From positions 62,001 through 126,000 of the IMG/VR virus record IMGVR_UViG_3300009104_001827: DNA of 64,000 nucleotides, one strand, 5' to 3'. This document shows positions 1 to 64,000 of the stretch, one piece after another. Positions within the stretch are counted from its first letter, which is position 1. Each line of letters starts with the position of its first letter. Below the pieces are notes generated by a model that worked only from the letters and a program-made list of their open reading frames with translations, did not search any database and was not told the origin of the DNA. A program made the translations under genes and the position numbers.

Positions 1-408
1 CCCAAAATCCTCGTTTATGTATCCAAGGCTTTGGAGGATATTGCGGGTGTACTTTGTCTCTGGCATTGGGGGTACGTTCAAAAATCCGGGCGCACTGGGA
101 TCTCTCCACTCATCGCCCTGCGGGGCATCTCTGAGCTCCTGTCTCCACGCTCTGATCGCAAGTTCTTCGCTATCCGTTAAGGGGCTATCTCCAACCACAA
201 GCCAATCAGTTGCACTCAATAATTCATTCCTTCTTTTCACTGCGTCTGCGATTTTTGCGAACGTCGAAGCGTCCTCTCCGTTAATTAGATTAGTGGAAAC
301 TTCATCTATGGTCTCTAAGGCCTCCAGCATGGCGAAGGGGTCGAGTAGCTCCATTGCGGGATCCGGATGGATCATCGGGACAGTTGGGTTTTGTTGTTCT
401 TCACTCAT
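1..408 (-). CDS. Tail fibre assembly chaperone (Phage_tail_APC/Tfa-like), 3' end runs off the window
   Basis: Not in the ORF track. Manual translation from ATG 408 gives MSEEQQNPTV...KRRNELLSATDWLVVGDSPLTDSEELAIRAWRQELRDAPQ..., matching the R..LL..SDW...D.PL...W..YRQ.LRD.P chaperone signature. It lies directly downstream of a fibre/spike gene. Confidence 0.75.
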   Translation of the reverse strand, partial: MSEEQQNPTVPMIHPDPAMELLDPFAMLEALETIDEVSTNLINGEDASTFAKIADAVKRRNELLSATDWLVVGDSPLTDSEELAIRAWRQELRDAPQGDEWRDPSAPGFLNVPPMPETKYTRNILQSLGYINEDFG

Positions 409-435
409 AAAAAATTGTTTTTTAGCTTGTAGGAA

Positions 436-3192
436 TTAGTACCCATCTCCCCAGTTTGTAGGGGTGTATGGTGATGTGTGCCATTGATTATAATAATAGG
501 GCGTACCTTCATCCCACCAATAAGGCTGCTTTCTTCCATTGATCCCCTCAACGAAATTATGGATTGCCGGGCGAGCCTCAAGGTCAATAAAGTAACACTG
601 TATCCAGTCATCATATACCCCGCCATTGTTAACATAACATGTCTCCAGTGGAAAAATTGAATTATGCTCACCCACGACTTCCACGCCGATTCCCGGAGGA
701 TTATACGCGAGGGTGAAGACCGACCCCGTACCTCCGGGCTTCAGTTGCTGATGAGAAAACTGAAGCGAAGGAAAGCCCCATAGATCCGTACCAGTGCTTG
801 TTAAAGCACCCATCGTACCCATATTATGAAGGTAGCTTTTCCCGTATCCGACCCCAGCCGCTCCAGTGCGATCCTCGAGCGGGGTCCCTGGATATTCGCT
901 TTGATTTAAAAAGTTACATCCACCTATAATCGGCCAATTCTTGACTTCGCCGCTGGTAAGCGTGAAGTGATCCATTGATCCATTGCCGTTTTTATATTTA
1001 AATATTCCCCGGCTATTGGTTTGCGTGTTTGGGGCCGGGAACGTACCACCATGCAGACTCCAGACATGTGCGCCGTTATGTATTGCCGCATGGAAACTAT
1101 GATCGGTAATTCCTCCACCGTATTGATCGTTAAAAAATTCTGAGTATTCAGCCATCCACATCCAACCCCGATCACCAATGTAATTCATTGTTGAGTACTG
1201 CTTGGCTAAATAAATTCTTGCGTCTGCAGAGCAAAAGGAATACGCCGACTCGCATGGACTGTTGATCGTGGCCCCTATGCGGCAATTTTTGCCATTAGGA
1301 TAATGTTGTACGAAATTGTAGCCTCCCTCTGAGAAGCCGGGTTCCGACGGGATGGGAGTTAAGGCCTGTACCTGTGTATTTGAAATTGTCTTCTTCTGCC
1401 AGTGTCGGAAACCTCTTGCGTCAAAATAGGAATAGGTTCCGTCGCCGTCGCTAGGAGCCCCCATTGCGGTTCCAGTAAAATTAGTGTCACCGTTGGAAAT
1501 GTATTGACCCTTTATGACTCCAGGGAGACACTCCGAGAAAACCCCACCGTTAGTAACCGTGCAAGTTTTCCATCCTTGCCACGGTATTTCTTTACTCGTT
1601 CCCGCGACGTTCCAAAAGTTTGCTTCACGTACGGTGCCGCCATCGGTGTAAGATTTGGTCGGCGTTACTCCTCGATAATACCAATTTAAGCTATCGACAT
1701 CGTAATGCTCCCAGTTCGGGTCATTAATATTCCCATGGGCATTAACTAACCAAGAATGATGGTTGAAGTCTCCCCAGTTGATGAAGCCGGTGCCAGAGGT
1801 ATTTGCCTTGTTTGTTGCGCCGCCACTCTTAAGGGTTGTTCCATTGTGGTAAAGTAAAGTATTCGAATCTAAGGTTATTAAGCCCAATGCCCTATACCAC
1901 CCATGATATAAGGGGTCCCAGCAGCATGTTGATACGCCCGCCACCCCGGAGTCGTTGATTCCTACTCTCGCTAATTGTACGATTTGCTTGGGTGCGGCAT
2001 GCCACAAGGCTTCTTCTGAAGCCAAAGCGACTGCGTTCTGCTGCATGTGACTGAGATGATGTGTGATTTGATGCTGCCACGCTGACGTGGTGGTTCCAAC
2101 GGAATAATGGCGAATGTTGCACATAATGTAAACACTGCCTCCTTCAATTACTTCAAATATAGTTGAGCATCCGTGCTTTGACATGAAGGTGACCCCTCTT
2201 TGGTTTGCCTGAACGTGAATCGCAGCCTCTAGATTAAGGCAATTTTCCCCAAACAAATGCATCCTGCCGTTACTGACCCTGAAAAACCTTTGGTTTCCAA
2301 TCTGTCGACTATAATGTGTGTCTGCCCATACCAAGCCGGAGATATAGATCTTAGGGATGTCCCTAAACCAAATTCTTAAGCCGCTCCCGCCACCCATGTG
2401 GATATACACGTCACCAATGGCCTGGCCTTCGCGAGGTTCCATTCGGCGGTCCACCCGACAGGCGGAGTCATTTACGCCAAGGTCTGCCGTTACATATGTG
2501 CTTCGAGCGACACCCGTACTATTGGGCCCTCCTGCGGTATCATAGTCTGGCGCCCAGCGGTTATGAGCCCACTTATCGTTTGGATGCGCTTTTCCTAAGT
2601 CCCAGACTTTGGTGGTTGAATTGTAGGAGCCGATAAATCTGTGTTTCGGTATAAAAGATATGACATTTAAATTCATTCCCCCTGTGAAGTTGGGGCTGAA
2701 TTGATGAAGCTTGTCCGCTTGATGAAAGCAGTGGGTGGAGCCAACGAAATCGAATTGCAAATCCCAGCCTCCGGGCACATTGTACCTAGCCCAAGTCATA
2801 GCCTCATGTAGGTCCAGGAAGGGCCTATTGAGCACAAACATAGGGACTGGTTGATCCACTGCCGTGAAATGACAAAAATCTGTAGCCTTAATATCTTCCG
2901 GAGTGTTTCCTCTACCGGGATGTATTAGGTTCCACGATTTATCGTCCCAATTGTTTGATGCCGACCTTTCTACGCCCTGTAAATCTGTTAATGAAGAGCT
3001 GTGTCCAACCCAAATTTTCGCACGGGTAACCATTGTAGTTTCTCCGCTAGAATCTGAGGCGACCATGCCTTCGGAAATTAATCTATTAAGGGGAACCTTT
3101 TTTGTAGTTCCATCTTCTTGGGCTATCAATAAATAGTCATTAGCCTTGAGTGAGGAGGCATCTCCCAATTGTCGTATTGTTGTATTCGCCAT
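436..3192 (-). CDS. Tail spike / receptor-binding protein (918 aa)
   Basis: Likely start is MANTTIRQLGDASSLKANDYLLIAQEDGTTKKV (ATG 3192), a typical fibre N-terminal attachment motif. RPFLDLHEA resembles the PF.TI..A start of beta-helix domains. The body is Gly/Asn/Trp/Tyr-rich and the chaperone gene follows. Confidence 0.6.
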   Translation of the reverse strand: MANTTIRQLGDASSLKANDYLLIAQEDGTTKKVPLNRLISEGMVASDSSGETTMVTRAKIWVGHSSSLTDLQGVERSASNNWDDKSWNLIHPGRGNTPEDIKATDFCHFTAVDQPVPMFVLNRPFLDLHEAMTWARYNVPGGWDLQFDFVGSTHCFHQADKLHQFSPNFTGGMNLNVISFIPKHRFIGSYNSTTKVWDLGKAHPNDKWAHNRWAPDYDTAGGPNSTGVARSTYVTADLGVNDSACRVDRRMEPREGQAIGDVYIHMGGGSGLRIWFRDIPKIYISGLVWADTHYSRQIGNQRFFRVSNGRMHLFGENCLNLEAAIHVQANQRGVTFMSKHGCSTIFEVIEGGSVYIMCNIRHYSVGTTTSAWQHQITHHLSHMQQNAVALASEEALWHAAPKQIVQLARVGINDSGVAGVSTCCWDPLYHGWYRALGLITLDSNTLLYHNGTTLKSGGATNKANTSGTGFINWGDFNHHSWLVNAHGNINDPNWEHYDVDSLNWYYRGVTPTKSYTDGGTVREANFWNVAGTSKEIPWQGWKTCTVTNGGVFSECLPGVIKGQYISNGDTNFTGTAMGAPSDGDGTYSYFDARGFRHWQKKTISNTQVQALTPIPSEPGFSEGGYNFVQHYPNGKNCRIGATINSPCESAYSFCSADARIYLAKQYSTMNYIGDRGWMWMAEYSEFFNDQYGGGITDHSFHAAIHNGAHVWSLHGGTFPAPNTQTNSRGIFKYKNGNGSMDHFTLTSGEVKNWPIIGGCNFLNQSEYPGTPLEDRTGAAGVGYGKSYLHNMGTMGALTSTGTDLWGFPSLQFSHQQLKPGGTGSVFTLAYNPPGIGVEVVGEHNSIFPLETCYVNNGGVYDDWIQCYFIDLEARPAIHNFVEGINGRKQPYWWDEGTPYYYNQWHTSPYTPTNWGDGY

Positions 3193-3215
3193 GGTGAGTT
3201 CTTTACTATAAATAA

Positions 3216-3270
3216 TACACTTAAAACAAATAAAGATCAAAAAATATTTACCTACCCCGGTTTAAGTGTA
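3216..3270. promoter_or_regulatory. Divergent pair of GTGTA putative late promoters
   Basis: TACACTTAAA (3216-3225) and TTTAAGTGTA (3261-3270) form an inverted pair between divergent genes. Confidence 0.6.
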
Positions 3271-3279
3271 AAGATATCT

Positions 3280-5670
3280 ATGCCAAAGAAATTTATAGAC
3301 CTGATTGATCGCGTAGCTGACTTTAAATCATTCGTTGATGAAAACGGAGATCTTATTTTTAAAAACAACAGCTCCCTTATTGAATCTGGGGACTTAGATG
3401 GAGGAACCTTTTCGCTTAACCGAGCATACCTGCTGGCTAAAACGGAATCGATAAGAAATTTCTATCCTCGAAGCCTTAATCATATATTGACAACTTATAG
3501 CGAATCCTCTGGCAGTAGTGGCTCAGACAGTAGCGGCAACACTACTCCCTCCGGCAATTCAAAAAAAGCCACATCTACCGGGAACGCAGGAAACGGAACT
3601 CCGTATAGCGGAAACAATGATGACGCCACTGCCGCAGGTACTGGAAGCGTTAACACCAATACTACCGAAGGTAAAAAAAAGATAGAAGTCTCCGATCCTT
3701 CAAATTTTCAAGTTGGAGATGTTATAATCGTCGGAGATGCTCATTCTGCTAAAATAGAAACTGTAACAATAATCTCAATTGACGGTGACACTGTAACTGT
3801 CGACCCCCCCTTTGAAAACGACCACACCGGAAAGCCAATTAAGAAAAAAGGTAATTCCTCCAATGACTGGTATCAGAATGATGTATGGGGGTGGTACTGG
3901 GTTGATTCCTCTGGGGATTGGATTTATAGTAATAAATATAGCACCTGGATTTTTGTCGGTCGCCTTACGGAAAAGGGAGGTAAGACTTGGGGTTGGTGTT
4001 TTATCTCTGGAAATGGAGGAGGAGAGTGGGTTAACGTTGCCGGAGGGGCGCTAGTTAAAACAAATGGCTCAAGCTTTACCGGAAGTGATGCCGGAACAAC
4101 GGGTCTGGGAGGAGATAAAACTTCTAGCTTTAATAGCTTTAAAAATCAGTCCACCTCTACCGGCGGAGGCTCTGGCGTTGATTCGTCTTCTATTCCCTCT
4201 GGATTAGAGGGTAATGATCTTGGGTCTGGGACCGATAATGGAACTAAAACCTTCAGCAGTCTTTTGGGCTGGTTTATATGGGATGGTTTCTCAAAGAGGG
4301 TTTGGTCTATAAAGTTTGGAGGATGGTTAATTTTCGGGGACGAAGATGATCCTGGTCTATTTGATCCATACGATCTGAAGGACACTACCGTCTGTAAATT
4401 TTATCCGCCTGGGGGCCCAGAGAAAACTTGCACTTTGACTAAAAACCCATTAGCCCTAAAGGACGATAGCGATGATGATATCAGTGTAGTCGATAACACG
4501 GGAAGTGTGAATCCGACTCAAGAAGTCAGCGTTACATCTGAACCTCCTGCCGAAACAACCGTGGCGCTCCCGAATGGCTGGCATCACAGTGATCATTTCG
4601 GATTTTATTATGACTCGCACCCTTGGATATATTCTGATAGATTCGACGGATGGTTTTGGGTAAAAGAGCTCGGTGCAGACGGCAAAGGTAATCTTGGCTG
4701 GGTATTTTATGAGGCTAATAAGACCTGGTACTGGCTGAATTCACCGCATTTATTTAGGGCGAGTTCCACGCCTAATGATATATTTAATCCTGGAGACGCA
4801 GACGACGATTCGGGCGCTAACGTAGGCCAAAGTCCTGGCGAGCAAGATAGCAAGGATGGCGTGGACGTCGGAACTACTTTTCCAATCTTTGAAACTGACG
4901 ATACCTTCGGCCTTTGTATCGCTTACTCGAATAATATTCCTATATATAATGGATGGTTCTACAGTATAAGATTCGGTTGGGTTTGGGGTAACTCTAATAT
5001 CAATTGGTTTTATGTTAGTAAGTTTAAGGACTGGTTTTACTTTGGAAGCATTCTGTCGGAATCTGCCGGAGACGGATGGATTTATTCCCAAGGGAAGGGC
5101 GGCTGGTTTTGGAATACATTTGGAGTCCTCACTAGCGAACAAGGATTTAACTATTTACAAACGGGAGATGGAGGGCAAAATAGTACCGCCCCAGTTGGGG
5201 GCTCTTCTTCTCCTGATGGCAGCACTCCAAGCGGATCTGGAGGAAGCGTTCCCGATGTAACGGAAGAGCAATCTTCATTATCTTTACGAATCGCAACCGA
5301 CACGCAGACAGAAGTGCTAACCTGGAAAACAATCACCGACGCAGATGGGTCAATCGAGGTTCCTGATACAGTTTCAGTTACCGGCGGCGACACCATTGTT
5401 ACTGACCCATATAATGCAACATTAGCCTCGTGGGACTCTACTAGGGTCCTCTCTGAGGCAGATGTAGGCATCGTTTATGATGCCTTTATGTCTCCACATG
5501 GATTTGTGAACACTAATAGCCCAGACGGCGGATATTGGGTTGGTAAAACCTGGGGAGACTTAGAGTATGCCCTAATAAACACTCATAACCATAACAACGA
5601 TTGGAGATATATGAATAGCGGCGACAATATTGTTGTCGAAACCGACGAAGGTCAACAAATTAATTTATAA
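3280..5670 (+). CDS. Trp-rich repeat protein with Ser/Gly/Thr linkers, probably virion/surface associated (796 aa)
   Basis: ATG 3280 lies 9 nt after a GTGTA motif. Four blocks such as GWHHSDHFGFYYDSHPWIYSDRFDGWFWV and GWFYSIRFGWVWGNSNINWFYVSKFKDWFYF are separated by low-complexity linkers. Confidence 0.65.
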   Translation: MPKKFIDLIDRVADFKSFVDENGDLIFKNNSSLIESGDLDGGTFSLNRAYLLAKTESIRNFYPRSLNHILTTYSESSGSSGSDSSGNTTPSGNSKKATSTGNAGNGTPYSGNNDDATAAGTGSVNTNTTEGKKKIEVSDPSNFQVGDVIIVGDAHSAKIETVTIISIDGDTVTVDPPFENDHTGKPIKKKGNSSNDWYQNDVWGWYWVDSSGDWIYSNKYSTWIFVGRLTEKGGKTWGWCFISGNGGGEWVNVAGGALVKTNGSSFTGSDAGTTGLGGDKTSSFNSFKNQSTSTGGGSGVDSSSIPSGLEGNDLGSGTDNGTKTFSSLLGWFIWDGFSKRVWSIKFGGWLIFGDEDDPGLFDPYDLKDTTVCKFYPPGGPEKTCTLTKNPLALKDDSDDDISVVDNTGSVNPTQEVSVTSEPPAETTVALPNGWHHSDHFGFYYDSHPWIYSDRFDGWFWVKELGADGKGNLGWVFYEANKTWYWLNSPHLFRASSTPNDIFNPGDADDDSGANVGQSPGEQDSKDGVDVGTTFPIFETDDTFGLCIAYSNNIPIYNGWFYSIRFGWVWGNSNINWFYVSKFKDWFYFGSILSESAGDGWIYSQGKGGWFWNTFGVLTSEQGFNYLQTGDGGQNSTAPVGGSSSPDGSTPSGSGGSVPDVTEEQSSLSLRIATDTQTEVLTWKTITDADGSIEVPDTVSVTGGDTIVTDPYNATLASWDSTRVLSEADVGIVYDAFMSPHGFVNTNSPDGGYWVGKTWGDLEYALINTHNHNNDWRYMNSGDNIVVETDEGQQINL

Positions 5671-5679
5671 ACTATTAAA

Positions 5680-8667
5680 TTAATATTTATATGGGTCTTG
5701 TTTACCCTTTAGTTCTTCTATCTCAGACTTGAGTTCTTTTATTGCTTCTACTAATAGGGGAACTATTTTTTGATAGTCTACCATCTTGTAGTCTGAGTCG
5801 GGAAGGGCTTTAACGACCTGTGGGAGCACTTTTTCTAGCGATTGGGCCGAAAGACCTACCTGTTCCTCACCTGTGATGCCTACCTCTTTAGCGGCGTCAT
5901 TCCAGTCGAATGAGAAGCCTTCGAGCGAAGCGACCTTGTCGAGTGCGTTGTCAATTTTATTGGTGTTAGTTTTTAACCTATCATCCGAAGCATTATTCAT
6001 GGCCACTACGTCGCCATCGGCGATTATGCTTTGCCCGTCGTTATTTTTACCGTGGACCATTAGTATGGCATCGGAACCGTTGCCTGTTGTGGTGCCAATA
6101 GCGAGCGATGCTTCGCTGAAGTCTAGATCACCAGCGGGAATTTCCCCTGCGTTCACGGACACTGTTAATGTATCTTCCCAAGTACAAACCGTATCAATCC
6201 CCGTTCCTCCAAGAAGTTTTAAAGTGTTGTCGTGCGCTATGGTTTGAATAGTCGCAACTGCGTCTCCTCGAATTTTAAATGTTGTATCCTGACTTGTTCC
6301 TGCGGATATGACTCCCCAGCCAGGAACTCCGTTTGCGTCTGTCTTCCAAACTTTATCCGCATTATTAGTGCCTGGCGCACTGACATAGCCTTCTACTGTC
6401 GCAGTGTTAAGTTTCCATGTGTCAGTAGTTTTATATCCAGAATCATTTGACCATTGAGATATATTACCACTTTTATTTGTAAATGTTTGAGTATTAGATG
6501 CTGTGGTTGTTCCTGTATTTGTTGTATAACCCTTGCCATTCGTCAACTGATTATTGTTAGTTGGAATAGTTGTAGAGTTAAATGCATTAGAACCAAATGT
6601 AAATGTTTGATCATAACTAGTACCCCCGCTTACAGAAAATGTAAGAGTATTACCATTTTTAGTTATGCCATCTAAATAGTAATTTGCGCTAGTGGTACCA
6701 GCAGCGTCGTCTCGCCAGGCTGGATTGCCACTGCCGTCTGTTTTCCAGACCTTATTGGCTACATTGCCAGGCGCAGATACAAAACCATCTGCATTTTTAC
6801 TGTTCGCGACTCCAGCTGTATGCGTGCCTATTTTAACGGTGCCATCTGACTCGATGGTCATTCTAGTGGTATTATTCGTTTGAATTGTCAAATCGTGATT
6901 CGTAACCGTTCCGATTTGAGCTTCAGTTCCTGCCGTGGCATGATCCGTTATAGGGTTGATTTTGAAATTTACGGTTCCATCGGAAACATTAAGACGATGA
7001 CTTGGCAAATCAGCAGTCCCGATTCCGACGTTGCCGCCAGCACGAATAGTCATTGCTGTTGCATTATTTGTGTCGTCACGGAACAACAGTGAGTCAACTC
7101 CTGCGCCGCCAGTGTTTCCCCCTTCATTATATATTGTCCAACCGTTTCCTTCGTGGTCATGCAACATCAGATGCGAGTCCTCGCCGTCTGCGTCTGCCTT
7201 AACCTTGATGGAAGGATTACTGCCCTCGATATGTAGTTTACTACTAGGCTGATCAGTCCCGATTCCGACTTTGCCGTCATGGGTGATACGCATTTTTTCT
7301 AGACGATTAGGTTGTGCGCTTGTTCCTTCGTCTGTACCAAATACCAAAGAACTATATCGTGCGTTTGCTTGATCCTGAACCGAACCAATCCATGAATATC
7401 TACCAAAGCCGTTAGATGGTGTTTTAAGGTGAAACGCCAATCCTACGTTCTGACTGGCGCCGTCACCAGCCAATGAATTGGTGAGTACCAATGAAGTATT
7501 GACGGTTTGTAACGAACCTGAGTATTGAAGTGTAGACTCTGTAGAAACGTTAAGTGGGGCATTTGGCTGATCAGTCCCGATTCCGACGTTGCCGTCGGTG
7601 TCTATAAGGAATCTCGTGGCAGATATCGCAGTGGGGGTACTCGGACTTAATGTCGATCCTTCCGCAATTTGAAATGCTTGTGATCCATCTTTTATACCCA
7701 TTGTATATCGGACTCCACCCATATCTGTAAATGCCAAGTCCGCATCACCTACACCATCTGCTCCATTTTGGATTTCAAGTTTTGCACTGGGATTATCAGT
7801 CCCGATTCCGACGTTGCCGGCCGAATCAATAGTTATGCGGTCTGCGCCATTGGTTCGCAAGCCCATCGCGTTAGTGGCATTGTAGTATGTTACTCTCCCA
7901 ATAGACTTGTTATCTGGGTCACCAAGCAATAGAGCGGCGTTGTCGCCGGCATGTGAAGTTATGCTAATGTAGGCGTTGCTGCCGGATATGACTTTTTCAA
8001 CCGAAAGACTATAAAGCGGAGAAGTAGTCCCGATTCCGACTTTCTTATTAAATGACCATGCATTAGGGGTGGCGTAATAATTTAAAGATGCTCCTGCGCC
8101 ATCCACGGTTAGGCCTGCTCCATTGGCGGCTGATGCATTGGCCGCTCCTTTTGCTACTGTAATATTTAAATCTTCTACATCAAGTGTTGCTGTGTTTAAA
8201 GTTGTGGTCGTTCCATTAATGGTGAGGTTGCCAGAGACCGTAAGGTTATTGTAGAAACGAGCGTCGCCTTGGTCGTCGATCCTTAATGCGGTGTTGGTGA
8301 TGCCGCTTGCATAGTTATTGGACGTGCCGAAGTGAAGCTCGGTGCCGCTACCGGAGATTTTGGCTGCAATTCGCGCGATAGGTTTTGTGAAATCATTATA
8401 AGAAAAGTCCAGGGCGTTATAGTCGCCGGATTGATAATCGCTGTTCCTCAGCACAAATCCGCCCAAAGACGTGCCCGTGAATGAGGTAAGGTCATCATCG
8501 GTATGCACGGTCACCCGAGGCTTCCCGTCGCTCCCGGCATACGTATCAACAAACGTTATAGGCCCGAGATCGGATGTAATAGACATAGGGTTGCTAGCAT
8601 TACCGAAGGTGATCTCGTCTGATACGCTGTCGAATTTAAAAAGATTTTGAAAGTTTATTGAGCTCAT
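5680..8667 (-). CDS. Long tail fibre with GNVGIGT modules and C-terminal peptidase S74 intramolecular chaperone
   Basis: Repeated G[NK]VGIGT junctions. The C-terminus SDDRLKTN..IDNALDKV..LEGFSFDWN..VGLSAQ..EKVLPQVV..VDYQKIVPLLVEAIKEL fits S74. Confidence 0.9.
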   Translation of the reverse strand: MSSINFQNLFKFDSVSDEITFGNASNPMSITSDLGPITFVDTYAGSDGKPRVTVHTDDDLTSFTGTSLGGFVLRNSDYQSGDYNALDFSYNDFTKPIARIAAKISGSGTELHFGTSNNYASGITNTALRIDDQGDARFYNNLTVSGNLTINGTTTTLNTATLDVEDLNITVAKGAANASAANGAGLTVDGAGASLNYYATPNAWSFNKKVGIGTTSPLYSLSVEKVISGSNAYISITSHAGDNAALLLGDPDNKSIGRVTYYNATNAMGLRTNGADRITIDSAGNVGIGTDNPSAKLEIQNGADGVGDADLAFTDMGGVRYTMGIKDGSQAFQIAEGSTLSPSTPTAISATRFLIDTDGNVGIGTDQPNAPLNVSTESTLQYSGSLQTVNTSLVLTNSLAGDGASQNVGLAFHLKTPSNGFGRYSWIGSVQDQANARYSSLVFGTDEGTSAQPNRLEKMRITHDGKVGIGTDQPSSKLHIEGSNPSIKVKADADGEDSHLMLHDHEGNGWTIYNEGGNTGGAGVDSLLFRDDTNNATAMTIRAGGNVGIGTADLPSHRLNVSDGTVNFKINPITDHATAGTEAQIGTVTNHDLTIQTNNTTRMTIESDGTVKIGTHTAGVANSKNADGFVSAPGNVANKVWKTDGSGNPAWRDDAAGTTSANYYLDGITKNGNTLTFSVSGGTSYDQTFTFGSNAFNSTTIPTNNNQLTNGKGYTTNTGTTTASNTQTFTNKSGNISQWSNDSGYKTTDTWKLNTATVEGYVSAPGTNNADKVWKTDANGVPGWGVISAGTSQDTTFKIRGDAVATIQTIAHDNTLKLLGGTGIDTVCTWEDTLTVSVNAGEIPAGDLDFSEASLAIGTTTGNGSDAILMVHGKNNDGQSIIADGDVVAMNNASDDRLKTNTNKIDNALDKVASLEGFSFDWNDAAKEVGITGEEQVGLSAQSLEKVLPQVVKALPDSDYKMVDYQKIVPLLVEAIKELKSEIEELKGKQDPYKY
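7015..8040 (-). repeat. Interspersed 21-bp direct repeats (plus strand AGTCCCGATTCCGACGTTGCC) in fibre gene 5680-8667
   Basis: Perfect copies at 7015, 7573 and 7798; one mismatch at 7255; 15-nt partial copy at 8026. Confidence 0.95.
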
Positions 8668-8680
8668 GTTGTTTTTTCTG

Positions 8681-11600
8681 TTATGGTCCGCTTACCAATG
8701 CAAATTGCGGAGGCTTCGTGTCGTGGGGCGTATTGCCGAAGACTTCTAAATGCACGTAAAATTTAGCGTGAGGGGTACCGCCTGAATCAATGTAGGGGCC
8801 TGGTAAAGTTATCGGATATCTCACAATAGCGAAATCGTATGGGGAGGACCCATCCTTCAATGGTCCTGCATGGTCAAACGAATCTGAAACATAGGACGTT
8901 ACTTCCCCTAAGGTAAAGACTCCTGTTGCTGCTTCCATTAGGGGTTCTCTATACGTGTCAGGTGGGTTGTTGCCCTGTTCTCCATCGCTCTCAAAGTAAA
9001 GAAATGATTCATCTATGATTGATCCTCTATTAATTGTTCTTGCGGAATAACTGCCATGATCGAGCCTTGTCCCGACAATTCTAAGTCTGTAATGTGTTCC
9101 GAGCAGATCATTATCAAATATCAAATGAAAATAATACGTTCCTCCTGAGGGTTGCTCAAAATAGTGAACCCCGGAGTATTCTTTCTTTGCTGAAGAGCTA
9201 TAGTCCAGGGTGAGTATCGTGGCGCCCGCTCCGTGTTGTGTCGCCTCGCTCGGAAGATAACCTCTCGTTTCAATATCCCCATAAGCGAGTAACTTTGCAG
9301 TTCCCGCCCAGGCTCCCCAGGGTCCCCCGGGAGTTCCGATTTTGACGTTGCCGTCGGACGTGATTGTCATAGAAGGATCGTCTTTGGTTCTATCTATACC
9401 AGTTGACCCGCTTTTTGTTCCTGTATAAAACTTAAAACCAAACCCGCCAACATTATCGATGCTTTCATAATAATTCGCGATTTTTGAAAACACAACATCC
9501 GTTTGACCAAAACCCAAAGAAATCTCTTGGTCGGCTACCACGCCTGGGTCGTCCACGGTTAATGCTAGGGCAATTGGGCTTGTATTCTCAGGGCCAGCGA
9601 CAATGCTGGTTTTGAAATTAGGACTCTTAGTCCCGATTCCGACGTTGCCGCTTTCATCAATAACAAATTCCTCGGTGGTTGCATCAGTTCCATAGACGGC
9701 AAATCTACTTGTTCCGTCAACTAACCCAATCCATTTACTATTAATGTCAGTATCGGTAAACTGAATCAGTGGAGACGCCCCGTCATTCTCGACTTGTATA
9801 CTCCCCTTTACATCCAAAGTGTGTGATGGCGAAGAAGTCCCGATTCCGACGTTGCCGGTAGATCTCTCTAGAAATAACTGGTCGTACCAGCCTCCTATCG
9901 CAGGGTACGGTGCCCCGCTGTTCGCTTCGGTGGTTGAAACGAATCTTGTAAAGTTAAGGTTTCTGTCTGCTCCCCCGTCGAACTGGAGCCTCATCCATTC
10001 CCCGTGGACTGAATTGCCAAAGCCAAGTTCCGCGTGATCGTCGTGATGTATGTGAATGCCAGACCCATGAACATCTAGTGGGGCATCTGGCGAATCAGTC
10101 CCAATTCCGACGTTGCCGTTGTGTTTAATTGTCATTCGGGTGGCTGCCGCACTCACAAGCGTGATCTCTCCGCCGCTAGTATAATCTCCATCCCCTACAG
10201 AGGCATCCAAATAGAAGTTATTAGAATCTTCAACTGTTATAACAAAGGTTCCGTTTGCCGCTTCATTCCCTTGAACCCCTGCGATTTTAACTCTGTTTCC
10301 TGTACTTAACCCGTGGTTTGCGGCAGTAATTTTAATATGCGAAGTATTGGTTGCGTTCGTTAGCGCCATTGGGCCGCCACTGTTCCATTGGTCGGTGTTA
10401 TTCTCGTTAGTTGTCGTAAGAAATTCGATTGTTCCGTCATCGGCGCCAGACTGGCCCTGCGCCATCCCTCCGCCTTTGCACCCCATTCCGATCGCAGCTA
10501 CAATATCTGGGTCTTCGCTTTGCCCCCAATTCATCGGGGAGCAGTTAATGTATTTAAAGATGTTTCCGCCCACCCCATCAACAGGAGCGCTGCCCGCTTG
10601 GTATCCGCCAAGCCAAATGTTGTCTATTGCTGCGTCTCCAAAAACCTGTAGTGTTTTTTGTGGATTCGGGGTCCCGATTCCGACATTGCCGTCAGTGTCT
10701 ACGGTGAATCCGTTTGGATTTGTTGTTATTCCACCGCCATCATTATATATACCGACTCCAAGATGAAATCCATTACTATCCGCACCCATCCACGCAGAAC
10801 CTGTATTGGTGTTTGATCTTCCCAATTTGAGTTGACGACCAGTATCTTTTCCTTCTAGATCTAATAAAGTGTCTGGCCCAGAAGTCCCGATTCCGACGTT
10901 GCCTGTATTATCTATCCAGACCCGCTCAGCACCTGCCGTCCTAAAAGAAAGATCGTCTTCATTGTGATCGTAGGTTATCCCTCCACGGAATCTATCTGAA
11001 ATACCTGCTCCAGAGTTCGTGCCGTCTGCGAAATATAAATTTCCGCGAGAGGTTGATTCGCTGGCAATCGTTATTCCCGCACCCGTGTCAGTACCCTTTA
11101 CTACAAGCTCTCTCGCCTCACCATCATAACTTCCGGGCGAATCAGTTCCGATGCCGACTTTGCCCGCCACCGTCATCGATGTGCCTGTATCTGCTGGCTT
11201 TAAATAGTATGGTGAGTACCCGGACTCAGTACCTGTCCAGTTAACGTTGCGAGACCCATAAAAAGTATCTGCAAAGAGCGCGTCGCCGGGTTCTGTGTTG
11301 GGGGTATTGGCGTTCCAGGCAATCGTTACTCCTGTAGGTGTATTCCAGAATTTATATTCATCGGAATTACTCCAGTTCACCCCGGTCGCAATTCTTTTGG
11401 TACCTGAAGATAGAGAGGTAATCTTTACTCTCACTCCGGCGTAATTTTTAAGATCTAAATAGACGGGTAACACCGCGACATCATATGCCCCGATATTTAC
11501 CGTGCTATCGCTAATGTCGCTGTCTCCGGCCTTGGGCAGGCGAATTCTAAAAGAACCTGCGTTTGGAACTGAATGTGATTCTAAAATCTTAAGCGCATAG

Positions 11601-13000
11601 TCCCTGCTGCCGGGGTCATCTAAGTCGCCGCCGGCTGTACTTCCATCATTTGCCGTATCTAAAAATGTATGACACAGGCTATATTTTACATATTCGCCTG
11701 CGTTCTGGTAGTCTGACCAAACTTCAATGATGAAGGCCGAGCCTTCATCTCCAGTTGATTCGTTGTCGTCGTCTATCTCCGTTGGGTATGTAAACTCAAG
11801 GATTTTATATTCCTTTGAGGTATTGGTGACTTTAATATATCCCGAATATAAGACTTCTTCGCCAGCAATACTAAGCATGTCTCCGCCCAGGGTTAGCTGT
11901 CCGTCAATTGTAAGGTTTCCACCCGTAAGTCCCGAGCCTGGATCGTTCTGTTGTAAAAATGCATGGCCGTATTGGTCTAGCGTGAAAAACGATGTATTTC
12001 TCGTGCCCAGCGTTAAGCTATGCGCAGTCGTTGTTCCTATGTCTAGGGTATCTGTTGTCGCATTAATGTTTAACTTACCCTCGATGTTTTCGCTTCTATC
12101 CGTAAGCATGAGGTTAACCTTCTCGTCCCCTGAGATCTCAACGTGACTCGTACTGTTAGTATAGGAGCGATTCACCTTGCCCATCGTTATGCCAGCATTA
12201 GGCGTAACCTTAAATTGAATGTCTGTCCCCCAGGTCGCTGAGTCGACAGATTTGATTTCAATGCCCGCTGTATCTGGGTTGCTAATTAATAGCCGGTTGT
12301 CGGCGCTATATGAAATTGTCGCCCCACTGTCGTCCGAGGAATCACTTGCAAGCGAACCTATTCCATAATCTCCAGAACTATCCTGAAAGAAAATGGATGT
12401 ATCGTTCGCTAATAGCATGTTCCTTGTTAGCTGTAGTTGCTCTTCCGGAAGAATTGTAAGATTTGCCGTACCGGTACCCCCTTGCGCTCCTGCAGTGACA
12501 GTAAAAACCTCACCGATAGTATTGGAGGGTGACCCAAAGACTGTAAAGTCTGTGTCGGCCCCACCTGCACCATCATTGATTGAGGCAATGGTATATGTTT
12601 TGCCTTCAGTCAGGTTGCCCGCAGAGACGATAGGGCCTCTCCCCATGCCTATTCCGACGTTTCCTCCATGGGGATTGTCTCCGCGAATGTAAAGTACTGA
12701 GGCGTCATCATCTTGAATATCTAATATTGCCTCTTGTCCTTTTTGGTTGATGACCACGGCGGGACCCGTCCCGTCATTTGTAACTAAAAGCTGTTCTGAG
12801 GTTTGGGTATCTGTATCAAGAATTGTATGTGTGCCCTCGACTAAAAGTTCGGGAACCCTTAATTTGGTCTTAATTGAAAATTCGTTCCCTGCGGTAGACG
12901 AATCGCTAGAATCTCCCGTATATTGAAAAGGGGAATCTCCGAGCTCTTCGAATGTATTATCTGCCTTTTTTCTTACTAAATATATATCGTTTGTGGCCAT
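8681..13000 (-). CDS. Long tail fibre protein with GNVGIGT modules (1439 aa)
   Basis: About eight G[NK]V[GK]IG junctions and an FCCH-like insert (ITAANHGLSTGNRVKIAGV). It sits in the fibre cluster. Confidence 0.8.
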   Translation of the reverse strand: MATNDIYLVRKKADNTFEELGDSPFQYTGDSSDSSTAGNEFSIKTKLRVPELLVEGTHTILDTDTQTSEQLLVTNDGTGPAVVINQKGQEAILDIQDDDASVLYIRGDNPHGGNVGIGMGRGPIVSAGNLTEGKTYTIASINDGAGGADTDFTVFGSPSNTIGEVFTVTAGAQGGTGTANLTILPEEQLQLTRNMLLANDTSIFFQDSSGDYGIGSLASDSSDDSGATISYSADNRLLISNPDTAGIEIKSVDSATWGTDIQFKVTPNAGITMGKVNRSYTNSTSHVEISGDEKVNLMLTDRSENIEGKLNINATTDTLDIGTTTAHSLTLGTRNTSFFTLDQYGHAFLQQNDPGSGLTGGNLTIDGQLTLGGDMLSIAGEEVLYSGYIKVTNTSKEYKILEFTYPTEIDDDNESTGDEGSAFIIEVWSDYQNAGEYVKYSLCHTFLDTANDGSTAGGDLDDPGSRDYALKILESHSVPNAGSFRIRLPKAGDSDISDSTVNIGAYDVAVLPVYLDLKNYAGVRVKITSLSSGTKRIATGVNWSNSDEYKFWNTPTGVTIAWNANTPNTEPGDALFADTFYGSRNVNWTGTESGYSPYYLKPADTGTSMTVAGKVGIGTDSPGSYDGEARELVVKGTDTGAGITIASESTSRGNLYFADGTNSGAGISDRFRGGITYDHNEDDLSFRTAGAERVWIDNTGNVGIGTSGPDTLLDLEGKDTGRQLKLGRSNTNTGSAWMGADSNGFHLGVGIYNDGGGITTNPNGFTVDTDGNVGIGTPNPQKTLQVFGDAAIDNIWLGGYQAGSAPVDGVGGNIFKYINCSPMNWGQSEDPDIVAAIGMGCKGGGMAQGQSGADDGTIEFLTTTNENNTDQWNSGGPMALTNATNTSHIKITAANHGLSTGNRVKIAGVQGNEAANGTFVITVEDSNNFYLDASVGDGDYTSGGEITLVSAAATRMTIKHNGNVGIGTDSPDAPLDVHGSGIHIHHDDHAELGFGNSVHGEWMRLQFDGGADRNLNFTRFVSTTEANSGAPYPAIGGWYDQLFLERSTGNVGIGTSSPSHTLDVKGSIQVENDGASPLIQFTDTDINSKWIGLVDGTSRFAVYGTDATTEEFVIDESGNVGIGTKSPNFKTSIVAGPENTSPIALALTVDDPGVVADQEISLGFGQTDVVFSKIANYYESIDNVGGFGFKFYTGTKSGSTGIDRTKDDPSMTITSDGNVKIGTPGGPWGAWAGTAKLLAYGDIETRGYLPSEATQHGAGATILTLDYSSSAKKEYSGVHYFEQPSGGTYYFHLIFDNDLLGTHYRLRIVGTRLDHGSYSARTINRGSIIDESFLYFESDGEQGNNPPDTYREPLMEAATGVFTLGEVTSYVSDSFDHAGPLKDGSSPYDFAIVRYPITLPGPYIDSGGTPHAKFYVHLEVFGNTPHDTKPPQFALVSGP
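9332..11164 (-). repeat. Same 21-bp repeat family in fibre gene 8681-13000
   Basis: Perfect copies at 9629, 9836 and 10883; one mismatch at 10097; two at 10670; three at 9332 and 11144. Confidence 0.95.
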
Positions 13001-13010
13001 CTTATTGTAT

Positions 13011-13015
13011 TACAC
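13011..13015 (-). promoter_or_regulatory. GTGTA putative late promoter
   Basis: Minus strand AATAGGTGTAATACAATAAG-ATG (10 nt to ATG 13000). Confidence 0.55.
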
Positions 13016-13027
13016 CTATTTTAAATA

Positions 13028-16000
13028 TTACCATTGACTTATTGGAAATCTTTTCCACGCTACTAGACTATTGTTGGTTCCATCGCTATCCTGTATGCAG
13101 ATATATATGAAGCTGTCATTGTAGATTAGCGTGCCTTTGTCTCCCGCCGAATATGTATGTGCCGGTTCTACTACCGTGTGTCCATCATGATCGTCCCCAA
13201 TCTTTGGAATGACAGGGTAAGTTTCAAATACATCGGTCGCAAAAAGCTTACCGGAAATTTTCACATCACCGGCAACATGTAGTTTAAATTTATCTTGGGT
13301 AACCGGAGATAGATCCACCGAATTAACATTAATTCCAACGTTCGCATCAGCGGAGAATAAAACATCATTTCCTGCTGGCGCACCAGTGTTCGGGTGCGTA
13401 TTGGTCGTACCCTCAAAGGTTACGAGTTTCTTGTCTCCAGCTCCGATCATTACGCCCTTGCCTACGGTACTGGACGTGATCGCTAAATCCTGGCCAGAAC
13501 TCTGAATATAGCCGAGGCTTGTCCCGTATAGACCAAGATAGGATGCGCTTAGATTTTCAGAGTGACCTATTTGAAGGTGGTCCGTCCCGCCCCTCTTTTG
13601 CAGCTGAAGCGTGGCCCGCTGATCTTGAGGGCCGGTCACATCAATCCATTCGGGCTCGCCCTCGTTGCCTTGAGTTGAGCCGGGTCCCCAATTTGCCGTA
13701 CCTGGCGCAGAGTGGTCGTGGTCGCCGGCCCAGTATGAAGTGCTGTCGCCGTCTTGACTTCCATTCTTTCTCCACGATTTTCCGTCGTATTGAACATAGG
13801 TCGGTGAATCCGTGTCTTCGTCGTCATAATACGCGATTAACGCATCGTAATTAGGTAGTCCGTTCGGATCAACGCCTCCGGCGGCATGAATCCTTAATCC
13901 TTCATTTCTATCTACAGACTGCTCGACTGTAAGTGGAAAAACTGGCTCGTCGGTTCCAATGCCTACATCGCCTTCTTGGGTTATATGAAAATTGTTTGTG
14001 GTTGTTGCTCCCTCTGTATGTCCAATACTTAATATTTCTAGTGTGTCACTCGGGTCTGTTGGGCTATTCTCGTTCTGAAAAACTTTGAAGTGTCCGTTTA
14101 GCCCAGTTCTTGTTCCCAGTACTAGGTTGTCTTTTACTGTTGCGTCTCCCGCGACATCAAGTAGAGTGCCCGGCGTCGGCGTTCCGATTCCAAATTTTCC
14201 CGCGCCATTAATGAAAGAGTCTAGTGTTGTGTCTAGGGCTATTTTTTCCGCGAGACCACCAGCGTCGTCTGCCAATGCAAGTCTAGACCTTGAGCTGAAT
14301 GTTTGGATTTTTGCAAGCGAGGTTGCTACTCCTGCGTCTGTCAGCAGTAGGTTTCCTTCAATCTCTAGCTTGGAGTTTGGTGAAGTTGTGCCTATTCCAA
14401 CGTTGCCCGAGTCTAAGATTGTGACCGCCGTTGTGTCTGTAACTTTAGATACTGCCTCAATCGAATGAGTGGAGAACATGGTCATAAGTATGACAAAGTG
14501 TGGGTTGGTTGATGGCGACGAGTTCGCTACCGTTTTCTCTTCTCCCATGACACGGATTTTGTCTCCGACATTCAGGAGGCTAGCTATGTTCTCTCCATAA
14601 AGCATATTGAGCGCGGAGACCCCTGTTGTCGCCCCCGTATTCCAGTCGCCAATTAGTTCGGTGCTTGTTGACCAATTATCTGTGCTCTGAGCGCCCACTC
14701 CGGGGTAGGTGGCGGTTCCGCCGTCTGTTCTTTCCCAGCGGTTCGTTCCTGAGTTCCAAAATATGTAGTCTGGGTCACCTGCCGTCAACCGGAAGTAAAG
14801 CGGCTTACCGTTGACGTAATTGTCTTCAGGGATTGGATCCGCCAACAGGACATATGTCAACCCCTCTAGGGTGACCGAATAATATTCTGGGATTTCCGCA
14901 ACAAGCGGCCCACTGTTTCCTTGAAGCTGATCTAACGCTGAGCTTTTGAACTCAAGCCCTTTATTCGCTGCGGTACCTTTGGTTCCTGTGATTAATCTTT
15001 TTGTTCCGGTATTGTTTTCTAAAATTATTCCGTGCTCTTCGTCCGCACTTTCTTTGATGTGAAGATTTTCTTCTGGCAAAGAGGCGCCGATTCCGATGTT
15101 TCCGTTAGGTATAACGGTTAAATGTTTAGTAAAAGAGGAGGTAACCCTGCCAATGTCCAAATGCCCGTTGGAGTCGGAGCAAAACCTCCAATTGCTGCCA
15201 TCGAACGCACCTCCGCTAGAGGTGTTATTTAGGTAGAAGCTTGTTCCTTGAGAGGCATCTGATTCCACTTGAAGATCTCCGTCTGGATCGCTGGTTCCAA
15301 TACCTACACTGCCTCCTGGGAATATTGTTTTCGTTGTGCTACTGCCGCCTAAGAATAGTGGGACCCCGCCGCGAACGGTGTCTTGCGAAGCAATGTAAAC
15401 CCCCGCCGGAGGATCGTTGTTCGATGCCGAGGTATATTCTCCTATTAAGGCATCTCCGGTTCCTCCGTATATTATCGAACTGGAATCGGAAGTTTTACCC
15501 ACTCTTAAATATCCTTCTACATCTAATGATTGTCTCGGGGCAAGCACTCCTATTCCTATCTCTCCGCCATCCTCAATGGTTATTCCCTTTGGGGATGCGT
15601 CGCCTGCAATATTCAATCGGGCCTTATTGTTGTCGTTGTCATAGCTTAGTATGACCCTTTTGTCTGCCGCAGTTGCGCTGCCGACAGATAATGTAGAAAG
15701 TCCTGTGGTTACTCCCTCCCCTATGATCGCATCCGCCTTTATGGAAACCGCATCATTAAAGGTGGACTGGCCTGAAACATTCAAGGACTGCTTTAGGGTT
15801 GAATCTCCTTCAACATTTAAGGTTCCCTTTAGGTCTGAATATCCCTCAACTATTAAATTGGAGTCTAGTGATGTCTTGTAATCATCAACATTATGAAGGG
15901 TATTGTCTGCCCAGGGACTCGTGGCGCTTCCCGTTCCGCCTGAGAAGTCTGCCCCCGTTACGGCTCCCGAGTTGGTAAGATTAAATGTGACCGTGTGATT

Positions 16001-17812
16001 CGTTGTATCCCCTGCCGTCGCAGTTGTGATGTTAACATTTTCCTGGCTGGAGCTTGCCTCAAAGTTGGGGTGCCCATTAATCTCTGCCGCTAAATTTGTT
16101 GCAGTCGCGCTATCATCTGCGCCTATAGCGAAACTATTCGTACCTGCCACGGCCGTGAAAGTGGCGCCACCAAACTGAATTGTATCTCCCGATACTAAAT
16201 TGTTTGGCTGGGCAATTGTAAGTTGCGTGGTAGCCTTGGTTGACGCAACCCCGGGCTCATCGGAGGTAAGGGTGGGGCCTGAAGCCTTCCACGCCTTTGC
16301 AGAGCCGTCGTCCGGCCACTTGACCTCGGCACCCTGAGCGTATGGTGCAGCGTTGCTCCAAGCTGTCAGCCCGTCGGGAGAAACTCCTTCTTGGAATTTA
16401 ATATTAAAAATATCACCTTTAACCGTCAAGTTCTTTTGTATGGTAACATCTTCTTTGAAGGTTGCGACACCGTCCACTATAAGTGTGCCACCTAGGCCTG
16501 TATTCTCGGAAACCTGAAGCTCGTCATTGGCGTAAAGAGCTGAATCTACGTTAACCTCTCCGTCGACCTGGAGATCTGAACTCATTTCGCAGTCGCCCAC
16601 TAAATAACTTTTTTGATTTACATTAAGCTGATCCGCAACTACAAGACTAGAGTCAAGTGAAGTGTCTCCTTTTACAGTAAGGTTTCTCCCTATCGTAAGG
16701 TCTTTGTTCGCATTGACAATTAATCCTGCTCCGGTTCCAACTTTCGTGTCTGTACCATCTCCCCAAATTAAGTCGGCGGTAGTGGTTTTTAATGCACTCG
16801 TATCGGATATGGAGACATGGCCATCAATGGTTACCTGTTCGGTTTGGTCTTCTGTATTAACGCTTAGCTTGCCAACAAGAAAGGTGTCTTTCTCTGACTT
16901 GAGGTCATTTTTGAGAAAAGACTTCCCGTCTACTATTATTGTTCCCTTGGGTTGCCCCGCAAAGGAAACACTTTCGGCTCCTACATGTAAATTGGAATCA
17001 AATTGTGTGAGATATTGGTCTACGTCGTGGAGGGTATTATCTATCCAGGGGGAAACTGCGCTCCCGGCGCCGCCTGTAAAGTCAGTTTTACTCCACGCCG
17101 AAGCGTCCGCGTAAAGCGTGATAACTGTATTTCCTGTAACTCCTGCCGTAACCTGAGCAATATTAACATTGGCGCCATCTGATGTGGCTGCGAACGCAGC
17201 ATGAGCATTAATTGCAGTAGCAATATTCGTTGCTGTTGCGTCGTTTGTTCCCCCAATGGTCCAATCTGTTCCTTCGACAAAATTGACCACATTTGAAGCT
17301 GCGTCAACAAGCGCTATACTGTCGTTATTAACTATTAGGTTATACTGAGCGACGGTTACTTGTCCCGCCGCCGCAACACTCGCAACCCCGGGCTGGTCAT
17401 CCGCTCGAGTCGCTGCTGAAGCCTTCCAGACTTTTCCTGCGTGGGTGACCTCGTCATTTGTATTGTATACGGCAGCAGACCAGGGGCTTAAGTTTGGATT
17501 GTCTGGGGCCGTGCCTGCCTCAAATTTTAAATTAAATATATCACCTTTAACTGTTAAATGTCCGTCTATGCTGACATCCGATTCAAAGACCGCATTATCC
17601 TCAAAGGTTTTTGCTCCACCTATGGACTGTGTTCCGGTAATAAGTACCGAATGATCCAAGATGGAGGTCTTGAAATTTTTATACTGTATTGTCTCATTTT
17701 TTACCTTAGACCTGGCTAGCAGGAGCATGGCTGCATCATCTGCGTTTTGTGAAGCGCCGTCTGAAAGTAAAGAGGTCTTTTCGTCTAAATCTGAAATTCT
17801 ACTATTTGGCAT
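13028..17812 (-). CDS. Tail fibre protein (proximal type), with internal duplication and CBM-like modules (1594 aa)
   Basis: Likely start is MPNSRISDLDEKTSL (ATG 17812). Also shows TGTQSIGGAKTF, V.GD/L.V beta-solenoid repeats, six GxxGIG junctions and a C-terminal GDKGTLIYNDSFIYIC...WKR trimer-tip motif. Confidence 0.8.
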   Translation of the reverse strand: MPNSRISDLDEKTSLLSDGASQNADDAAMLLLARSKVKNETIQYKNFKTSILDHSVLITGTQSIGGAKTFEDNAVFESDVSIDGHLTVKGDIFNLKFEAGTAPDNPNLSPWSAAVYNTNDEVTHAGKVWKASAATRADDQPGVASVAAAGQVTVAQYNLIVNNDSIALVDAASNVVNFVEGTDWTIGGTNDATATNIATAINAHAAFAATSDGANVNIAQVTAGVTGNTVITLYADASAWSKTDFTGGAGSAVSPWIDNTLHDVDQYLTQFDSNLHVGAESVSFAGQPKGTIIVDGKSFLKNDLKSEKDTFLVGKLSVNTEDQTEQVTIDGHVSISDTSALKTTTADLIWGDGTDTKVGTGAGLIVNANKDLTIGRNLTVKGDTSLDSSLVVADQLNVNQKSYLVGDCEMSSDLQVDGEVNVDSALYANDELQVSENTGLGGTLIVDGVATFKEDVTIQKNLTVKGDIFNIKFQEGVSPDGLTAWSNAAPYAQGAEVKWPDDGSAKAWKASGPTLTSDEPGVASTKATTQLTIAQPNNLVSGDTIQFGGATFTAVAGTNSFAIGADDSATATNLAAEINGHPNFEASSSQENVNITTATAGDTTNHTVTFNLTNSGAVTGADFSGGTGSATSPWADNTLHNVDDYKTSLDSNLIVEGYSDLKGTLNVEGDSTLKQSLNVSGQSTFNDAVSIKADAIIGEGVTTGLSTLSVGSATAADKRVILSYDNDNNKARLNIAGDASPKGITIEDGGEIGIGVLAPRQSLDVEGYLRVGKTSDSSSIIYGGTGDALIGEYTSASNNDPPAGVYIASQDTVRGGVPLFLGGSSTTKTIFPGGSVGIGTSDPDGDLQVESDASQGTSFYLNNTSSGGAFDGSNWRFCSDSNGHLDIGRVTSSFTKHLTVIPNGNIGIGASLPEENLHIKESADEEHGIILENNTGTKRLITGTKGTAANKGLEFKSSALDQLQGNSGPLVAEIPEYYSVTLEGLTYVLLADPIPEDNYVNGKPLYFRLTAGDPDYIFWNSGTNRWERTDGGTATYPGVGAQSTDNWSTSTELIGDWNTGATTGVSALNMLYGENIASLLNVGDKIRVMGEEKTVANSSPSTNPHFVILMTMFSTHSIEAVSKVTDTTAVTILDSGNVGIGTTSPNSKLEIEGNLLLTDAGVATSLAKIQTFSSRSRLALADDAGGLAEKIALDTTLDSFINGAGKFGIGTPTPGTLLDVAGDATVKDNLVLGTRTGLNGHFKVFQNENSPTDPSDTLEILSIGHTEGATTTNNFHITQEGDVGIGTDEPVFPLTVEQSVDRNEGLRIHAAGGVDPNGLPNYDALIAYYDDEDTDSPTYVQYDGKSWRKNGSQDGDSTSYWAGDHDHSAPGTANWGPGSTQGNEGEPEWIDVTGPQDQRATLQLQKRGGTDHLQIGHSENLSASYLGLYGTSLGYIQSSGQDLAITSSTVGKGVMIGAGDKKLVTFEGTTNTHPNTGAPAGNDVLFSADANVGINVNSVDLSPVTQDKFKLHVAGDVKISGKLFATDVFETYPVIPKIGDDHDGHTVVEPAHTYSAGDKGTLIYNDSFIYICIQDSDGTNNSLVAWKRFPISQW

Positions 17813-17843
17813 AACGATTGGGGAACTAAAGTTCTCTATATTA

Positions 17844-17883
17844 TACACATAAAAAACGGCATGAAGATTTTTTTGTTAGTGTA
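17844..17883. promoter_or_regulatory. Divergent pair of GTGTA putative late promoters
   Basis: TACAC at 17844-17848 (for 17812, minus strand) and GTGTA at 17879-17883 (9 nt to ATG 17893). Confidence 0.6.
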
Positions 17884-17892
17884 AGTAGGAGT

Positions 17893-19656
17893 ATGGCACA
17901 AGGTAATCGGTTTCATTTAAGCTATGAACGTATGGCTATGTTTGTTGATGGGGCTCCGGCATTCAAGGATGCTGGGACGATAACGCCAGAACTCTTGAAA
18001 AGAATTCAAAATATTTCTTATTCTTTTGACTATGGCGCCCAGCAATTAAAGGAAATCGGGTCTCATGAATATATAAAAGACAAATCTCCTGCTATATATG
18101 ACGGCGGCACCCTCGTTGCTCCCGCAACCTCAAGAGTTCCGATTATAACTCAGCCGCAAGTTGAGTTGAGTTTTAGTTATTTCTTTTTTACAGGAGGTAA
18201 TGAGGAGGCGATGGGATTGAACGTATCTTATGTCAAAAACGAATCTCTATATCTTAATCCGTGGGTCTCGCAAGCCTATTCCGCAAATGATACCGTCAAA
18301 CACTTAACTAAAGCGTGGAAAGCGAAGCAAGATACCGTTGGTGCAGACGAGCCTGGGACTAGCAACAAATGGGAAGACATTACCTATACCAGAATAACCG
18401 GAGACGCATGGGAGGCTTTGGCCGACTCAAATGAGCAGGCGAAATACTCTGCCGGCATATTTAACGGCTCAAAATTATATGCAAAACCCAACTGGGCAAC
18501 CTATGGGCCCACAGCCGTAGCCGACAAAGGGGATGTAAATTTTTATGTTGTGGCCGAAGACACCAATGCGAGAGAAGATATAGTCGGGAGAAAGGACTCC
18601 GCATTCGACGATATAGATTTTATAGGATTCGGAAATTGCTTTCTTACTAACTATACCCTGAACGCAGCAGTGGGGAGCTATGCCTCCTGTGATCTTACTT
18701 ACGCTTGCAGTAATCTGGCTTTTGATATTTATAAGCACAGCGATAAGCCAAAATGCCCCGCTGTTGATAATGACGGCGCAAGGTCCGCGCTAACTGTTGC
18801 CCTTCCGGACCTAACAGACGCATTCGAATCCACTTCTGAGGGGGAACCTAGCCTAGTCATGCGGCCGGGTGATATCGAGGTTAAATTCACAAATAATAAA
18901 CCCAACCAAGGCGAAGATGAAGGCTTTCATTCTCTAGATCTAAATTTTGAGAGAATGTCCATTCAGAACATGCAAATCTCGCTGGACATAGAACGCAAGG
19001 ACATTAATGCATTCGGCTCGAACTACATGAAGGACAGAAAGATTCAATTCCCTATACTGGGAACCCTTCAAATAAGCGCCACGCTAAGGGAGTTCGCCCA
19101 GAAGGGCTCAATCGAAAACATTTTCAACGACGATGTTGATTACGATGTAGAAGTTATTTTATACGATAGAACTTCTCTGTCGGACAAAAGGAAGCGCGCC
19201 ACGTGGAAAATCAAGGGCGCCAGACTGAACGCGGAAGCACATTCGGCGACTATCGACGACTTTGCTCAGATTGGCGCCTCATTTGTATTTGAAGTCACCA
19301 CTACAGGCGGCATGGATATCGTTAGGGCTTTTATGGGCGGGTTTAACGGCCCATTGTATATTAACTATGATTACCATCGATACTCGGGCGATAACCAGAA
19401 CACGACTAGGACTGTCGAGTTAGTCGATGGACTACCGCCAGTCGGTCTTCATGAAGCGATAGTAGGTAGAGTATTTACCGCGTTTTTTCTGTCTACCGCC
19501 TACGCAAACGCGTATGTGTCTGCTGTAAGAGTCTCAACAATATCTGCTCAAGGACCTTGGGCTGAAATTAATTTCGACCCGGCGAGCAGGAAGAGTACTC
19601 TTAACGAGAACGGAGTTAATTATATAACGTACGATATATTACTACCTAATTTCTAA
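17893..19656 (+). CDS. Tail-tube-like protein, paralogue of 19663-21312
   Basis: Colinear similarity to the neighbouring gene: LKRIQNISYSF/LQRVQSANYSF, GNCFLTNY/GNGYVTNY, MRPGDIEV/LRPGDIEM, RKIQFPI/RPLDFPL. Confidence 0.6.
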   Translation: MAQGNRFHLSYERMAMFVDGAPAFKDAGTITPELLKRIQNISYSFDYGAQQLKEIGSHEYIKDKSPAIYDGGTLVAPATSRVPIITQPQVELSFSYFFFTGGNEEAMGLNVSYVKNESLYLNPWVSQAYSANDTVKHLTKAWKAKQDTVGADEPGTSNKWEDITYTRITGDAWEALADSNEQAKYSAGIFNGSKLYAKPNWATYGPTAVADKGDVNFYVVAEDTNAREDIVGRKDSAFDDIDFIGFGNCFLTNYTLNAAVGSYASCDLTYACSNLAFDIYKHSDKPKCPAVDNDGARSALTVALPDLTDAFESTSEGEPSLVMRPGDIEVKFTNNKPNQGEDEGFHSLDLNFERMSIQNMQISLDIERKDINAFGSNYMKDRKIQFPILGTLQISATLREFAQKGSIENIFNDDVDYDVEVILYDRTSLSDKRKRATWKIKGARLNAEAHSATIDDFAQIGASFVFEVTTTGGMDIVRAFMGGFNGPLYINYDYHRYSGDNQNTTRTVELVDGLPPVGLHEAIVGRVFTAFFLSTAYANAYVSAVRVSTISAQGPWAEINFDPASRKSTLNENGVNYITYDILLPNF

Positions 19657-19662
19657 GCGTTA

Positions 19663-21312
19663 CTACTTCCATTTACCATCTGCAATAAACGGGGCGAAGT
19701 CTGTAAGGAAGTCAGCTGCTACTGCTCCACGAGATCCCGCAACCATAAGTCCTCTAGCCGTATCCTCTGGACCTCCGACTTGACAGGAGAACGTAATGTC
19801 CACTGATTTATTGTCCCCAATTGAAGAACTGAAGGCTTCCCCTTCTAGTTGTGCTCCTCTGACATAAAATGCCATTGCTACGGGGCCGGTTCCATCTGGG
19901 GTAGGCTCTCTTAAGATAAAGTGGAGATCATGATTCTCATGATCAAATAGTTGGTCCGCTACATTGCCCGCCTTAAGGTCGGAGACAATCGCACTAACCG
20001 AGACAGAAACTGTAAGCGGAAAGTCGAGCGGTCTAGAATATGCATAAGGAGTTCCAAGTCTTTGGATGGGCGTTCTACCCATGGGAACATCAATGCTAAA
20101 GCTTTGTACATGACAGGCGCCTGATGTATGGTCCGTCGGAGGATCTTCTCCGGGGAGCGTATTCATAACTCCCGCTGCGCCCGCTGCCCCCAAGTGCATT
20201 TCAATGTCACCTGGTCGCAAGCATGACCATCCATCTGCTTGGCCTGAATGATCGTCTCCGTCTTCATCTGTACTGTCAGCCGCTGCTTCGTTCAAGACGC
20301 CGCTCACTGGTGTTGGTAAGGTAAAGGTTAGTCCTCCCTGCTCCCTATTCTCGTCACTGCCCTTGCTGGAACCATTAACGGGAGTTCCCCGCTCATTGTT
20401 CACCGCAGGCAGTGGAACATTGTGAAATCCGCTGTCAGACCTAAGGTTAAGGCCCTCAACGGTCACGGAAGCTGTTGGCATCCCGCCAACGGAAGCCTCA
20501 ATTCCGTAGTTGGTAACGTACCCATTGCCGAGCGCAATTGTTGAAACCTTAGAGGCTCCTCCGGGGTCGTCGTCCCCGTCTATGTTATCAAATGCTGAAT
20601 TTCCGATGGCATCCGTGCCCTGTGGAGTCGTAAGGATAAAGAAGTTTCTTCCCCCTTCGTTTTCCGAAGCTGAGTCGGTTTTAATAAAATTGGTGGCCGA
20701 CTTGTCTTCAAGCTTCGCCAATGTCGATACATTGAATCCAAGGAGCGCTTCGTTTGCGCCTGTAGAGAGGTAATAGGAAAAGTCTAAAGAAACAGTAGGG
20801 GGATCAATGGCAACTGAATCTATCCTACTGAGTTGGCCGAACTGGTTAACGTCTTGTCGGTTAATTGTGAAGCTATAATTTGCGCTTTGTACCCTTTGGA
20901 GTTGTCTGGCTCCCTTTCTGAAGTACCAATTGCCGTCATCGTGGAGATCTTCCAGTCCAATCAGCGGAGGCTTACTCGCATCGCTAGTGTGGTCTTCTGT
21001 CACTTCAAAATAGTATGTCATATCCTCGCCGCCGAGCTTCTCGTCCTGTGAGAGTATTGTCCCCTTGGTGTAAGTCTGACCTCCTGACCATACGGCTGGC
21101 GTCTTGTCTATTGGCTTGTTTACTAAAACAAGCTTGTTTGCTTCTGGGTTAGGTATTACGTTCTCATCGTTTGTCAATGGTACGCCCAACAATCCTACGC
21201 GTTCTCCGCTTTCATAAGACGCATTTAGCGCCGACGCATGATAGCCGGTAGCCAGGGGCTGCCCAACATATAATGCTTCACTCTGATAAATTACTCTGTT
21301 TCTAGTTGCCAT
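19663..21312 (-). CDS. Probable major tail tube protein (two tube-like repeats)
   Basis: Strong SD (AAAGGAG). Beta-rich, with an internal repeat (VQSANYSFTINRQDVNQFG..PPTVSLDFS / VQSFSIDVPMGRTPIQRLG..FPLTVSVSVS). It lies downstream of neck-like genes. Confidence 0.65.
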   Translation of the reverse strand: MATRNRVIYQSEALYVGQPLATGYHASALNASYESGERVGLLGVPLTNDENVIPNPEANKLVLVNKPIDKTPAVWSGGQTYTKGTILSQDEKLGGEDMTYYFEVTEDHTSDASKPPLIGLEDLHDDGNWYFRKGARQLQRVQSANYSFTINRQDVNQFGQLSRIDSVAIDPPTVSLDFSYYLSTGANEALLGFNVSTLAKLEDKSATNFIKTDSASENEGGRNFFILTTPQGTDAIGNSAFDNIDGDDDPGGASKVSTIALGNGYVTNYGIEASVGGMPTASVTVEGLNLRSDSGFHNVPLPAVNNERGTPVNGSSKGSDENREQGGLTFTLPTPVSGVLNEAAADSTDEDGDDHSGQADGWSCLRPGDIEMHLGAAGAAGVMNTLPGEDPPTDHTSGACHVQSFSIDVPMGRTPIQRLGTPYAYSRPLDFPLTVSVSVSAIVSDLKAGNVADQLFDHENHDLHFILREPTPDGTGPVAMAFYVRGAQLEGEAFSSSIGDNKSVDITFSCQVGGPEDTARGLMVAGSRGAVAADFLTDFAPFIADGKWK

Positions 21313-21374
21313 AGTTTGTCTCCTTTATTCTTGGATTCCTTTGTTATTACATTCTTTTTAAAAAAATGAGAACT

Positions 21375-22238
21375 TTAAATTCTTGGATATCTATATGTTA
21401 CCACTTCGAAGTCGATAAATCCTATAAAAGTGTTGGGGTCAATTTTCTTTGTAATTCTGTCGCTGAGCTTGGAAACATCTACCCTGTCGATGTAATGCAA
21501 CGCCGCCGGATTTGATGTAAGGCGTGCATCGGAAAGTGTTTTATAATTAAAATCTGGAGCGTCACCAAACTCGGTAACGGGGTAGTCCTCAAAGCTAAGC
21601 GCAGCGAAACACTCTTTATTGGAATCATTGAAAATGGATAATATGCCGTCTAGCTGATAAATGTTCTCTGCCATAATTACGCATCGTATGTCTGTCATTG
21701 TCTGGTCTTGCCCTCCAAAGCTGAATGGGTCGTTGAAATTGCGTGCATTATTAATAAAGATCGCGGGCGTCACGTGCGCGTACGGGGGGATGGGAATTTC
21801 CTCGGCCTTAAATCGACTATTAACTTCAAATTTTGATTCAATAATTAAATTTTCTTCTGTTTCATTTGTTACATATATATTGAAATCTTTTACAGAATAA
21901 TTCGCCGTTATGGTGGAGGTTGTTGCTGCTGTTGTTATTACTCTGCCGTTTTGGTGATCTATTATAAGTTGTGGATCGGCTCCTGAGCCGTCATTTCGAG
22001 ATACCGACGACCCGTCGATCATTACGCTGTCGGGAATCTGAGCCCCCGAAATACTTTCATCGTAGACCCATTGTTTGTAGGGGCTAGAGAAGCCGTTGAG
22101 CCCTGGCCCCAACCTTGAGTCTTCAAGATAGCTTAACGCTCCAGACTTGTTCTGATATGCTTCTCCTCTTTTTAATAAATAATTATCAAGCCAAAGGGTG
22201 AAGCTGGTTGTGATTTCGTGCTGGAATTGTGGTTTCAT
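21375..22238 (-). CDS. Putative tail completion/terminator protein
   Basis: Sits between neck-like genes and the tube gene. TPAIFI...PFSFGG...DIRCVIMAEN resembles terminator-type proteins. The call is mainly positional. Confidence 0.4.
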   Translation of the reverse strand: MKPQFQHEITTSFTLWLDNYLLKRGEAYQNKSGALSYLEDSRLGPGLNGFSSPYKQWVYDESISGAQIPDSVMIDGSSVSRNDGSGADPQLIIDHQNGRVITTAATTSTITANYSVKDFNIYVTNETEENLIIESKFEVNSRFKAEEIPIPPYAHVTPAIFINNARNFNDPFSFGGQDQTMTDIRCVIMAENIYQLDGILSIFNDSNKECFAALSFEDYPVTEFGDAPDFNYKTLSDARLTSNPAALHYIDRVDVSKLSDRITKKIDPNTFIGFIDFEVVTYRYPRI

Positions 22239-22819
22239 TAAAATCTAATACCTCTGCTTTGTAGTTTTTTCTTAAAGTTGTTTAATATAATAGATATATA
22301 CGAGGAGTTTCTAAACCTGCCGCCTACGTTGCCTTTTACTTGTATCCCTTCTCCTGACCTGCTTGACGCAGTATCGATATTCATGTATTGCCCCATCCCT
22401 GAAATGCCGTGCTCTATGCTCTTTAGCCAGCTCCTGCCGCGAGCCCATCTTAGGGGTGTTGCCCTGAAAAGCTGCGACCTTGTTGGTATTTCAGCTGAGT
22501 ATTGGCGAACGCCTCCTTTGAGATTTTCTTTGAAAAATTTAATCTTGCACCCTCGCTCCAGGACCTCTCTTAATTCCTCTGTGGGTCGATCTCCGTCTTC
22601 AAATCCCAGGAAACCAAAAAGGCTTCCCCTGCTTACTAGGCCTGCGTCTCCCTCGTTGTTAAGATCTCTAGTGATGGGGTGATTGTCGAATTCCTCGAGC
22701 ATCTCTGATTTTGCTCGCTCGAAAAAATCTTGAGCTTTTGCGTCCATCGCCCGAACGACCTTGCGGTCTTTGAGTAAGGCCACCTGTAGTGATTGCTTCA
22801 ATGCCCTGTCTCGAATCAT
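22238..22819 (-). CDS. Putative neck/tail completion protein
   Basis: Basic 193-aa ORF, translationally coupled to both neighbours. Positional inference. Confidence 0.35.
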   Translation of the reverse strand: MIRDRALKQSLQVALLKDRKVVRAMDAKAQDFFERAKSEMLEEFDNHPITRDLNNEGDAGLVSRGSLFGFLGFEDGDRPTEELREVLERGCKIKFFKENLKGGVRQYSAEIPTRSQLFRATPLRWARGRSWLKSIEHGISGMGQYMNIDTASSRSGEGIQVKGNVGGRFRNSSYISIILNNFKKKLQSRGIRF

Positions 22820-23277
22820 TGTGTTTCTACTGGTTTAAGATAGAGCGTATAAAAATCAACGTCAAACAATCCGTGCGGCCTTGGGTCGGAATCTACTAAA
22901 AACATTCTGCCGTCGAATTCAATGCGCTTTGCATCTCTGATGTAATCGTAATCTACCTTTTTTAATTTAATCCTCACCCTACTTCCGGAATCTACTCTAG
23001 AGATTTTTGTTGATGTCCCAAATTCACCAAAGTATTCTGTATCCCTGTTGTCATCGTAACGAATGCGAGCCTTGAAGACCTGCTTTTGCGGCACATTGGT
23101 AACGCTAGAAGTGCTCTCGCTCGTCTGGTTGTAGATATAATTATAATTGGGGTCAGTACTAATCACAACCTTCTGAGCTTCCTTATATACAACGATGTCC
23201 CTGGAGAACGTATCGTGCAGGTTGTTGAATTGGCTTGCTATTATTGATTTAGCTGCATCGGAAAGAAAACTTGACAT
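22816..23277 (-). CDS. Putative head closure / head-tail joining protein
   Basis: 153 aa and beta-rich. The C-terminal RIEFDGRMFLVDSDPRPHGLFDVDFYTLYLK resembles SPP1 gp16/FII-type stoppers. Confidence 0.45.
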   Translation of the reverse strand: MSSFLSDAAKSIIASQFNNLHDTFSRDIVVYKEAQKVVISTDPNYNYIYNQTSESTSSVTNVPQKQVFKARIRYDDNRDTEYFGEFGTSTKISRVDSGSRVRIKLKKVDYDYIRDAKRIEFDGRMFLVDSDPRPHGLFDVDFYTLYLKPVETQ

Positions 23278-23286
23278 ATATTATTC

Positions 23287-23307
23287 TACACTAAATAATA
23301 TTGTGTA
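23287..23307. promoter_or_regulatory. Divergent pair of GTGTA putative late promoters
   Basis: TACAC at 23287-23291 (9 nt to ATG 23277) and GTGTA at 23303-23307 (22 nt to ATG 23330). Confidence 0.6.
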
Positions 23308-23329
23308 TTGTTAAATAAGGAATAAGGTT

Positions 23330-23617
23330 ATGGAGGCAGAGGATATTTTTCGCAAACACTGCGAGCGGAATACGGTTACTCTTTTTAAGGGTTTCCTTGT
23401 TATGTTGGAAGACCTACAAAAGGAGCACGAAATTAATTTTGGCAAATTAAAAAGGAACCTTCCAAAGGAATACTCCCCGCTCATTGATCAAGCCAATTAT
23501 TTTGATCAAGAAAAGGTTCAGCACCTTCGAAAGCGCACCCTGGACATTGGCAATGAGGCCATTAGGAATATCGAGGGTGGGTTTGAGAATTTCACTATAG
23601 ATTTTGTCTTTAAGTAA
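23330..23617 (+). CDS. Hypothetical protein (95 aa)
   Basis: Clean ORF with SD-like AAGGAATAAGG and an upstream GTGTA motif. Confidence 0.7.
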   Translation: MEAEDIFRKHCERNTVTLFKGFLVMLEDLQKEHEINFGKLKRNLPKEYSPLIDQANYFDQEKVQHLRKRTLDIGNEAIRNIEGGFENFTIDFVFK

Positions 23618-23642
23618 CTATAATAAAGAAAGGAATAAGTAT

Positions 23643-24452
23643 ATGGCAACTGATGTTTTAGAAAAAGAGGATACCGACGCCCCCGTCAAAATGCGGGAGG
23701 TATATAGTTTTACGGTAGATAAGGTTGAGAAGGTTAAGGTCACTGAAACCGAGGAGCGAAAGAACGAAGACGGAACGACTGAAGAAGTTGAGGTCACCAA
23801 GGAGGTCGAGGAGCCCGTCCCTTATCGAGTAATTATTAAGCAGCCGAACCGTAGGGAAATGGAAGAAGCAGAGCTTGAATATAGTATCGAGATGAGTAGA
23901 TGTATTAAACAAGGAATTCTCACTAAGGCGATGTTGTCTAAAAAATATTCTGACAGCGGTGGGCTTATGGCTGAAGAGGATGCGTCTGCACTCACTAGGC
24001 TCTATATGAAATTCGGGGAAATCAGTAATGACCTTACGAGGTTAACCACTAAGGTTAAGAAAACCGATAAGGACAAGGAGAAAATTAAAAAATTATCCGG
24101 CAAACTCGGGGAGACCCGCAAGGATATAGTTGATATGGAAACCAATTACGCATCTTTATTCAACCACACAGCGGATTCACGCGCCCAAAATAAAGCCGTG
24201 ACCTGGTACCTCTTAAACCTGAGCTACCTCCGCAGGGATAACGAAGAGGATACCGAGCCCATTTTTAAGGGCGATACCTTTCAGGATAAAATCGATGAAT
24301 ACTACAGGCTTGAGGAAGAAGGTAGTGAGCTCTATGATATTATATCCTCAAGGCTCGCAACCTATATTAGTTTTTGGTACTACAGCGCCGGAGCCGTTAC
24401 CGACGAAGACTTTGAGACTCTACAAAAGGACATAGATGAAGGAAACGTCTAG
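23643..24452 (+). CDS. Putative tail assembly chaperone (acidic, coiled coil)
   Basis: ATG 23643 follows AAGGAATAAG. Helical protein two genes upstream of the TMP. Function is positional inference. Confidence 0.45.
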   Translation: MATDVLEKEDTDAPVKMREVYSFTVDKVEKVKVTETEERKNEDGTTEEVEVTKEVEEPVPYRVIIKQPNRREMEEAELEYSIEMSRCIKQGILTKAMLSKKYSDSGGLMAEEDASALTRLYMKFGEISNDLTRLTTKVKKTDKDKEKIKKLSGKLGETRKDIVDMETNYASLFNHTADSRAQNKAVTWYLLNLSYLRRDNEEDTEPIFKGDTFQDKIDEYYRLEEEGSELYDIISSRLATYISFWYYSAGAVTDEDFETLQKDIDEGNV

Positions 24453-25438
24453 TGTCCACCACCAATTACCGTAAGGCATTTAGGGATATTGTTCGAGGTT
24501 TTTCCACCACCGAACACAACGGAGCTTTGATATATATCAAGCACCTGACTCCCCACGACCAGGTGGAGCTCGAAGACATTACCGAGCTATATGAAAAAAT
24601 CGCCCAAGACCGAGGGCTCCCCACGGAGGACGAGATGTTAGAGATATTGTGTGAAGGGGGAGATTGGACAGAGAAAGACGAAGAGGAAGTTGAGCGCCAA
24701 GAGAGATTCATTAACACTATGGAGGAATCCAAGAAGAACCTAGTCCTTAAGTCTGCTCAGGATCAGCAGAATAAAATTATCGAAAGGGAACTCGACAAGC
24801 TTAATAAGAAGAAACAACAGCGACTGGATTTACTCGGCAATACTTGTGAAAAATACGCGGAACAAAGAACTCATGACTTCTACATCCTCCGCAGCTTTCA
24901 AAAAGATAAGGCCGGAGAGGTTCCTCTATATACTGAAGAAGAATATGATGAACTAGATCAAGCATATGTCTCATCTCTTGTTAATTTATATAATGATATT
25001 TTTAATTCTTTTACCGAGGAGTCTATACAGTATTTAGTATTAGAGGAGTTTTACCAACCTTACTTGGGCTTCTCTGATGACAGTATGCAGTTTTACGGTG
25101 TCCCGTTTTGCAAGCTAACATATAATCAAATAAGAATGATCGTGTATACCCGAATCTTTAAAAGTATATACGAAAATAATCAAAACATTCCAGAGAAAAT
25201 TAAAAAAGATCCAAAGGCTTTATTGGATTATGGTAGTATATCTGAAGAAGAGAAAGAAAAAATGAAGAGCAGGTTTGAGGACGCCGACGGGGCAACGCTG
25301 ATTGGGGCAACAGACGAGGATTATGAATACCTCGGCATGACTAAGCCCAACCAGGGTGTTAGCCTGCATGAGGAAGCAAAGAAAAAGGGCGGATCTCTAA
25401 GCATGCAAGACATGATGAAGCTTTCCGGGGCTGGCTAG
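24452..25438 (+). CDS. Putative second tail assembly chaperone
   Basis: GTG start overlaps the upstream TAG. Helical protein immediately upstream of the TMP. Confidence 0.45.
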   Translation: MSTTNYRKAFRDIVRGFSTTEHNGALIYIKHLTPHDQVELEDITELYEKIAQDRGLPTEDEMLEILCEGGDWTEKDEEEVERQERFINTMEESKKNLVLKSAQDQQNKIIERELDKLNKKKQQRLDLLGNTCEKYAEQRTHDFYILRSFQKDKAGEVPLYTEEEYDELDQAYVSSLVNLYNDIFNSFTEESIQYLVLEEFYQPYLGFSDDSMQFYGVPFCKLTYNQIRMIVYTRIFKSIYENNQNIPEKIKKDPKALLDYGSISEEEKEKMKSRFEDADGATLIGATDEDYEYLGMTKPNQGVSLHEEAKKKGGSLSMQDMMKLSGAG

Positions 25439-25448
25439 TATAATTTAG

Positions 25449-25453
25449 GTGTA
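25449..25453 (+). promoter_or_regulatory. GTGTA putative late promoter for the TMP gene
   Basis: TTTAGGTGTAATAC, 22 nt upstream of ATG 25476, with an SD-like TAAGGT. Confidence 0.55.
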
Positions 25454-25475
25454 ATACCTTGTCAGGGTATAAGGT

Positions 25476-28400
25476 ATGAGCATTAATGTAAACGTCCACG
25501 CTAACACGGATCCTTTGGTCAGGGATGTTCACGCTGCCGTAGACAGAATTAACAGGTCGGGAAGACTTAAGATTCGAATTGACGATAAGGGGGTTACTCA
25601 GCCGCTGGGTAACATGAAGCGCGGCGCCGACGAATTTACTAAATCCCTTGAGGCTTCTAATGCTCGTGTTCTTGCCTTCGGGGCTTCCGTGGGGGTTATT
25701 AATGCTGTTGCCGGAGCGTTCAAGGGATTGGTTCAAGCTACTATGGAGGTGGAGAAAAACCTAACCGATATTAATGTCGTTATGGGGCTGACCACTGGCC
25801 AACTTGATAAATTCGGCGGAGGGTTAATGAAGGTCGCCGCCGAAACGGGAGCCGGATTCAGGGCTGCGTCGGAAGCTGCCACGGAATTTGCGAGGCAGGG
25901 TCTTTCTGTTAACGAAACCCTCAAGCGAACAAAGGACGCCCTTATCCTAACGAGACTGACCGGGATGAAGGCTGCGGATTCAGTGAAATCTTTGACTGCC
26001 GCGATGAATACGTTTAAGGGGGAAATAGCAGACTCAACAGCCCTGGTAAGTAAATTCGCCGCCGTAGATGTTAAGTTCGCGGTTAGCGCGGAAGACTTCG
26101 CCCAAGCAATAGCGCGAGCAGGGCAATCCGCCAGGAGCGCAGGGGTTGATATCAATCAGCTTATCGGATTGGTGACGGCAGCTCAAGAAAGAACCGCTCG
26201 CGGTGGCGCAGTTATCGGTAACGCCTTTAAGACAATCTTTACTAGGGTCCGGCGTAGTTCTACGCTGGCAGAGCTGGAGAATCTTGGTATTGCCGTCCGT
26301 GATCTGCAAGGCAAAACTTTACCTGCCATGAAAATCATGCAGAGCCTGGCCAATACATACGACACCCTAACGGACGCTCAAAGAGCCTACATCTCACAAA
26401 ACGTCGCAGGCGTATTCCAGATCAACATTTTAAAAGCCGCCTTGGCAGACTTGGGAAAAACAAACAGCGTAACCGCCCAAGCCACTGCGATAGCTGCAGG
26501 CGCAACAGATGAATCTAACAGAAAGAATGAGCAACTCAGGCAAACCATGTCTGCTCTTGCAACTGAAACGGGAGTGGCCATCCAGGAGCTCGCAAAAAAA
26601 ATAGGAGATATCGCTCTTGCTCCAGGCATAAATAAGGTTTTAGATGGAATCAAAGGTATGGCCGAAGGGCTAGGCGGAATACTTGGCGACGGGGAACAGG
26701 AAGGAAATAAATTCGCTCAGGGTCTCTTGAGGGGCGTGGGCAACATCTTGACTGGTCCGGGTTTGGTGATGTTCGCTGCTGTCGCAGGAAAACTATTTGT
26801 TAATGCCGTTAAATATGCCCAGCAAAGCTTGGGCAGTCTTCTGAATATTAATAAAACCGCTAATGCAAGACGAAACATTGAGCAAAGCTTAATGCAGGTT
26901 CTTACTCAAAATGCAGGGCTACAAAAGGAAATGCTGCGGACAGACATAAGCCGAGAACAGAAGGAGCGAACTATTCTCCAGCTCATTCAGCAGCAAACCC
27001 AAGAGGCTAGCCGACTTGCGGCCCTGACTAAGAGCATGGCTCCCGTCATGATGCGACAAGGTATCGGACCCGGCCTGTCCATGAGGAGTGGGGGACGTGG
27101 CGCGTCAGGTTTTATCCCGAATTACGCAGCCGCAGATGATGAAAAGGCTGAGGCTAGAAAGGGCGGATATGCCCCCGGAGCAGTACGCACAATGAGGATG
27201 CCCGGCGTCGGGAGCGTTGTATATAACACCGCTGAAAGGGTTAAGAAATTTCCAGGGCTGACGCAGCCCGCAATTATGCCTCCAGGAGGTAAGGCGAAAG
27301 ATAATTATACAAAGGAATTCTATGGCACTCACGGTTTTGACCCATACATGGCGGGAGGAGGGTATGTTCCGAATTTTGCAAAAATTGGTACATCTCAGGC
27401 AATAGAAATGATAAGGGGCGGGCGCAACCCTCAGGGGTGGAAATACAGAAAAGATTTGCCCGACGACATAAAAACGCTCGCTCAATACAACATGAAATCA
27501 AGTGCAATCGCTATTCCTGCCACGCAATACCAGCGCGGGCAAGCGGGTCAAATGCGAGCAGCCAAAGACAAGAAGGGAATTAAGGAGTTTGACGCCAGCC
27601 GTTTATTTACATTGCTAGCATTAAAAGGCGGCGGAAAGGCACACGCCTCATTATACCCCGGAGGAAAGCTTAAGGAAATTTACGGTAGAGCCGCGAACGC
27701 CGACGGAGTTCTGCCTAAGATAAAATTCAGTATCTCGGGCTTCAAGCGCGCGAATATTCCTTCTGCAGAGGATTCAGAAAAAGACAATTTAGAAATAATT
27801 CAAGAAGATTTGCTCAAATCAACCGTGCCGTATGCGGTTAACTTTTCCAACAAACTAAACCTTGGGGACGCCGACCCGACCACCCCCAAGCTCATGGAGG
27901 CGGCGTTAAAAAAGGGTGGGAGCGGCGCTCTTGGCGCGCTATCCGGTTTAGTCGGAGCCATATTCGAGGCTTCCATATCTACAAGGCTTCCAGATTCAGA
28001 CCCCGACGGGGCTCCTGGAAAATTCAAACATGCCGGTGGCAGTATTTCGGAGGTCGGCGGTGACTTCGACGTAAGGGATATAAAGAGCAACAGCATTATA
28101 TCCACGCTTTTTGACCCAGGCCCAATAGCGGATATTGGAGACTATAAGACTCAGGCAAATGACGAAACTAAGAAAAGCATGGCCAACAAAATTGCAAAGG
28201 AAATGATCTACCGCAGGCACCCTGACTTCGTTGGGGAGAAAAACCGGGATGGCGGGATATATTTCGGTAGTGATGGCAAGCCCCTTTACGGAAAACCCGA
28301 AGCCGGCCAAGGTACAGCCGTAAGTGGAAAGCTTAAAGACCTGTCGTCAATTAAGGGGGCCGGCTTTGTTCCCAACTTTGCATCACTTGAAAAATATTTA

Positions 28401-31400
28401 GCTCACCGAGGTAGGTATGGGGGCCTTGATATTACGAGCATGTCCGATTTCAATAAAGCGTCTCCGTCGAAGCAGGGGGAACTTCGAGGTCTCGCCGGCT
28501 GGCATGAGCCCTCCGAATGGAGCGTTCAGAATGGGGAGTACGGACAATGGGGCCAACCTGACTCATTCGAGGATTATATGGCTGACGAAGCAATGGCCGC
28601 AGTAGACATTGCTGAACACGTCATAACCGGAGACGACGGAGAATCCTTTGAGGGAGGCATGAAGACTCGGAACGTAACCTTTCAACCCGGCGGCGGGCCA
28701 GCGCAAATGCGAAAACATATCAGGGCGATCAGGAGCGCTGCAAAGAGCGGCAAGCCTTACCAAATTTTAAACACCGGCACGGTCGTTGGGCATAGGGTAC
28801 CTAGTATAATGGTCAAGGCTAAAGCGTTAATTGACCGAATGAGACAAAGGGAGGACATTCCTATAATGAAAGTAATGGGCACTCTTAACCCTAATTATCT
28901 AGAACAAGATGTTGCGGATATGAAGGGATCTGTTCCCCTGGGCTTCTCGAAGTGGGGCCAGCTACCAAAGGGAAGCAAGGGTACTCATTTATATAGAAAA
29001 GGAGATACAAAAAAACTTAATTCAAGCTTAAAAAAACTAGGTATCAAAAGGGACTCGGGAGGATTCTATAAGGATAAGCCCGTACCGATGTCGTCACTAT
29101 TTCCCATGGGTTTCGCTGGGGGCTTTGTTCCCAACTTTGCCGACCCATTAAGTGATGCCGTCGGGAGAGAAATGAGCGCCGGCGTTCCTGTTTCTAAAAT
29201 TAGAGTTGGGTCACATAGAAAATTAGTCGGGAGCTCCAACCCTGCTGGGCTCGGCGTCACCAATACAGATGACGAACCCAACGGATTGCGTGATGTACTT
29301 GGTGCTACTGGAATTGTGCCGAATTACTCGAAGCTCAGCGGGGTGGTGGAGTTCGTGGATCCGCAGAAAAAAGTAGACCGGCTTGGTAAGGAAGCTGAGG
29401 AGGCAGCTGAGGAGGTGTCAAAGTATAAAGATGAGGTCACAGAGGCAGCGAAGGCAAAGGAGGAAGGCGCCGCCGAAGAAAAAAAACTCAAAAAGGAAGT
29501 TACAAGATTAAGAAGGGAAGAGAAGGCGTACGCTAACGAGGTCGGCAAAAAGAAAAAGGGGTCTACTAGGCATCTTGCCGCAGAGAAAAAACTAACCCAA
29601 GCGTTGGAAGCGGTGAAGAAGCAAAAGCAAACGAACGCCAACGCTACCAAGAAAAATACTGATGCAACGGATGCGTTAACCAAAGCAGAAAAGAAGTCCG
29701 CTCAAGCCACAAAGAAAATCCAGAAGGCTCAAGCCTCTCAACAACGGAGAGGAATGCTGGGGATGACCGCAATGATGGGAGCCCAAATGGCAGTTGGACA
29801 GATGCAGGGCATGGAAGGCTTCGAGACGAGTAAGTCCATGCAGGGTATCGCGGGAGGAGTGGGCATGGCCTCCACGGGAGCCTCGATGGGTATGATGTTC
29901 GGCCCTTGGGGTACGGCAGTAGGAGCGTTGGCCGGAGGAGTCTATGGGGTGCTTGACGGATTCAATAAGGCTGAAGAGGCCGCTAGGAAGCTTGCCAAAG
30001 CTCAAGTTGTCGCACGAGAAGCCGCCGAAGCTGCCGAATTCTCACGAAAGTCCGGACTTGCTGCGGGGTTGCTCTCCCAGGAAAACATATCCTCCCTTTC
30101 GGATCGGTGGAAAGGTTCGGACACCCTGGGCGGATCAACCGAGAGGAAGTTTACTGATCCCGTTGTGTTCACGGAAAAATATTTTAAGGCCTGGAATGCC
30201 TTGGCTCTGGAGGGGGACACTGAGCTTAAGGCTAGAAATCTTGGCAGAAAAGGCGATGCCGCCCAGAATTGGAAAGATACGCGTGGCCAACGTCTATACG
30301 ATGATCTTGGCATTAAGGATGGCGGGTTTACCCCAATCACCCGTATTGGTCCGAAGAGGGGCGATATCAAGGGCGACGGCACGTTCGAGAGCAGGAAGCG
30401 TTTAGCAGGCAGCGACCAAATGGTCGTAGAGTTTACGGGTAATGAAGAATTCACTGACGACTCGGCGCCAACAGATTATAAAGAAGAAATGGGAGTCACC
30501 TTTGCTCAATTTCGAGCAATGAAAATGCCGGGCGGAGCCATAGACAGAGCCCCGGAAGAGCAAAGAATTTGGCAACGAATGCAACAGGACTCTGGCGGCT
30601 TCAGCGCTACCCAAATGAAAGATGTGCTGGGTGCTGACTGGAGGGGAGGCCCCAATGCGAATAGGCTAAGTATGATTGCTAGCCTTGGTGGGTCGCGGGT
30701 CGGTGCCAACCCAATGCTCGCGGAGCAATTGCATAAAGGAGCCGAATCAGGCGGAGGGGCGGGGCTGCTATATGAAGCCGCAAAAGAAGCGCTCAAAGGG
30801 GAAGGACAAAATACGGAAGGTGCGGTCAGGAAAAAATATCAGGACGCATTGGTCTCATGGATAGAAGCTTCTGTAGACCCTAGTTCTGCGCCAAAGGAAT
30901 ACGACACAACTTCTTGGATTAAAAGCGGTAAAAAAGGCGGTAAGGGTCAGGAGATTTCCCAGTCGGAATACGATGCGCTAGATGCTAAGGAGAAAGCGGG
31001 CGATACTTGGTCGAAGGTTGGTGGAAAGAAAACTCTTGGTTTCGCGGAGCTTGTTGCCATGGCGGGATCAGATGACACGTCACTCTCTCAACTAATGGAG
31101 CTGGCAAACCAAATGGAAACTGCCTCTATGCAGGGGGGCGTTGCGAAAATGACCGGCGACAAGCAAAGTGCATTTATAGCAAGAAAACAAGACGCCCACC
31201 ATCGCGTGGATGTGAATGTGATGTCAAAAACACAAGCTCTTGCTGATGCCACCCGAAAATACACCCAAAGAGTGGATAAGACTCGGGCTATATGGGACGG
31301 GCTCACCAGTGAAACCTCTAAAGTCTGGCGTGATTACAATATGGGAATGCGAAAAGCGGGCGATAAACATACCACAACAATACTAAAAGCGGAGTCCGAC

Positions 31401-34400
31401 AGAAAGAAGGGGCTACTCTCTATCGCTCTAGAGGACAGGGGTGAGCAGCGCACCAACCTCATGGGGGCATTAGGTATTCAGTCTACCGGGGATACAGCTC
31501 TTGAGGATCAGGATCTTTTGCGCGCAATGGAGGCTCTTAGCGCTCAAGAACTGCACGAAATTTTAAATAAAATAATCACGAACGACTCGAAAAGAGTTGG
31601 AGTGATGAGAGATCTTGAGAATAAGCAAATACTAATAACGAAGGGCGCTCATAACTCCCTCGACGCGTCGGAGAAGCAGCTCGAGAATAGTAAAGAGATC
31701 AATCTTGTGCTCCAGACACGGCTTCAGTTAAAAACCAGAATGAAACGTTTCGACGAAAACACCGCCCTGAAGGAGGAGGTTGAATTATTGAAGCAGGCTG
31801 TCGCGCTCACCCAAAAAATGGGGGAAGGCAATATTGCGCTGGCACGCATGCAGGGGGGTACCGCCTCTCAGAGATATGGGGTCGGCCAAAAAAATAGAAA
31901 ACTCCAATACGAAAACTCAGTAGAGTCTAGTAAGGTTCGGCACGGCAAGGACCTGCTGAGCACTATAAAAAGCCAGCCCGAATTAAGGGGCATTGTGGAT
32001 AGCGATGTTGGCTTTGACATCAACGAATATCAAAAGCTTGAATCCTCCCAGGCTAAGGCCGACTACCTTATGGGCTTTAAGGATAAATTGAAAAAGAAAA
32101 TGATCCAAGATGAGGCTGACAGCTACGCTGCCGATCGGGCACCCCTCTCCGGAAAAGCGGCAAACCTTGAAGGGGCCCTGAAACTACTCCCGTACCATAC
32201 GGGCGGCCAAGTAACCATGCAAGCGGATCCTAGAACCGGCAAGGGTCTCGGCCAACTGGCGGGCACGCGCACCCCGGGGCTCCCGGGTATGGCGGGCGTT
32301 AACACTTTAATGGGGAGGGCAAGCTGGAAAGAGCAGATGTGGGAGGGCGGCCTTCCCGGGCAAGGTGGAAAAATAATAACCACAACACAAAAGGATGCCA
32401 TGGATAAAATAGCAAGAGACAGAAGAAGGGATTGGGATGACTCTGCTCAAGAATATACAGAAACTGTCGCTCCGGATGGCACCAAGGGGGCTCACCGAGG
32501 TGGGTGGACCTATAAGGGGAGAATGGCTCCGCCGGGGAAGTCGGGGCACCCCGATCGAGGCGACTTTAATATGTGGGAAAAGGGTTTCACTGACGAAGAG
32601 TCAAGGCTTTTTAAGGAGGCGAGAATTCTCCCCTCCAAACGTGGGGGGGATGTAGCTAAAATGGCGGCGTCCTACAAGGCGCAAGACCATGTTCTGGATA
32701 TAGACGCAACGAGAAAGAACTTGGAGAACGAGCGGAAGATAAACGCAGAAAAGCTTAAAAATTTAGACACCACGAATAAGCAGGTGGCGGCTCATAGTAA
32801 TGTAGATGAAGGACTGACGCAGGTCATCGAGAAATTAAGGCTCAAAGGCGATATGCACAAAGAGGTGTTGGCTAAAATGGAGGCCGAATATGAGATCGCT
32901 AAAAAACTAGCCGAAATAGAACACAAGGAAAAGCGCGGCGAGGGCGCCTTCGGTAGGGGAATGAATCGAGGGATGAACCAAATACAGGACAGGGTTGAAA
33001 CCTTTAGTCATACAATGGGAACGCAAATTCCGGAAATGTTTTCTAACGGCATGTCCAGCGCAATGATGAACGCCATCCGCAACGGAGGAAAACTTAAGGA
33101 CGTATTACGTGACGCAGCTCTAAGTTTCCTTGATACTTTTAATCAAAAAATGATGGGCCATTTCGCCGACCAAGCCACCATGGCCTTGTTTGGCTCCGGA
33201 GAACAGAGGACAAGAAAGGGGTACGCCAAAGGCGGCCTAGTAGGATTCAATGATGGCGGGCTCGCCATGGTTAGTAATCAGGAGTACCGCATGCGTCCGG
33301 AGGCCGTAAAAAAATACGGCGTCGGCATGATGGACGCCGTAAACTCAGGCCACTTCCAGCGTAGGGCTGGGGGAGGCCCAAGCTGGGCCGCAGGGCTAGG
33401 TGGTATAGCAGGTGGATTCTTGGCAAGCAAACTATTCGGCAAGAAGGAAGAAGAGAAGCATGTGGTCCGCGAAAAAGACCGCTTCGAAACTGATGGCGCA
33501 TGGAAACGCCAGAACATGTCTGCCCATTACATGCAAAATAATGAGCGCGTACAGACACACGTCGGCGAGCTGAGGATGAAAGATCAGGAGAACACTCAAA
33601 AATTTATAGAAAAAGCAGAAAAGAAAGCTCAAATGGGACGACAGTTATTCACTGCTGTCGCCAGTCTTGGGGCTCAAAAACTGGGAGCCAAGCTGGAGTC
33701 GAGCGGCGCATTCGGTAAGGCCGACATGGCGATGGGCTTTGGCAAGGATGTTAAAATGCCCGACGGGACGCTAGCTAAGGTATCTCCTGATGGAAGCATG
33801 TTTAAGATGGGGAGTGATGCGGGGGCAAGGCTTGCGGCGGAATCGAAATTGCAAGGCCCCTCGCTGCCCGGACAAAACATACTAGGCTTCGAGCAGAGCT
33901 CCGGATTTTTAGGCGGAAAAAAGGATCACGGGTACATGCATCGATCTGGCCTTGAGAAATACGCGGGATTGCAGGACTCCATAATCGGACCAAAGATGCA
34001 AGACTGGCAACATGATGATGGCAGCTTTAACTTTTCAAGCAGAGAAAAGCGAGGCAGACTCTCAACATGGGCTAATTCTCCCTGGAAAAAAGGCAGCGTT
34101 GGCGAAAAGGCGACGGAGGCCACAAAAAAACTCAAGGAGTTCATAAAGGATACGGGTAGAAAAATAAACCCCCTTAGGAAAGCAACCGGCGGCAAGATCG
34201 TAGGGCAATCCGGCATCGACCAAATTCCCACCATGCTTTCAGAGGGCGAGTACGTAATAAGGGCCGACGCCGCAAGAAAAATGGGCGTGCCCGCCTTGGA
34301 TAAAATTAACGCCGGCAGATTCAACAAGGGAGGCATCGTTACCAATGCCAGCAGTGACCCCGGCGGAAGCTTGGGTGGCGCAAGCACAAACAATGTCTCT

Positions 34401-34574
34401 ATAACCGTCAACGTCGATAAGTCCGGCGGCGAATCCAGCGGTGGTGACGACGAGAAGTCTGGAGATGGCGGAGAAGATAAAATGGATAAGTTCTCCTCAA
34501 GAATCAAGGATCAAGTCATCACTGTAATTAAGGAGGAGAGCCGACCTGGAGGGCTGTTAGACGACGGCGCGTAA
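25476..34574 (+). CDS. Tape measure protein (3032 aa) with inserted globular domains
   Basis: N-terminal TP901-like TMP core (AATEFARQGLSVNETLKRTKDALILTRLTG...TARGGAVIGNAFKTIFTR), coiled coils and Gly/Met hydrophobic segments. The C-terminus has KATGG..GIDQIPTMLSEGEYVIRADAARKMG..LDKIN. Confidence 0.92.
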   Translation: MSINVNVHANTDPLVRDVHAAVDRINRSGRLKIRIDDKGVTQPLGNMKRGADEFTKSLEASNARVLAFGASVGVINAVAGAFKGLVQATMEVEKNLTDINVVMGLTTGQLDKFGGGLMKVAAETGAGFRAASEAATEFARQGLSVNETLKRTKDALILTRLTGMKAADSVKSLTAAMNTFKGEIADSTALVSKFAAVDVKFAVSAEDFAQAIARAGQSARSAGVDINQLIGLVTAAQERTARGGAVIGNAFKTIFTRVRRSSTLAELENLGIAVRDLQGKTLPAMKIMQSLANTYDTLTDAQRAYISQNVAGVFQINILKAALADLGKTNSVTAQATAIAAGATDESNRKNEQLRQTMSALATETGVAIQELAKKIGDIALAPGINKVLDGIKGMAEGLGGILGDGEQEGNKFAQGLLRGVGNILTGPGLVMFAAVAGKLFVNAVKYAQQSLGSLLNINKTANARRNIEQSLMQVLTQNAGLQKEMLRTDISREQKERTILQLIQQQTQEASRLAALTKSMAPVMMRQGIGPGLSMRSGGRGASGFIPNYAAADDEKAEARKGGYAPGAVRTMRMPGVGSVVYNTAERVKKFPGLTQPAIMPPGGKAKDNYTKEFYGTHGFDPYMAGGGYVPNFAKIGTSQAIEMIRGGRNPQGWKYRKDLPDDIKTLAQYNMKSSAIAIPATQYQRGQAGQMRAAKDKKGIKEFDASRLFTLLALKGGGKAHASLYPGGKLKEIYGRAANADGVLPKIKFSISGFKRANIPSAEDSEKDNLEIIQEDLLKSTVPYAVNFSNKLNLGDADPTTPKLMEAALKKGGSGALGALSGLVGAIFEASISTRLPDSDPDGAPGKFKHAGGSISEVGGDFDVRDIKSNSIISTLFDPGPIADIGDYKTQANDETKKSMANKIAKEMIYRRHPDFVGEKNRDGGIYFGSDGKPLYGKPEAGQGTAVSGKLKDLSSIKGAGFVPNFASLEKYLAHRGRYGGLDITSMSDFNKASPSKQGELRGLAGWHEPSEWSVQNGEYGQWGQPDSFEDYMADEAMAAVDIAEHVITGDDGESFEGGMKTRNVTFQPGGGPAQMRKHIRAIRSAAKSGKPYQILNTGTVVGHRVPSIMVKAKALIDRMRQREDIPIMKVMGTLNPNYLEQDVADMKGSVPLGFSKWGQLPKGSKGTHLYRKGDTKKLNSSLKKLGIKRDSGGFYKDKPVPMSSLFPMGFAGGFVPNFADPLSDAVGREMSAGVPVSKIRVGSHRKLVGSSNPAGLGVTNTDDEPNGLRDVLGATGIVPNYSKLSGVVEFVDPQKKVDRLGKEAEEAAEEVSKYKDEVTEAAKAKEEGAAEEKKLKKEVTRLRREEKAYANEVGKKKKGSTRHLAAEKKLTQALEAVKKQKQTNANATKKNTDATDALTKAEKKSAQATKKIQKAQASQQRRGMLGMTAMMGAQMAVGQMQGMEGFETSKSMQGIAGGVGMASTGASMGMMFGPWGTAVGALAGGVYGVLDGFNKAEEAARKLAKAQVVAREAAEAAEFSRKSGLAAGLLSQENISSLSDRWKGSDTLGGSTERKFTDPVVFTEKYFKAWNALALEGDTELKARNLGRKGDAAQNWKDTRGQRLYDDLGIKDGGFTPITRIGPKRGDIKGDGTFESRKRLAGSDQMVVEFTGNEEFTDDSAPTDYKEEMGVTFAQFRAMKMPGGAIDRAPEEQRIWQRMQQDSGGFSATQMKDVLGADWRGGPNANRLSMIASLGGSRVGANPMLAEQLHKGAESGGGAGLLYEAAKEALKGEGQNTEGAVRKKYQDALVSWIEASVDPSSAPKEYDTTSWIKSGKKGGKGQEISQSEYDALDAKEKAGDTWSKVGGKKTLGFAELVAMAGSDDTSLSQLMELANQMETASMQGGVAKMTGDKQSAFIARKQDAHHRVDVNVMSKTQALADATRKYTQRVDKTRAIWDGLTSETSKVWRDYNMGMRKAGDKHTTTILKAESDRKKGLLSIALEDRGEQRTNLMGALGIQSTGDTALEDQDLLRAMEALSAQELHEILNKIITNDSKRVGVMRDLENKQILITKGAHNSLDASEKQLENSKEINLVLQTRLQLKTRMKRFDENTALKEEVELLKQAVALTQKMGEGNIALARMQGGTASQRYGVGQKNRKLQYENSVESSKVRHGKDLLSTIKSQPELRGIVDSDVGFDINEYQKLESSQAKADYLMGFKDKLKKKMIQDEADSYAADRAPLSGKAANLEGALKLLPYHTGGQVTMQADPRTGKGLGQLAGTRTPGLPGMAGVNTLMGRASWKEQMWEGGLPGQGGKIITTTQKDAMDKIARDRRRDWDDSAQEYTETVAPDGTKGAHRGGWTYKGRMAPPGKSGHPDRGDFNMWEKGFTDEESRLFKEARILPSKRGGDVAKMAASYKAQDHVLDIDATRKNLENERKINAEKLKNLDTTNKQVAAHSNVDEGLTQVIEKLRLKGDMHKEVLAKMEAEYEIAKKLAEIEHKEKRGEGAFGRGMNRGMNQIQDRVETFSHTMGTQIPEMFSNGMSSAMMNAIRNGGKLKDVLRDAALSFLDTFNQKMMGHFADQATMALFGSGEQRTRKGYAKGGLVGFNDGGLAMVSNQEYRMRPEAVKKYGVGMMDAVNSGHFQRRAGGGPSWAAGLGGIAGGFLASKLFGKKEEEKHVVREKDRFETDGAWKRQNMSAHYMQNNERVQTHVGELRMKDQENTQKFIEKAEKKAQMGRQLFTAVASLGAQKLGAKLESSGAFGKADMAMGFGKDVKMPDGTLAKVSPDGSMFKMGSDAGARLAAESKLQGPSLPGQNILGFEQSSGFLGGKKDHGYMHRSGLEKYAGLQDSIIGPKMQDWQHDDGSFNFSSREKRGRLSTWANSPWKKGSVGEKATEATKKLKEFIKDTGRKINPLRKATGGKIVGQSGIDQIPTMLSEGEYVIRADAARKMGVPALDKINAGRFNKGGIVTNASSDPGGSLGGASTNNVSITVNVDKSGGESSGGDDEKSGDGGEDKMDKFSSRIKDQVITVIKEESRPGGLLDDGA
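28362..29140 (+). repeat. 20-bp exact direct repeat GGCTTTGTTCCCAACTTTGC flanking an in-frame TMP insert
   Basis: Copies at 28362-28381 and 29121-29140, 759 bp apart. Confidence 0.9.
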
Positions 34575-34575
34575 G

Positions 34576-35898
34576 ATGAGCTTCTCAAGTTATGAACAGG
34601 AATTTATTGTCGACAACCAGATTATCTCTGGCATAAGTTCGGTTAGTGTTTCTTACGGGTCGGATGTTACCCCTCTTTATTTGGCCGGCATAGGCTATGT
34701 AGATAGTTTTATCAGTGGTCCTGTTGAGGGGGAATTTAATATTACCCGCTACATGATTGGTGAGGATCTGCTCGCAGACATTAGCGACACAAGAGATATT
34801 TCAGGAGGGTTTGCCTTAGGGGAGGGAGTTCTTCAATCTGGCTTTACTAAAGGAAGGGTGATCTCTAGGAAGGTTGCCTGTAATATAGGTGAAGTCCCCA
34901 CGATTGAAAACACTATCAAAATCTACGGCAACTTCGGCGGGGGCATACCTGCCATAACTGACGTCGACATCACTGCTGGAAGCTTTGTCTCTGGACTTAC
35001 GTATAAAATAACCTCCAGCGGAACCACCAACTTTCCGGGCGCCGCAGACAATAACGTTGGCACAGTATTTACAGCTACTGGAGCAGGCTCAGGCACAGGA
35101 ACGGCTACGATTGTCTATTCTGAACCCCCAACCATGGAGGAATCTTTGGCGGCATACGACAGGGTCAAGGTGGATGCAGTCGACAGAGAGTACATCATTC
35201 CCACTCAGGGAAGCATCAGAATAACCATAGGGACAAACAATTATAGCATATTAGGATTCAATTATGATAGAACACTCAATGTCGATGCTTTATATGCTTT
35301 AAATAAGGAGCATATTGACTCACTAAAATGGTATGAGGCACACGACACACAAATTACTTATCCCATTGAAACAAAATTCGACTTTACTATAGCTCAAGAA
35401 GATTATAATATTCTACAAATGAGGGAGTTAATGGATTATGATTCTATAAATACGTCTGTTGCTGATTTGGATATTAAGATATATGATCCTCAGTCTATGG
35501 AAGGATCCGCTCCTGAGTTTGACAGTTATGAGTCTGGGACTAGTTATAGTGACGGAGACCAAGTGAAGCACTTGGGGAAGAATTGGGAAAGGATCGGAGG
35601 TACTGGCTCTGGAGTCCCACCTCCCGATAGCACGCGCTGGAAAGAAGTGTGGATTGTCATTAACTCTTATTCCGCCACACGCGCCAAGATGTCTTCTGTC
35701 TCTCAGGCTTCCGCCACTGGCGACGATACCACCGTGAGCTTAACATTTATTGGTTACGAGACAGATCCTAAGACGCCCGATCAACACGAGGGCACTTCAT
35801 ATTTGTATCCCGACGACGTAACTGCAGGGACTTTTGATAACGAGGCTGCGCAAGCGAACTCCGACGAGAGCGTACTCGGAGGGCTTGCAAGTGAGTGA
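34576..35898 (+). CDS. Tail-tube-fold baseplate-proximal protein
   Basis: Directly follows the TMP. Has tube-like patterns (ISSVSVSYGSDVTPLYLAG; ILGFNYDRTLNVDALY..ITYPIETKFDFTI) plus two inserted small modules. Confidence 0.5.
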   Translation: MSFSSYEQEFIVDNQIISGISSVSVSYGSDVTPLYLAGIGYVDSFISGPVEGEFNITRYMIGEDLLADISDTRDISGGFALGEGVLQSGFTKGRVISRKVACNIGEVPTIENTIKIYGNFGGGIPAITDVDITAGSFVSGLTYKITSSGTTNFPGAADNNVGTVFTATGAGSGTGTATIVYSEPPTMEESLAAYDRVKVDAVDREYIIPTQGSIRITIGTNNYSILGFNYDRTLNVDALYALNKEHIDSLKWYEAHDTQITYPIETKFDFTIAQEDYNILQMRELMDYDSINTSVADLDIKIYDPQSMEGSAPEFDSYESGTSYSDGDQVKHLGKNWERIGGTGSGVPPPDSTRWKEVWIVINSYSATRAKMSSVSQASATGDDTTVSLTFIGYETDPKTPDQHEGTSYLYPDDVTAGTFDNEAAQANSDESVLGGLASE

Positions 35899-36910
35899 GT
35901 TTACAAATTTCAACAGGTGCTTGATTGAACTCGGCGACCAACAAATTTATGCAACCTCTGCCTCATTGACTAGCGCCACATCACTAGCGAGAGACACCCG
36001 CCTGAATGGATTCAGCGAAGATCTTGCTGGCGCAACGGTGAACGACCCAAATCTAGTTCCCACTGGCCCACTGAAGGGCTCTCTGTCTTTTGAGTTTGTT
36101 ATTGCAGAACAACACTTCAATCCAATTAAATCTATTTTTGATATAAGTAAATCAATGAGTGATGGTTTTATTCCTATTGGTCGGATTGGTTCATATAGAT
36201 TTTGGAATGCAGCTATAACTAGTTTTTCATTTACCATGGAGCCATTTCAATTGGTGAAGGCTAGTGCTGAGTATGATATATTTGGTACAATATTTGAAGT
36301 CGGCGACAAGAACCTCCCTGACCCGCCATATATTAACCCTGCAGAAAGCTTAAAAGGTTTCGGAGAGGTTACCGCAAGCGGGATCAACCTCCAAGACGAA
36401 AACGAAAGTTTTGACTTGAGGATGCTCAAGGCCGAATACTCAGCTTCAGTCAATAGAAACATAAACTATACAATCAGAATGAACGAACAGCCCGGTAGTA
36501 AACTATACTCTGGGGGAGTGCTGCCATACAGGGCTGCCCTTAATGAGATAGATATTAATTGTAATGTAAAGGCGAATAAAATCATAAACTACATCAATCA
36601 CAAGGGCGTAATCCAAATGAGGAGCGGCGGAACTTTTCCTGAAGAGGTTGCTGTGCAGTTAAATTTGTATGGAGCATTTAAGGAGAACGTATATACGAAG
36701 ATCTCTGACTCCTCTGAAAAAATCGACGAGAAGGCATACCTCGATCTTCCTGATGGCGGTGGTGGAAAAGATCTGTACTCTGGGCCAGAAAGGGAGTCAA
36801 TGCATATAGCCTCGTTTGGCTGCTCGGGAAAGGTTACCAGTCAGGCGTTGAACGCCCAAGAGGGAGGCTATCTTAGTGGAGGGTTCTCTGTAAGGCAGGT
36901 GGTAAAATAA
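35891..36910 (+). CDS. Second tube-like tail tip protein
   Basis: GTG 35891 overlaps the upstream stop (GTGAGTGA). GPLKGSLSFEF...NAAITSFSFTMEPFQLVKASAEYDIFG resembles tube-fold strands. Confidence 0.45.
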   Translation: MSEFTNFNRCLIELGDQQIYATSASLTSATSLARDTRLNGFSEDLAGATVNDPNLVPTGPLKGSLSFEFVIAEQHFNPIKSIFDISKSMSDGFIPIGRIGSYRFWNAAITSFSFTMEPFQLVKASAEYDIFGTIFEVGDKNLPDPPYINPAESLKGFGEVTASGINLQDENESFDLRMLKAEYSASVNRNINYTIRMNEQPGSKLYSGGVLPYRAALNEIDINCNVKANKIINYINHKGVIQMRSGGTFPEEVAVQLNLYGAFKENVYTKISDSSEKIDEKAYLDLPDGGGGKDLYSGPERESMHIASFGCSGKVTSQALNAQEGGYLSGGFSVRQVVK

Positions 36911-39900
36911 TGAGCGACAGGTATAAAGGTTTTTGGTCTCCGAACTCCAGTTATGGCGCTGGTGATATAGTAACATATTATCCCTCAAGCGGCTATAGTG
37001 GTGATCCCGCTTTTTATAAGCTGAAATCTGGCTTATCCACCGGACCCGTAAGAAATAACCTAGGGTATAACGCATGTCCGTTGAAAAACTTTAAGTGGCC
37101 CGTGCTGTCATCCGTCGGAAGAGATTTAAAACTTAGTGAAGATCAAAATTTTGACCCCACAAAAGGCGACCAACTAGATCAAACGATATCCGAAATACTC
37201 TCCGAGACATCTGACTGGACGCAATATAAATACTACAAGATAAATGTCTGGGACGGCCCCAACGGGAAGTCTGGTAGTCTGGAGATAAATAGCGTATACT
37301 GGGAAATTCATACCCCAACCGCCGGGAATCCTAATGCCGCCGACACCTCAACACAAACATTCTCCGCCACAGGAATGACGACCGTAAGCGTGGGAACGCA
37401 TAATGCTCCGGAGGATGTTGATGTTACTTTTGATGAGGTCAAGGACTCGGAGGAAGGCGGCGAGCTCGAGTCTGATAATTACTATATATCAAACGTTCAA
37501 AACTACAAGGGGTACTGGAGTGCAGGCCAGAGCTATAAAAAATTTGATATTGTCCGCCATCGAGACAGCAATAAGTTTTACTATGCAAGGAAAGATATTA
37601 CCTCTCCTAGCGCATCATCTGACGTTACTGGTTTAACGTTCCATATCCGACCTCCCGTTCCGAGTCTTACTGAAAACCATGTCGGGAATCTTGAGTTTGT
37701 ATCTCACTCTGGCGCGAAGACCGGGTTTAGGGACGCGGGATTCGAGTCAGGGCAGTCTATTCAAATTGCAGGCGATCCGAATACATATTCAATATCAATG
37801 CTGACGGAAAAAATAATGGTGCTTGCAATGTATCAGTTCCCTGCCGAAAGGGCATTGAAACAGCTGGTTGAGGGTGATCTATTGGACTCCGCCGACGATC
37901 AAGAGCTAACTATCTCCATTAAGACTTCTGATCTAGACGATGAGAATTGGTCGAGTAATTCATTTTTCTTCGACGCAGACTATGGCTCGTCTATTTCCTT
38001 TAAGGGTTATAATGCGCAATACGAATATGGCGACGGGTATAAGGTTGTTAAACCAAGGGGAATAAATAGCCTGAGCGTAGATTTCAATTTAAAATTCACA
38101 AATAGAACTAGCAGAGAAGCTAATGCAATTCTTCACTTTATAGAAAACAACCTTGGGCAGCACGAAGTTCAGCAAGAAAAATATACTCTTGAATACGATC
38201 AGGGTATAGATGGATTTAATATGGACGGCGACTCGCTATTCTTTCCCTATAATAATACCGAAAATCTAACTAGAAAATTTTATTGTTTTGATTTTAATCA
38301 TACTATTGAGGGTGAGGACGTTCATACTGTAGATGCTAGGATATTTAATAATAATACTTCCATCCTTCATCGCAATGATTACCTGTATGTAAATAAACCC
38401 GAAGTCTACGACGCCGAGCAAACATACTATAAGCACGACATCGTATACGCCCCCGGTTCTGACGCCTACTATTATTATCAGGGAGAAGAAAATGCAAGGG
38501 GCGATCCTCCGACCGGGTTATATGGGGTGTCAATTAATAAGGATAAGTGGACCAGGGAGTTTTACTGGAAGCCGTCCAGTAGTTTTAATGTTAATCACAG
38601 CCCTAGTATTGCAGAATTGTCCTCCAAGGCTTCCGCATATAAGCAGTACTTTCCGAAAAACAAAAACAATGTTAATCTGCTGTCGTTTTCCGTAACCTTT
38701 GCAAATAGGAGTGAAAAGGAGGCGTATGCTATCCTTCATTTTCTAGAATCCCATTTGGCTTACAAGTCTTTTTTGTTTATTCCTCCTGCCCCCTACAATC
38801 GCAAGCGTAGGTTTATATGTCAGCAATGGGATCACACCTATACCTTTCGAGACAGTCATACCATCACCGCAAAATTTGAGCAATATTCGCTGGGTCAAAA
38901 TACCCCGCTGGACGACGATGAAATGGATAACCTTACTCCTACGGTAGAGAACCGATCCGCGCGACTGGCCTTGGTTAATCCTGTCGAATTGCGCTCTTCG
39001 TCTCTGGGGGTATTCGTTCTTAAAAATCAAATCGAAATAAAGAACACCGGGGAAACCGAGGCAAGCGATATTGTGGCGTCCGTTTCTGGCGACTTTACTA
39101 TGTCAAGTTTAGCGTTTAATAGGGATGATGGGGCCTACCTTTCTGCAGTTGACGGGATCTCGCGAAAGACCAATACCGCTAATTACGACAATAGTGAAGG
39201 CGGAGCCTTTCTGTATGAAGAGAGTGGTAGTGCAAAGTCCCAAGACAACTTAGGTCGGATCGGAACGCTAGACTTTGTTGCGGGAAAACTAACTAACCGA
39301 GCCGCAGCCGGTGTGGCACACATTAGTGAGGATTTTTTGAACCCCAATAAAGACCCTACGCTTAAGCCTGGCGAGTCTGCGTTTGCGGAAATATATTATA
39401 CTACTGGCGCCGCTGAAAAGGGGGAGGTATTAGGAAATCTAACTGTCACGTATAAATCTTTGGACACAGATAAAACATCCAAATACGAAATCACTGCAAC
39501 CGTCGCCCAAGACCACATAGTTCCCGAAACAATTGACGTTGCTATTGAGGGGACTCCAGAGGCAGACATATATAAGAAAAGCTACAGCATAGACCGCTAC
39601 TCTGAGTTTGATTTTATTTCAGAGGAAAACGTGCTCCAAACCATCCAGCATAGCGCGATCCTGGAAGACTCCATTATGGCTGAGCCTCAGGATCTAAGCG
39701 AAGTGACAAACATGCTTAGTCAAAACGGGCTGGAAGGGAAGCTCGCCCTGGGCATAGTATACGATAGTGAGTGGAAGTACCTTTCCACTTCAGTCGCAGT
39801 TGGCAGCTCCCTAGGGGGCAACTTGCCCACTGGTACTGGCGGGGACATTTTAGTTCTGGTCGTTGAGTCTGACAAGAAGACATATACTTTTGGGAAGATG

Positions 39901-40728
39901 ACAAACACAGAAAGCGTCGATGGCGCCATCTTCGAAAAAACAGAAATAGATACCCTACATAACGTGAACTTAATGGAGTCCCTGCTGGGAGCCTTGGATG
40001 GACAAGGTCTTTTGGACATCGGGATTGTAAACTTTAATGTTTCTGGAGTTATATTTTCCGAATCTACTAGCCTTCCGGCGATAAATTCTGGGAACGGTTA
40101 TTTGCCTGGTATGGATATAAGGATAAATCTTACTAATACCGCCAGAATTATAGGTAGGGGCGGCAAAGGTGGAACCGGAATGGTTTCAGAGGGGAAAATA
40201 TTTCAAGGGGACGGGTCTTACGATTCTATGTCAGACTTTAGGCCTCCGTCGTCAGGCGAAGATGGGGGCGATGCTATAGAAATTCAAGAACAAAACCCTA
40301 ATGTAAAATTTACAATTAAATGGACCGACGAAGCAAAGGTCTTTGCTGGAGGCGGCGGCGGAGGGGGAGGTGGCGCCGACCTTGATGCGGATGCCGAGTG
40401 GCCTGGTAGCTCTAAATATAAAATAAACTTCGCTGGGAGCGGTGGCGGCGGCGCAGGCATGGGCTTGGCCGGATATACCTTGGCTAGCCGTGGAGCGTTG
40501 ACTAGTGGAGGAGACGGCGGGGACGCCGTCAATAATAACTCCCGCTTGACCCTTATGTCTGGTGGCAACGGTGGGGGTTCGGGGGAGGATGGGGACGACA
40601 GCTCCGCCCCAAGGTTTTTCGCGAGTGGAGGAAAGGCTGGTAAGGCCATATTATACTATGGGCATACTGTTGGAACGTCTCTAATTCTCGACGGCAATAC
40701 CCCAGGTAATACAAAAGGACAGATATAG
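36910..40728 (+). CDS. Enlarged distal tail (lambda gpM/Dit-like) protein with two gpM-like domains, CBM-like modules and a Gly-rich C-terminus
   Basis: Duplicated motif YGDGY..PRGINSL..FNLKFTNRTSREANAILHFIE / NNVNLLSFSVTFANRSEKEAYAILHFLE..FLFIPPAPY..FICQQW. It precedes the L gene. Confidence 0.75.
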   Translation: MSDRYKGFWSPNSSYGAGDIVTYYPSSGYSGDPAFYKLKSGLSTGPVRNNLGYNACPLKNFKWPVLSSVGRDLKLSEDQNFDPTKGDQLDQTISEILSETSDWTQYKYYKINVWDGPNGKSGSLEINSVYWEIHTPTAGNPNAADTSTQTFSATGMTTVSVGTHNAPEDVDVTFDEVKDSEEGGELESDNYYISNVQNYKGYWSAGQSYKKFDIVRHRDSNKFYYARKDITSPSASSDVTGLTFHIRPPVPSLTENHVGNLEFVSHSGAKTGFRDAGFESGQSIQIAGDPNTYSISMLTEKIMVLAMYQFPAERALKQLVEGDLLDSADDQELTISIKTSDLDDENWSSNSFFFDADYGSSISFKGYNAQYEYGDGYKVVKPRGINSLSVDFNLKFTNRTSREANAILHFIENNLGQHEVQQEKYTLEYDQGIDGFNMDGDSLFFPYNNTENLTRKFYCFDFNHTIEGEDVHTVDARIFNNNTSILHRNDYLYVNKPEVYDAEQTYYKHDIVYAPGSDAYYYYQGEENARGDPPTGLYGVSINKDKWTREFYWKPSSSFNVNHSPSIAELSSKASAYKQYFPKNKNNVNLLSFSVTFANRSEKEAYAILHFLESHLAYKSFLFIPPAPYNRKRRFICQQWDHTYTFRDSHTITAKFEQYSLGQNTPLDDDEMDNLTPTVENRSARLALVNPVELRSSSLGVFVLKNQIEIKNTGETEASDIVASVSGDFTMSSLAFNRDDGAYLSAVDGISRKTNTANYDNSEGGAFLYEESGSAKSQDNLGRIGTLDFVAGKLTNRAAAGVAHISEDFLNPNKDPTLKPGESAFAEIYYTTGAAEKGEVLGNLTVTYKSLDTDKTSKYEITATVAQDHIVPETIDVAIEGTPEADIYKKSYSIDRYSEFDFISEENVLQTIQHSAILEDSIMAEPQDLSEVTNMLSQNGLEGKLALGIVYDSEWKYLSTSVAVGSSLGGNLPTGTGGDILVLVVESDKKTYTFGKMTNTESVDGAIFEKTEIDTLHNVNLMESLLGALDGQGLLDIGIVNFNVSGVIFSESTSLPAINSGNGYLPGMDIRINLTNTARIIGRGGKGGTGMVSEGKIFQGDGSYDSMSDFRPPSSGEDGGDAIEIQEQNPNVKFTIKWTDEAKVFAGGGGGGGGGADLDADAEWPGSSKYKINFAGSGGGGAGMGLAGYTLASRGALTSGGDGGDAVNNNSRLTLMSGGNGGGSGEDGDDSSAPRFFASGGKAGKAILYYGHTVGTSLILDGNTPGNTKGQI

Positions 40729-40729
40729 C

Positions 40730-41773
40730 ATGGATAGCGACAGCTCTAAAGAACGAATAACAGACGAAATTTTTAAATTGGAGTCTGACGCTATTATTGA
40801 AATGTTTGAAATTGATTTCTCTAATTTGCAAAATGATTTTTCCTTTCTAGATAAGCAGTATAAAATTAATCTAGGGTCTGAGCCTGTATATAGGTTTTGT
40901 TCATCTGTAAATTTGACCAACCCAATAATTTGGCAAGGAAAACAATATCAGCCGCTACCCGTTCATACTACAGATTTTGAAATTCCATCTGATGGGAGGC
41001 TGCCGAGGCCTAAATTAATAATCGCCAACCCTTCAGGCTTATTGTCAACTATAGTGTTGATGAATTACGACTTTCACGGGTGCAAGGTCACTCGAAAGAG
41101 GACTTTCGTTAAATTTCTTGACGACGCAAACTTCAGAGATAGAACCGACAAGAGTGGCGCCGTTGTTAAAGAGGGTAATCCTAGCGGGCAAGCCGACCCT
41201 CAAGCATTCCTTCCTGACGAAGCTTTCTATATCAATAAAAAATCCGCCGAAACTCGTGAGAGCCTGGAGTTTGAGCTAACTTCAATTTTGGAAATGGAGG
41301 GAGTTAGGTTTCCTGCCAGGGAAATGTTGGCCGACCACTGCTCGTTTAGGTATAGGGGGTTGGGGTGTAATTACTGCGGGATACCCTGTGAAACAGAAAC
41401 TGGAAAATCTTTCGCTGAATACGGTATATCTGCGTATACTCATCCAGACAATGACGCACCTATACAGCTCGCCAATCAATCTGGGAGAGATATAATTGAA
41501 ACAATCAAATGGAGCGTAGACAGGGGGTATAATAAGGGCAATGTGGTCAACTGGCCCGGGCATAAGGAGCCGTTGGTGCCCTCGCTTTTTGTTTGTGTGC
41601 AAACCCACGAAGAGCCTTCTCCAAACCCATACATATCTAAAGAGTTTTGGATCATGGACAGTTGTCAAAAAACCCTTAACGCCTGCCTTAAGCGGTGGGG
41701 AGCGGAAGTTCGAAGCGGTAGGGGGATACCCTTCGGGGGGTTCCCTGAAACGGACGGGATGAAGCATGCCTAA
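40730..41773 (+). CDS. Minor tail protein L (lambda gpL-like, 4-Cys Fe-S motif)
   Basis: IIWQGKQYQP.P, GRLPRPKLIIAN, KVTRKRTFVKFLDDANF, C-SFRYRGLG-C, DS-C-QKTLNA-C-LKRW, PFGGFP. Confidence 0.9.
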   Translation: MDSDSSKERITDEIFKLESDAIIEMFEIDFSNLQNDFSFLDKQYKINLGSEPVYRFCSSVNLTNPIIWQGKQYQPLPVHTTDFEIPSDGRLPRPKLIIANPSGLLSTIVLMNYDFHGCKVTRKRTFVKFLDDANFRDRTDKSGAVVKEGNPSGQADPQAFLPDEAFYINKKSAETRESLEFELTSILEMEGVRFPAREMLADHCSFRYRGLGCNYCGIPCETETGKSFAEYGISAYTHPDNDAPIQLANQSGRDIIETIKWSVDRGYNKGNVVNWPGHKEPLVPSLFVCVQTHEEPSPNPYISKEFWIMDSCQKTLNACLKRWGAEVRSGRGIPFGGFPETDGMKHA

Positions 41774-42113
41774 ACTTAATGAACGAATTCTCGCCGACGC
41801 AAGGAACTTAGCCAAATCCAATCCGGGTGAGGAGGCTGCCGGAATCCTCTTTGAGTTCGATGAGGTATTTTTTTATCCCATGAGAAATATCGCTCGCGAT
41901 AAGACCACCTCTTTTGAGCTAGACAAAAGGACTATGCTTCTTAAGGATCGTATCTACGCTATATTCCATTCTCACCCCGAGGGTGACGCCTATCCATCCG
42001 ACTGGGACAAAGGGGCGTCGGAGGCGCTAGGGGTTCCGTTTTTGATCTACAGTTTGCTCTACGACAATTTTTTATTTTTTGACAAGGGAAAGTGTAATCC
42101 CGTACAGGAATAA
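41766..42113 (+). CDS. Tail assembly protein K-like JAB/MPN metalloprotease (no NlpC/P60 domain)
   Basis: EEAAGIL...IFHSHPEGDAYPSDWD matches JAMM E..HxH..S..D. Lies between L and I/J. Confidence 0.85.
   Translation: MPKLNERILADARNLAKSNPGEEAAGILFEFDEVFFYPMRNIARDKTTSFELDKRTMLLKDRIYAIFHSHPEGDAYPSDWDKGASEALGVPFLIYSLLYDNFLFFDKGKCNPVQE
42092..42096 (+). promoter_or_regulatory. GTGTA putative internal late promoter for the I-J gene
   Basis: AAGTGTAAT 19 nt upstream of ATG 42116, followed by GGAATAAGG. It lies inside the K gene. Confidence 0.4.
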
Positions 42114-42115
42114 GG

Positions 42116-45100
42116 ATGAAAACGGTCTATTTACATGGGGAGTTTGGTGAACGTTTCGGTGAGGAATGGGAATTGAATGTAGACAGTCCGGCCGAGGCAA
42201 TAAGAGCGCTAGATGTAAATACCGAAAATCAATTTACTCAAAGCGTGTGGGATTTTGAGGATCCTGACGTTAGGTTTGCTATCGTATGCCTGGGGAACCG
42301 AGAGCGAAAGCGTATTGAAGAATTTATTAAGGGCGACTCGTTTGATGAGAGCCTGTTGGACGCTATATTTGTTAAGCAGGAAGAGCTCCTGCTCTCCACT
42401 TCAAGAGATGAGATACATTTTATTCCGATTGTCGAGGGAGAGATCGTAACTGCTGCGAAATTCATAGCAAAAGCGGCGATTAAAATGGGGGGCGCACTAA
42501 AGGGCGCCATGGGCTCTTTTAGCCTGTCAAAGTTCGCCTTTAATATGTTGGTTCCTATGGCTATAACCGGTATAGCTAACGCTCTTTTTCCTTCGCCCAA
42601 GGTTACAGATCGAACGAGGCAAACAAAGTCGTACCTATTCGACGACCGCCCAAATACAACCCGCCAAGGGGCGCCTGTTCCTGTAGGGTATGGAATATTA
42701 AAGATTGGATCTAATACTCTATCGTTTGGAAGGACAAACAAGGATAAAGCTGGCGCCCCAAGCGGAGGTCTCATAGAAACCTATACCATGTATACCGTTA
42801 ACGATATTCTGTCCGAAGGACCAATAGGGGGACTGTGCGATAATTTTGGAAACCTCGCCGGCCTAAATGCGGACGGAAGAATTCATGGTTATAGCAACTT
42901 CGATCAAAATATAGCTCTTAAGTCGATCTTTCTTAATGACATGGTGGTTATGAACCACCCAACGAATACATTAAATTTTTTAATTAACGAAGATAATTGG
43001 CAGCCTAAATGCAATTTGGGCTTCATGGACTCCAAGGATGAGCGGCAGGCAAAATTAATAGCCGTATCAGAGGTAGAAATACAAGGATCCACCACGCTTC
43101 CAGGGCCCGAGGTGGACCCGGGGCACGTGGCTAAAAGCGGGTCTATAAAACTCGGAGGTATGCCGGCCAAAATTCAAGATGCCCAACAGCGCGGCGCTAA
43201 AGTTTTTGCTTCCCCCATAACCAAGAATAGAGTTGGAGAAATGAAAATAACCCTGTCTCCCAAGCAGATGTTTCATAACTGGACCGACCAAAGGACTCGG
43301 AGGGGCTTCTTTGGGCTTGGCGCCAGAAGTTCCGTTACCACTGGAACTGCCGCTCAATCGGTAAATATAATTGCCAGAATAAAGGACGGCCCCAAGAGCA
43401 TTCCTTTAATCGAGCCCCCTCAAGGCTTTGGCGGGGGTAAGGGAGGCACGGTCTGGGCCGCAGACGACTCAGTTAACCAGAGGGTTGTTCATGGAGCCCT
43501 ACGTTCCAGCGACAGAAGGGCTGATCCGATGCCATGGACAGATAATAAGGCTGCTATCGCGCTGGGTTTTTCTGAGGCGTTATTCTCTGGCGGGGGTAAT
43601 GGTGATATTTTTTCTAAGGTTCGTGGTATTATAGATTTTTGCAAAAAGTTTCATAGCGCATGGACGGATACCACTATAACTGTAACCGTCTCAGACGCGG
43701 GAGGATCTAACAAAAGCTTCCAGCAATACCTCAATGATTATTCTGATGGATGTCGGGCGTATGACGCCTCAAACCAGCCTACATATACCAAAGAACCCCC
43801 TAATGCTTTAGCCTCTACCTTAATGTCTCTTGCGGCCCAAATACAATCCGGGGTGACTCCTGCTGATTTATCTTATAGAAATTATGATGAAATCATGGGT
43901 TTGATTAAAAAGTCAATAATTACCGATAAGGGATTGGTGCTGGGCGCTGATGGGTTTATATATAATTTGAAGGGACGAGATCATTCTCAGCTGGTAGTTA
44001 AAGGTATTGCTACTAGCCCTGCAGGGTTGGACGTTCATGTGGGACTGCCTTACTTCGGAAAAACAGAGAACTTGGTCTTGAATTTATGCCGTCTGACCCA
44101 AGAAATTACCGACCCAAAAGATATGAAGGAAAAGGCCAGAACCCTCCACCTTTCTGCAATAACAAAAATAGATACCCTTATGGGTCGGCGTATAACTTAC
44201 GAACATCCTGGTATAGCGATGGTACAGGTTCCGTTCGATGCTGTAAATTTTCCCCAGCTCCCTGAGAGAAACTATGTGGCCAAACTTAAACGGGTCGCTG
44301 TGCCGTCAAACTATAACACGAAAACCCGAAAATACTTTGGTGCATGGAACGGTCTATTTAAGGGCCAAAAGGAAACAGAAGACTACCACTATGGAGCGAT
44401 TTCGGAAAAACACCTAGAATGGACAGATAATCCAGCATGGATACTACTAGATATACTGCTTAATCAAAGATATGGTGTGGGCACTTTCGGTTTTACTATA
44501 AAAGAGGTTGACGTTTGGAGGCTTTACGCTGCAGCGAAATTCTGTGACGAGCTTGTCGAAACGGGATTTCCCTTGGAACACACAAAGCGGTCATTTACTA
44601 GTACCCATGCTAAGGAATCTAGGGATTATTTTCTTGCTGGCTCTCCTATCTTAAATTCTTTTGATGTAGATCTTGATCCTGGGCTAGATGCCGCCACAAT
44701 TAAAGCTGAGTTTAATGGTGGGAGCTCTGACAAAAAGCACTCCAGGGGTAAAAGCGTCGCATTCTTTATGTCAGATAACACCATTGAGGAAAGGGAGATA
44801 ATATCTGTGGACCCCGAGGGGAAGACGCTTAAGCTTATGGGTCCGTCATTCGCTCACCACCCCTCCGCGACAGGTGGTGACTCCGCTAAATTCGCAACGG
44901 GGACATGCGTAATGTCTGTAAGTTACCCAATTGTCGAGCCCAGGTTCTCTGCAAATATACTATTTAAGGAAAAAGAAGAAGCTCTTAGGATTATTAAGGA
45001 AATATGCACAATTTTCCGAACGGTTGTTGTTTACTCTGCGGGAAAAATATCGTTCGCATCCGAAAGAAAAAAGGATCCCAGCATGATGTTCACTGACGCA

Positions 45101-47065
45101 AACGTTGGGGAAGAGGGCTTCTCTTATTCAGGAAGTCCAAAAACGTCTCGGGTCACCGCTGCCAAGGTAAGGTATGCAGATAGATATGATAACTTCCGCA
45201 GTAAGGTCGAATACTTTGAGGACTCTGCGGGAATAGATAAATTTGGGTACAATTTGGAAGAGATACTTGCCGTTGGTTGTACTTCGAGGGGGCAGGCTAG
45301 GCGCTTGGCAAAATTTACAGTGCTGGCTCCAGGGCTGGAGAATGAATACGTCACTTTCGAAACTGGAATGGAGGCCGCGCTCTTGGTCCCCGGCTCTATA
45401 TTGGAAATTTCTGACTCTAGAAGATTTGGGGAAAATGTTAACGGCAGGGTTAAGTCTGTTCATATAGGTAATGATTTTGATCCGTACATTAAGGTGGATA
45501 AAATTATGAATAACCTTTCCTTTTATAATCCTGATGACCCTACTGATGGGCGCGATAAGGTCGAACTCGCTATCGTGTGTGGCAGGGGTTATGAATTTGT
45601 TGGGGATTTAGGTAAGGGGCCGAAAATATCCGAGGAGCAAGGCGGGGCAACGGGGCTGTATAGGAAAATGTTCGAACTATCCAATACGCAGGTGTCTGGC
45701 GGAGCCGCAGGCGCAGACATGTTTGACGAGCAGGAGCAGTTGTCGTTAATCAGTGGAATCTCAAGGCCGCAAGTAGTTTATTTTGATGGATACGTTGGCG
45801 ATGACAAGAGCTCCATAGAGGGCATTAAAATTAAGTTTCCTTTTCAGGCTGTATTGGGATCAAATTTAATAGCTAGCGATAAGCATGGCCTTGCTAATGG
45901 AACTCAGATTAAATTCACTTCCCTTGGGAAGTTGCCATCCGGTATAGACTCCACAAAAACTTACACAGTGTCTATTGACGATGCAGACCAACAGATTAAT
46001 TCGTTTAAAATAAAAGACGGCGCATATGATGTTGAGTTCGAGGATATAGGATTCGCCAAAAGGGATACGAATAATCCATCTGTTCCTGGCGGAGAACATT
46101 TCTATTACATTGCTAACGAAAATGACATTCAAACTAAAATCGCACTTGGGAAGGTCGGCCCGGGGGCGGTTTGGTCTATACGGGGCTATCGAAGGGATGT
46201 AGTTAAGTCGCTCCCGGAATACAACGATGATGAGCTTAATGAGGTTCACCAGGTATTGGGAGGGGTAGAAATTCCAAGGTCTTCATACAGGATTTCTCCG
46301 GCCTTGGGTCGATACAGGATTTTATACATAGGTAATCATGATGATGATGGAAAAGAAAAAATGGTTCAGATTCTTCAGCAGTCTGCTAAGGGAAAGGGCC
46401 TTGGGGACACAACATTCGTTTATAATGTGGGCTCAGAACCTTACCAAGCGGATCGCCATTATCAGCATAATCTGGGCGGATGGATCCAGACCACTAAATT
46501 TGGCTTCGTTAAACAGTTAGACGCTGACGGAGACAAGTTTCAGATTGAAAAAACCGGAACCACCTTGGCTCCTAATTCGGCTGTAAATATTCGTCGAGTA
46601 AGTAAGGAGGATGATATATTTTCTATTGCCAAAACGCCAAATGGAGAGGCTAATTTAGCTGGCACGTTAAGTATTTTATTCTCAAATTTTAAGATCACAA
46701 CGATAGATGGCACAAAATATATAAGGGTTTCTGGCGGCAATGTTTCCGAAAGCGAAGTTGTTGGCGCTAGCGAGCCAGGGACCGACGCCGTAAGCGCAAT
46801 CCACTACAATGAGTCCCTAACCCTTGATATCAATAGCTTCAAAAATGTGGGCAGAGTTCAGTATAGGGTTCAATCTGTTTCTGAGGCAGAGCCCGGAAAG
46901 TACAGGATCAAGGCTTCAGAGTATAATCGCGACAAATTCGATTTGATCGAGCGAGAACTGAATATCGAGAAGCCCGTGTTTCCTATTCCACCTCAAGCAT
47001 CCATGGCAATCCCCACTGCCCCTTCGGATTTTTCTGTAATAGATGTTACTAACTCACTAGGATAG
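42116..47065 (+). CDS. Fused tail assembly protein I (ubiquitin-like) and tip attachment protein J N-terminal part
   Basis: MKTVYLHGEFGERFG..LNVDSPAEAIRAL and NTTRQGAPVPVGYG (gpI-like). DILSEGPIGGL, WTDNPAWILLDILLNQRYGVG, GCTSRGQARR and YRVQSVSE..YRIKASEYN (gpJ-like). Confidence 0.88.
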   Translation: MKTVYLHGEFGERFGEEWELNVDSPAEAIRALDVNTENQFTQSVWDFEDPDVRFAIVCLGNRERKRIEEFIKGDSFDESLLDAIFVKQEELLLSTSRDEIHFIPIVEGEIVTAAKFIAKAAIKMGGALKGAMGSFSLSKFAFNMLVPMAITGIANALFPSPKVTDRTRQTKSYLFDDRPNTTRQGAPVPVGYGILKIGSNTLSFGRTNKDKAGAPSGGLIETYTMYTVNDILSEGPIGGLCDNFGNLAGLNADGRIHGYSNFDQNIALKSIFLNDMVVMNHPTNTLNFLINEDNWQPKCNLGFMDSKDERQAKLIAVSEVEIQGSTTLPGPEVDPGHVAKSGSIKLGGMPAKIQDAQQRGAKVFASPITKNRVGEMKITLSPKQMFHNWTDQRTRRGFFGLGARSSVTTGTAAQSVNIIARIKDGPKSIPLIEPPQGFGGGKGGTVWAADDSVNQRVVHGALRSSDRRADPMPWTDNKAAIALGFSEALFSGGGNGDIFSKVRGIIDFCKKFHSAWTDTTITVTVSDAGGSNKSFQQYLNDYSDGCRAYDASNQPTYTKEPPNALASTLMSLAAQIQSGVTPADLSYRNYDEIMGLIKKSIITDKGLVLGADGFIYNLKGRDHSQLVVKGIATSPAGLDVHVGLPYFGKTENLVLNLCRLTQEITDPKDMKEKARTLHLSAITKIDTLMGRRITYEHPGIAMVQVPFDAVNFPQLPERNYVAKLKRVAVPSNYNTKTRKYFGAWNGLFKGQKETEDYHYGAISEKHLEWTDNPAWILLDILLNQRYGVGTFGFTIKEVDVWRLYAAAKFCDELVETGFPLEHTKRSFTSTHAKESRDYFLAGSPILNSFDVDLDPGLDAATIKAEFNGGSSDKKHSRGKSVAFFMSDNTIEEREIISVDPEGKTLKLMGPSFAHHPSATGGDSAKFATGTCVMSVSYPIVEPRFSANILFKEKEEALRIIKEICTIFRTVVVYSAGKISFASERKKDPSMMFTDANVGEEGFSYSGSPKTSRVTAAKVRYADRYDNFRSKVEYFEDSAGIDKFGYNLEEILAVGCTSRGQARRLAKFTVLAPGLENEYVTFETGMEAALLVPGSILEISDSRRFGENVNGRVKSVHIGNDFDPYIKVDKIMNNLSFYNPDDPTDGRDKVELAIVCGRGYEFVGDLGKGPKISEEQGGATGLYRKMFELSNTQVSGGAAGADMFDEQEQLSLISGISRPQVVYFDGYVGDDKSSIEGIKIKFPFQAVLGSNLIASDKHGLANGTQIKFTSLGKLPSGIDSTKTYTVSIDDADQQINSFKIKDGAYDVEFEDIGFAKRDTNNPSVPGGEHFYYIANENDIQTKIALGKVGPGAVWSIRGYRRDVVKSLPEYNDDELNEVHQVLGGVEIPRSSYRISPALGRYRILYIGNHDDDGKEKMVQILQQSAKGKGLGDTTFVYNVGSEPYQADRHYQHNLGGWIQTTKFGFVKQLDADGDKFQIEKTGTTLAPNSAVNIRRVSKEDDIFSIAKTPNGEANLAGTLSILFSNFKITTIDGTKYIRVSGGNVSESEVVGASEPGTDAVSAIHYNESLTLDINSFKNVGRVQYRVQSVSEAEPGKYRIKASEYNRDKFDLIERELNIEKPVFPIPPQASMAIPTAPSDFSVIDVTNSLG

Positions 47066-47067
47066 TC

Positions 47068-50000
47068 ATGCCAGCAACAAGTATACTCCTCAAATTTAAG
47101 GTTCACAGCCTAACCGACACCTACCACGCCGTCGGGACTTCTGCGCAGGGGTCTTTTAATAAGGAGCTCGGCCGAGGTAGGGATTTGATTGTCGGCGGCG
47201 GAGTCGTAACTGAGGATGATCTAAAGCTTGGGGTTGGAATTGAAACGCAAATCTCTCTAGACGGTAAGTATGGGGAATTCACTATTCGAGTTTACGCCGA
47301 AAATGAATTGGGCCTTAGGTCGAAATATGTTGAGGTTGTAAAGCAGGTTCTAGGTCCGTCCGTGGACGGAACGTATTCCTTTGGGGACGTTCATGTTGCT
47401 GCGGGGGAGGTTGTTAGTAGGGAGTTTGTGGGATCCGACACTTATGATATCGGTAATACCACTAAGGTGAATTTAGATTTTAGGGGCGCGTCCCCCAATC
47501 TTAACTGGAGTCTTTTGGCTCCCCCGGGCCACGCCCTGGAGGGGAATCAATTGGATTCATCGATGGTTAAGGAAGATGGATTCTTTGACAAGTTTGTCAT
47601 ATCATTCTGGCGCCCAAACGGCTCTGGCAACTACGATATTTTGGATAGTGATGATGAGGCCAAGATGATTGATGATATCTTTGGGGATATTTTGGAGGAT
47701 ATGGGGTCTGGTAAATGGCAGTCCCAAACATTTTTCCTTAACTTCCCTGAATCCAGCTCGACTAACTTCTCTGGGCTGGCGGGTGGAAGCAACAAAAGAA
47801 AACTGTTAATTAAAATTGAAGCCCATGCAATTAAGTTTAATGCAAATGATCAAGATAAAATATCCCACCTGGAGGTAACTCTTGAGAATAGTAAAACCAA
47901 ATTAAAAACAAATTTTGTTGAGACTGTTGCTAATGATTTTATATTTTCATATGAAGCACAAGATATTGATCTCTCTCGGGTTGAGGTATTGCAGTATAGG
48001 CAAACGGGCCTCAGTACTTTTGGATTAGTTAAAACGTTTGGGGGTCCAAGTGATAGTGGGGTAAGCAAGGTCCAGCTGGGGACGATTAAAGCCCAGCAAA
48101 AATGGTCTAATGGAAGGGGTGACAGTGGCAATGACATTACTTCTTTGGTTAATGTCTACAAATATGTTATTGCCGTTTACGACTCGTTTGGCTTGTCCTC
48201 GGCTTACGCCCCTAAGGTCGATGGAGGTTTTGAAGAGAAGGATAGTATAGCCGACGCGCTGGACGCTTCGAATAGAACTTTTGAGTCTGTGGTTAAAATA
48301 GGTAATGTAACCATCGCCGACGTCGCTGATAAGTTTAATATTTCATGGAGCCTGGTGGACGCAAGAGGTAATGGTATAAGTTTCGACAACGATTCGAATT
48401 CAGATTTTGCTTCTGTTGTGAGCGGGGTGGTGGGGTATTTCCATCGGGCAGGCGACTCCCAGGGAGCTCACCCGATAATTGATGCATTTAAAGTTAATGA
48501 TGCCGGCGACAGGTTTGCAAGCACGCCTGCGTCTCTTAACATATCTGAATTAAAGCAAGAATATGGTGTCACGCTAATCCCTAATATATCCAAAGACGAA
48601 AACAAACGAATCCAAGAAAAATTGTACGACGATAGCACTCGAGAGGCTTCTCGGTCAATATATTTCACCCTAAAACTTCTGGACTCTCGTGGGGAGGTTA
48701 TAGATGAGCTTGAAGTCTCAGGTACTAATGAGCAACCTACAATTGAGTTGCCTGCTGGGGGCTTAAAAATTCACAATACAAGCCCGGTGGGGTCCATAAG
48801 CTTTGATTTTGAATTCAGCGAAAATATCGAATCCGTTAAAATTTATAGGAAACCAAGAAAGGTTGCTACCGTGACCACTGCGGCTCCCCAGGCTAATGAG
48901 GTTAGGTACGCCCAGCGGAGCCATGCCCGCTCCACTGAGGATTCTCCTTTTGGGTTGGTCCCTAATACACCGATGGCTTCAAAGTACAATGATGCAACCA
49001 CTCCCTCTTCTTATTTTGGATACTACATCCCTCCAGCCGGGAGCGCAGCTGACAGGCTTGCTGCAGCCACAACTTATGCGGAAGAAGTGATAGCTTACGA
49101 TGGGGGGCAGGGGTATTTTGTATCCGAGCAAAAGCTTTCCGGGCCGAACCCTACTGAAACGGATCCAGGAACAAGTAGTGCGACCATTGTTGATAAAGAC
49201 GTTCCCATGGCCCAAGTGTATGGAGACGGATGGGTAACTGATGTAGTTACTCTTTATGATTACGTTATCGTTCCTTATGATACATTTGGCGCAGGGGTTC
49301 CACATCTAATTAGGGGACAGGAAGTTATTGCATATCTTGTTACTACAAAAGATGATAAGGGTTTCGTTGGACAAATGGATATAATCCGGCCCCCCGCGCC
49401 GGAGAATTTTAAAATTAAGTCGTCTTTCAAGACGTTCTTCCTTAGTTGGGATGCTCCTCGTCAGAAAAAAGGGAAGATTGACTCCTATAAGGTCACCATG
49501 ATTAGGGATTCGAGACCCCTGAAGGATAGGAATGCTACCTCTATTCAACTTGGTAACGGCAATCTTAACTACGAGGGGACTGACAACACGGTGAATCGTC
49601 CATTTATTAAATGGGTGCCTCGCGCTGCAGGCGGCGATTACGCCGTTCGTGATAACGGGAGCTGGGCGGCAGTCTCCTCGGCAAGTGGGGAAATTAGTAA
49701 GGTGGGTTTAGTTGAAAACGAAACAGACTCTTGGTTGGTGAGGACTAGGGCTGCAGAGGATGGCACTTTTACTGAGAAAGAGGGGAGCTTGAAAATCGTC
49801 GGAGGGCAAATGCATATGAGCAAGGCTGGCGGTGATAATAAGTTTTTGGATGCTAATGGTAACCCCATGGTTACCTTTGAGGAATATATAGTCGACACCA
49901 CTAGCCTGGCAATTGAGGGAGAAAAGAATGAAACCGGGTATTTCTTTCTTGAGGCTATAGATAGAGTTGGGAACCATAGCGAGTTTTCTCATAATGGCGC

Positions 50001-53000
50001 TCCCGAAAATTTCGAACAATCTAGAACCCTGGGGCAGTCTGAGATAACTGATATATTTGGGTTTGAGCAAGAGATCACGAAAAAATTCCCAGGAGCGATA
50101 GTCCTTGTTCCGTCTGAGCCGTTCGATGTTGTGAACGAAGGAATAGAATGGGAGGAACATATATTGTATTCCAATGGGGAGGGAACGCTAATGAAGGCGG
50201 GAGCAATAAAAATGCGACCCGCAGCTGACGAATCTGGATATGAATTTTTGGGGCCAGAGGTAGAGATTGATGTAGAACTAATGGTCGACGGAGGGGTCTA
50301 CGAAATTAAGACTCCGGGCGACACGGACTTCACTTTGCTTGGGGCTCCTAACAGCACCGAAGGAACTATATTTGTCGCCACTGGCCCAGGAACGGGAAGC
50401 GGCAAGGTTAAGATAGATAAATATATCCAAAGTATTTATTGGGATCCAGCTGGTGGGTACGATACTGTCTCTGGGACTTTTAAGTCTACAACGAACGATG
50501 GAGGAAAGGCGAATGAAAGGCTCGGGGGCCCGCTTGAGGGCGTAGACGAGAATGTAGAATATGAGAAAACTGGGTACTATTCTTTCTCCGTATTTAATCC
50601 TGCAAGCGCAACTTATAATATAAAGGACGGAATCGATACTAGTGACGCGACCGGCTATAATGCCGTTATAAGATCGCCTGCTGCGGGAAATTATGGATTT
50701 CAAGATTTCATCGAGGTCGCTACTAGTTTGAATGGCAGGCCGACCCAGCAAACCATAGACATTACCGCATTCACATCTCATTGGGGCACAACTATATCCG
50801 ATGCTAAGGATGATCTTGTTAAGTATAACAGTAATAATGGCGAGGTTTCTGCCTCGTCTAAGGTCGTGGACATGATAAAAGCAGGTTACGGGATACATAT
50901 GCCTCTGGAGTCCCGGGGAGAGGGCGAACCTAAATCTATTGGAAAAAGAAATCCACTGGTCAAGCCTAGAGAGAAAAACGTTGTGGGGTCTGTGGTTGTT
51001 GGACGAATAAACCTCAAGCCCGACTTTGGGTTTTCGGTGACCTCAAGCTGGCACGCATTTGCCAATGCGGTAATTGGTACCGCCATGATAGGAGACGCAA
51101 CGATTAAAACCGCGCACGTAAACGACCTATCCGCCGACGTATTAACTTCGGGGGAAATCCACGGACATGAAATAATACTAGGGGAAAGAAAGGCTATTGG
51201 TGAGCCTGTCCAGTTTGGGTCTATTAGTAGCTTGGATTATCTTCCTGGAGGAATAAATTCTACCGGAACGGGCTTCGCTATCCACGGTGACGGAACTTTT
51301 TCATTTTCGTCTGGGGCGGGTGGAGACCCTCTTAACCCTAAGAAGGCCACCTCTCTTAGCTTTGATGGTGAGGGGCTTAATCTGAGAGGGTACCTTAATC
51401 AGCCGGATGGTACTCCGGGCAGCAGTATAAGGTTGTACGGTACTGCAGACCAAGTGTTAATACAAGACTTTCAGGTTCCGAACGTGGACGGCACTGCAGG
51501 AATCCTGTCTCCAGACGGAGGCGATATTACGGTCTACGGAACTATCAAGGGAGCATTTGACGCCAGGGGGCTAGCGCTAGGAGCGGAAAATGTTGTCGTA
51601 AAGGTATACCCTGAAGACCTAGCCGACAGCAAGCAGATCACACGCAAGGCCTCATACGCCGAATTTTCCGATCCGGGCCAAGGGCCAGATGTGGGCCACG
51701 CTTGGTGGTGGGCCAGTTCCGATCCAGTCGCGACAGTTAACGACGGAAATAATCTTGTTGCGTGGACGGCTGCGAGCTATTCTGAGGGAGACAAGCGCGG
51801 GCACCTTGGTCAGGCGTGGGAGGCCAATAGCAACACGAATGCTGGAGACGAGCCGGGGGCTAGCCCTAAATGGGATAATATTGGAGAGCTCAATGATGGG
51901 ATTAAGATAGAATTGGATTTCGGTGTCAACTCGGGGGATGATCCCCAGGGGATTGGTCTATCGAATAAATTTCTCAAAAGGGAACATGGCGAGATCCCTG
52001 CATTGGCTGATTATTTTTCTGTAGAGGTTAGGCTTAAATATGTTAATCTCCCCAGCACCTCTTCTGGAGGCATACAATGGGCTGCCACTAAGAGCTATAG
52101 GTCCGGAGACTACGTTATAAATGATGGAAATATTTATCAGGCTAAGCGGTCTATCCCCTCAGGGGATCATGTACCCACCGGGACAAGCGATATTTCGATT
52201 GACGGAAAACCTGTATGGTCATACATCGGCGACGGCCAGGATGGGCTGACAATTGATTCTGATATTTTTATAATCAAGCAGCTGCGCGAGGCCTCTGACG
52301 CTTTAAGTTTTCAATTACGACCCAATGAGGGCACAGTGGTTAAAGGTGACTCCGCAGGTTATTTGGACTTTACTCCATGGTTGATTTATGGATCCACCTC
52401 CTCCTATGACCTGACCAATCCTCAAGACGACAATCCTGTGTGGGTTCAAGATGTCGCCAAGAACATTAGGATCCTCAGGGAGGTCGTGGTTAAGAGGGAG
52501 CCTGACGGTTCTATAAGTGATTACGATGAGTGGAGCGCAAGCGAGGGGTACGATCCCGGTGACGTGGTTAAATCTAATGATAGGATATTCACCTGTTACG
52601 ACACCCATCCCGCAACCGCCACCAACCCAGCAAATAACAGCGCGTACTGGCAAGAGGAAACTTTAACTAAAATATCGAAGTCCCCCATGACTTCGTCTGA
52701 CGAAAAAATAACCTGGGAAAGTTTCAAACTAGGCGATGGTGTTCAGGTGGAGGGGAATCGTGTCTACAGGGATTCGTTTGGTATAGATGGGAGCGTAAAG
52801 TTTCAAAACATACTGTTCACCATGGAGCAGCACGCCACCATGGCTCATGTTGACGCCACCCCTAATATTCTCGACACCCTAAAGTTCACCTTGCTCCAGG
52901 ACGGCAATAGCGCCGGAGAGTTGAGTTTTTATGCGGCCGACGTGAACGGGGACCGTACCTCAGACCCTAAATACGCAATCACTAGAGAACTCAGCTCTGG

Positions 53001-56000
53001 CCTGAGGAAAAAGATGGACATCTCAGAAAAAACTTATTTCACCTGTAATTTTATTCAGGGGGCGGATTTATTGCCGGGCCCCTCGGGTTATCTATATATA
53101 GAAGCTGACGCAGGTGACCCTATTGTGGAGGGGAAAATTTTTGTAAAAAAGGATAACGGCGACGCTTTCGCTGGTGGCTTGGTGGAGATCTCTGTCGATG
53201 ACGCAACCGATGTCAGCCGCATTACTTTAAGGGTAAAATTACTAAACCCCGGCGGGGGAGTCATTGCCGTGGGGACGGAGCAAATAGATATCATAAGCAT
53301 AAAGCCGGAGCATAAGGCGTTCAGGCTTACCCTGAAGAGAGACTTTGTGGAATTCGATGGAAGTAGTCATGCCGTTAGTGATAATTTATTGTCCGTCACA
53401 AACATGGTTCCCCTTCAAGTCTTCTTGGGCGCGGAAAATGTGGTTTCTAAGTTTAATTTAAACGATGGGATTGAGGTTGTTCCTAGCTTTGGGTGGGTGG
53501 CTAGCGGAGAGGCGTTGGACAACGCCTTAAAAGACAACGCCGGCAATACTGGAAGGATTATGCCGCCAAATACATATGGAGACTCCACTACTGGACTGCG
53601 GGGCGCAATTGCCGCCGGAAGTCTAGCGGACGCTGTGCCCGCCGGGGACTTGACGTTCGATCCTTATTATATCTATAAGGATGGTAGCGATTATAAATTT
53701 AACATAATAAAAGACTCTGCCGGTAGTCTGGAGGCGGTTGAGTTGTCGTCCACAACGAGTAATTTCTTTTTCTATATCCCCGATAGCGCTAGTGGTGAAG
53801 AGGCGGTAAAGAAAAGACACGGACTATCTCTTAAGGCGACCTATAATAGGCACGCCGGAGGCCTCGATGGAATACCCGAAACCTACGAAGATATTGAGGA
53901 AGTAAAAGTAATCGAAAACGTTGCCGATGGAGTTAATCCGTTTTGGGTTACTAGTAAAAATCAAAACATGATAGTCTCCGCCACTGATACGGGTAAAATG
54001 TCTATCCCCGGAACGTCGGACGGCGAGGCCGAGGTTAATGTTTATAGAGGGAATAAGGAGGTGTTCCTCGCACCCAAAAAGATTAAAATCGGCAGCAACG
54101 TATTCACCCTCAATGCTGGAAGCGCGGCTTTTGAGTATACCGGGGGAGGGGTCGCTATTAACGCGGAAGTTGATACTGTCGAGCTTGAGTGGGAGGACGG
54201 CATCAAGGGTGCGGGCGACGAAAACTTCAAGAAAATAAAAAACGGGACTCCAACCATGGTGAGAGTCTCTAGGGGCGGCGACAGCTTCCCAAGGAACACT
54301 GACAACCAAAAGCGCCATGTAGTGATACTGGATAATGGGGGAGATGTACTGCAATTTGGAGACTTCTCTGTGCAAAACACGGGTATTATGGACGGGTCCA
54401 AATTTTCTCAAACCGATTTCATAGCCTGGCCGTCGGGCGCTGCCGATATAGCGACAAGACCTACGAACCTTAGCTCCTCATCGTATAACTCTTTAGAGAT
54501 TGAAAGCGGAAAATCTGTCACTGGCGTTAATGAATACCGGCTCGCGTCTAACTTTGCCCTTGCGGATGGTGAGCAATTGCTTACGGCTACCGGAGGCAAG
54601 CTTGATATCGCAGGCATAATTACGACTGTATATATTTACGACAATAAACTAGGCATCCGCGCCGAAACCAGCTTTGAGCGGAGCGTGGGGCTGGCCAAGA
54701 CTGGAGCTCCGGGCCCATCTTTTGCTTATAGGGGGGAGTATAGTCCGTTTAGATACTATAGGGGAGACGATCAGAGGATTGATGTAGTTAAATATACCGA
54801 CCCCACGGGAGTCTTGCCCGTTAAACATTATAAGGCCATCTCCGCCAGCGGGCCAGCGGGTACAGTGGGCAACACCACATTCCCCGGCGCGAAAGCCCCT
54901 CCAAACTCAACCTACTGGGACAACTTTAACGAACTTCAGAGCACTGCCACAGATTTATTACTAGCCTCTGACGTTTTTGTAAAAAGAGGCATCGTTACCG
55001 GAATAGACCGGGAGGTCGGCACTCAGCAACAGCCGTCGTTTATCGCTAGTCAATTAGAGAGCAGATATTATAATCTAAGCTCCTCTTTTGACCCACATGC
55101 AATGGGAGGAATTCAGAAGGGGATTGACTTTACAAACAATGGAACGCCGATATCCAATACTCATCCTTCGCTGGAAAGTTATTTGGCTGACAACTTCAGT
55201 GGCAGCACTACCTTTGCTGGGCCTGACGCTCAGGGCCGTATATGGTACCTCGATCAAACGGATTGGGATTATTATATAAAGGAAACCGGAATCAATCCGC
55301 CTGCCGGAACAAATAATATAGACGCATGGGCCCGCGCTCAATTCCTCGCTGGCAACGGAGACAAAACTTATATTCGAATCAGGGAAAGCGTTCCTGACAG
55401 CGCCACAGATGGCACCAGATCGATTCGATCCAGGCGTTCACAGAAAACATATAAAACCCCCAACGATAAGCTTCCTGGGTTTTTCCTTGGGTTCGATAGG
55501 ATAGATACTGCTGTTACTAATTCATCTGCTAGTGGTGGTGCCGATTGGGCCGCAGATGATTTTTATGTTCCGAAGTTCGAGCTAAGAAGCGTATTTGGAA
55601 ATTACTTATATTGGGATGGGAATAACTTAAATATAAAAGGCGCTATCATTAATGCGTCTGCTGATGATAGTAATTTTTTAAGATTGGCTGCTGCGGACGA
55701 CGTATTAATTTTGAGCGGACCTCAGAACCCCGACACTGGGGGGCAAACATTTGTTGGCGGCGGTTTTAATAACGAATTAACTCCGAGGTTAGACAACCTG
55801 GGCTCATCTATTATGGGTGGGGGCGCCAATAAGATTAGCATAAACGAAACCGCACAAAAACCAAGGTTCTCCGTCATCGGCGGTGGCTACGGAAACGAAA
55901 TACATAATCCGTTCTCGTTTATTGGGGGTGGATATTTAAATAAGATCGGGGGCTTTGTTCCTAAGGGAGAGACTGCAGCGGAGCTAAAGTCTGAGGACGG

Positions 56001-58500
56001 GGTAAACTCGATAGTCGGGGGATCTAAGAATGAAATCCTGTACTCCGATTACTGCGCAATAGGCACCGGATTCGGAAATGCTATTCAGGATTCCAAATAT
56101 TCAACAATTCTAAATGGCTATAAAAACGCTATTGACGGTGGGGATATAGAGAAAAGGGCGTTCTTGGATTCTACTGGTGAGTTCCGCTGGGGTATTGACG
56201 GACCCGCTTTTGATGACGACATTGAAGGTGGCATAACAGGCGTAAAATGCACTGTAGATGTAAAAGGGCAGTCCGTAGACCCATTCGAGTGGCGGCTTCC
56301 TTTCCACCAGATGGACGGGAGGGCAGGGGAAGAGGAGGTTATAGCGTTTTATCGTTACTTCATGGGAGCAAGGACACAGGACGATTTTATGATCCTTCAC
56401 TTGACGGCAGGAGTAAAGTTTGAGGATAGTAACCCGGCCTGGACTGCCGCCACGGAGTTCCAGCGGAATAATCTGGTAAAACACAATAAAAAAGTGTGGG
56501 TCTGCACCAGAACTAGCACGGGCGATAAGCCGGACGAAAATTCAGATGTCTGGTATGATGTGACCTTTGGAAGAAAATATGACCCCAACGGCGATCCGAG
56601 GGGTTGGGTTTTAGATGGTAGTGGGAATTATTTAGCTAACGGCAAGTTCTACAGAGATATAGTTAAGGGAGCAATGTCTGACGCTAGATTTGCCAGAAAT
56701 GCCAAATGGGCGCTAGACATTGGACTCAATAAGGAGACTTATTATATATACGGTACTGGGGCCGGTAGAGAACGTAAAACTGAATACGAGAGGTTCGACC
56801 TCATCGGCGGAGCTCAATCCGACAGCCCTAATTCGTTTGACTATGATGGTAAAACCTGGACTAAAACCGTAATCCCTGCTCACGGCAATAAGAATAGCGC
56901 ATTCTCTATATTTAATAACCTCCTAAAGATCACTTGGCTCGAGTCAAACCCGGTTAATCGCGGGGGGGTAGCGGGCGGCCAGTCAATCCTGTCTTTCGCC
57001 ATACTTCTTGACGCACACTGCAAGGTCGGGGATAAAAAATTATATGTCAGGGCTGAAAGCAAGCACCTTAATGGTGCGCTCAACGCTGCGGGCGCTCACG
57101 ATAAATTCCGGCCCAGAAGGATATTTGATATTGGGTATTATGAAAATAATAAATTTTATTGGGTTCCTGTCACGACCTCGACCTGGGCTTGGCCGGTGGT
57201 ATATGTCCCCGCTTTCGGCACATCGAAGGCCTATGGAGTGTTTAAGTTAGGCGAAGACGATGAAATACTCTGGGAGCCGGTGGGCGGAGACTCGGAGACC
57301 GTGGCCCAACTTTTTACGGCCGTTTCTTTTGCGGACATCTCTAACTCTCCCAACACTGCCTCGAATGCGTTTAGCTCCAACCTCTCAAGTATGTACGGCG
57401 ATGGCAGCAAAGAACATAATCGCACAATGCACGCCCCCGCCTCCACCGTGGGTGGGGGCAGCACTAATCTTGCTAATATGAAGCCAAACTCAATTGTAAC
57501 CTCCGTGCCAGAGCCAAACGCTGGCACTCATACCGAGTCTTGGCACAACACGATTGTTGGAGGGGATTACAATAAGATAGCCAAATCGCGAAGGTCCACC
57601 ATTGTTGGCGGCAGGGGGGTATCTCTGTTTCAGGTCGAACGAGCCATAGTAGGGGGACTTGGAAATCTTTTGATAGGAACTCCCTCTGGGACTCAGTTGC
57701 CGAAGGGATTTACGGTATTTGGTACAGAAAATACAATCTCGCACGAATCTCCAGACTTCATTCCCCACAAAGACGATCCTACGCAGAGCAATGCCGGAGA
57801 AAGCTACATTACGTCTGCAGGGGGCACTCCCTCCAGGTTCGATGCACTGGCAAACACGGTCTTCGGCTCCTATAATAGAGTTCGAAATTCTGACAGAATG
57901 ACCGTCTTGGGCTCAAATAATGACATACTGTTCGAAGACGGAGGTTTTAAGCAAACCGGAAGCGAAATTACTATATTGGGCACAGATAACAAAATTGAAA
58001 TTGATCAAGAAGTTGACGCCGTAAACCTTGGGATATTTGGTACGAACTTTACGCTAACGCAGCCGGCCATGGTGCAGAACACCTTTTATATAGGGAATCC
58101 TAAAATTGAGGACACCACGGACCTTAAGGCGTTAACTCGGGTTTTTGTGGCTGCGGATGGAGGCATGTTTGTCACCGGCGACGTCATAGCTTACGCCCTG
58201 TCTGATAAAAAATACAAGGAAAATGTCAAGCTAATTGAAAGCCCCTTGGAAAAATTGCTAAAGATAAGGGGCGTCACATTTGATTGGAACAAAGATCAGG
58301 ACGTGTATGAGGGGCATGACATCGGCGTGCTTGCTGATGAAGTCGAAAAAGTGCTGCCTGAGGTCGTTGAAAGCCGCAGGACCGGTAAGGCCGTTCGTTA
58401 TGAAAAATTAACCCCTTTATTAATCGAGGCCGTCAAGGCTCAGCAGGAGATTATAGATTCCCTTACTGCCAGGGTGGAGGCTTTAGAGTCTAAGCGTTAA
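47068..58500 (+). CDS. Giant central tail fibre / J C-terminal part (3810 aa): FN3-like domains, CBM-like modules, beta-roll repeats, S74 chaperone
   Basis: FN3-like PPAPENFKI..FLSWDAP..YFFLEAIDRVGNHS. J-type IGTAMIGDATIKTAHVNDLSADVLTSG. xIxGGxxNxI repeats. C-terminal SDKKYKENVKLIESPLEKLLKIRGVTFDWN..VRYEKLTPLLIEAVK. Confidence 0.85.
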   Translation: MPATSILLKFKVHSLTDTYHAVGTSAQGSFNKELGRGRDLIVGGGVVTEDDLKLGVGIETQISLDGKYGEFTIRVYAENELGLRSKYVEVVKQVLGPSVDGTYSFGDVHVAAGEVVSREFVGSDTYDIGNTTKVNLDFRGASPNLNWSLLAPPGHALEGNQLDSSMVKEDGFFDKFVISFWRPNGSGNYDILDSDDEAKMIDDIFGDILEDMGSGKWQSQTFFLNFPESSSTNFSGLAGGSNKRKLLIKIEAHAIKFNANDQDKISHLEVTLENSKTKLKTNFVETVANDFIFSYEAQDIDLSRVEVLQYRQTGLSTFGLVKTFGGPSDSGVSKVQLGTIKAQQKWSNGRGDSGNDITSLVNVYKYVIAVYDSFGLSSAYAPKVDGGFEEKDSIADALDASNRTFESVVKIGNVTIADVADKFNISWSLVDARGNGISFDNDSNSDFASVVSGVVGYFHRAGDSQGAHPIIDAFKVNDAGDRFASTPASLNISELKQEYGVTLIPNISKDENKRIQEKLYDDSTREASRSIYFTLKLLDSRGEVIDELEVSGTNEQPTIELPAGGLKIHNTSPVGSISFDFEFSENIESVKIYRKPRKVATVTTAAPQANEVRYAQRSHARSTEDSPFGLVPNTPMASKYNDATTPSSYFGYYIPPAGSAADRLAAATTYAEEVIAYDGGQGYFVSEQKLSGPNPTETDPGTSSATIVDKDVPMAQVYGDGWVTDVVTLYDYVIVPYDTFGAGVPHLIRGQEVIAYLVTTKDDKGFVGQMDIIRPPAPENFKIKSSFKTFFLSWDAPRQKKGKIDSYKVTMIRDSRPLKDRNATSIQLGNGNLNYEGTDNTVNRPFIKWVPRAAGGDYAVRDNGSWAAVSSASGEISKVGLVENETDSWLVRTRAAEDGTFTEKEGSLKIVGGQMHMSKAGGDNKFLDANGNPMVTFEEYIVDTTSLAIEGEKNETGYFFLEAIDRVGNHSEFSHNGAPENFEQSRTLGQSEITDIFGFEQEITKKFPGAIVLVPSEPFDVVNEGIEWEEHILYSNGEGTLMKAGAIKMRPAADESGYEFLGPEVEIDVELMVDGGVYEIKTPGDTDFTLLGAPNSTEGTIFVATGPGTGSGKVKIDKYIQSIYWDPAGGYDTVSGTFKSTTNDGGKANERLGGPLEGVDENVEYEKTGYYSFSVFNPASATYNIKDGIDTSDATGYNAVIRSPAAGNYGFQDFIEVATSLNGRPTQQTIDITAFTSHWGTTISDAKDDLVKYNSNNGEVSASSKVVDMIKAGYGIHMPLESRGEGEPKSIGKRNPLVKPREKNVVGSVVVGRINLKPDFGFSVTSSWHAFANAVIGTAMIGDATIKTAHVNDLSADVLTSGEIHGHEIILGERKAIGEPVQFGSISSLDYLPGGINSTGTGFAIHGDGTFSFSSGAGGDPLNPKKATSLSFDGEGLNLRGYLNQPDGTPGSSIRLYGTADQVLIQDFQVPNVDGTAGILSPDGGDITVYGTIKGAFDARGLALGAENVVVKVYPEDLADSKQITRKASYAEFSDPGQGPDVGHAWWWASSDPVATVNDGNNLVAWTAASYSEGDKRGHLGQAWEANSNTNAGDEPGASPKWDNIGELNDGIKIELDFGVNSGDDPQGIGLSNKFLKREHGEIPALADYFSVEVRLKYVNLPSTSSGGIQWAATKSYRSGDYVINDGNIYQAKRSIPSGDHVPTGTSDISIDGKPVWSYIGDGQDGLTIDSDIFIIKQLREASDALSFQLRPNEGTVVKGDSAGYLDFTPWLIYGSTSSYDLTNPQDDNPVWVQDVAKNIRILREVVVKREPDGSISDYDEWSASEGYDPGDVVKSNDRIFTCYDTHPATATNPANNSAYWQEETLTKISKSPMTSSDEKITWESFKLGDGVQVEGNRVYRDSFGIDGSVKFQNILFTMEQHATMAHVDATPNILDTLKFTLLQDGNSAGELSFYAADVNGDRTSDPKYAITRELSSGLRKKMDISEKTYFTCNFIQGADLLPGPSGYLYIEADAGDPIVEGKIFVKKDNGDAFAGGLVEISVDDATDVSRITLRVKLLNPGGGVIAVGTEQIDIISIKPEHKAFRLTLKRDFVEFDGSSHAVSDNLLSVTNMVPLQVFLGAENVVSKFNLNDGIEVVPSFGWVASGEALDNALKDNAGNTGRIMPPNTYGDSTTGLRGAIAAGSLADAVPAGDLTFDPYYIYKDGSDYKFNIIKDSAGSLEAVELSSTTSNFFFYIPDSASGEEAVKKRHGLSLKATYNRHAGGLDGIPETYEDIEEVKVIENVADGVNPFWVTSKNQNMIVSATDTGKMSIPGTSDGEAEVNVYRGNKEVFLAPKKIKIGSNVFTLNAGSAAFEYTGGGVAINAEVDTVELEWEDGIKGAGDENFKKIKNGTPTMVRVSRGGDSFPRNTDNQKRHVVILDNGGDVLQFGDFSVQNTGIMDGSKFSQTDFIAWPSGAADIATRPTNLSSSSYNSLEIESGKSVTGVNEYRLASNFALADGEQLLTATGGKLDIAGIITTVYIYDNKLGIRAETSFERSVGLAKTGAPGPSFAYRGEYSPFRYYRGDDQRIDVVKYTDPTGVLPVKHYKAISASGPAGTVGNTTFPGAKAPPNSTYWDNFNELQSTATDLLLASDVFVKRGIVTGIDREVGTQQQPSFIASQLESRYYNLSSSFDPHAMGGIQKGIDFTNNGTPISNTHPSLESYLADNFSGSTTFAGPDAQGRIWYLDQTDWDYYIKETGINPPAGTNNIDAWARAQFLAGNGDKTYIRIRESVPDSATDGTRSIRSRRSQKTYKTPNDKLPGFFLGFDRIDTAVTNSSASGGADWAADDFYVPKFELRSVFGNYLYWDGNNLNIKGAIINASADDSNFLRLAAADDVLILSGPQNPDTGGQTFVGGGFNNELTPRLDNLGSSIMGGGANKISINETAQKPRFSVIGGGYGNEIHNPFSFIGGGYLNKIGGFVPKGETAAELKSEDGVNSIVGGSKNEILYSDYCAIGTGFGNAIQDSKYSTILNGYKNAIDGGDIEKRAFLDSTGEFRWGIDGPAFDDDIEGGITGVKCTVDVKGQSVDPFEWRLPFHQMDGRAGEEEVIAFYRYFMGARTQDDFMILHLTAGVKFEDSNPAWTAATEFQRNNLVKHNKKVWVCTRTSTGDKPDENSDVWYDVTFGRKYDPNGDPRGWVLDGSGNYLANGKFYRDIVKGAMSDARFARNAKWALDIGLNKETYYIYGTGAGRERKTEYERFDLIGGAQSDSPNSFDYDGKTWTKTVIPAHGNKNSAFSIFNNLLKITWLESNPVNRGGVAGGQSILSFAILLDAHCKVGDKKLYVRAESKHLNGALNAAGAHDKFRPRRIFDIGYYENNKFYWVPVTTSTWAWPVVYVPAFGTSKAYGVFKLGEDDEILWEPVGGDSETVAQLFTAVSFADISNSPNTASNAFSSNLSSMYGDGSKEHNRTMHAPASTVGGGSTNLANMKPNSIVTSVPEPNAGTHTESWHNTIVGGDYNKIAKSRRSTIVGGRGVSLFQVERAIVGGLGNLLIGTPSGTQLPKGFTVFGTENTISHESPDFIPHKDDPTQSNAGESYITSAGGTPSRFDALANTVFGSYNRVRNSDRMTVLGSNNDILFEDGGFKQTGSEITILGTDNKIEIDQEVDAVNLGIFGTNFTLTQPAMVQNTFYIGNPKIEDTTDLKALTRVFVAADGGMFVTGDVIAYALSDKKYKENVKLIESPLEKLLKIRGVTFDWNKDQDVYEGHDIGVLADEVEKVLPEVVESRRTGKAVRYEKLTPLLIEAVKAQQEIIDSLTARVEALESKR

Positions 58501-59296
58501 CCACCTTTAGGAGGGCTCTTGCTTCTGCTGCGGGTACATCGTCCCAGCTAGACCAATTTGAGGCTGCTTCGTTCTTGTACTTGTCATCTCTCCACCACTC
58601 TCTCAGGACCTCCTTGAAGTCAAGGAAGCTATGGCAATTGAGTTTATTTTGAGCGTTGGTTTCTAAAATGGAGGAGGGGGTTAGCGCGGGAGAAGTCTGC
58701 GCCATGGGTTTCCCTTTGCTCTTATTAATTTCGTCGTCCCCGACGATGTGGACATTTAGGAAATTTCTGATGCACCTTACGAACGCTCGATTGCAGGCGA
58801 TTGTTTCGAGGAAAATTTGTCCAAAATCGCTGGTATTGTTGATTGTGGCGTTTGCCATGTCTTGGAATCTTACATGTTCCCCGCCGGTTTCGTAATTTGG
58901 TATAAATGTTATTGTGCAGGTGACTGCGACGTGCTCTTCGCTACATTTTTCCGTATGAAATGAGACGTCTGAGAATCCTCTTAGTCTAGCTAGTTCTTTA
59001 ATTCCGCTAAGCTTAATTAGAAGTTGATGATCTTGGAGGCCCTCTACTGTGCTAGGCATGGCTTGATTTCTTGTTTTAAACCAGTCCCTGTTGGGAAATA
59101 GATGACTGTCTCCTATCATTGCTCTCCAGTCGATAGATCCATCCTCATGAAAAACGTATTGAACGTTCTTGAGCAATCCATGCGAGTCCCTCTGGAACAG
59201 TGACGGTCCGAAGCTATTATCGATAGCTGAGTCGGTTATTGTGGTCGAACCTTCCGTGGTTGTTTCTGAATTAGTTGTTTTCTTTTTTCTTGGCAT
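58490..59296 (-). CDS. Putative Rad52/Sak-like single-strand annealing protein
   Basis: LLIKLSGIKELA...VAVTCTITF...FQDMANAT..ETIACNRAFVRCIRNFLNV.IVGDDEI resembles the A.TRA..RA.R...EE signature of Rad52-superfamily SSAPs. Confidence 0.5.
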   Translation of the reverse strand: MPRKKKTTNSETTTEGSTTITDSAIDNSFGPSLFQRDSHGLLKNVQYVFHEDGSIDWRAMIGDSHLFPNRDWFKTRNQAMPSTVEGLQDHQLLIKLSGIKELARLRGFSDVSFHTEKCSEEHVAVTCTITFIPNYETGGEHVRFQDMANATINNTSDFGQIFLETIACNRAFVRCIRNFLNVHIVGDDEINKSKGKPMAQTSPALTPSSILETNAQNKLNCHSFLDFKEVLREWWRDDKYKNEAASNWSSWDDVPAAEARALLKVVNA

Positions 59297-60455
59297 AATT
59301 ATATATTTTGAAAAACTCTGACTCTCTATAAAACTCTGGGTCGTCTATTATTTTATGCTCGCTTTGCTTTTCTGTCTGCCTGTCGAGTGCCGCCTTGCAT
59401 GGATAAATTTTATCTTTAGAGAATAGGTTTAATGATGATTGATAAAAGCTATTATTGCATATTTTGTCGGGAAAGTCAAGGTCTTTTTTCGTTTCCGGTT
59501 CATTGGGGTATATGTTTTCCCCAAAAAATTTAATGCGGGCCTCAGTTATTGTTTCTTTATTGTTGTGATACAGTATGGTCTTTATTGCTAACCTATCAAT
59601 GTCGGACATATAATCTTGAGTAAAGGTTTCGTCCATATAGAGAAATATTTTTTGAATATTATCCTTATATTTAAATAATAAATTCAAATCTATCATTCTG
59701 TTTATATGTACTACTGTTTTATGTGATGATAGCCAGCCTTCTAGGTACTGCTCTTCGTCTGTATAGTCGGACCTGATGTTAATTGATGATCCTTTTGCGA
59801 ATGGTAGTTTGTCGTGGCTAGCAAAGTCGGGAACTACGTCTATTATTGATAAGTAGAAACTTTCCCCTAAATGAATAGGATTAATTAAATTTAGCTCATT
59901 GGGTATATTTAGGAGGTTGAGCGCCTTCTCTGCCACTTTGTCGGGGAATATTTTATTGATTCTTTTTGGGCTTTCTTCTAGCGAATAAGAAGGCTTTAGG
60001 GATGAGAAGTCTGGAGCAAGAAGCTCCTGCTTGGTTTTGTCTCCCCAGTACGGCCCGCAACATTCTGGCCTGGACGGACCATAAAGGATAACCATGGGAA
60101 CGTCGTATGCTCCCGCAGCATGACACGAGAAAGAGTCGTTTCCGATATGAAGGCTGGAGTTTTTAATAACAAAAAGCGCCTGACGTATTGTTGTTTGTCC
60201 TAGTAGGCTAGTGCTTCCGTCGATATGGGCTTCGCCTTGTTCTCCGATTTGGATAATCTCATATCCGAGATTTTTTATTTTTGGTTGAATGATTTTAATT
60301 ACATCTTTATAATAGTCATAATTTTTTGACCCCATTCCTGAGGAGGCGTGCAGGGTAATATATTTTCTACTTCCAACCGGAAAGTAGGAAGTCTTGATCG
60401 TTGGCTTGGCTATCTTTGAGGCAGCGGCAAGCGCATAATTTTCTACTAGATGCAT
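59271..60455 (-). CDS. GT9 (heptosyltransferase-like) C-terminal half plus unknown domain
   Basis: YITLHASSG..KNY..IIQIG..LLGQTTIRQALFVIKNSSLHIGNDSFSCHAAGAYDVPMVILYGP. Confidence 0.75.
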   Translation of the reverse strand: MHLVENYALAAASKIAKPTIKTSYFPVGSRKYITLHASSGMGSKNYDYYKDVIKIIQPKIKNLGYEIIQIGEQGEAHIDGSTSLLGQTTIRQALFVIKNSSLHIGNDSFSCHAAGAYDVPMVILYGPSRPECCGPYWGDKTKQELLAPDFSSLKPSYSLEESPKRINKIFPDKVAEKALNLLNIPNELNLINPIHLGESFYLSIIDVVPDFASHDKLPFAKGSSINIRSDYTDEEQYLEGWLSSHKTVVHINRMIDLNLLFKYKDNIQKIFLYMDETFTQDYMSDIDRLAIKTILYHNNKETITEARIKFFGENIYPNEPETKKDLDFPDKICNNSFYQSSLNLFSKDKIYPCKAALDRQTEKQSEHKIIDDPEFYRESEFFKIYNYAKKKENN

Positions 60456-62384
60456 AGATTTAGGGAGATTTTATCTTTTCCGTTTCTTGTATAATTTAAG
60501 ATGGTCTGACTCTGGATATGTAAAAGTATCGCTACCTCGAAATAACCTTCGTGGTCTTTCCTGTCTGTCCTTCCGCTATACCCTTCTAGAAACAAGACAT
60601 CCGAACATAGGGGGTTGTATGGTATTGTTTTGTGGATGTAAGGGTTGCCTAATAGTATTTCTTTATATTGCGGTTTTGTAATAAAATATATATTGTATTC
60701 AGGGTAATTGTTTTTAATGTCTGGCAACAGGCTGGAGGCTAGGAATATATCTCCTATGCTCTCCGGCATTACGAGCGCCAGTCTTTTTCCTTTGTCCTCA
60801 TCGTCAAGATAGTCCTCTATATTGTAATTGTTGTCTGATGTAGAGGATAGTTCGTCTATTACGTTTTTTCTTAGAGCTTGATATACTTTATCTCTTGAAA
60901 CTCCTTCTTGGAGCCTGCTTTTAAGGTACTTAAAGACTTCCTCGTCTCTTGTTATCTCTATCTTAAGCATGTTTTTATACATATCAAGTATAAAATCTGT
61001 ATCTGTTATTCCTTCTGGGGGAGTGTAGTTTTTGTCTGGGATGAGGTCACTCATATTGAAGTCCCAGTTTTTGTCGGGCATGGAGTCTATTGCGTCCATT
61101 AATTTGTTGCAGGTATTTTCAAGGGAATAATTCTCTAGCACAAATTTGCGAGCAGACTTTCCCATCCTACAGCGTTTGTCTGAATTCATTTTGAAAACCC
61201 GCGAAAGTTTGCTGGCGATACTTGATGCGTCTGTACTGGCTTTTATAAACTGGGTCCCCGGCTCCCTGTATTCATGCCAAGATAAGGGCATGCCCCCTGA
61301 GTCTTCTGAGGAACAATCTTCACCGCAGCTATAATTTGTAACCAGGGTTATGAGTTCGCAGAGCTTGGCCTCCTGTATCGGCAACTCCTGACCGCCGGAG
61401 GTAAAGGGGTGGCAGTATACGTCCATAATTCCGTATATTTCGTTCAATTGAGACTCTGAGGTTCCTTTATCTACTGCGATAGTGTTCTGGCTTTTTTTAC
61501 TGTGACAGTACGGGCAGTCTTGTTTGTTGCCCTTGCGTTTATCGTGAGAGGGGAACGGCTTAATCTCGTACTGACGACACTGGTTGCATATAAAGGTTGT
61601 TAGTATTTCGTGCATTCCAAGTCCCTTCTCTTGTATGAGTCTAGGGATGTCCCACCCTTCGTGCCAATTTGTGTGAAGGAGTAATTTAGGGGTCGCTTTG
61701 GGGTGTAGATTTTTAAACTTAATGAATCCATCCAAAAGATTTGGGACACTCTTCCTTAGTTGATTTCTAAAGACAAACCCTATGATAAAATCGTCATCAT
61801 TGATTTTGAAGCCATTCCTTAGGCGAGCTCTAGTGTTCGGATCGAGCTTATAAAAATCCCCTCCATCCACAGGTCCATGCAGGGTTTCTACTCCAGGAGC
61901 CCCCCTCTCTATCATTTCCTTGCAGGCAAAGTGTGACCAGCAAAAAAATCGGCCAGTACTATTAGCCGCGTCTATTGCGCTCTGCAGTACCGGAGACGAG
62001 TCTATTGTGGTCCAAAGTATTGTGTTGACTCTCCTCCACCACCGTTTGTCCCAAAATTTGTCAAATGCCCATATGTCTTCTGCCCCCACATAAACATCGG
62101 GACGCTCTTCCTCGATAATTGAGTCGATTGTGAGGTGTCCATATCCGGCTTTGTTTTTATTATTCCCGGAATTTTCGTTGTAGTCTTCGGGAAAGGTTCC
62201 TACGCACTTCCATGGAAAAAGCTCTAGTGCGGGTGAGTTTTTTTTAATTCCATTCGCAACCTCGACAACTTCATATTTGTCCGTATTGTAAAGGTAGGTC
62301 AGTACGTTTCTTGCATTCTTGCCAAACCCCGAAAGCACTCTTGAGCAATTACTGTGAAAGAGTATTTTTTTTTTTTTTAGACAT
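60446..62384 (-). CDS. GT4-like glycosyltransferase with Zn-ribbon insert and C-terminal GT9 N-half; 5' end frameshifted at an A14 tract as given
   Basis: SGFGKNAR, FIIGFVFRNQLRKSVPNLL, LNEIYGIMDVYCHPFTSGGQELPIQEA and two CxxC motifs. ATG 62384 overlaps the upstream TAA but is 46 nt from the in-frame GTG 62338. Confidence 0.8.
62365..62378 (-). repeat. A14 homopolymer (T14 on plus strand) at the 5' end of the glycosyltransferase gene
   Basis: Counted directly. A13 would restore the frame MSKKKKILFHSNCSRVLSGFG. Confidence 0.85.
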
Positions 62385-62920
62385 TAAAACGGGGCTTTAT
62401 CTTCGCTCCGCGCCTCAGTCTTCTCTTCCGCATGTTTCTTAGATTTGTTTTTTGAGGCCGTAAATAATTCATTAAGGTATCGCTTAAAAAGGCATTTGAG
62501 CGTCTCCACTTCGCCGGGCTCCAGGGGGAGTCTAAAAACTTGGTTGCCGTTTCTGGTTAAAACTATCCCGAAGGCGGGAACGGTTAATGATCCGTCTTTA
62601 GTTTTTACTTGCTTGTCCCACGGGGTTAATTTAATGGAGGTAGAATTTTCTTCGAAGGTGTGGTAGGTGCTGTACTCGTATCTACCATTAAATGCTGATA
62701 TAATACCTCCTATTTCCCACTCATTGAATTTAATGTTTATGTTCTTGTTTGTGTCGCCCCTGTTGTTTGAAAAATTGGCTGTTTTCGTCTTGTCGTCCCA
62801 GCTGAATTGTTGTATCGCGCTAACGTAAAGAGCGGGAAGCCCTTTGCTCCCCGGCCCTACGCTAAAATTGAATGCGCAACCCGTATTTTTGCTATTCGGC
62901 TTGTATAGGCTGAGGTTCAT
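62384..62920 (-). CDS. Whirly-like single-stranded DNA-binding protein
   Basis: LYK...SWD...IKFNEWEIGGIISA...STYH...FRLPLEPGEVETL parallels the plant Whirly pattern (YK..YDW..SLSVTEIGSII..FFH..IPVTKAEF). Ends in SSB-like EDKAPF. Confidence 0.55.
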   Translation of the reverse strand: MNLSLYKPNSKNTGCAFNFSVGPGSKGLPALYVSAIQQFSWDDKTKTANFSNNRGDTNKNINIKFNEWEIGGIISAFNGRYEYSTYHTFEENSTSIKLTPWDKQVKTKDGSLTVPAFGIVLTRNGNQVFRLPLEPGEVETLKCLFKRYLNELFTASKNKSKKHAEEKTEARSEDKAPF

Positions 62921-63833
62921 CTTCTTGAAGTGCTACGTTTTTAATGAGGAAGGGGAATTCTTTTTCAAATAAAGATTTTCCTTTACCTCCTTTTTTTACT
63001 TTAAGTCCGGAAGACTCTACTGGTAAATTTTCTATCTCTTCAAACGTGGGCATTTTTGCCTTGGGGTCTAGGGCCCAAAGTAAGGCGTTTTCGTCTGCCC
63101 ATTTCTTCATTCTGCGAATTGGAACAATTAAATTAAAATTCTCTCCAGCTCCTCTTACTAGCATTCCTACATAGGTTCCGCTTTGTAGATATACTCCACC
63201 CCCGCTAGAGCCCGGAAAAGCTGTAACCGTCGTCTGGTCGAACTCGACCTTGCCCTCAACCCTTCCTACTTGAGAGACGATTCCCGTAGTCATGCTGTTT
63301 GCTCCCATTTGACCCAAGAGGGATCCTACGTGAAACAATTGAGTTCCGATCGGGACGATAGCTTCATCTTCATTAAGGTAGAACTTAGCCCCTGCCTTGC
63401 CGTAATTTTTAGCCCGAACCATAAGGAGCGCCAAGTCGTGCCCGTGCTCGTAGTCGCTATACTTAATAACTTTCGCGTCCATTTTCATTTCCCCCACCCT
63501 TCTTCCGTCCTCTACTAATTCCTTGACGATTTGGGCGTCATTGAATTCAATAACCTTCACTGAAGATCCGGACTCGTCAACAACCGTCCTAATGTTTCTA
63601 AGGATATCTACTACGTGCGCAGCGGTCCATACGAAAGTTACGCTTTCTCCTTCTATTTGCCTTGTTATTAAAACTCCGGAGCCTTCCGATTTTCTATAGT
63701 CTCCTTCTGCTTTAATTGTTACGGATATATCCTGCAGGTGTTGCGCTGTTTCTTTTTTATTTACGGCTTTATCTTCCCCTGAAAGGGGAAGGGCTAGCCC
63801 TATGGTTAGTAATGCTAGTGATAGTTTATTCAT
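62892..63833 (-). CDS. Trypsin-like (S1) serine protease with N-terminal signal peptide
   Basis: GSGV, VWTAAHVV (His), HDLALL (Asp), FPGSSGGGV (Ser). Hydrophobic N-terminus MNKLSLALLTIGLALPLSG. Confidence 0.88.
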   Translation of the reverse strand: MNKLSLALLTIGLALPLSGEDKAVNKKETAQHLQDISVTIKAEGDYRKSEGSGVLITRQIEGESVTFVWTAAHVVDILRNIRTVVDESGSSVKVIEFNDAQIVKELVEDGRRVGEMKMDAKVIKYSDYEHGHDLALLMVRAKNYGKAGAKFYLNEDEAIVPIGTQLFHVGSLLGQMGANSMTTGIVSQVGRVEGKVEFDQTTVTAFPGSSGGGVYLQSGTYVGMLVRGAGENFNLIVPIRRMKKWADENALLWALDPKAKMPTFEEIENLPVESSGLKVKKGGKGKSLFEKEFPFLIKNVALQEDEPQPIQAE

Positions 63834-63839
63834 TATAGT

Positions 63840-63868
63840 ATAATAACATTGTGGTTTATAAATGTCAA
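63840..63868 (-). promoter_or_regulatory. Sigma70-type promoter, probably leaderless, for the protease operon
   Basis: The minus strand reads TTGACA-17 nt-TATTAT with an extended -10 TG, then 6 nt, then ATG 63833. Confidence 0.75.
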
Positions 63869-63872
63869 CCTT

Positions 63873-64000
63873 TTATTGACAACTTTCGCAGGTTTCTCCA
63901 TTTTTCATAGCTTCTATACTGCAAGCCGTGGCCTCTGGGTCTCCGTCTGAAGTTGCTTTTTCAATTTTACTTGCAGCCCTGTTTCTTAGGTAGTATGTTG
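63873..64000 (-). CDS. nrdA: Ribonucleotide reductase class Ia alpha subunit, C-terminal end (partial)
   Basis: Manual translation gives TYYLRNRAASKIEK...ACSIEAMKNGETCESCQ*, which contains the YY radical-transfer pair and the C-terminal redox cysteines. Confidence 0.85.
   Translation of the reverse strand, partial: TYYLRNRAASKIEKATSDGDPEATACSIEAMKNGETCESCQ

What the first reader, a model, noticed from the sequence alone, without database searches (positions are those of the whole stretch)
7015..11164. Coding cassette array: tail-fibre modules joined by a codon-invariant 21-bp DNA core, a candidate receptor-binding module-shuffling system
Seen: the GNVGIGT junction in two adjacent fibre genes is encoded by exactly GGC AAC GTC GGA ATC GGG ACT at six sites (7015, 7573, 7798, 9629, 9836, 10883). 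Near-identical copies lie at 7255, 10097, 10670, 9332 and 11144, with a partial copy at 8026. The peptide has 6144 possible synonymous encodings, and each of its three Gly positions keeps a different fixed codon, so codon bias does not explain this. The cores are 207-573 bp apart, and the in-frame modules between them show no obvious DNA similarity. Internal control: the third fibre gene (13028-17812) encodes the same peptide with four synonymous differences (14387-14407), and its other junctions are more diverged still. Established: GNVGIGT-type repeats are common in phage fibres. Inference: the constraint acts on the DNA, so the core may be a recombination site through which in-frame modules are inserted, deleted or swapped between genes or phages, like a repeat-spacer array that is itself protein. 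The recombinase could be site-specific or the Rad52-like SSAP at 58490-59296.
Basis: partly seen in the sequence, partly recalled or inferred. Interest (0 to 1): 0.85.

Follow-up and report, generated by a model that had tools for sequence, protein, structure and literature searches.

The report
Codon-locked joints in phage tail fibres
Two neighbouring tail-fibre genes of a marine jumbo phage are built from unrelated modules joined by one 21-base DNA sequence that never varies even where the genetic code would allow it, and comparison with natural variants and related phages shows that modules are lost, replaced and imported by recombination at these joints.

Summary
GGCAACGTCGGAATCGGGACT (minus strand) occurs six times exactly and five times with 1-3 changes in two adjacent fibre genes (5680-8667, 8681-13000). 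No shuffle gave a match. Synonymous sites are almost fixed inside the core (302/357 same-residue pairs share the codon, 108 expected). In the flanks they are random (101/299, 92 expected).

The core encodes the invariant GNVGIGT junction between trimeric beta-helix modules of an S74/MAT-type fibre.

Recombination at the cores is supported by four lines:
- A near-identical contig lacks exactly one module, with the crossover inside the core.
- k=31 unitig breaks in two runs match a second core-to-core deletion.
- In a ~95% identical Tara Oceans phage whole module arrays are replaced, and 4 of 12 boundaries lie in a core.
- An unrelated phage shares a 150-nt near-identical tract that stops at a core.

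The same 21-mer, against local codon usage, bounds unrelated modules in other marine phages (GC 34-54%).

I found no site-specific recombinase, no inverted sites and no silent cassette store. ORF 58490-59296 has a Rad52/Sak-like fold (Z about 7). Best reading: short-homology recombination joints kept identical by concerted evolution. This is a new, extreme variant of motif-mediated fibre mosaicism.

The parts
5680..8667 (-). Fibre gene g1 (995 aa). It has an N-terminal anchor, four modules joined by cores, a distal tip and a C-terminal S74 intramolecular chaperone.
   Evidence: ORF and translation. Pfam Peptidase_S74 at residues 894-953, E 8e-14. PDB sequence match to Bdellovibrio MAT fibre Bd2133 (8OND), E 3.5e-10. 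Homotrimer of residues 270-485 scored 0.89 against a best control of 0.00.
8681..13000 (-). Fibre gene g2 (1439 aa). It has a long N-terminal part, then an array of seven modules bounded by eight cores (11164 down to 9332), then a C-terminal domain.
   Evidence: One module carries an E1_FCCH-like barrel at residues 893-949 (Pfam E 2e-6, below the curated cut-off).
13028..17848 (-). Fibre gene g3 (1606 aa). It serves as an internal control: its junction motifs are diverged at the DNA level (4-10 mismatches to the core).
   Evidence: It is 93.5% identical to the Tara relative except for one island, 14383-14188, that begins 26 nt past one core and ends inside another.
7798..7818 (-). Core g1a, exact 21-mer.
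   Evidence: Similarity to the Tara relative ends at 7797, directly after this core. A Logan unitig break overlaps 7795-7824.
7573..7593 (-). Core g1b, exact 21-mer.
   Evidence: It is the upstream crossover partner of the 318-nt deletion in L136/P0004. A Logan unitig break overlaps 7565-7594.
7255..7275 (-). Core g1c, 1 mismatch (AAA, Asn to Lys).
   Evidence: It is the downstream partner of the 318-nt deletion. The 150-nt near-identical tract shared with phage contig L148 ends 3 nt past it.
7015..7035 (-). Core g1d, exact 21-mer.
8026..8046 (-). Partial core (KKVGIGT). The last 15 nt are identical to the core.
   Evidence: A diverged patch relative to the Tara relative (8035-7928) begins inside it.
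6823..6843 (-). Degenerate junction motif GTVKIGT (7 mismatches), at the end of the g1 array.
   Evidence: Similarity to the Tara relative resumes 17 nt downstream, at 6806.
11144..11164 (-). Core g2b (3 mismatches), the first core of the g2 array.
   Evidence: The 96% identity to the Tara relative ends inside it at 11146, and the relative carries a slipped GGAATC duplication there (GIGIGT).
10883..10903 (-). Core g2c, exact 21-mer.
10670..10690 (-). Core g2d, 2 synonymous mismatches.
10097..10117 (-). Core g2e, 1 synonymous mismatch.
9836..9856 (-). Core g2f, exact 21-mer.
   Evidence: Contigs of three independent assemblies end or diverge at it: L136 starts at 9849, L159 diverges after 9836, and an X2 contig has a loose end at 9836.
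9629..9649 (-). Core g2g, exact 21-mer.
9332..9352 (-). Core g2h (3 mismatches, GNVKIGT), the last core of the g2 array.
7252..7401 (-). 150-nt tract with at most 2 mismatches to an otherwise diverged phage contig (L148/L005, GC 0.51). It is the footprint of a recent exchange that ends at core g1c.
14180..14200 (-). g3 junction motif GKFGIGT. The boundary of the replaced island lies inside it.
14387..14407 (-). g3 GNVGIGT with 4 synonymous differences. The replaced island begins 26 nt downstream.
58490..59296 (-). Candidate Rad52-superfamily single-strand annealing protein (268 aa).
   Evidence: No Pfam or PHROG hit. Its family has 717 representatives. AF2 model pLDDT 91. Structural matches: RAD52 Z 7.3 over 118 residues, Mgm101 6.4, phage 80alpha Sak 6.2, Red-beta 5.7. 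The protein atlas gave a weak lead to Sak/Rad52.

Best explanation
The 21-mer encodes the invariant GNVGIGT junction between successive trimeric beta-helix modules of S74/MAT-type tail fibres. The modules have diverged beyond DNA recognition, so the junction is the only stretch where two modules, or two phages, can still pair.

Canonical cores share 21-25 nt of perfect identity. That is about the minimal pairing length reported for phage Rad52-like annealases (23-27 bp) and below that of RecA (31-34 bp). Short-homology recombination at these joints is always in frame and in structural register. It therefore gives viable fibres with a module deleted, replaced or imported from a co-infecting phage.

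The same exchanges, together with heteroduplex repair and the fact that only perfectly matching cores take part, keep the cores codon-identical. This is concerted evolution confined to 21 nt. Cores that mutate drop out of the exchange and decay, as at the ends of the arrays and in g3. A phage-encoded Rad52-like annealase (58490-59296) is the likeliest catalyst.

Shown:
- DNA-level invariance with sharp edges.
- Exchange boundaries in cores in natural sequences.
- The same core in other phages, against their codon usage.

Inferred:
- The enzyme.
- That recombination, rather than another DNA-level function, maintains the identity.
- Any effect on host range.
For: 1. Synonymous identity is 302/357 in the core against 101/299 in the flanks (expected 108 and 92).

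2. L136/P0004, from a third sample, has 1 mismatch in 4.1 kb to the window. It lacks exactly 318 nt between cores g1b and g1c, with the crossover inside the 23-nt identity.

3. In two runs the k=31 unitigs break with overlaps 7565-7594 and 7795-7824. Among all core pairs, only a g1a x g1b deletion of 225 nt predicts both of these 30-mers. That pair has the longest identity, 25 nt.

4. The Tara Oceans relative (L134, 94-97% identical in shared blocks) has the g1 and g2 arrays replaced by modules only 23-33% identical in protein. Four of 12 boundaries lie in or at a core (14191, 11146, ~8035, 7797), and two more lie 17 and 26 nt away. About 5% would be expected by chance. A 6-nt slipped core sits at one junction.

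5. Window module g1b is shared with the unrelated contig L148 (GC 0.51). A 150-nt tract with at most 2 mismatches stops 3 nt after core g1c.

6. Independent pairs show the same pattern. L141 and L148 share one module from core to core. L141 and L154 are 90-98% identical up to and including the first core and unalignable after it.

7. Over all fetched loci, 18 of 70 internal similarity ends lie within 12 nt of a core, against 6.1 expected.

8. The same 21-mer at 0-2 mismatches bounds different modules in marine phage contigs of GC 0.34-0.54. Their local codon usage gives it a probability of 1e-4 to 1e-6 per site. Between phages at about 35% protein identity, codon identity is 67-96% in cores and 36-52% outside.

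9. g3, with diverged cores, is stable between the two related phages. g1 and g2, with canonical cores, were turned over.

10. The MEPS figures come from PMC3945230.
Against: - No raw reads were available. The deletion in L136 could be a small-k assembly misjoin at a 23-nt repeat.
- The second deletion is inferred from unitig ends, not seen as a junction. Contig ends at cores in other assemblies may be technical.
- Eight of 12 boundaries in the closest relative are not at cores, so cores are preferred joints, not the only ones.
- BLAST ends are somewhat drawn to conserved cores.
- The loci with canonical cores were found through one exact match each. That is an ascertainment bias, although it explains only one core per locus.
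- An encoding-blind sample shows a family-wide, position-specific codon consensus (GGC AAC GTC GGT ATC GGG ACG) in phages of very different GC. Gene flow alone may not explain this, and it could point to another DNA- or RNA-level function.
- The annealase assignment rests on Z about 7, which is within the range of chance arrangements.
- The near-identical tract in L148 could in principle be a chimeric assembly.
Confidence: 0.66

Rival explanations
1. The core is a dedicated site-specific cassette system, like a shufflon or an integron. A recombinase would recognise the 21-mer and excise, insert or swap modules.
For: The core is exact, repeated and in frame. The deletion in L136 runs exactly from core to core.
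Against: - All cores are direct repeats, so site-specific action alone would only delete.
- No tyrosine or serine recombinase or invertase family was found in the 20 ORFs scanned.
- There are no orphan cassettes in the window and no further exact cores in the 211-kb contig.
- Crossovers also occur in degenerate cores, in a partial core and out of register by 6 nt. Most array boundaries lie outside cores.
Confidence: 0.05
2. The codon invariance reflects selection on translation or on the mRNA at an invariant structural motif. Candidates are accuracy, pausing for co-translational trimer folding, codon context, or an unknown DNA/RNA element. On this view, recombination at the cores is only a by-product of that identity.
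For: - In an encoding-blind sample of 225 sites, every core codon departs from local usage in the same direction in phages of GC 0.32-0.64. Examples: GGC 110 observed/47 expected, GTC 73/30, GGG 65/24, ACG 90/28.
- Conserved residues from +9 onward follow local usage.
- AAC, ATC, GTC and GGC are C-ending codons of the kind often preferred for accuracy (own knowledge).
Against: - The three Gly positions prefer three different codons, and two favoured codons (GGG, ACG) are rare locally.
- Different lineages fix different alleles: GGA/ACT here, GGT/ACG in L091, AT-rich alleles in L068 and L081.
- There is no Rfam match, no common RNA fold (z -1.45 to +0.77) and no covariation for the GNRA mini-hairpin (43 stems against 37 +/- 3.7).
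- g3 in the same genome encodes the same peptide with other codons.
Confidence: 0.15
3. The modules are recent tandem duplicates. The core merely has not had time to diverge, while the modules diverged fast under diversifying selection.
For: Repeats of one fold in tandem are normally made by duplication. In some other phages the flanks also show raised codon identity (L016, L056, L068).
Against: - Synonymous sites at conserved flanking residues are already random (101/299 against 92 expected).
- Modules are about 25-35% identical in protein and differ in length from 69 to 191 aa, one of them with an inserted barrel.
- The identical core occurs in phages that share only about 35% protein identity.
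Confidence: 0.04
4. The variants are artefacts. The invariant core is real, but the deletions, contig breaks and shared tracts come from assembly or PCR chimeras at a short repeat, and no exchange happens in nature.
For: - L136 is a short contig that starts inside a core.
- Several assemblies break at cores.
- Only contigs, not reads, could be laid.
Against: - The mosaic between the window and the Tara phage is carried by contigs longer than 200 kb assembled independently in 15 records.
- The same pattern recurs in the pairs L141/L154/L155 and L141/L148, which come from other studies.
- Logan's k of 31 exceeds every core identity (21-25 nt), so the unitig branches need real 30-mers.
Confidence: 0.06

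Closest known systems
Motif-mediated recombination in T-even distal tail-fibre and adhesin genes: the His boxes of gp37 and the glycine-rich motifs (GRM) separating hypervariable segments of gp38 (Tetart et al. 1998, cited from memory; Trojet et al. 2011, PMC3157838).
   Same: Short conserved motifs inside a fibre or adhesin gene separate variable segments. Exchanges between phages occur between the motifs and swap segments in frame. The design is read as favouring host-range change.
   Different: - No sequence relation to gp37 or gp38 was detected.
- Here the units are whole 69-191-aa beta-helix modules, in arrays of four and seven modules (up to eight cores per gene).
- The joint is one 21-nt sequence fixed at every synonymous site and shared by phages of very different GC.
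- Module number itself varies.
Linker sequences of the modular theory of phage evolution (Susskind and Botstein 1978; Botstein 1980; own knowledge), and relaxed homologous recombination by Rad52-like recombinases (De Paepe et al. 2014, PMC3945230).
   Same: Short patches of homology between otherwise diverged DNA serve as crossover points. Phage annealases act on short, diverged homologies (MEPS 23-27 bp).
   Different: The linkers here lie inside a coding sequence, are repeated many times per gene, and coincide with a structural junction of the protein.
Shufflon of plasmid R64 (Rci acting on sfx sites) and the invertible fibre segments of Mu (Gin), P1 (Cin) and p15B (Min) (own knowledge).
   Same: Short DNA cores inside an adhesin or fibre gene bound alternative coding segments.
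   Different: Those systems use inverted sites and an adjacent dedicated recombinase, and they switch reversibly within one genome. Here the sites are direct, no such recombinase was found, and the changes are deletions and replacements between genomes.
Cassette systems of antigenic variation: Borrelia vls with 17-bp direct repeats, and Neisseria pilS minicassettes with conserved flanks (own knowledge).
   Same: Short conserved DNA stretches bound variable coding cassettes, and recombination runs through them.
   Different: Those systems draw on a silent cassette archive in the same genome. None exists here, so the donors must be other phages.
Mosaic adhesive trimer (MAT) fibres of Bdellovibrio and S74 phage fibres (Caulton et al. 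2024, PMC10769870; PDB 8OND, 8OML, 8OJN).
   Same: The protein architecture matches: tandem intertwined trimeric beta-helix domains with a recurring Gly-rich junction or capping motif, a variable tip and an S74 chaperone.
   Different: That work describes the proteins. DNA-level invariance of the junction and recombination at it are not mentioned in the passages read.

Membership tests
S74 / MAT-type trimeric beta-helix tail fibre (protein family) | C-terminal S74 intramolecular chaperone / autoprotease domain | tested here: met
   Pfam PF13884 in g1 residues 894-953, E 8e-14, 52 bits against a cut-off of 22. g2 and g3 lack it, as non-S74 MAT members do.
S74 / MAT-type trimeric beta-helix tail fibre (protein family) | Sequence homology of the repeat modules to solved beta-helix fibre domains | tested here: met
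   phmmer of g1 200-640 against PDB chains: 8OND Bd2133 E 3.5e-10, 8OML E 1.6e-5, 8OJN E 1.3e-4. The alignments run through the RMxIxxxGNVGIGTxxPxxKL motif.
S74 / MAT-type trimeric beta-helix tail fibre (protein family) | Intertwined homotrimer | tested here: met
   Three copies of g1 270-485 scored 0.89 in three runs, best of 3 controls 0.00, with about 630 contacts along the whole segment. This may partly reflect the model's memory of like structures.
Shufflon / Gin-Cin-Min invertible fibre segments | Crossover sites in inverted orientation | tested here: not met
   All 11 copies lie on the same strand.
Shufflon / Gin-Cin-Min invertible fibre segments | Adjacent dedicated tyrosine or serine recombinase | tested here: not met
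   No recombinase family was found in 20 ORFs of the window scanned with Pfam, 10 of them also with PHROGs. The two giant ORFs and the ORFs under 120 aa were not scanned. The rest of the 211-kb genome was not available.
Motif-mediated fibre mosaicism (T-even GRM / His-box type) | Conserved short motifs separating variable coding segments | tested here: met
Motif-mediated fibre mosaicism (T-even GRM / His-box type) | Natural or experimental recombinants with exchange points in the motifs | tested here: met
   Comparative evidence only. No experimental cross was done.
Motif-mediated fibre mosaicism (T-even GRM / His-box type) | Homology to gp37 / gp38 | tested here: not met
   Pfam finds only Peptidase_S74, a weak E1_FCCH match and a weak CBM_5_12 match. 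The only hit in the phage record collection is a 192-nt match at 67% to a cyanophage structural protein.
Cassette archives of antigenic variation (vls / pilS type) | Silent donor cassettes in the same genome | tested here: not met
   No copy of the core with 3 or fewer mismatches lies outside g1 and g2 in the window. Only the six exact copies occur in the 211-kb contig.
Rad52-superfamily single-strand annealing proteins (for ORF 58490-59296) | Beta-beta-beta-alpha annealase core resembling Rad52, Sak or Red-beta | tested here: inconclusive
   - Model pLDDT 91, with strands 108-151 followed by helix 158-180.
- VIA-align: RAD52 Z 7.3 over 118 residues, Mgm101 6.4, Sak 6.2, Red-beta 5.7, mixed with dsRBD folds at Z 5-7.
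- Foldseek E 0.04-0.15.
- No Pfam or PDB sequence hit, even with a 56-member profile.
Rad52-superfamily single-strand annealing proteins (for ORF 58490-59296) | ssDNA annealing activity and a partner exonuclease | not testable with these tools
   The neighbouring genes are glycosyltransferases. No exonuclease was identified.

The most novel reading that the evidence does not exclude
The 21-mer is an evolved 'coding linker': a recombination signal kept by selection for exchangeability and shared by a wide pool of marine phages. Through it, any beta-helix fibre module can be moved in frame between genes and phages, possibly with a cognate annealase that favours it. The family-wide, position-specific codon consensus of the GNVGIGT(TS) motif would then be the signature of a pan-phage cassette-exchange standard, not of protein or translation constraints.
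Probability: 0.2. Interest if true: 0.88.

Novelty: new variant of a known kind. Interest (0 to 1): 0.68.

Why it matters
Tail fibres decide which bacteria a phage can attack, and how they diversify so fast is only partly understood.

This locus gives base-level evidence that a structural junction of the protein doubles as the DNA joint for module exchange. The joint is held identical at every synonymous site, and it is shared by unrelated marine phages against their own codon usage.

If confirmed, three things follow:
- The old idea of linker sequences in modular phage evolution becomes directly testable inside one gene.
- There is an explanation for a family-wide synonymous constraint that I found in no paper of the searched library.
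- It would point to natural, register-preserving splice points for building chimeric S74/MAT-type fibres in laboratory phages.

It also warns that metagenome assemblies of such genes break or misjoin at these joints.

Tried and rejected
- RNA element: there is no Rfam match in 5000-18500 at E up to 1. Six core contexts share no fold, with z from -1.45 to +0.77.
- GNRA mini-hairpin (GACG-GCAA-CGTC) across the -1 codon and the core: 43 of 225 sites form it, against 37 +/- 3.7 after shuffling, so there is no covariation.
- Codon bias or translational optimisation as the sole cause: rejected. The three Gly positions use different codons, two favoured codons are rare, and g3 uses other codons.
- Recent duplication: rejected by the random synonymous sites in the flanks.
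- Close relatives in IMG/VR found by protein search: only the window's own contig and a sister contig.
- The phage record collection gave one weak cyanophage hit.
- A search for the predicted g1a x g1b junction in IMG/VR found nothing.
- The exact 21-mer in 185,579 species genomes gave 8 single hits in diverse MAGs, with otherwise heterogeneous cores. These are consistent with chance and were not pursued.
- Two short joints in the laid contigs (7041-7565 in X4, 10690-11136 in X2; side 20-23 nt) do not run core to core and probably come from other organisms. I did not use them.
- The 38-nt unrelated tail after core g2f at the end of scaffold L159 could not be interpreted.
- A strict automatic boundary test (identity of 88% or more, narrow motif) found only 2 of 16 ends at cores, because it missed degenerate cores and the 84% block. 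I replaced it with the broader test.
- Literature: no paper in the searched library holds 'GNVGIGT', and none links tail-fibre repeats with concerted evolution.

Full report
**What is there**

The window comes from a 211-kb viral contig of a marine metagenome (IMGVR_UViG_3300009104_001827). Bases 5680-17848 hold three tandem fibre genes on the minus strand:
- g1, 5680-8667, 995 aa
- g2, 8681-13000, 1439 aa
- g3, 13028-17848, 1606 aa

Lambda-like tail-tip genes lie further on: Phage_min_tail, Phage_tail_L and Phage-tail_3 at 36910-47065.

g1 ends in a Peptidase_S74 chaperone (E 8e-14). Its repeat region matches solved Bdellovibrio 'mosaic adhesive trimer' fibres by sequence (8OND, E 3.5e-10; 8OML; 8OJN). 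Those fibres are intertwined trimeric beta-helix domains with a recurring Gly-rich junction or capping motif (PMC10769870). Three copies of g1 270-485 are predicted to form an extensive trimer (score 0.89, best of 3 controls 0.00).

GGCAACGTCGGAATCGGGACT occurs six times exactly and five times with 1-3 mismatches, all on the minus strand and all in frame as G-N-V-G-I-G-T. Shuffles gave no match. A partial copy lies at 8026-8046, and degenerate junction motifs lie at 6823-6843 and 12644-12664.

With the genome's codon usage this encoding has a probability of about 1.3e-4 per site.

The key control is the flanks. Over the 11 copies, 302 of 357 same-residue pairs use the same codon in the core (108 expected). 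In the 40 flanking codons the figure is 101 of 299 (92 expected). The conserved Ile -4, Pro +9 and Leu +13 use all their codons. The modules are therefore old and saturated at synonymous sites, and the DNA identity has sharp edges. g3 encodes the same peptide with 4 synonymous differences, and its other junctions differ more.

**Natural variants with joints in the cores**

(a) A JGI contig from another sample (L136, protein P0004) has 1 mismatch in 4.1 kb to the window. It lacks exactly the 318 nt between cores g1b and g1c. The crossover lies inside the 23-nt identity GTCGGAATCGGGACTGATCAGCC.

(b) Only Logan contigs (k = 31), not reads, could be laid. In two runs of the source study the contigs break with overlaps 7565-7594 and 7795-7824. 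I enumerated all core-by-core recombinants. Only a g1a x g1b deletion of 225 nt predicts both of these 30-mers. That pair also has the longest perfect identity of all pairs, 25 nt. This is indirect, because the junction itself was not seen.

(c) A Tara Oceans phage is 94-97% identical to the window in shared blocks. It is represented by L133/L134 (207.7 kb; one copy is deposited as a Verrucomicrobiales MAG contig) and was seen in run X5 as a 148.5-kb contig. Its arrays differ:
- Window 7796-6807 (990 nt, three cores) is replaced by 345 nt.
- Window 11145-9274 (six cores) is replaced by about 1.5 kb.
- A 195-nt island differs in g3.

The replacing modules are only 23-33% identical in protein to any window module.

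At base level, the high identity stops inside core 11144-11164, directly after core 7798-7818, inside the partial core 8026-8046, and inside the g3 motif 14180-14200 (100% identical from mid-core onwards). Two further boundaries lie 26 and 17 nt from a core, and six are elsewhere. Core-like elements with a 5-nt margin cover about 5% of the genes, so 4 of 12 has a binomial probability of about 0.003 (my arithmetic). At the g2 boundary the relative carries GGAATCGGAATCGG (GIGIGT). This is a 6-nt out-of-register copy of the core's internal near-repeat, as expected from slipped pairing.

**The same core in other phages**

The exact 21-mer occurs in 7 stretches of other IMG/VR contigs (6 distinct contigs) and in 22 stretches of metagenome contigs. 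Several are marine fibre genes with whole arrays of cores at 0-2 mismatches around different modules:
- L148 = L005, GC 0.51
- L137, GC 0.54
- L152, GC 0.42
- L156, GC 0.45
- L141/L155, GC 0.34-0.39
- L154, GC 0.37

In the low-GC contigs the core's codons are locally rare (GGG 3-9%, GGC 10-14%, GTC 9-16%). The core's probability there is 1e-5 to 1e-6 per site.

L156 is a distant relative of the window phage, 49-58% identical in three conserved proteins. Between the window and L148, L156 or L154, at about 35% protein identity, codon identity at identical residues is 36-52% outside cores and 67-96% inside. Ascertainment explains only one core per locus.

**Module-level exchange between phages**

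Window module g1b, the one missing in L136, is shared with L148 at 79% over 357 nt, running from core to core. Its last 150 nt (7401-7252) have at most 2 mismatches, and the identity stops 3 nt after core g1c. Upstream it decays to 47-80%. That is the footprint of a recent exchange with one end at the core.

L141 and L148 share one module, starting at a core and ending at the next. L141 and L154 are 90-98% identical for 2.4 kb up to and including the first core, are unalignable after it, and are 95% identical again downstream.

Over all fetched loci, 18 of 70 internal similarity ends lie within 12 nt of a core, against 6.1 expected. BLAST ends are somewhat attracted to conserved cores, so this is supportive rather than decisive.

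**How general is it**

I took an encoding-blind sample of GNVGIGT sites: 225 sites in 120 IMG/VR stretches. It shows lineage-specific homogenised alleles:
- L091 has five copies of GGCAACGTCGGTATCGGGACG.
- L068 and L081 have AT-rich alleles.
- Other arrays show no excess over their flanks (L016, L056).

Overall, within-locus codon identity is 0.58 in cores and 0.46 in flanks, with 0.35 expected. Lineage-specific alleles are the hallmark of concerted evolution.

The sample also shows a family-wide, position-specific consensus against local usage:

| Position | Codon | Observed | Expected |
|---|---|---|---|
| G1 | GGC | 110 | 47 |
| N2 | AAC | 126 | 86 |
| V3 | GTC | 73 | 30 |
| G4 | GGT | 115 | 89 |
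| I5 | ATC | 72 | 48 |
| G6 | GGG | 65 | 24 |
| T7 | ACG | 90 | 28 |
| Ser +8 | TCG | 41 | 8 |

Pro +9, Lys +12, Leu +13, Val +15 and Gly +17 follow local usage (p 0.18-0.98). GC3 is raised at all seven codons. The sites are not phylogenetically independent, so the p-values are overstated.

This consensus is not explained by translational optimisation, because three Gly positions prefer three codons, two of them rare. It fits gene flow through the core across a wide pool, perhaps with GC-biased conversion. An unknown DNA- or RNA-level role cannot be excluded. I tested and rejected an Rfam family, a shared RNA fold and a GNRA mini-hairpin.

**Enzyme**

No site-specific recombinase was found in the 20 ORFs scanned. 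All cores are direct repeats, and no orphan cassettes exist in the window or contig.

A confident model (pLDDT 91) finds RAD52 (Z 7.3, 118 residues), Mgm101 (6.4), phage 80alpha Sak (6.2), yeast Rad52 and Red-beta (5.7) among its best matches, mixed with dsRBD folds. Foldseek is weak (E 0.04-0.15), and the protein atlas gave a weak Sak/Rad52 lead. I rate the assignment plausible.

Published minimal pairing lengths are 23-27 bp for Red-beta and 31-34 bp for RecA, and Rad52-like recombinases drive exchange at short, diverged homologies (PMC3945230). The 21-25-nt identities between cores sit at that threshold.

**Conclusion**

The core is the DNA of a structural junction that also serves as the preferred joint for short-homology recombination. 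It yields in-frame module loss, replacement and import, and it is kept codon-identical by those same exchanges.

A dedicated site-specific system is not supported. That the modules bind receptors is untested.

The closest known cases are the conserved-motif exchanges in T-even gp37 and gp38 (PMC3157838) and the linker idea of modular phage evolution. This locus is a more regular and extreme form. I found no description of it in the searched literature.

The main weakness is that no raw reads were available and both deletion variants rest on assemblies. The mosaic comparisons between independently assembled long contigs do not share that weakness.

Noticed in passing
L133 (GCA_002721895.1, PBLV01000063.1, 207.7 kb), compared with window 2726-18859: A GenBank contig filed under a Verrucomicrobiales bacterium MAG is a near-complete relative of this jumbo phage. 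It is 94-97% identical in shared blocks and has the same three fibre genes. It is either mis-binned or a hint at the host.
   Followed up: partly
L134:7873-7900 (orthologue of window core 11144-11164): The relative's core reads GGCAAAGTCGGAATCGGAATCGGGACA (GKVGIGIGT). This is a 6-nt duplication of GGAATC at an exchange boundary, as if pairing had slipped on the core's internal near-repeat TCGGAA/TCGGGA.
   Followed up: partly
IMG/VR loci L010-L129 (225 GNVGIGT sites): There is a family-wide, position-specific synonymous consensus (GGC AAC GTC GGT ATC GGG ACG, then TCG at Ser +8) against local codon usage. It vanishes from codon +9 onward. The cause is not settled.
   Followed up: partly
window 9836-9856; L159 end; L136 start; proteins P0205, P0206: Contigs of several independent assemblies end or diverge at or within about 20 nt of cores. 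L159, a 183-kb scaffold, follows the window up to the last base of core g2f and then has 38 unrelated AT-rich bases. Such fibre genes are assembly breakpoints.
   Followed up: partly
window 10153-10323 (g2 residues 893-949): One module of g2 carries an inserted small barrel that weakly matches the E1 FCCH domain (E 2e-6, below the Pfam cut-off). The modules are therefore not all of one plain type.
   Followed up: no
window 25476-34574 and 47068-58500: Two giant ORFs (3032 and 3810 aa) flank the lambda-like tail-tip genes at 36910-47065. They are presumably the tape measure and a central fibre or host-contact protein. I did not scan them.
   Followed up: no
window 59271-63833: Two glycosyltransferase-like genes (GT9-like at 59271-60455, GT1-like at 60446-62338) and a trypsin-like peptidase (62892-63833) lie next to the annealase candidate.
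   Followed up: no
window 6114-6515 and 8265-8574: Two further islands of g1, in the N-terminal part and in the distal tip before the S74 chaperone, differ between the window and the Tara relative without any core at their edges. The tip island is a likelier receptor-specificity determinant than the shaft modules.
   Followed up: no
runs X7 and X9: Two marine metatranscriptome runs hold 6-9% of the sampled words of 6900-11300. Parts of these fibre genes, or of relatives, are therefore present in RNA data. I did not examine them.
   Followed up: no

Follow-up and report, generated by a model that had tools for sequence, protein, structure and literature searches.

The window analysed here, a 64,000-nucleotide stretch from the roughly 211-kb record of an uncultivated marine phage, contains a single uninterrupted open reading frame of 3032 aa at positions 25476 to 34574 on the forward strand, as are all of the features described below. 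The N-terminal part of this protein matches tape measure protein (TMP) families of PHROGs, down to E = 8e-49, and contains a PF10145 PhageMin_Tail domain (aa 122-311; positions 25839 to 26408; Pfam E = 1.5e-24), with a score of 87.4 bits that lies above the gathering cut-off of 33.2. The next gene on the 3′ side is a conserved tail gene, and further downstream (positions 36910 to 47065) is a set of lambda-type tail tip genes, namely gpM-like, gpL, gpK-like JAB and gpJ-like (PF05939, PF05100, PF14464 and PF13550), whose order is kept in relatives. The gene product is the TMP of a marine phage of about 211 kb with a lambda-type (siphovirus-like) tail tip.

Both its N-terminal PhageMin_Tail domain and the position of its gene just upstream of gpM-, gpL-, gpK- and gpJ-like genes are features of the TP901-1/lambda-type TMPs of PF10145. 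The C-terminal part also contains A-x-G-G-x-[IV] ... G-E-[YF]-V elements like those of lambda gpH. Lambda gpH, however, has 853 aa, as compared to 3032 here, and it lacks the 740-aa non-helical modular insert that is bounded in the present protein by five P-N-[FY] joints. This string of modules, designated A, B, C, and D, starts after an N-terminal TMP domain of 540 aa.

Joints and modules of the insert

The joints have the form G-[FYI]-[IV]-P-N-[FY]. The five copies that a sequence-only reading of this DNA had placed in the gene were all confirmed inside the 3032-aa TMP, with start-to-start spacings of 84, 334, 253, and 63 aa. They are m1 (GFIPNYA, aa 545-551; 27108 to 27128), m2 (GYVPNFA; 27360 to 27380), m3 (GFVPNFA; 28362 to 28382), m4 (GFVPNFA; 29121 to 29141), and m5 (GIVPNYS; 29310 to 29330). 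A motif scan and repeat comparison showed that m3 and m4 carry the two copies of a 20-bp direct repeat (GGCTTTGTTCCCAACTTTGC, at 28362 and 29121), which is exact, as had been claimed; according to local codon usage, the chance of all six codons matching in two independent GFVPNF stretches is approximately 0.003-0.005. Searched for as a degenerate DNA pattern, the motif gave 4 matches where 0.02 were expected, and in the whole 211-kb genome the G-led motif peptide is confined to the TMP gene. In AlphaFold models, all five joints fall in low-confidence stretches between modules, with a mean pLDDT of about 40-50.

The motif is widespread among relatives. Of 120 giant TMP homologues, 117-120 have the invariant glycine, proline, and asparagine at four canonical joint sites, and the fuller consensus extends over nine residues (A-x-G-[HFY]-[IV]-P-N-[FY]-A). 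For instance, a site equivalent to m1, which often reads GHIPNF, is found in 118 of the 120. Distant giant TMPs, which reach 4831 aa, hold 6-14 copies of the joint. A 20-mer coding for GYIPNFA is present in at least 120 IMG/VR contigs, in 113 cases within ORFs of no less than 500 aa, and at least two motifs occur in 107 of 120 IMG/VR ORFs that carry this 20-mer.

Modules A (about 78 aa; 27129 to 27359; pLDDT 55-67) and D (57 aa; 29142 to 29309; pLDDT 83-87) are universal, the HMM of each matching all 120 homologues. Module D is a small alpha/beta domain with residues that are invariant across the family, and its HMM also matches 91 of 113 motif-bearing IMG/VR ORFs. Module B (about 330 aa; 27381 to 28361) has a conserved alpha/beta core (aa 746-912; 27711-28211) that AlphaFold models with a pLDDT of 85-97, and in which G827, E831, D865, K891, and K905 are invariant; the B regions of 117 of the 120 homologues constitute one BLAST-linked family. 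Module C (247 aa; 28383 to 29120) is accessory, and P0003 (65% identity) is the only one of the 120 homologues to have it, apart from a partial copy in P0118. Its one recurrent conserved domain, the C-terminal 150 aa or so, is seen again in 19 representative clusters, mostly of giant TMPs. About a quarter of homologues fill the slot of C with other modules, of at least five types; an extra module of some kind, present there in about 29 of 119 homologues, is in each case accompanied by its own copy of the joint.

The modules agree in part with what had been read from the letters alone. The two long inner segments had been described as unrelated globular domains; B and C are indeed unrelated by BLAST and B has a confidently modelled core, but most of C has a pLDDT below 50, and because it is so poorly modelled the term folded module is unsupported for C. 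The likeness proposed for the two short outer segments turned out to be weak, since the profile-profile probability of A against D is 0.1 and what they share is an A-[DN]-P after the motif and a loose pattern. Furthermore, the notion of cargo cassettes holds for C, which is optional. On the other hand, A and D occur in 120 of 120 homologues and B is one fast-evolving family represented in all of them, so that A, B, and D are better regarded as core parts with exchanged alleles. It appears that A, B, and D may be essential, and that modules of the C type may be dispensable.

The proposal that these segments are effectors found no support, as comparisons with Pfam, PHROG, and PDB families and with known folds yielded no match for any module. 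No known domain was detected in the modules of the window or in those of five other family members, and Pfam, PHROG, and PDB searches revealed no lysozyme, transglycosylase, or peptidase domain in any module. Homologues of the modules, including B and C, were not found as free-standing proteins, and A and D occur in no cultured phage of a collection of 50,697 records. For module B, an activity as an injected nuclease of the PD-(D/E)xK type was considered, since the invariant E831, D865, [DE]889-x-K891, and K905 follow the order and spacing of that signature and fall in a part of the model with the order helix-strand-strand-strand-helix-strand; in addition, one weak ESM Atlas match (TM 0.21-0.22) is to a cluster of Mrr_cat restriction endonucleases. 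The E...D...(D/E)-x-K signature is thus present, but a restriction-endonuclease-like fold or profile match is not: Foldseek against PDB and AFDB returned nothing at E <0.7, the best Z in the VIA wide search was 4.7 and concerned helices alone, Pfam matched 0 of 104 members, and the profile search against PDB was empty. A nuclease effector is therefore an improbable identity for B. Taken together, the modules seem to be TMP-borne domains to which no match assigns an activity.

Identity breaks and module exchange

At the joints, DNA identity between phage genomes that are nearly identical elsewhere is lost or regained. In the flanks, the window is 95-96% identical to one close relative, L005, and 81-93% identical to another, L008. 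By blastn, identity to both stops at 27385, within a few bases after m2, and restarts at m4 (29120 in L005, 29115 in L008); m2 and m4 are therefore the left and right junctions in either comparison, and module C is missing from both relatives. Identity to L005 then extends to 29326 and breaks again at m5, which is a further junction, and the part of the TMP that follows D (29331 to 32848) is replaced in relation to L005 and 93% identical to L008. In the DNA alignments to both relatives, the switch takes place within a few bases, inside the motif. Recombination is not confined to joints, as no motif is present where the replaced block beyond m5 comes to its right-hand end (about 32849-34011).

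The proteins display the same pattern. Aligned P0001 and P0005 switch exactly at m2, m4, and m5, with identities of 99% in the N-terminus, 97% in A, 40% in the B core, 91% in D, 35% in the 500 aa after D, and 85% in the C-terminus. P0002 and P0007 share a 198-aa module at 96% identity, as compared to 74% for their N-termini and 35% for their B cores. Module by module, the TMP of the window appears to be of the P0005 type in its N-terminus, A (97% identity), and D, of the P0002 type in B (72%, as compared to 40% in P0005), of the P0003 type in C, and of the P0006 type after D. Identity changes abruptly at 6365 points in 1417 protein pairs, which are not independent of one another; 67% of these points fall within three residues of a motif as against 6% of positions expected, a figure that in part reflects the difference in rate between the conserved A and D and the variable B and not exchange. 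The two predictions that the motif is a recombination junction and that the content between motifs varies while the flanks are kept are thus borne out at both the protein and the DNA level in comparison with the two close relatives.

A difference in rate could also be invoked to dispense with exchange altogether, with slowly evolving A and D simply flanking a rapidly evolving B, or else the arrangement could be an assembly chimera. Across the family, conservation is far higher in A and D than in B. However, the genomes compared are 95-96% identical on both sides and yet have no detectable DNA similarity across B, which means that synonymous sites are saturated there; the change at the edge of B is abrupt, within a few bases, and the nearest relative differs from module to module. 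As for a chimera, the sequence from 26600 to 30600 was assembled identically in contigs of four sequencing runs. An origin without exchange is very improbable on these grounds.

The preferred reading, to which as a whole a probability of about 0.7 is given, is that related phages swap, gain, and lose TMP modules by recombining exactly at the joint, and that the joint peptide has a role of its own. Modules would be swapped as units through homologous or microhomology recombination, and the crossover would resolve inside the joint because no other stretch is kept between modules that diverge so fast. When an extra module is inserted, the joint would be duplicated, which would account for the exact 20-bp repeat around C. 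Neither the form without the 759-bp unit (28362 to 29121) envisaged in the sequence-only reading nor an alternative joint was present in the contigs of the four runs, in which rare variants are invisible.

Possible roles of the joint peptide

The codons of the joint vary between sites although the peptide is kept across hundreds of relatives. This is consistent with selection on the peptide itself, and the joint would therefore have a protein-level job common to all modules. Most likely, it would serve as a flexible site that is recognized by one shared partner, and the contact could be a processing cleavage or the docking of a chaperone or other protein, either in tail assembly or during ejection of the TMP through the host envelope. 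Cleavage or docking at the joint is plausible. The predicted position of the joints in flexible linkers suits processing and docking alike.

Cleavage could take place by proteolysis or autocatalysis, for example at or beside the invariant asparagine, such that the TMP would be a polyprotein whose cut modules are released into the host with the DNA. As in viral polyproteins, a short invariant joint in a flexible linker follows each module, even accessory ones that are unrelated to the others. Lambda gpH and T5 pb2 are both cleaved TMPs, and the cut in gpH falls within a Gly-rich region, at an exact site and by a protease that are not known (PMC12617516). Just after a Gly-rich stretch, gpH has two copies of [FY]-A-T-G-G-[FY]-x-G (aa 733 and 778) around a 45-aa element, and this pair resembles the first half of the joint. 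In the window, too, Gly/Ala-rich residues come before the joints, between which the small modules A and D lie, but lambda has no P-N-[FY], and any cleavage comparable to that of gpH to gpH* is hypothetical here. The motif occurs in no other long ORF of the genome and is therefore not the site of a general head maturation protease; a neighbouring domain is also unlikely to cut the joint autocatalytically in cis, since the modules before and after it are unrelated, and neither B nor C was found as a free-standing protein. Cleavage at the joint is accordingly a tentative possibility. An intein-type joint was rejected, as the asparagine is preceded by proline instead of histidine and followed by phenylalanine or tyrosine instead of cysteine, serine, or threonine at +1, and Pfam detected no Hint domain in the TMP modules.

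The broader proposition is unlikely, namely that the giant TMPs of this marine phage lineage are polyproteins with the joint as a signal dedicated to cleavage or docking, by which a set of modules that is specific to each phage and shuffled by recombination is released or presented in the host. If true, the tail ruler would hold a programmable protein-delivery array, whose modules reach the envelope or cytoplasm before the DNA.

With regard to docking, the joint might be a short linear motif by which the TMP, ejected and unfolded, attracts a SurA- or FkpA-like chaperone or prolyl isomerase of the host periplasm, which would help the modules to refold or keep the chain extended while a trans-envelope channel forms. 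WEYIPNV, a peptide ligand of the SurA P1 domain (Kd 1-14 uM; PMC7195389), has four to five residues in common with the joint core [HFY]-I-P-N-aromatic. In many homologues the -2 position is aromatic as well (Ar-x-Ar-I-P-N-Ar), and the motif is multicopy and situated in flexible linkers. Genome injection by HK97 ties its TMP to a periplasmic chaperone, according to a passage in PMC12617516 (Cumby 2015). Nevertheless, the likeness to WEYIPNV comprises only five residues, the peptide was selected by phage display against the SurA of E. coli, which may not be the host of this phage, and the -2 position is not aromatic in the joints of the window. Recruitment of such a chaperone is thus quite doubtful.

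Finally, the joint could be a hinge or packing element in the tail tube that, for example, sets the register of the chain and has no trans-acting partner, recombination being a by-product. Its position in linkers and its invariant glycine and proline are typical of turns, and its first half is similar to a generic element, A-x-G-G-x-[IV], that is found in lambda gpH and elsewhere in this TMP (aa 2583, 2902, and 2949). A passive element is rather unlikely, as the asparagine and both aromatic positions are invariant over deep divergence and are kept after each accessory module, which is more than a hinge usually needs.

Related systems and implications

Short peptide motifs that separate variable segments have parallels in other systems. 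Tetart and colleagues are said to have found in 1998 that the distal tail fibre genes of T-even phages recombine at conserved motifs ('His boxes'). There too, short peptide-coding motifs between variable segments would be crossover points between phages. In contrast to those adhesins, which determine host range, the protein here is a TMP and its modules have no known receptor-binding role. In polymorphic toxins, demarcation motifs such as VENN in CdiA and PxxxxDPxGL in Rhs proteins have a similar position, and the Rhs motif is also a cleavage site. As in these toxins, a short conserved motif parts a constant region from exchangeable cassettes and is a recombination boundary. On the other hand, the variable modules of the TMP are internal instead of C-terminal and belong mostly to the core, and no toxin-like domain, cognate immunity gene, or orphan cassette array was found for them.

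Non-ruler domains inside TMPs have precedents as well, namely the peptidoglycan-hydrolase motif of mycobacteriophage TM4, the C-terminal peptidase of T5 pb2, and the muramidase of phiIPLA35 (PMC12617516). The modules here are similar in that globular domains lie within a TMP and are presumably delivered to the envelope; they differ in that there are several of them, which are delimited by joints, exchanged between phages, and without a hydrolase match. TMPs are over-represented among sequence-mosaic phage proteins, but no genuine recent TMP mosaic could be confirmed in that survey (Smug et al., 2023; PMC10684548), whereas the present case is one of recent exchange between 95%-identical genomes, with junctions at the level of single bases.

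TMPs are among the least understood of the large phage proteins. The P-N-[FY] joint is a simple, searchable marker that shows where modules begin and end in hundreds of giant marine virome TMPs, and it offers a rule by which modular TMPs can be annotated and engineered. It also makes testable the processing of TMPs and its site, the transit of non-helical domains through the tail tube, and whether phages vary what enters the host first.

The tape measure gene and its surroundings

The source record, an IMG/VR virus sequence whose bases 62001-126000 form the window, is 211,117 bp in length, with 43% G+C, and is complete by CheckV. The whole motif region lies in a single uninterrupted ORF (25476-34574, + strand) of 3032 aa. 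Its N-terminal part matches PF10145 (aa 122-311, 87 bits) and several tape-measure PHROGs, and the genes downstream of it encode gpM-like, gpL, gpK-like (JAB, 41766-42113) and gpJ-like proteins. Taken together, these matches and tail tip genes identify the ORF as a tape measure protein (TMP) gene, in a phage whose tail tip is of the lambda-type, non-contractile style; by the available membership tests, the protein belongs to the PF10145 TMP family. Four sequencing runs of a single marine study yielded contigs with the same sequence across 26600-30600, which rules out a one-off assembly artefact as the source of the arrangement.

This phage has greatly enlarged tail tip proteins, as the gpM-like protein (36910-40728, + strand) has 1272 aa, compared with 109 aa in lambda, and matches PF05939 only at aa 550-658, and the ORF that follows the gpJ-like gene (47068-58500, + strand) has 3810 aa. 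Divergent from the tail module, the minus strand at 436-23277 holds very large ORFs (934, 995, 1439, 1606, and 549 aa) as well as small ones. Neither a tail tube gene nor a chaperone gene could be identified by name. The smaller ORFs adjoining the TMP (19663-25438) have no PHROG match, and Pfam searches with three of the smaller ORFs nearby returned nothing but a single weak match to DUF5356. Within the TMP itself, two Gly/Met/Ala-rich hydrophobic stretches of the glycine-zipper type (29748-29963, aa 1425-1496; and 33375-33440, aa 2634-2655) lie downstream of the modular region and are candidate membrane-inserting segments; one homologue, P0037, has a precomputed PF13488 Gly-zipper match.

A conserved joint and the modules that it separates

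Five copies of the motif G-[FYI]-[IV]-P-N-[FY], the joint, begin at 27108 (m1), 27360 (m2), 28362 (m3), 29121 (m4), and 29310 (m5), which agrees with the sequence-only reading in position and in the spacings of 84, 334, 253, and 63 aa. These spacings delimit modules A (m1-m2), B (m2-m3), C (m3-m4), and D (m4-m5). Searched for as a degenerate DNA pattern, the motif gave 4 matches against 0.02 expected, and in a six-frame translation of the whole 211,117-bp genome the Gly-led peptide is restricted to the TMP gene. A 587-aa ORF (17893-19656, + strand) terminates in LLPNF-stop, with P-N-F as its extreme C-terminus; this is probably a coincidence, since this P-N-F has neither the Gly nor the surroundings of the TMP joint. 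The same ORF has a C-terminal extension of about 105 aa (about 19333-19646) that is missing from the otherwise 97%-identical gene of L005, the genome that encodes the homologous TMP P0005.

A search with aa 530-1300 retrieved 578 proteins, and the 120 matches listed are all giants of 1700-3400 aa from marine metagenomes, almost all with PF10145 and several on contigs close to 200 kb long. No cultured relative was found for the region, or for A and D alone, by blastn and tblastn against 50,697 phage records. In the 120 listed homologues the motif occupies fixed sites on both sides of a 75-78-aa A and both sides of a 57-aa D, with the fuller consensus A-x-G-[HFY]-[IV]-P-N-[FY]-A, and its G, P, and N are invariant at each of these four sites in 117-120 of the 120. 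A scan of IMG/VR with one codon-degenerate version of the motif (GYIPNFA) found at least 120 contigs; among the matches listed, the ORF has 500 aa or more in 113 of 120 (module D being present in 91 of these 113) and two or more motifs in 107 of 120. By these counts, the joint characterizes a large TMP superfamily of uncultivated phages. The literature search found no mention of the motif in TMPs.

The modules were defined by HMM, as single-linkage clustering of segments had merged everything (degenerate motifs fuse neighbouring modules). The sequence-only reading had proposed that the modules are cassettes, and this holds for C and other accessory modules, but not for A, B, and D. The HMMs of A and D match all 120 listed homologues, and B is one homologous, fast-evolving family, with 117 of 120 B regions in a single component (E < 1e-10, at least 60% coverage), a core of roughly 165 aa, and invariant G827, E831, D865, K891, and K905. 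C is rare, and among the listed homologues it is present only in P0003 (65% identity) and, in part, in P0118. In about 29 of 119 homologues, B and D are separated by some extra module, and a motif copy of its own always follows it. Apart from C, the extra modules represent at least five unrelated families: the commonest has 87-100 aa, others have 198, 244, and 135 aa, and further types occur in P0118 and P0008. The 198-aa and 244-aa modules (P0002:972-1169, P0007:946-1143, P0112:942-1185, P0008:1567-1810) share W-x-x-L-L-x-A-F-P-Q-[ML]-K-x-R-[MI]-x-x-G-M-[TV]-T-S-G and may be distantly related to each other. An exhaustive HMMER search with C recovered 19 representative clusters, mostly TMPs of 3000-4800 aa with 6-14 motif copies spread over their length, in which tandem C-like domains are frequent and the motif again flanks modules that resemble D and A. 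In five other giant TMPs, Pfam detected PF10145 at the N-terminus and no other domain. No free-standing homologue of B or C was found, all C matches being TMP-like giants or their fragments. An earlier suggestion that A resembles D gained no support from profile comparison (hhalign).

Two AlphaFold models, of B (from 104 sequences) and of aa 539-1287 (from 102), predict a confident alpha/beta core for B (pLDDT 85-97) and a small helix-strand-strand-helix domain for D (83-87). A is of low to moderate confidence (55-67), C is poorly modelled (mostly below 50), and all five joints appear as low-confidence linkers (about 40-50). Neither Pfam nor PHROGs matched any module or the relatives' accessory modules, Pfam matched none of the 104 B members, and sequence and profile searches of the PDB found nothing for the region or for B. 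The lone PDB match of D, a designed pentatricopeptide repeat protein, is spurious (no significant stretch). Fold searches gave no credible match for B (PDB, AFDB clusters, VIA wide, ESM Atlas) or for the whole region (BFVD), and ESM Atlas feature searches with C and B returned only unnamed viral clusters (0.65-0.73). The invariant residues of B include an E...D...[DE]xK pattern that resembles the signature of PD-(D/E)xK nucleases, but fold and profile tests gave such an assignment no support, and it is therefore kept only as a low-probability rival.

Replacement of modules at the joints

The nearest relative of the window's TMP differs module by module. P0005 is closest at the N-terminus (99% identity), in A (97%), in D (91%), and at the C-terminus (85%), whereas the B core is nearest to P0002 (72%, P0005 only 40%), C to P0003 (65%), and the 500 aa after D to P0006 (93%, P0005 35%). 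Aligned with P0005, the window's protein falls from about 99% to about 30% identity exactly after m2, recovers at m4, and drops again after m5. The DNA has the same breaks. Across about 10 kb on either side, L005 (a contig of 207.7 kb) shares 94-97% identity with the window, and its blastn block stops at 27385, just past m2 (27360-27380); no alignment exists between 27385 and 29120, where a 207-bp island from m4 to m5 (29120-29326) is 95.7% identical. L008, the genome of P0006, breaks at 27385 as L005 does and restarts at 29115, with identities of 81% (left) and 93% (right). In base-level alignments the switch in identity falls inside the motif. Synonymous sites are near-identical outside the replaced stretch and saturated inside it, so that rate differences do not explain the pattern and the stretches are replacements. 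These breaks support the proposal that the motif is a recombination junction, and in P0005/L005 and P0006/L008 the inter-motif content varied between conserved flanks, as had been anticipated.

Across the family, the 198-aa module is 96% identical between P0002 and P0007, while their N-termini share 74% and their B cores 35%. Of 6365 abrupt changes in identity across 1417 non-independent protein pairs, 67% fall within three residues of a motif against 6% expected, part of this signal being due to conserved modules that adjoin variable ones. The 20-bp direct repeat at 28362 and 29121 is exact; by local codon usage, two independent GFVPNF-coding stretches would agree at all six codons with a probability of about 0.003-0.005, and the codons of the remaining three copies differ from those of m3 and m4. 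Such a repeat around C is what would remain if two TMPs of different build had crossed over at their joints. No deletion joint lacking the 759-bp unit (28362 to 29121) was found in the assembled contigs of the four runs, which would not reveal rare forms.

Recombination in the TMP gene is not limited to joints, as the block that is replaced after m5 (relative to L005) has no motif at its right end. Over 29327-34011, the whole half of the TMP after D is replaced or strongly diverged in L005 (no match, or patches of 69-85%) despite genomes that are about 95% identical; L008 shares 93% identity with the window there. Within a genome that is conserved elsewhere, the TMP thus stands out as a hypervariable island. 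In L010, the genome of P0083, the TMP appears split at m1. At 1366-9169 of that genome, the TMP and several tail-module neighbours are broken into short overlapping or abutting ORFs, resembling frameshift errors of long-read assembly, and since neighbouring ORFs are split too, the start at the joint was not taken as a natural split.

Relation to known systems and role of the joint

Among mosaic phage proteins, T-even tail fibres recombine at conserved motifs known as His boxes, and CdiA and Rhs are cassette systems demarcated by a motif; the window's TMP is like the former in its recombination at conserved motifs and like the latter in its motif-demarcated cassettes. It is unlike toxin and effector systems: no toxin domain and no immunity gene were found, and the earlier view of the modules as delivered effector cargo gained no support. 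TMPs that carry embedded enzymes are already known (PMC12617516), and the one large survey of phage protein mosaicism reports that it could confirm no genuine recent TMP mosaic (PMC10684548). In the literature searched, no TMP is described as an array of exchangeable modules with a repeated, family-wide joint.

As to what the joint does, a putative processing site is consistent with its linker position, with its presence after every module, and with the established cleavage of lambda gpH and T5 pb2, the lambda protein being cut in a Gly-rich region at a site and by an enzyme that are unknown (PMC12617516). In lambda gpH, a pair of [FY]-A-T-G-G-[FY]-x-G elements (aa 733 and 778) resembles the first half of the joint and brackets a small conserved element just past the Gly-rich stretch. 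Against a processing role, the motif is absent from every other long ORF of the phage. Two elements in the C-terminal part of the window's TMP (33219-33356, aa 2583-2627; and 34179-34334, aa 2902-2953) have A-x-G-G-x-[IV]-x-G, followed by G/Q-E-Y-[VR] and ...[IV]-N-[AS]-G; they are similar to aa 733-785 of lambda gpH (FATGGFTG ... GEFVF ... YATGGYVG). The opening half of the P-N-[FY] joint appears to be a variant form of this element, which is widespread in TMPs.

Alternatively, the joint could be a docking motif for a periplasmic chaperone. Its core is close to WEYIPNV, a ligand that binds the P1 domain of SurA with a Kd of 1-14 uM (PMC7195389), and HK97 injection ties the TMP to a periplasmic chaperone (Cumby 2015, as cited in PMC12617516); yet the likeness to WEYIPNV spans just five residues, which makes docking only a lead. 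A passive hinge remains as a third reading. The peptide is invariant although its codons vary from one joint to the next, which indicates that selection acts on the peptide, and we infer a protein-level role for the joint. Recombination at the joint would follow from this selection as a consequence, because the joint is the only conserved island between diverging modules, and this recombination is possibly exploited.
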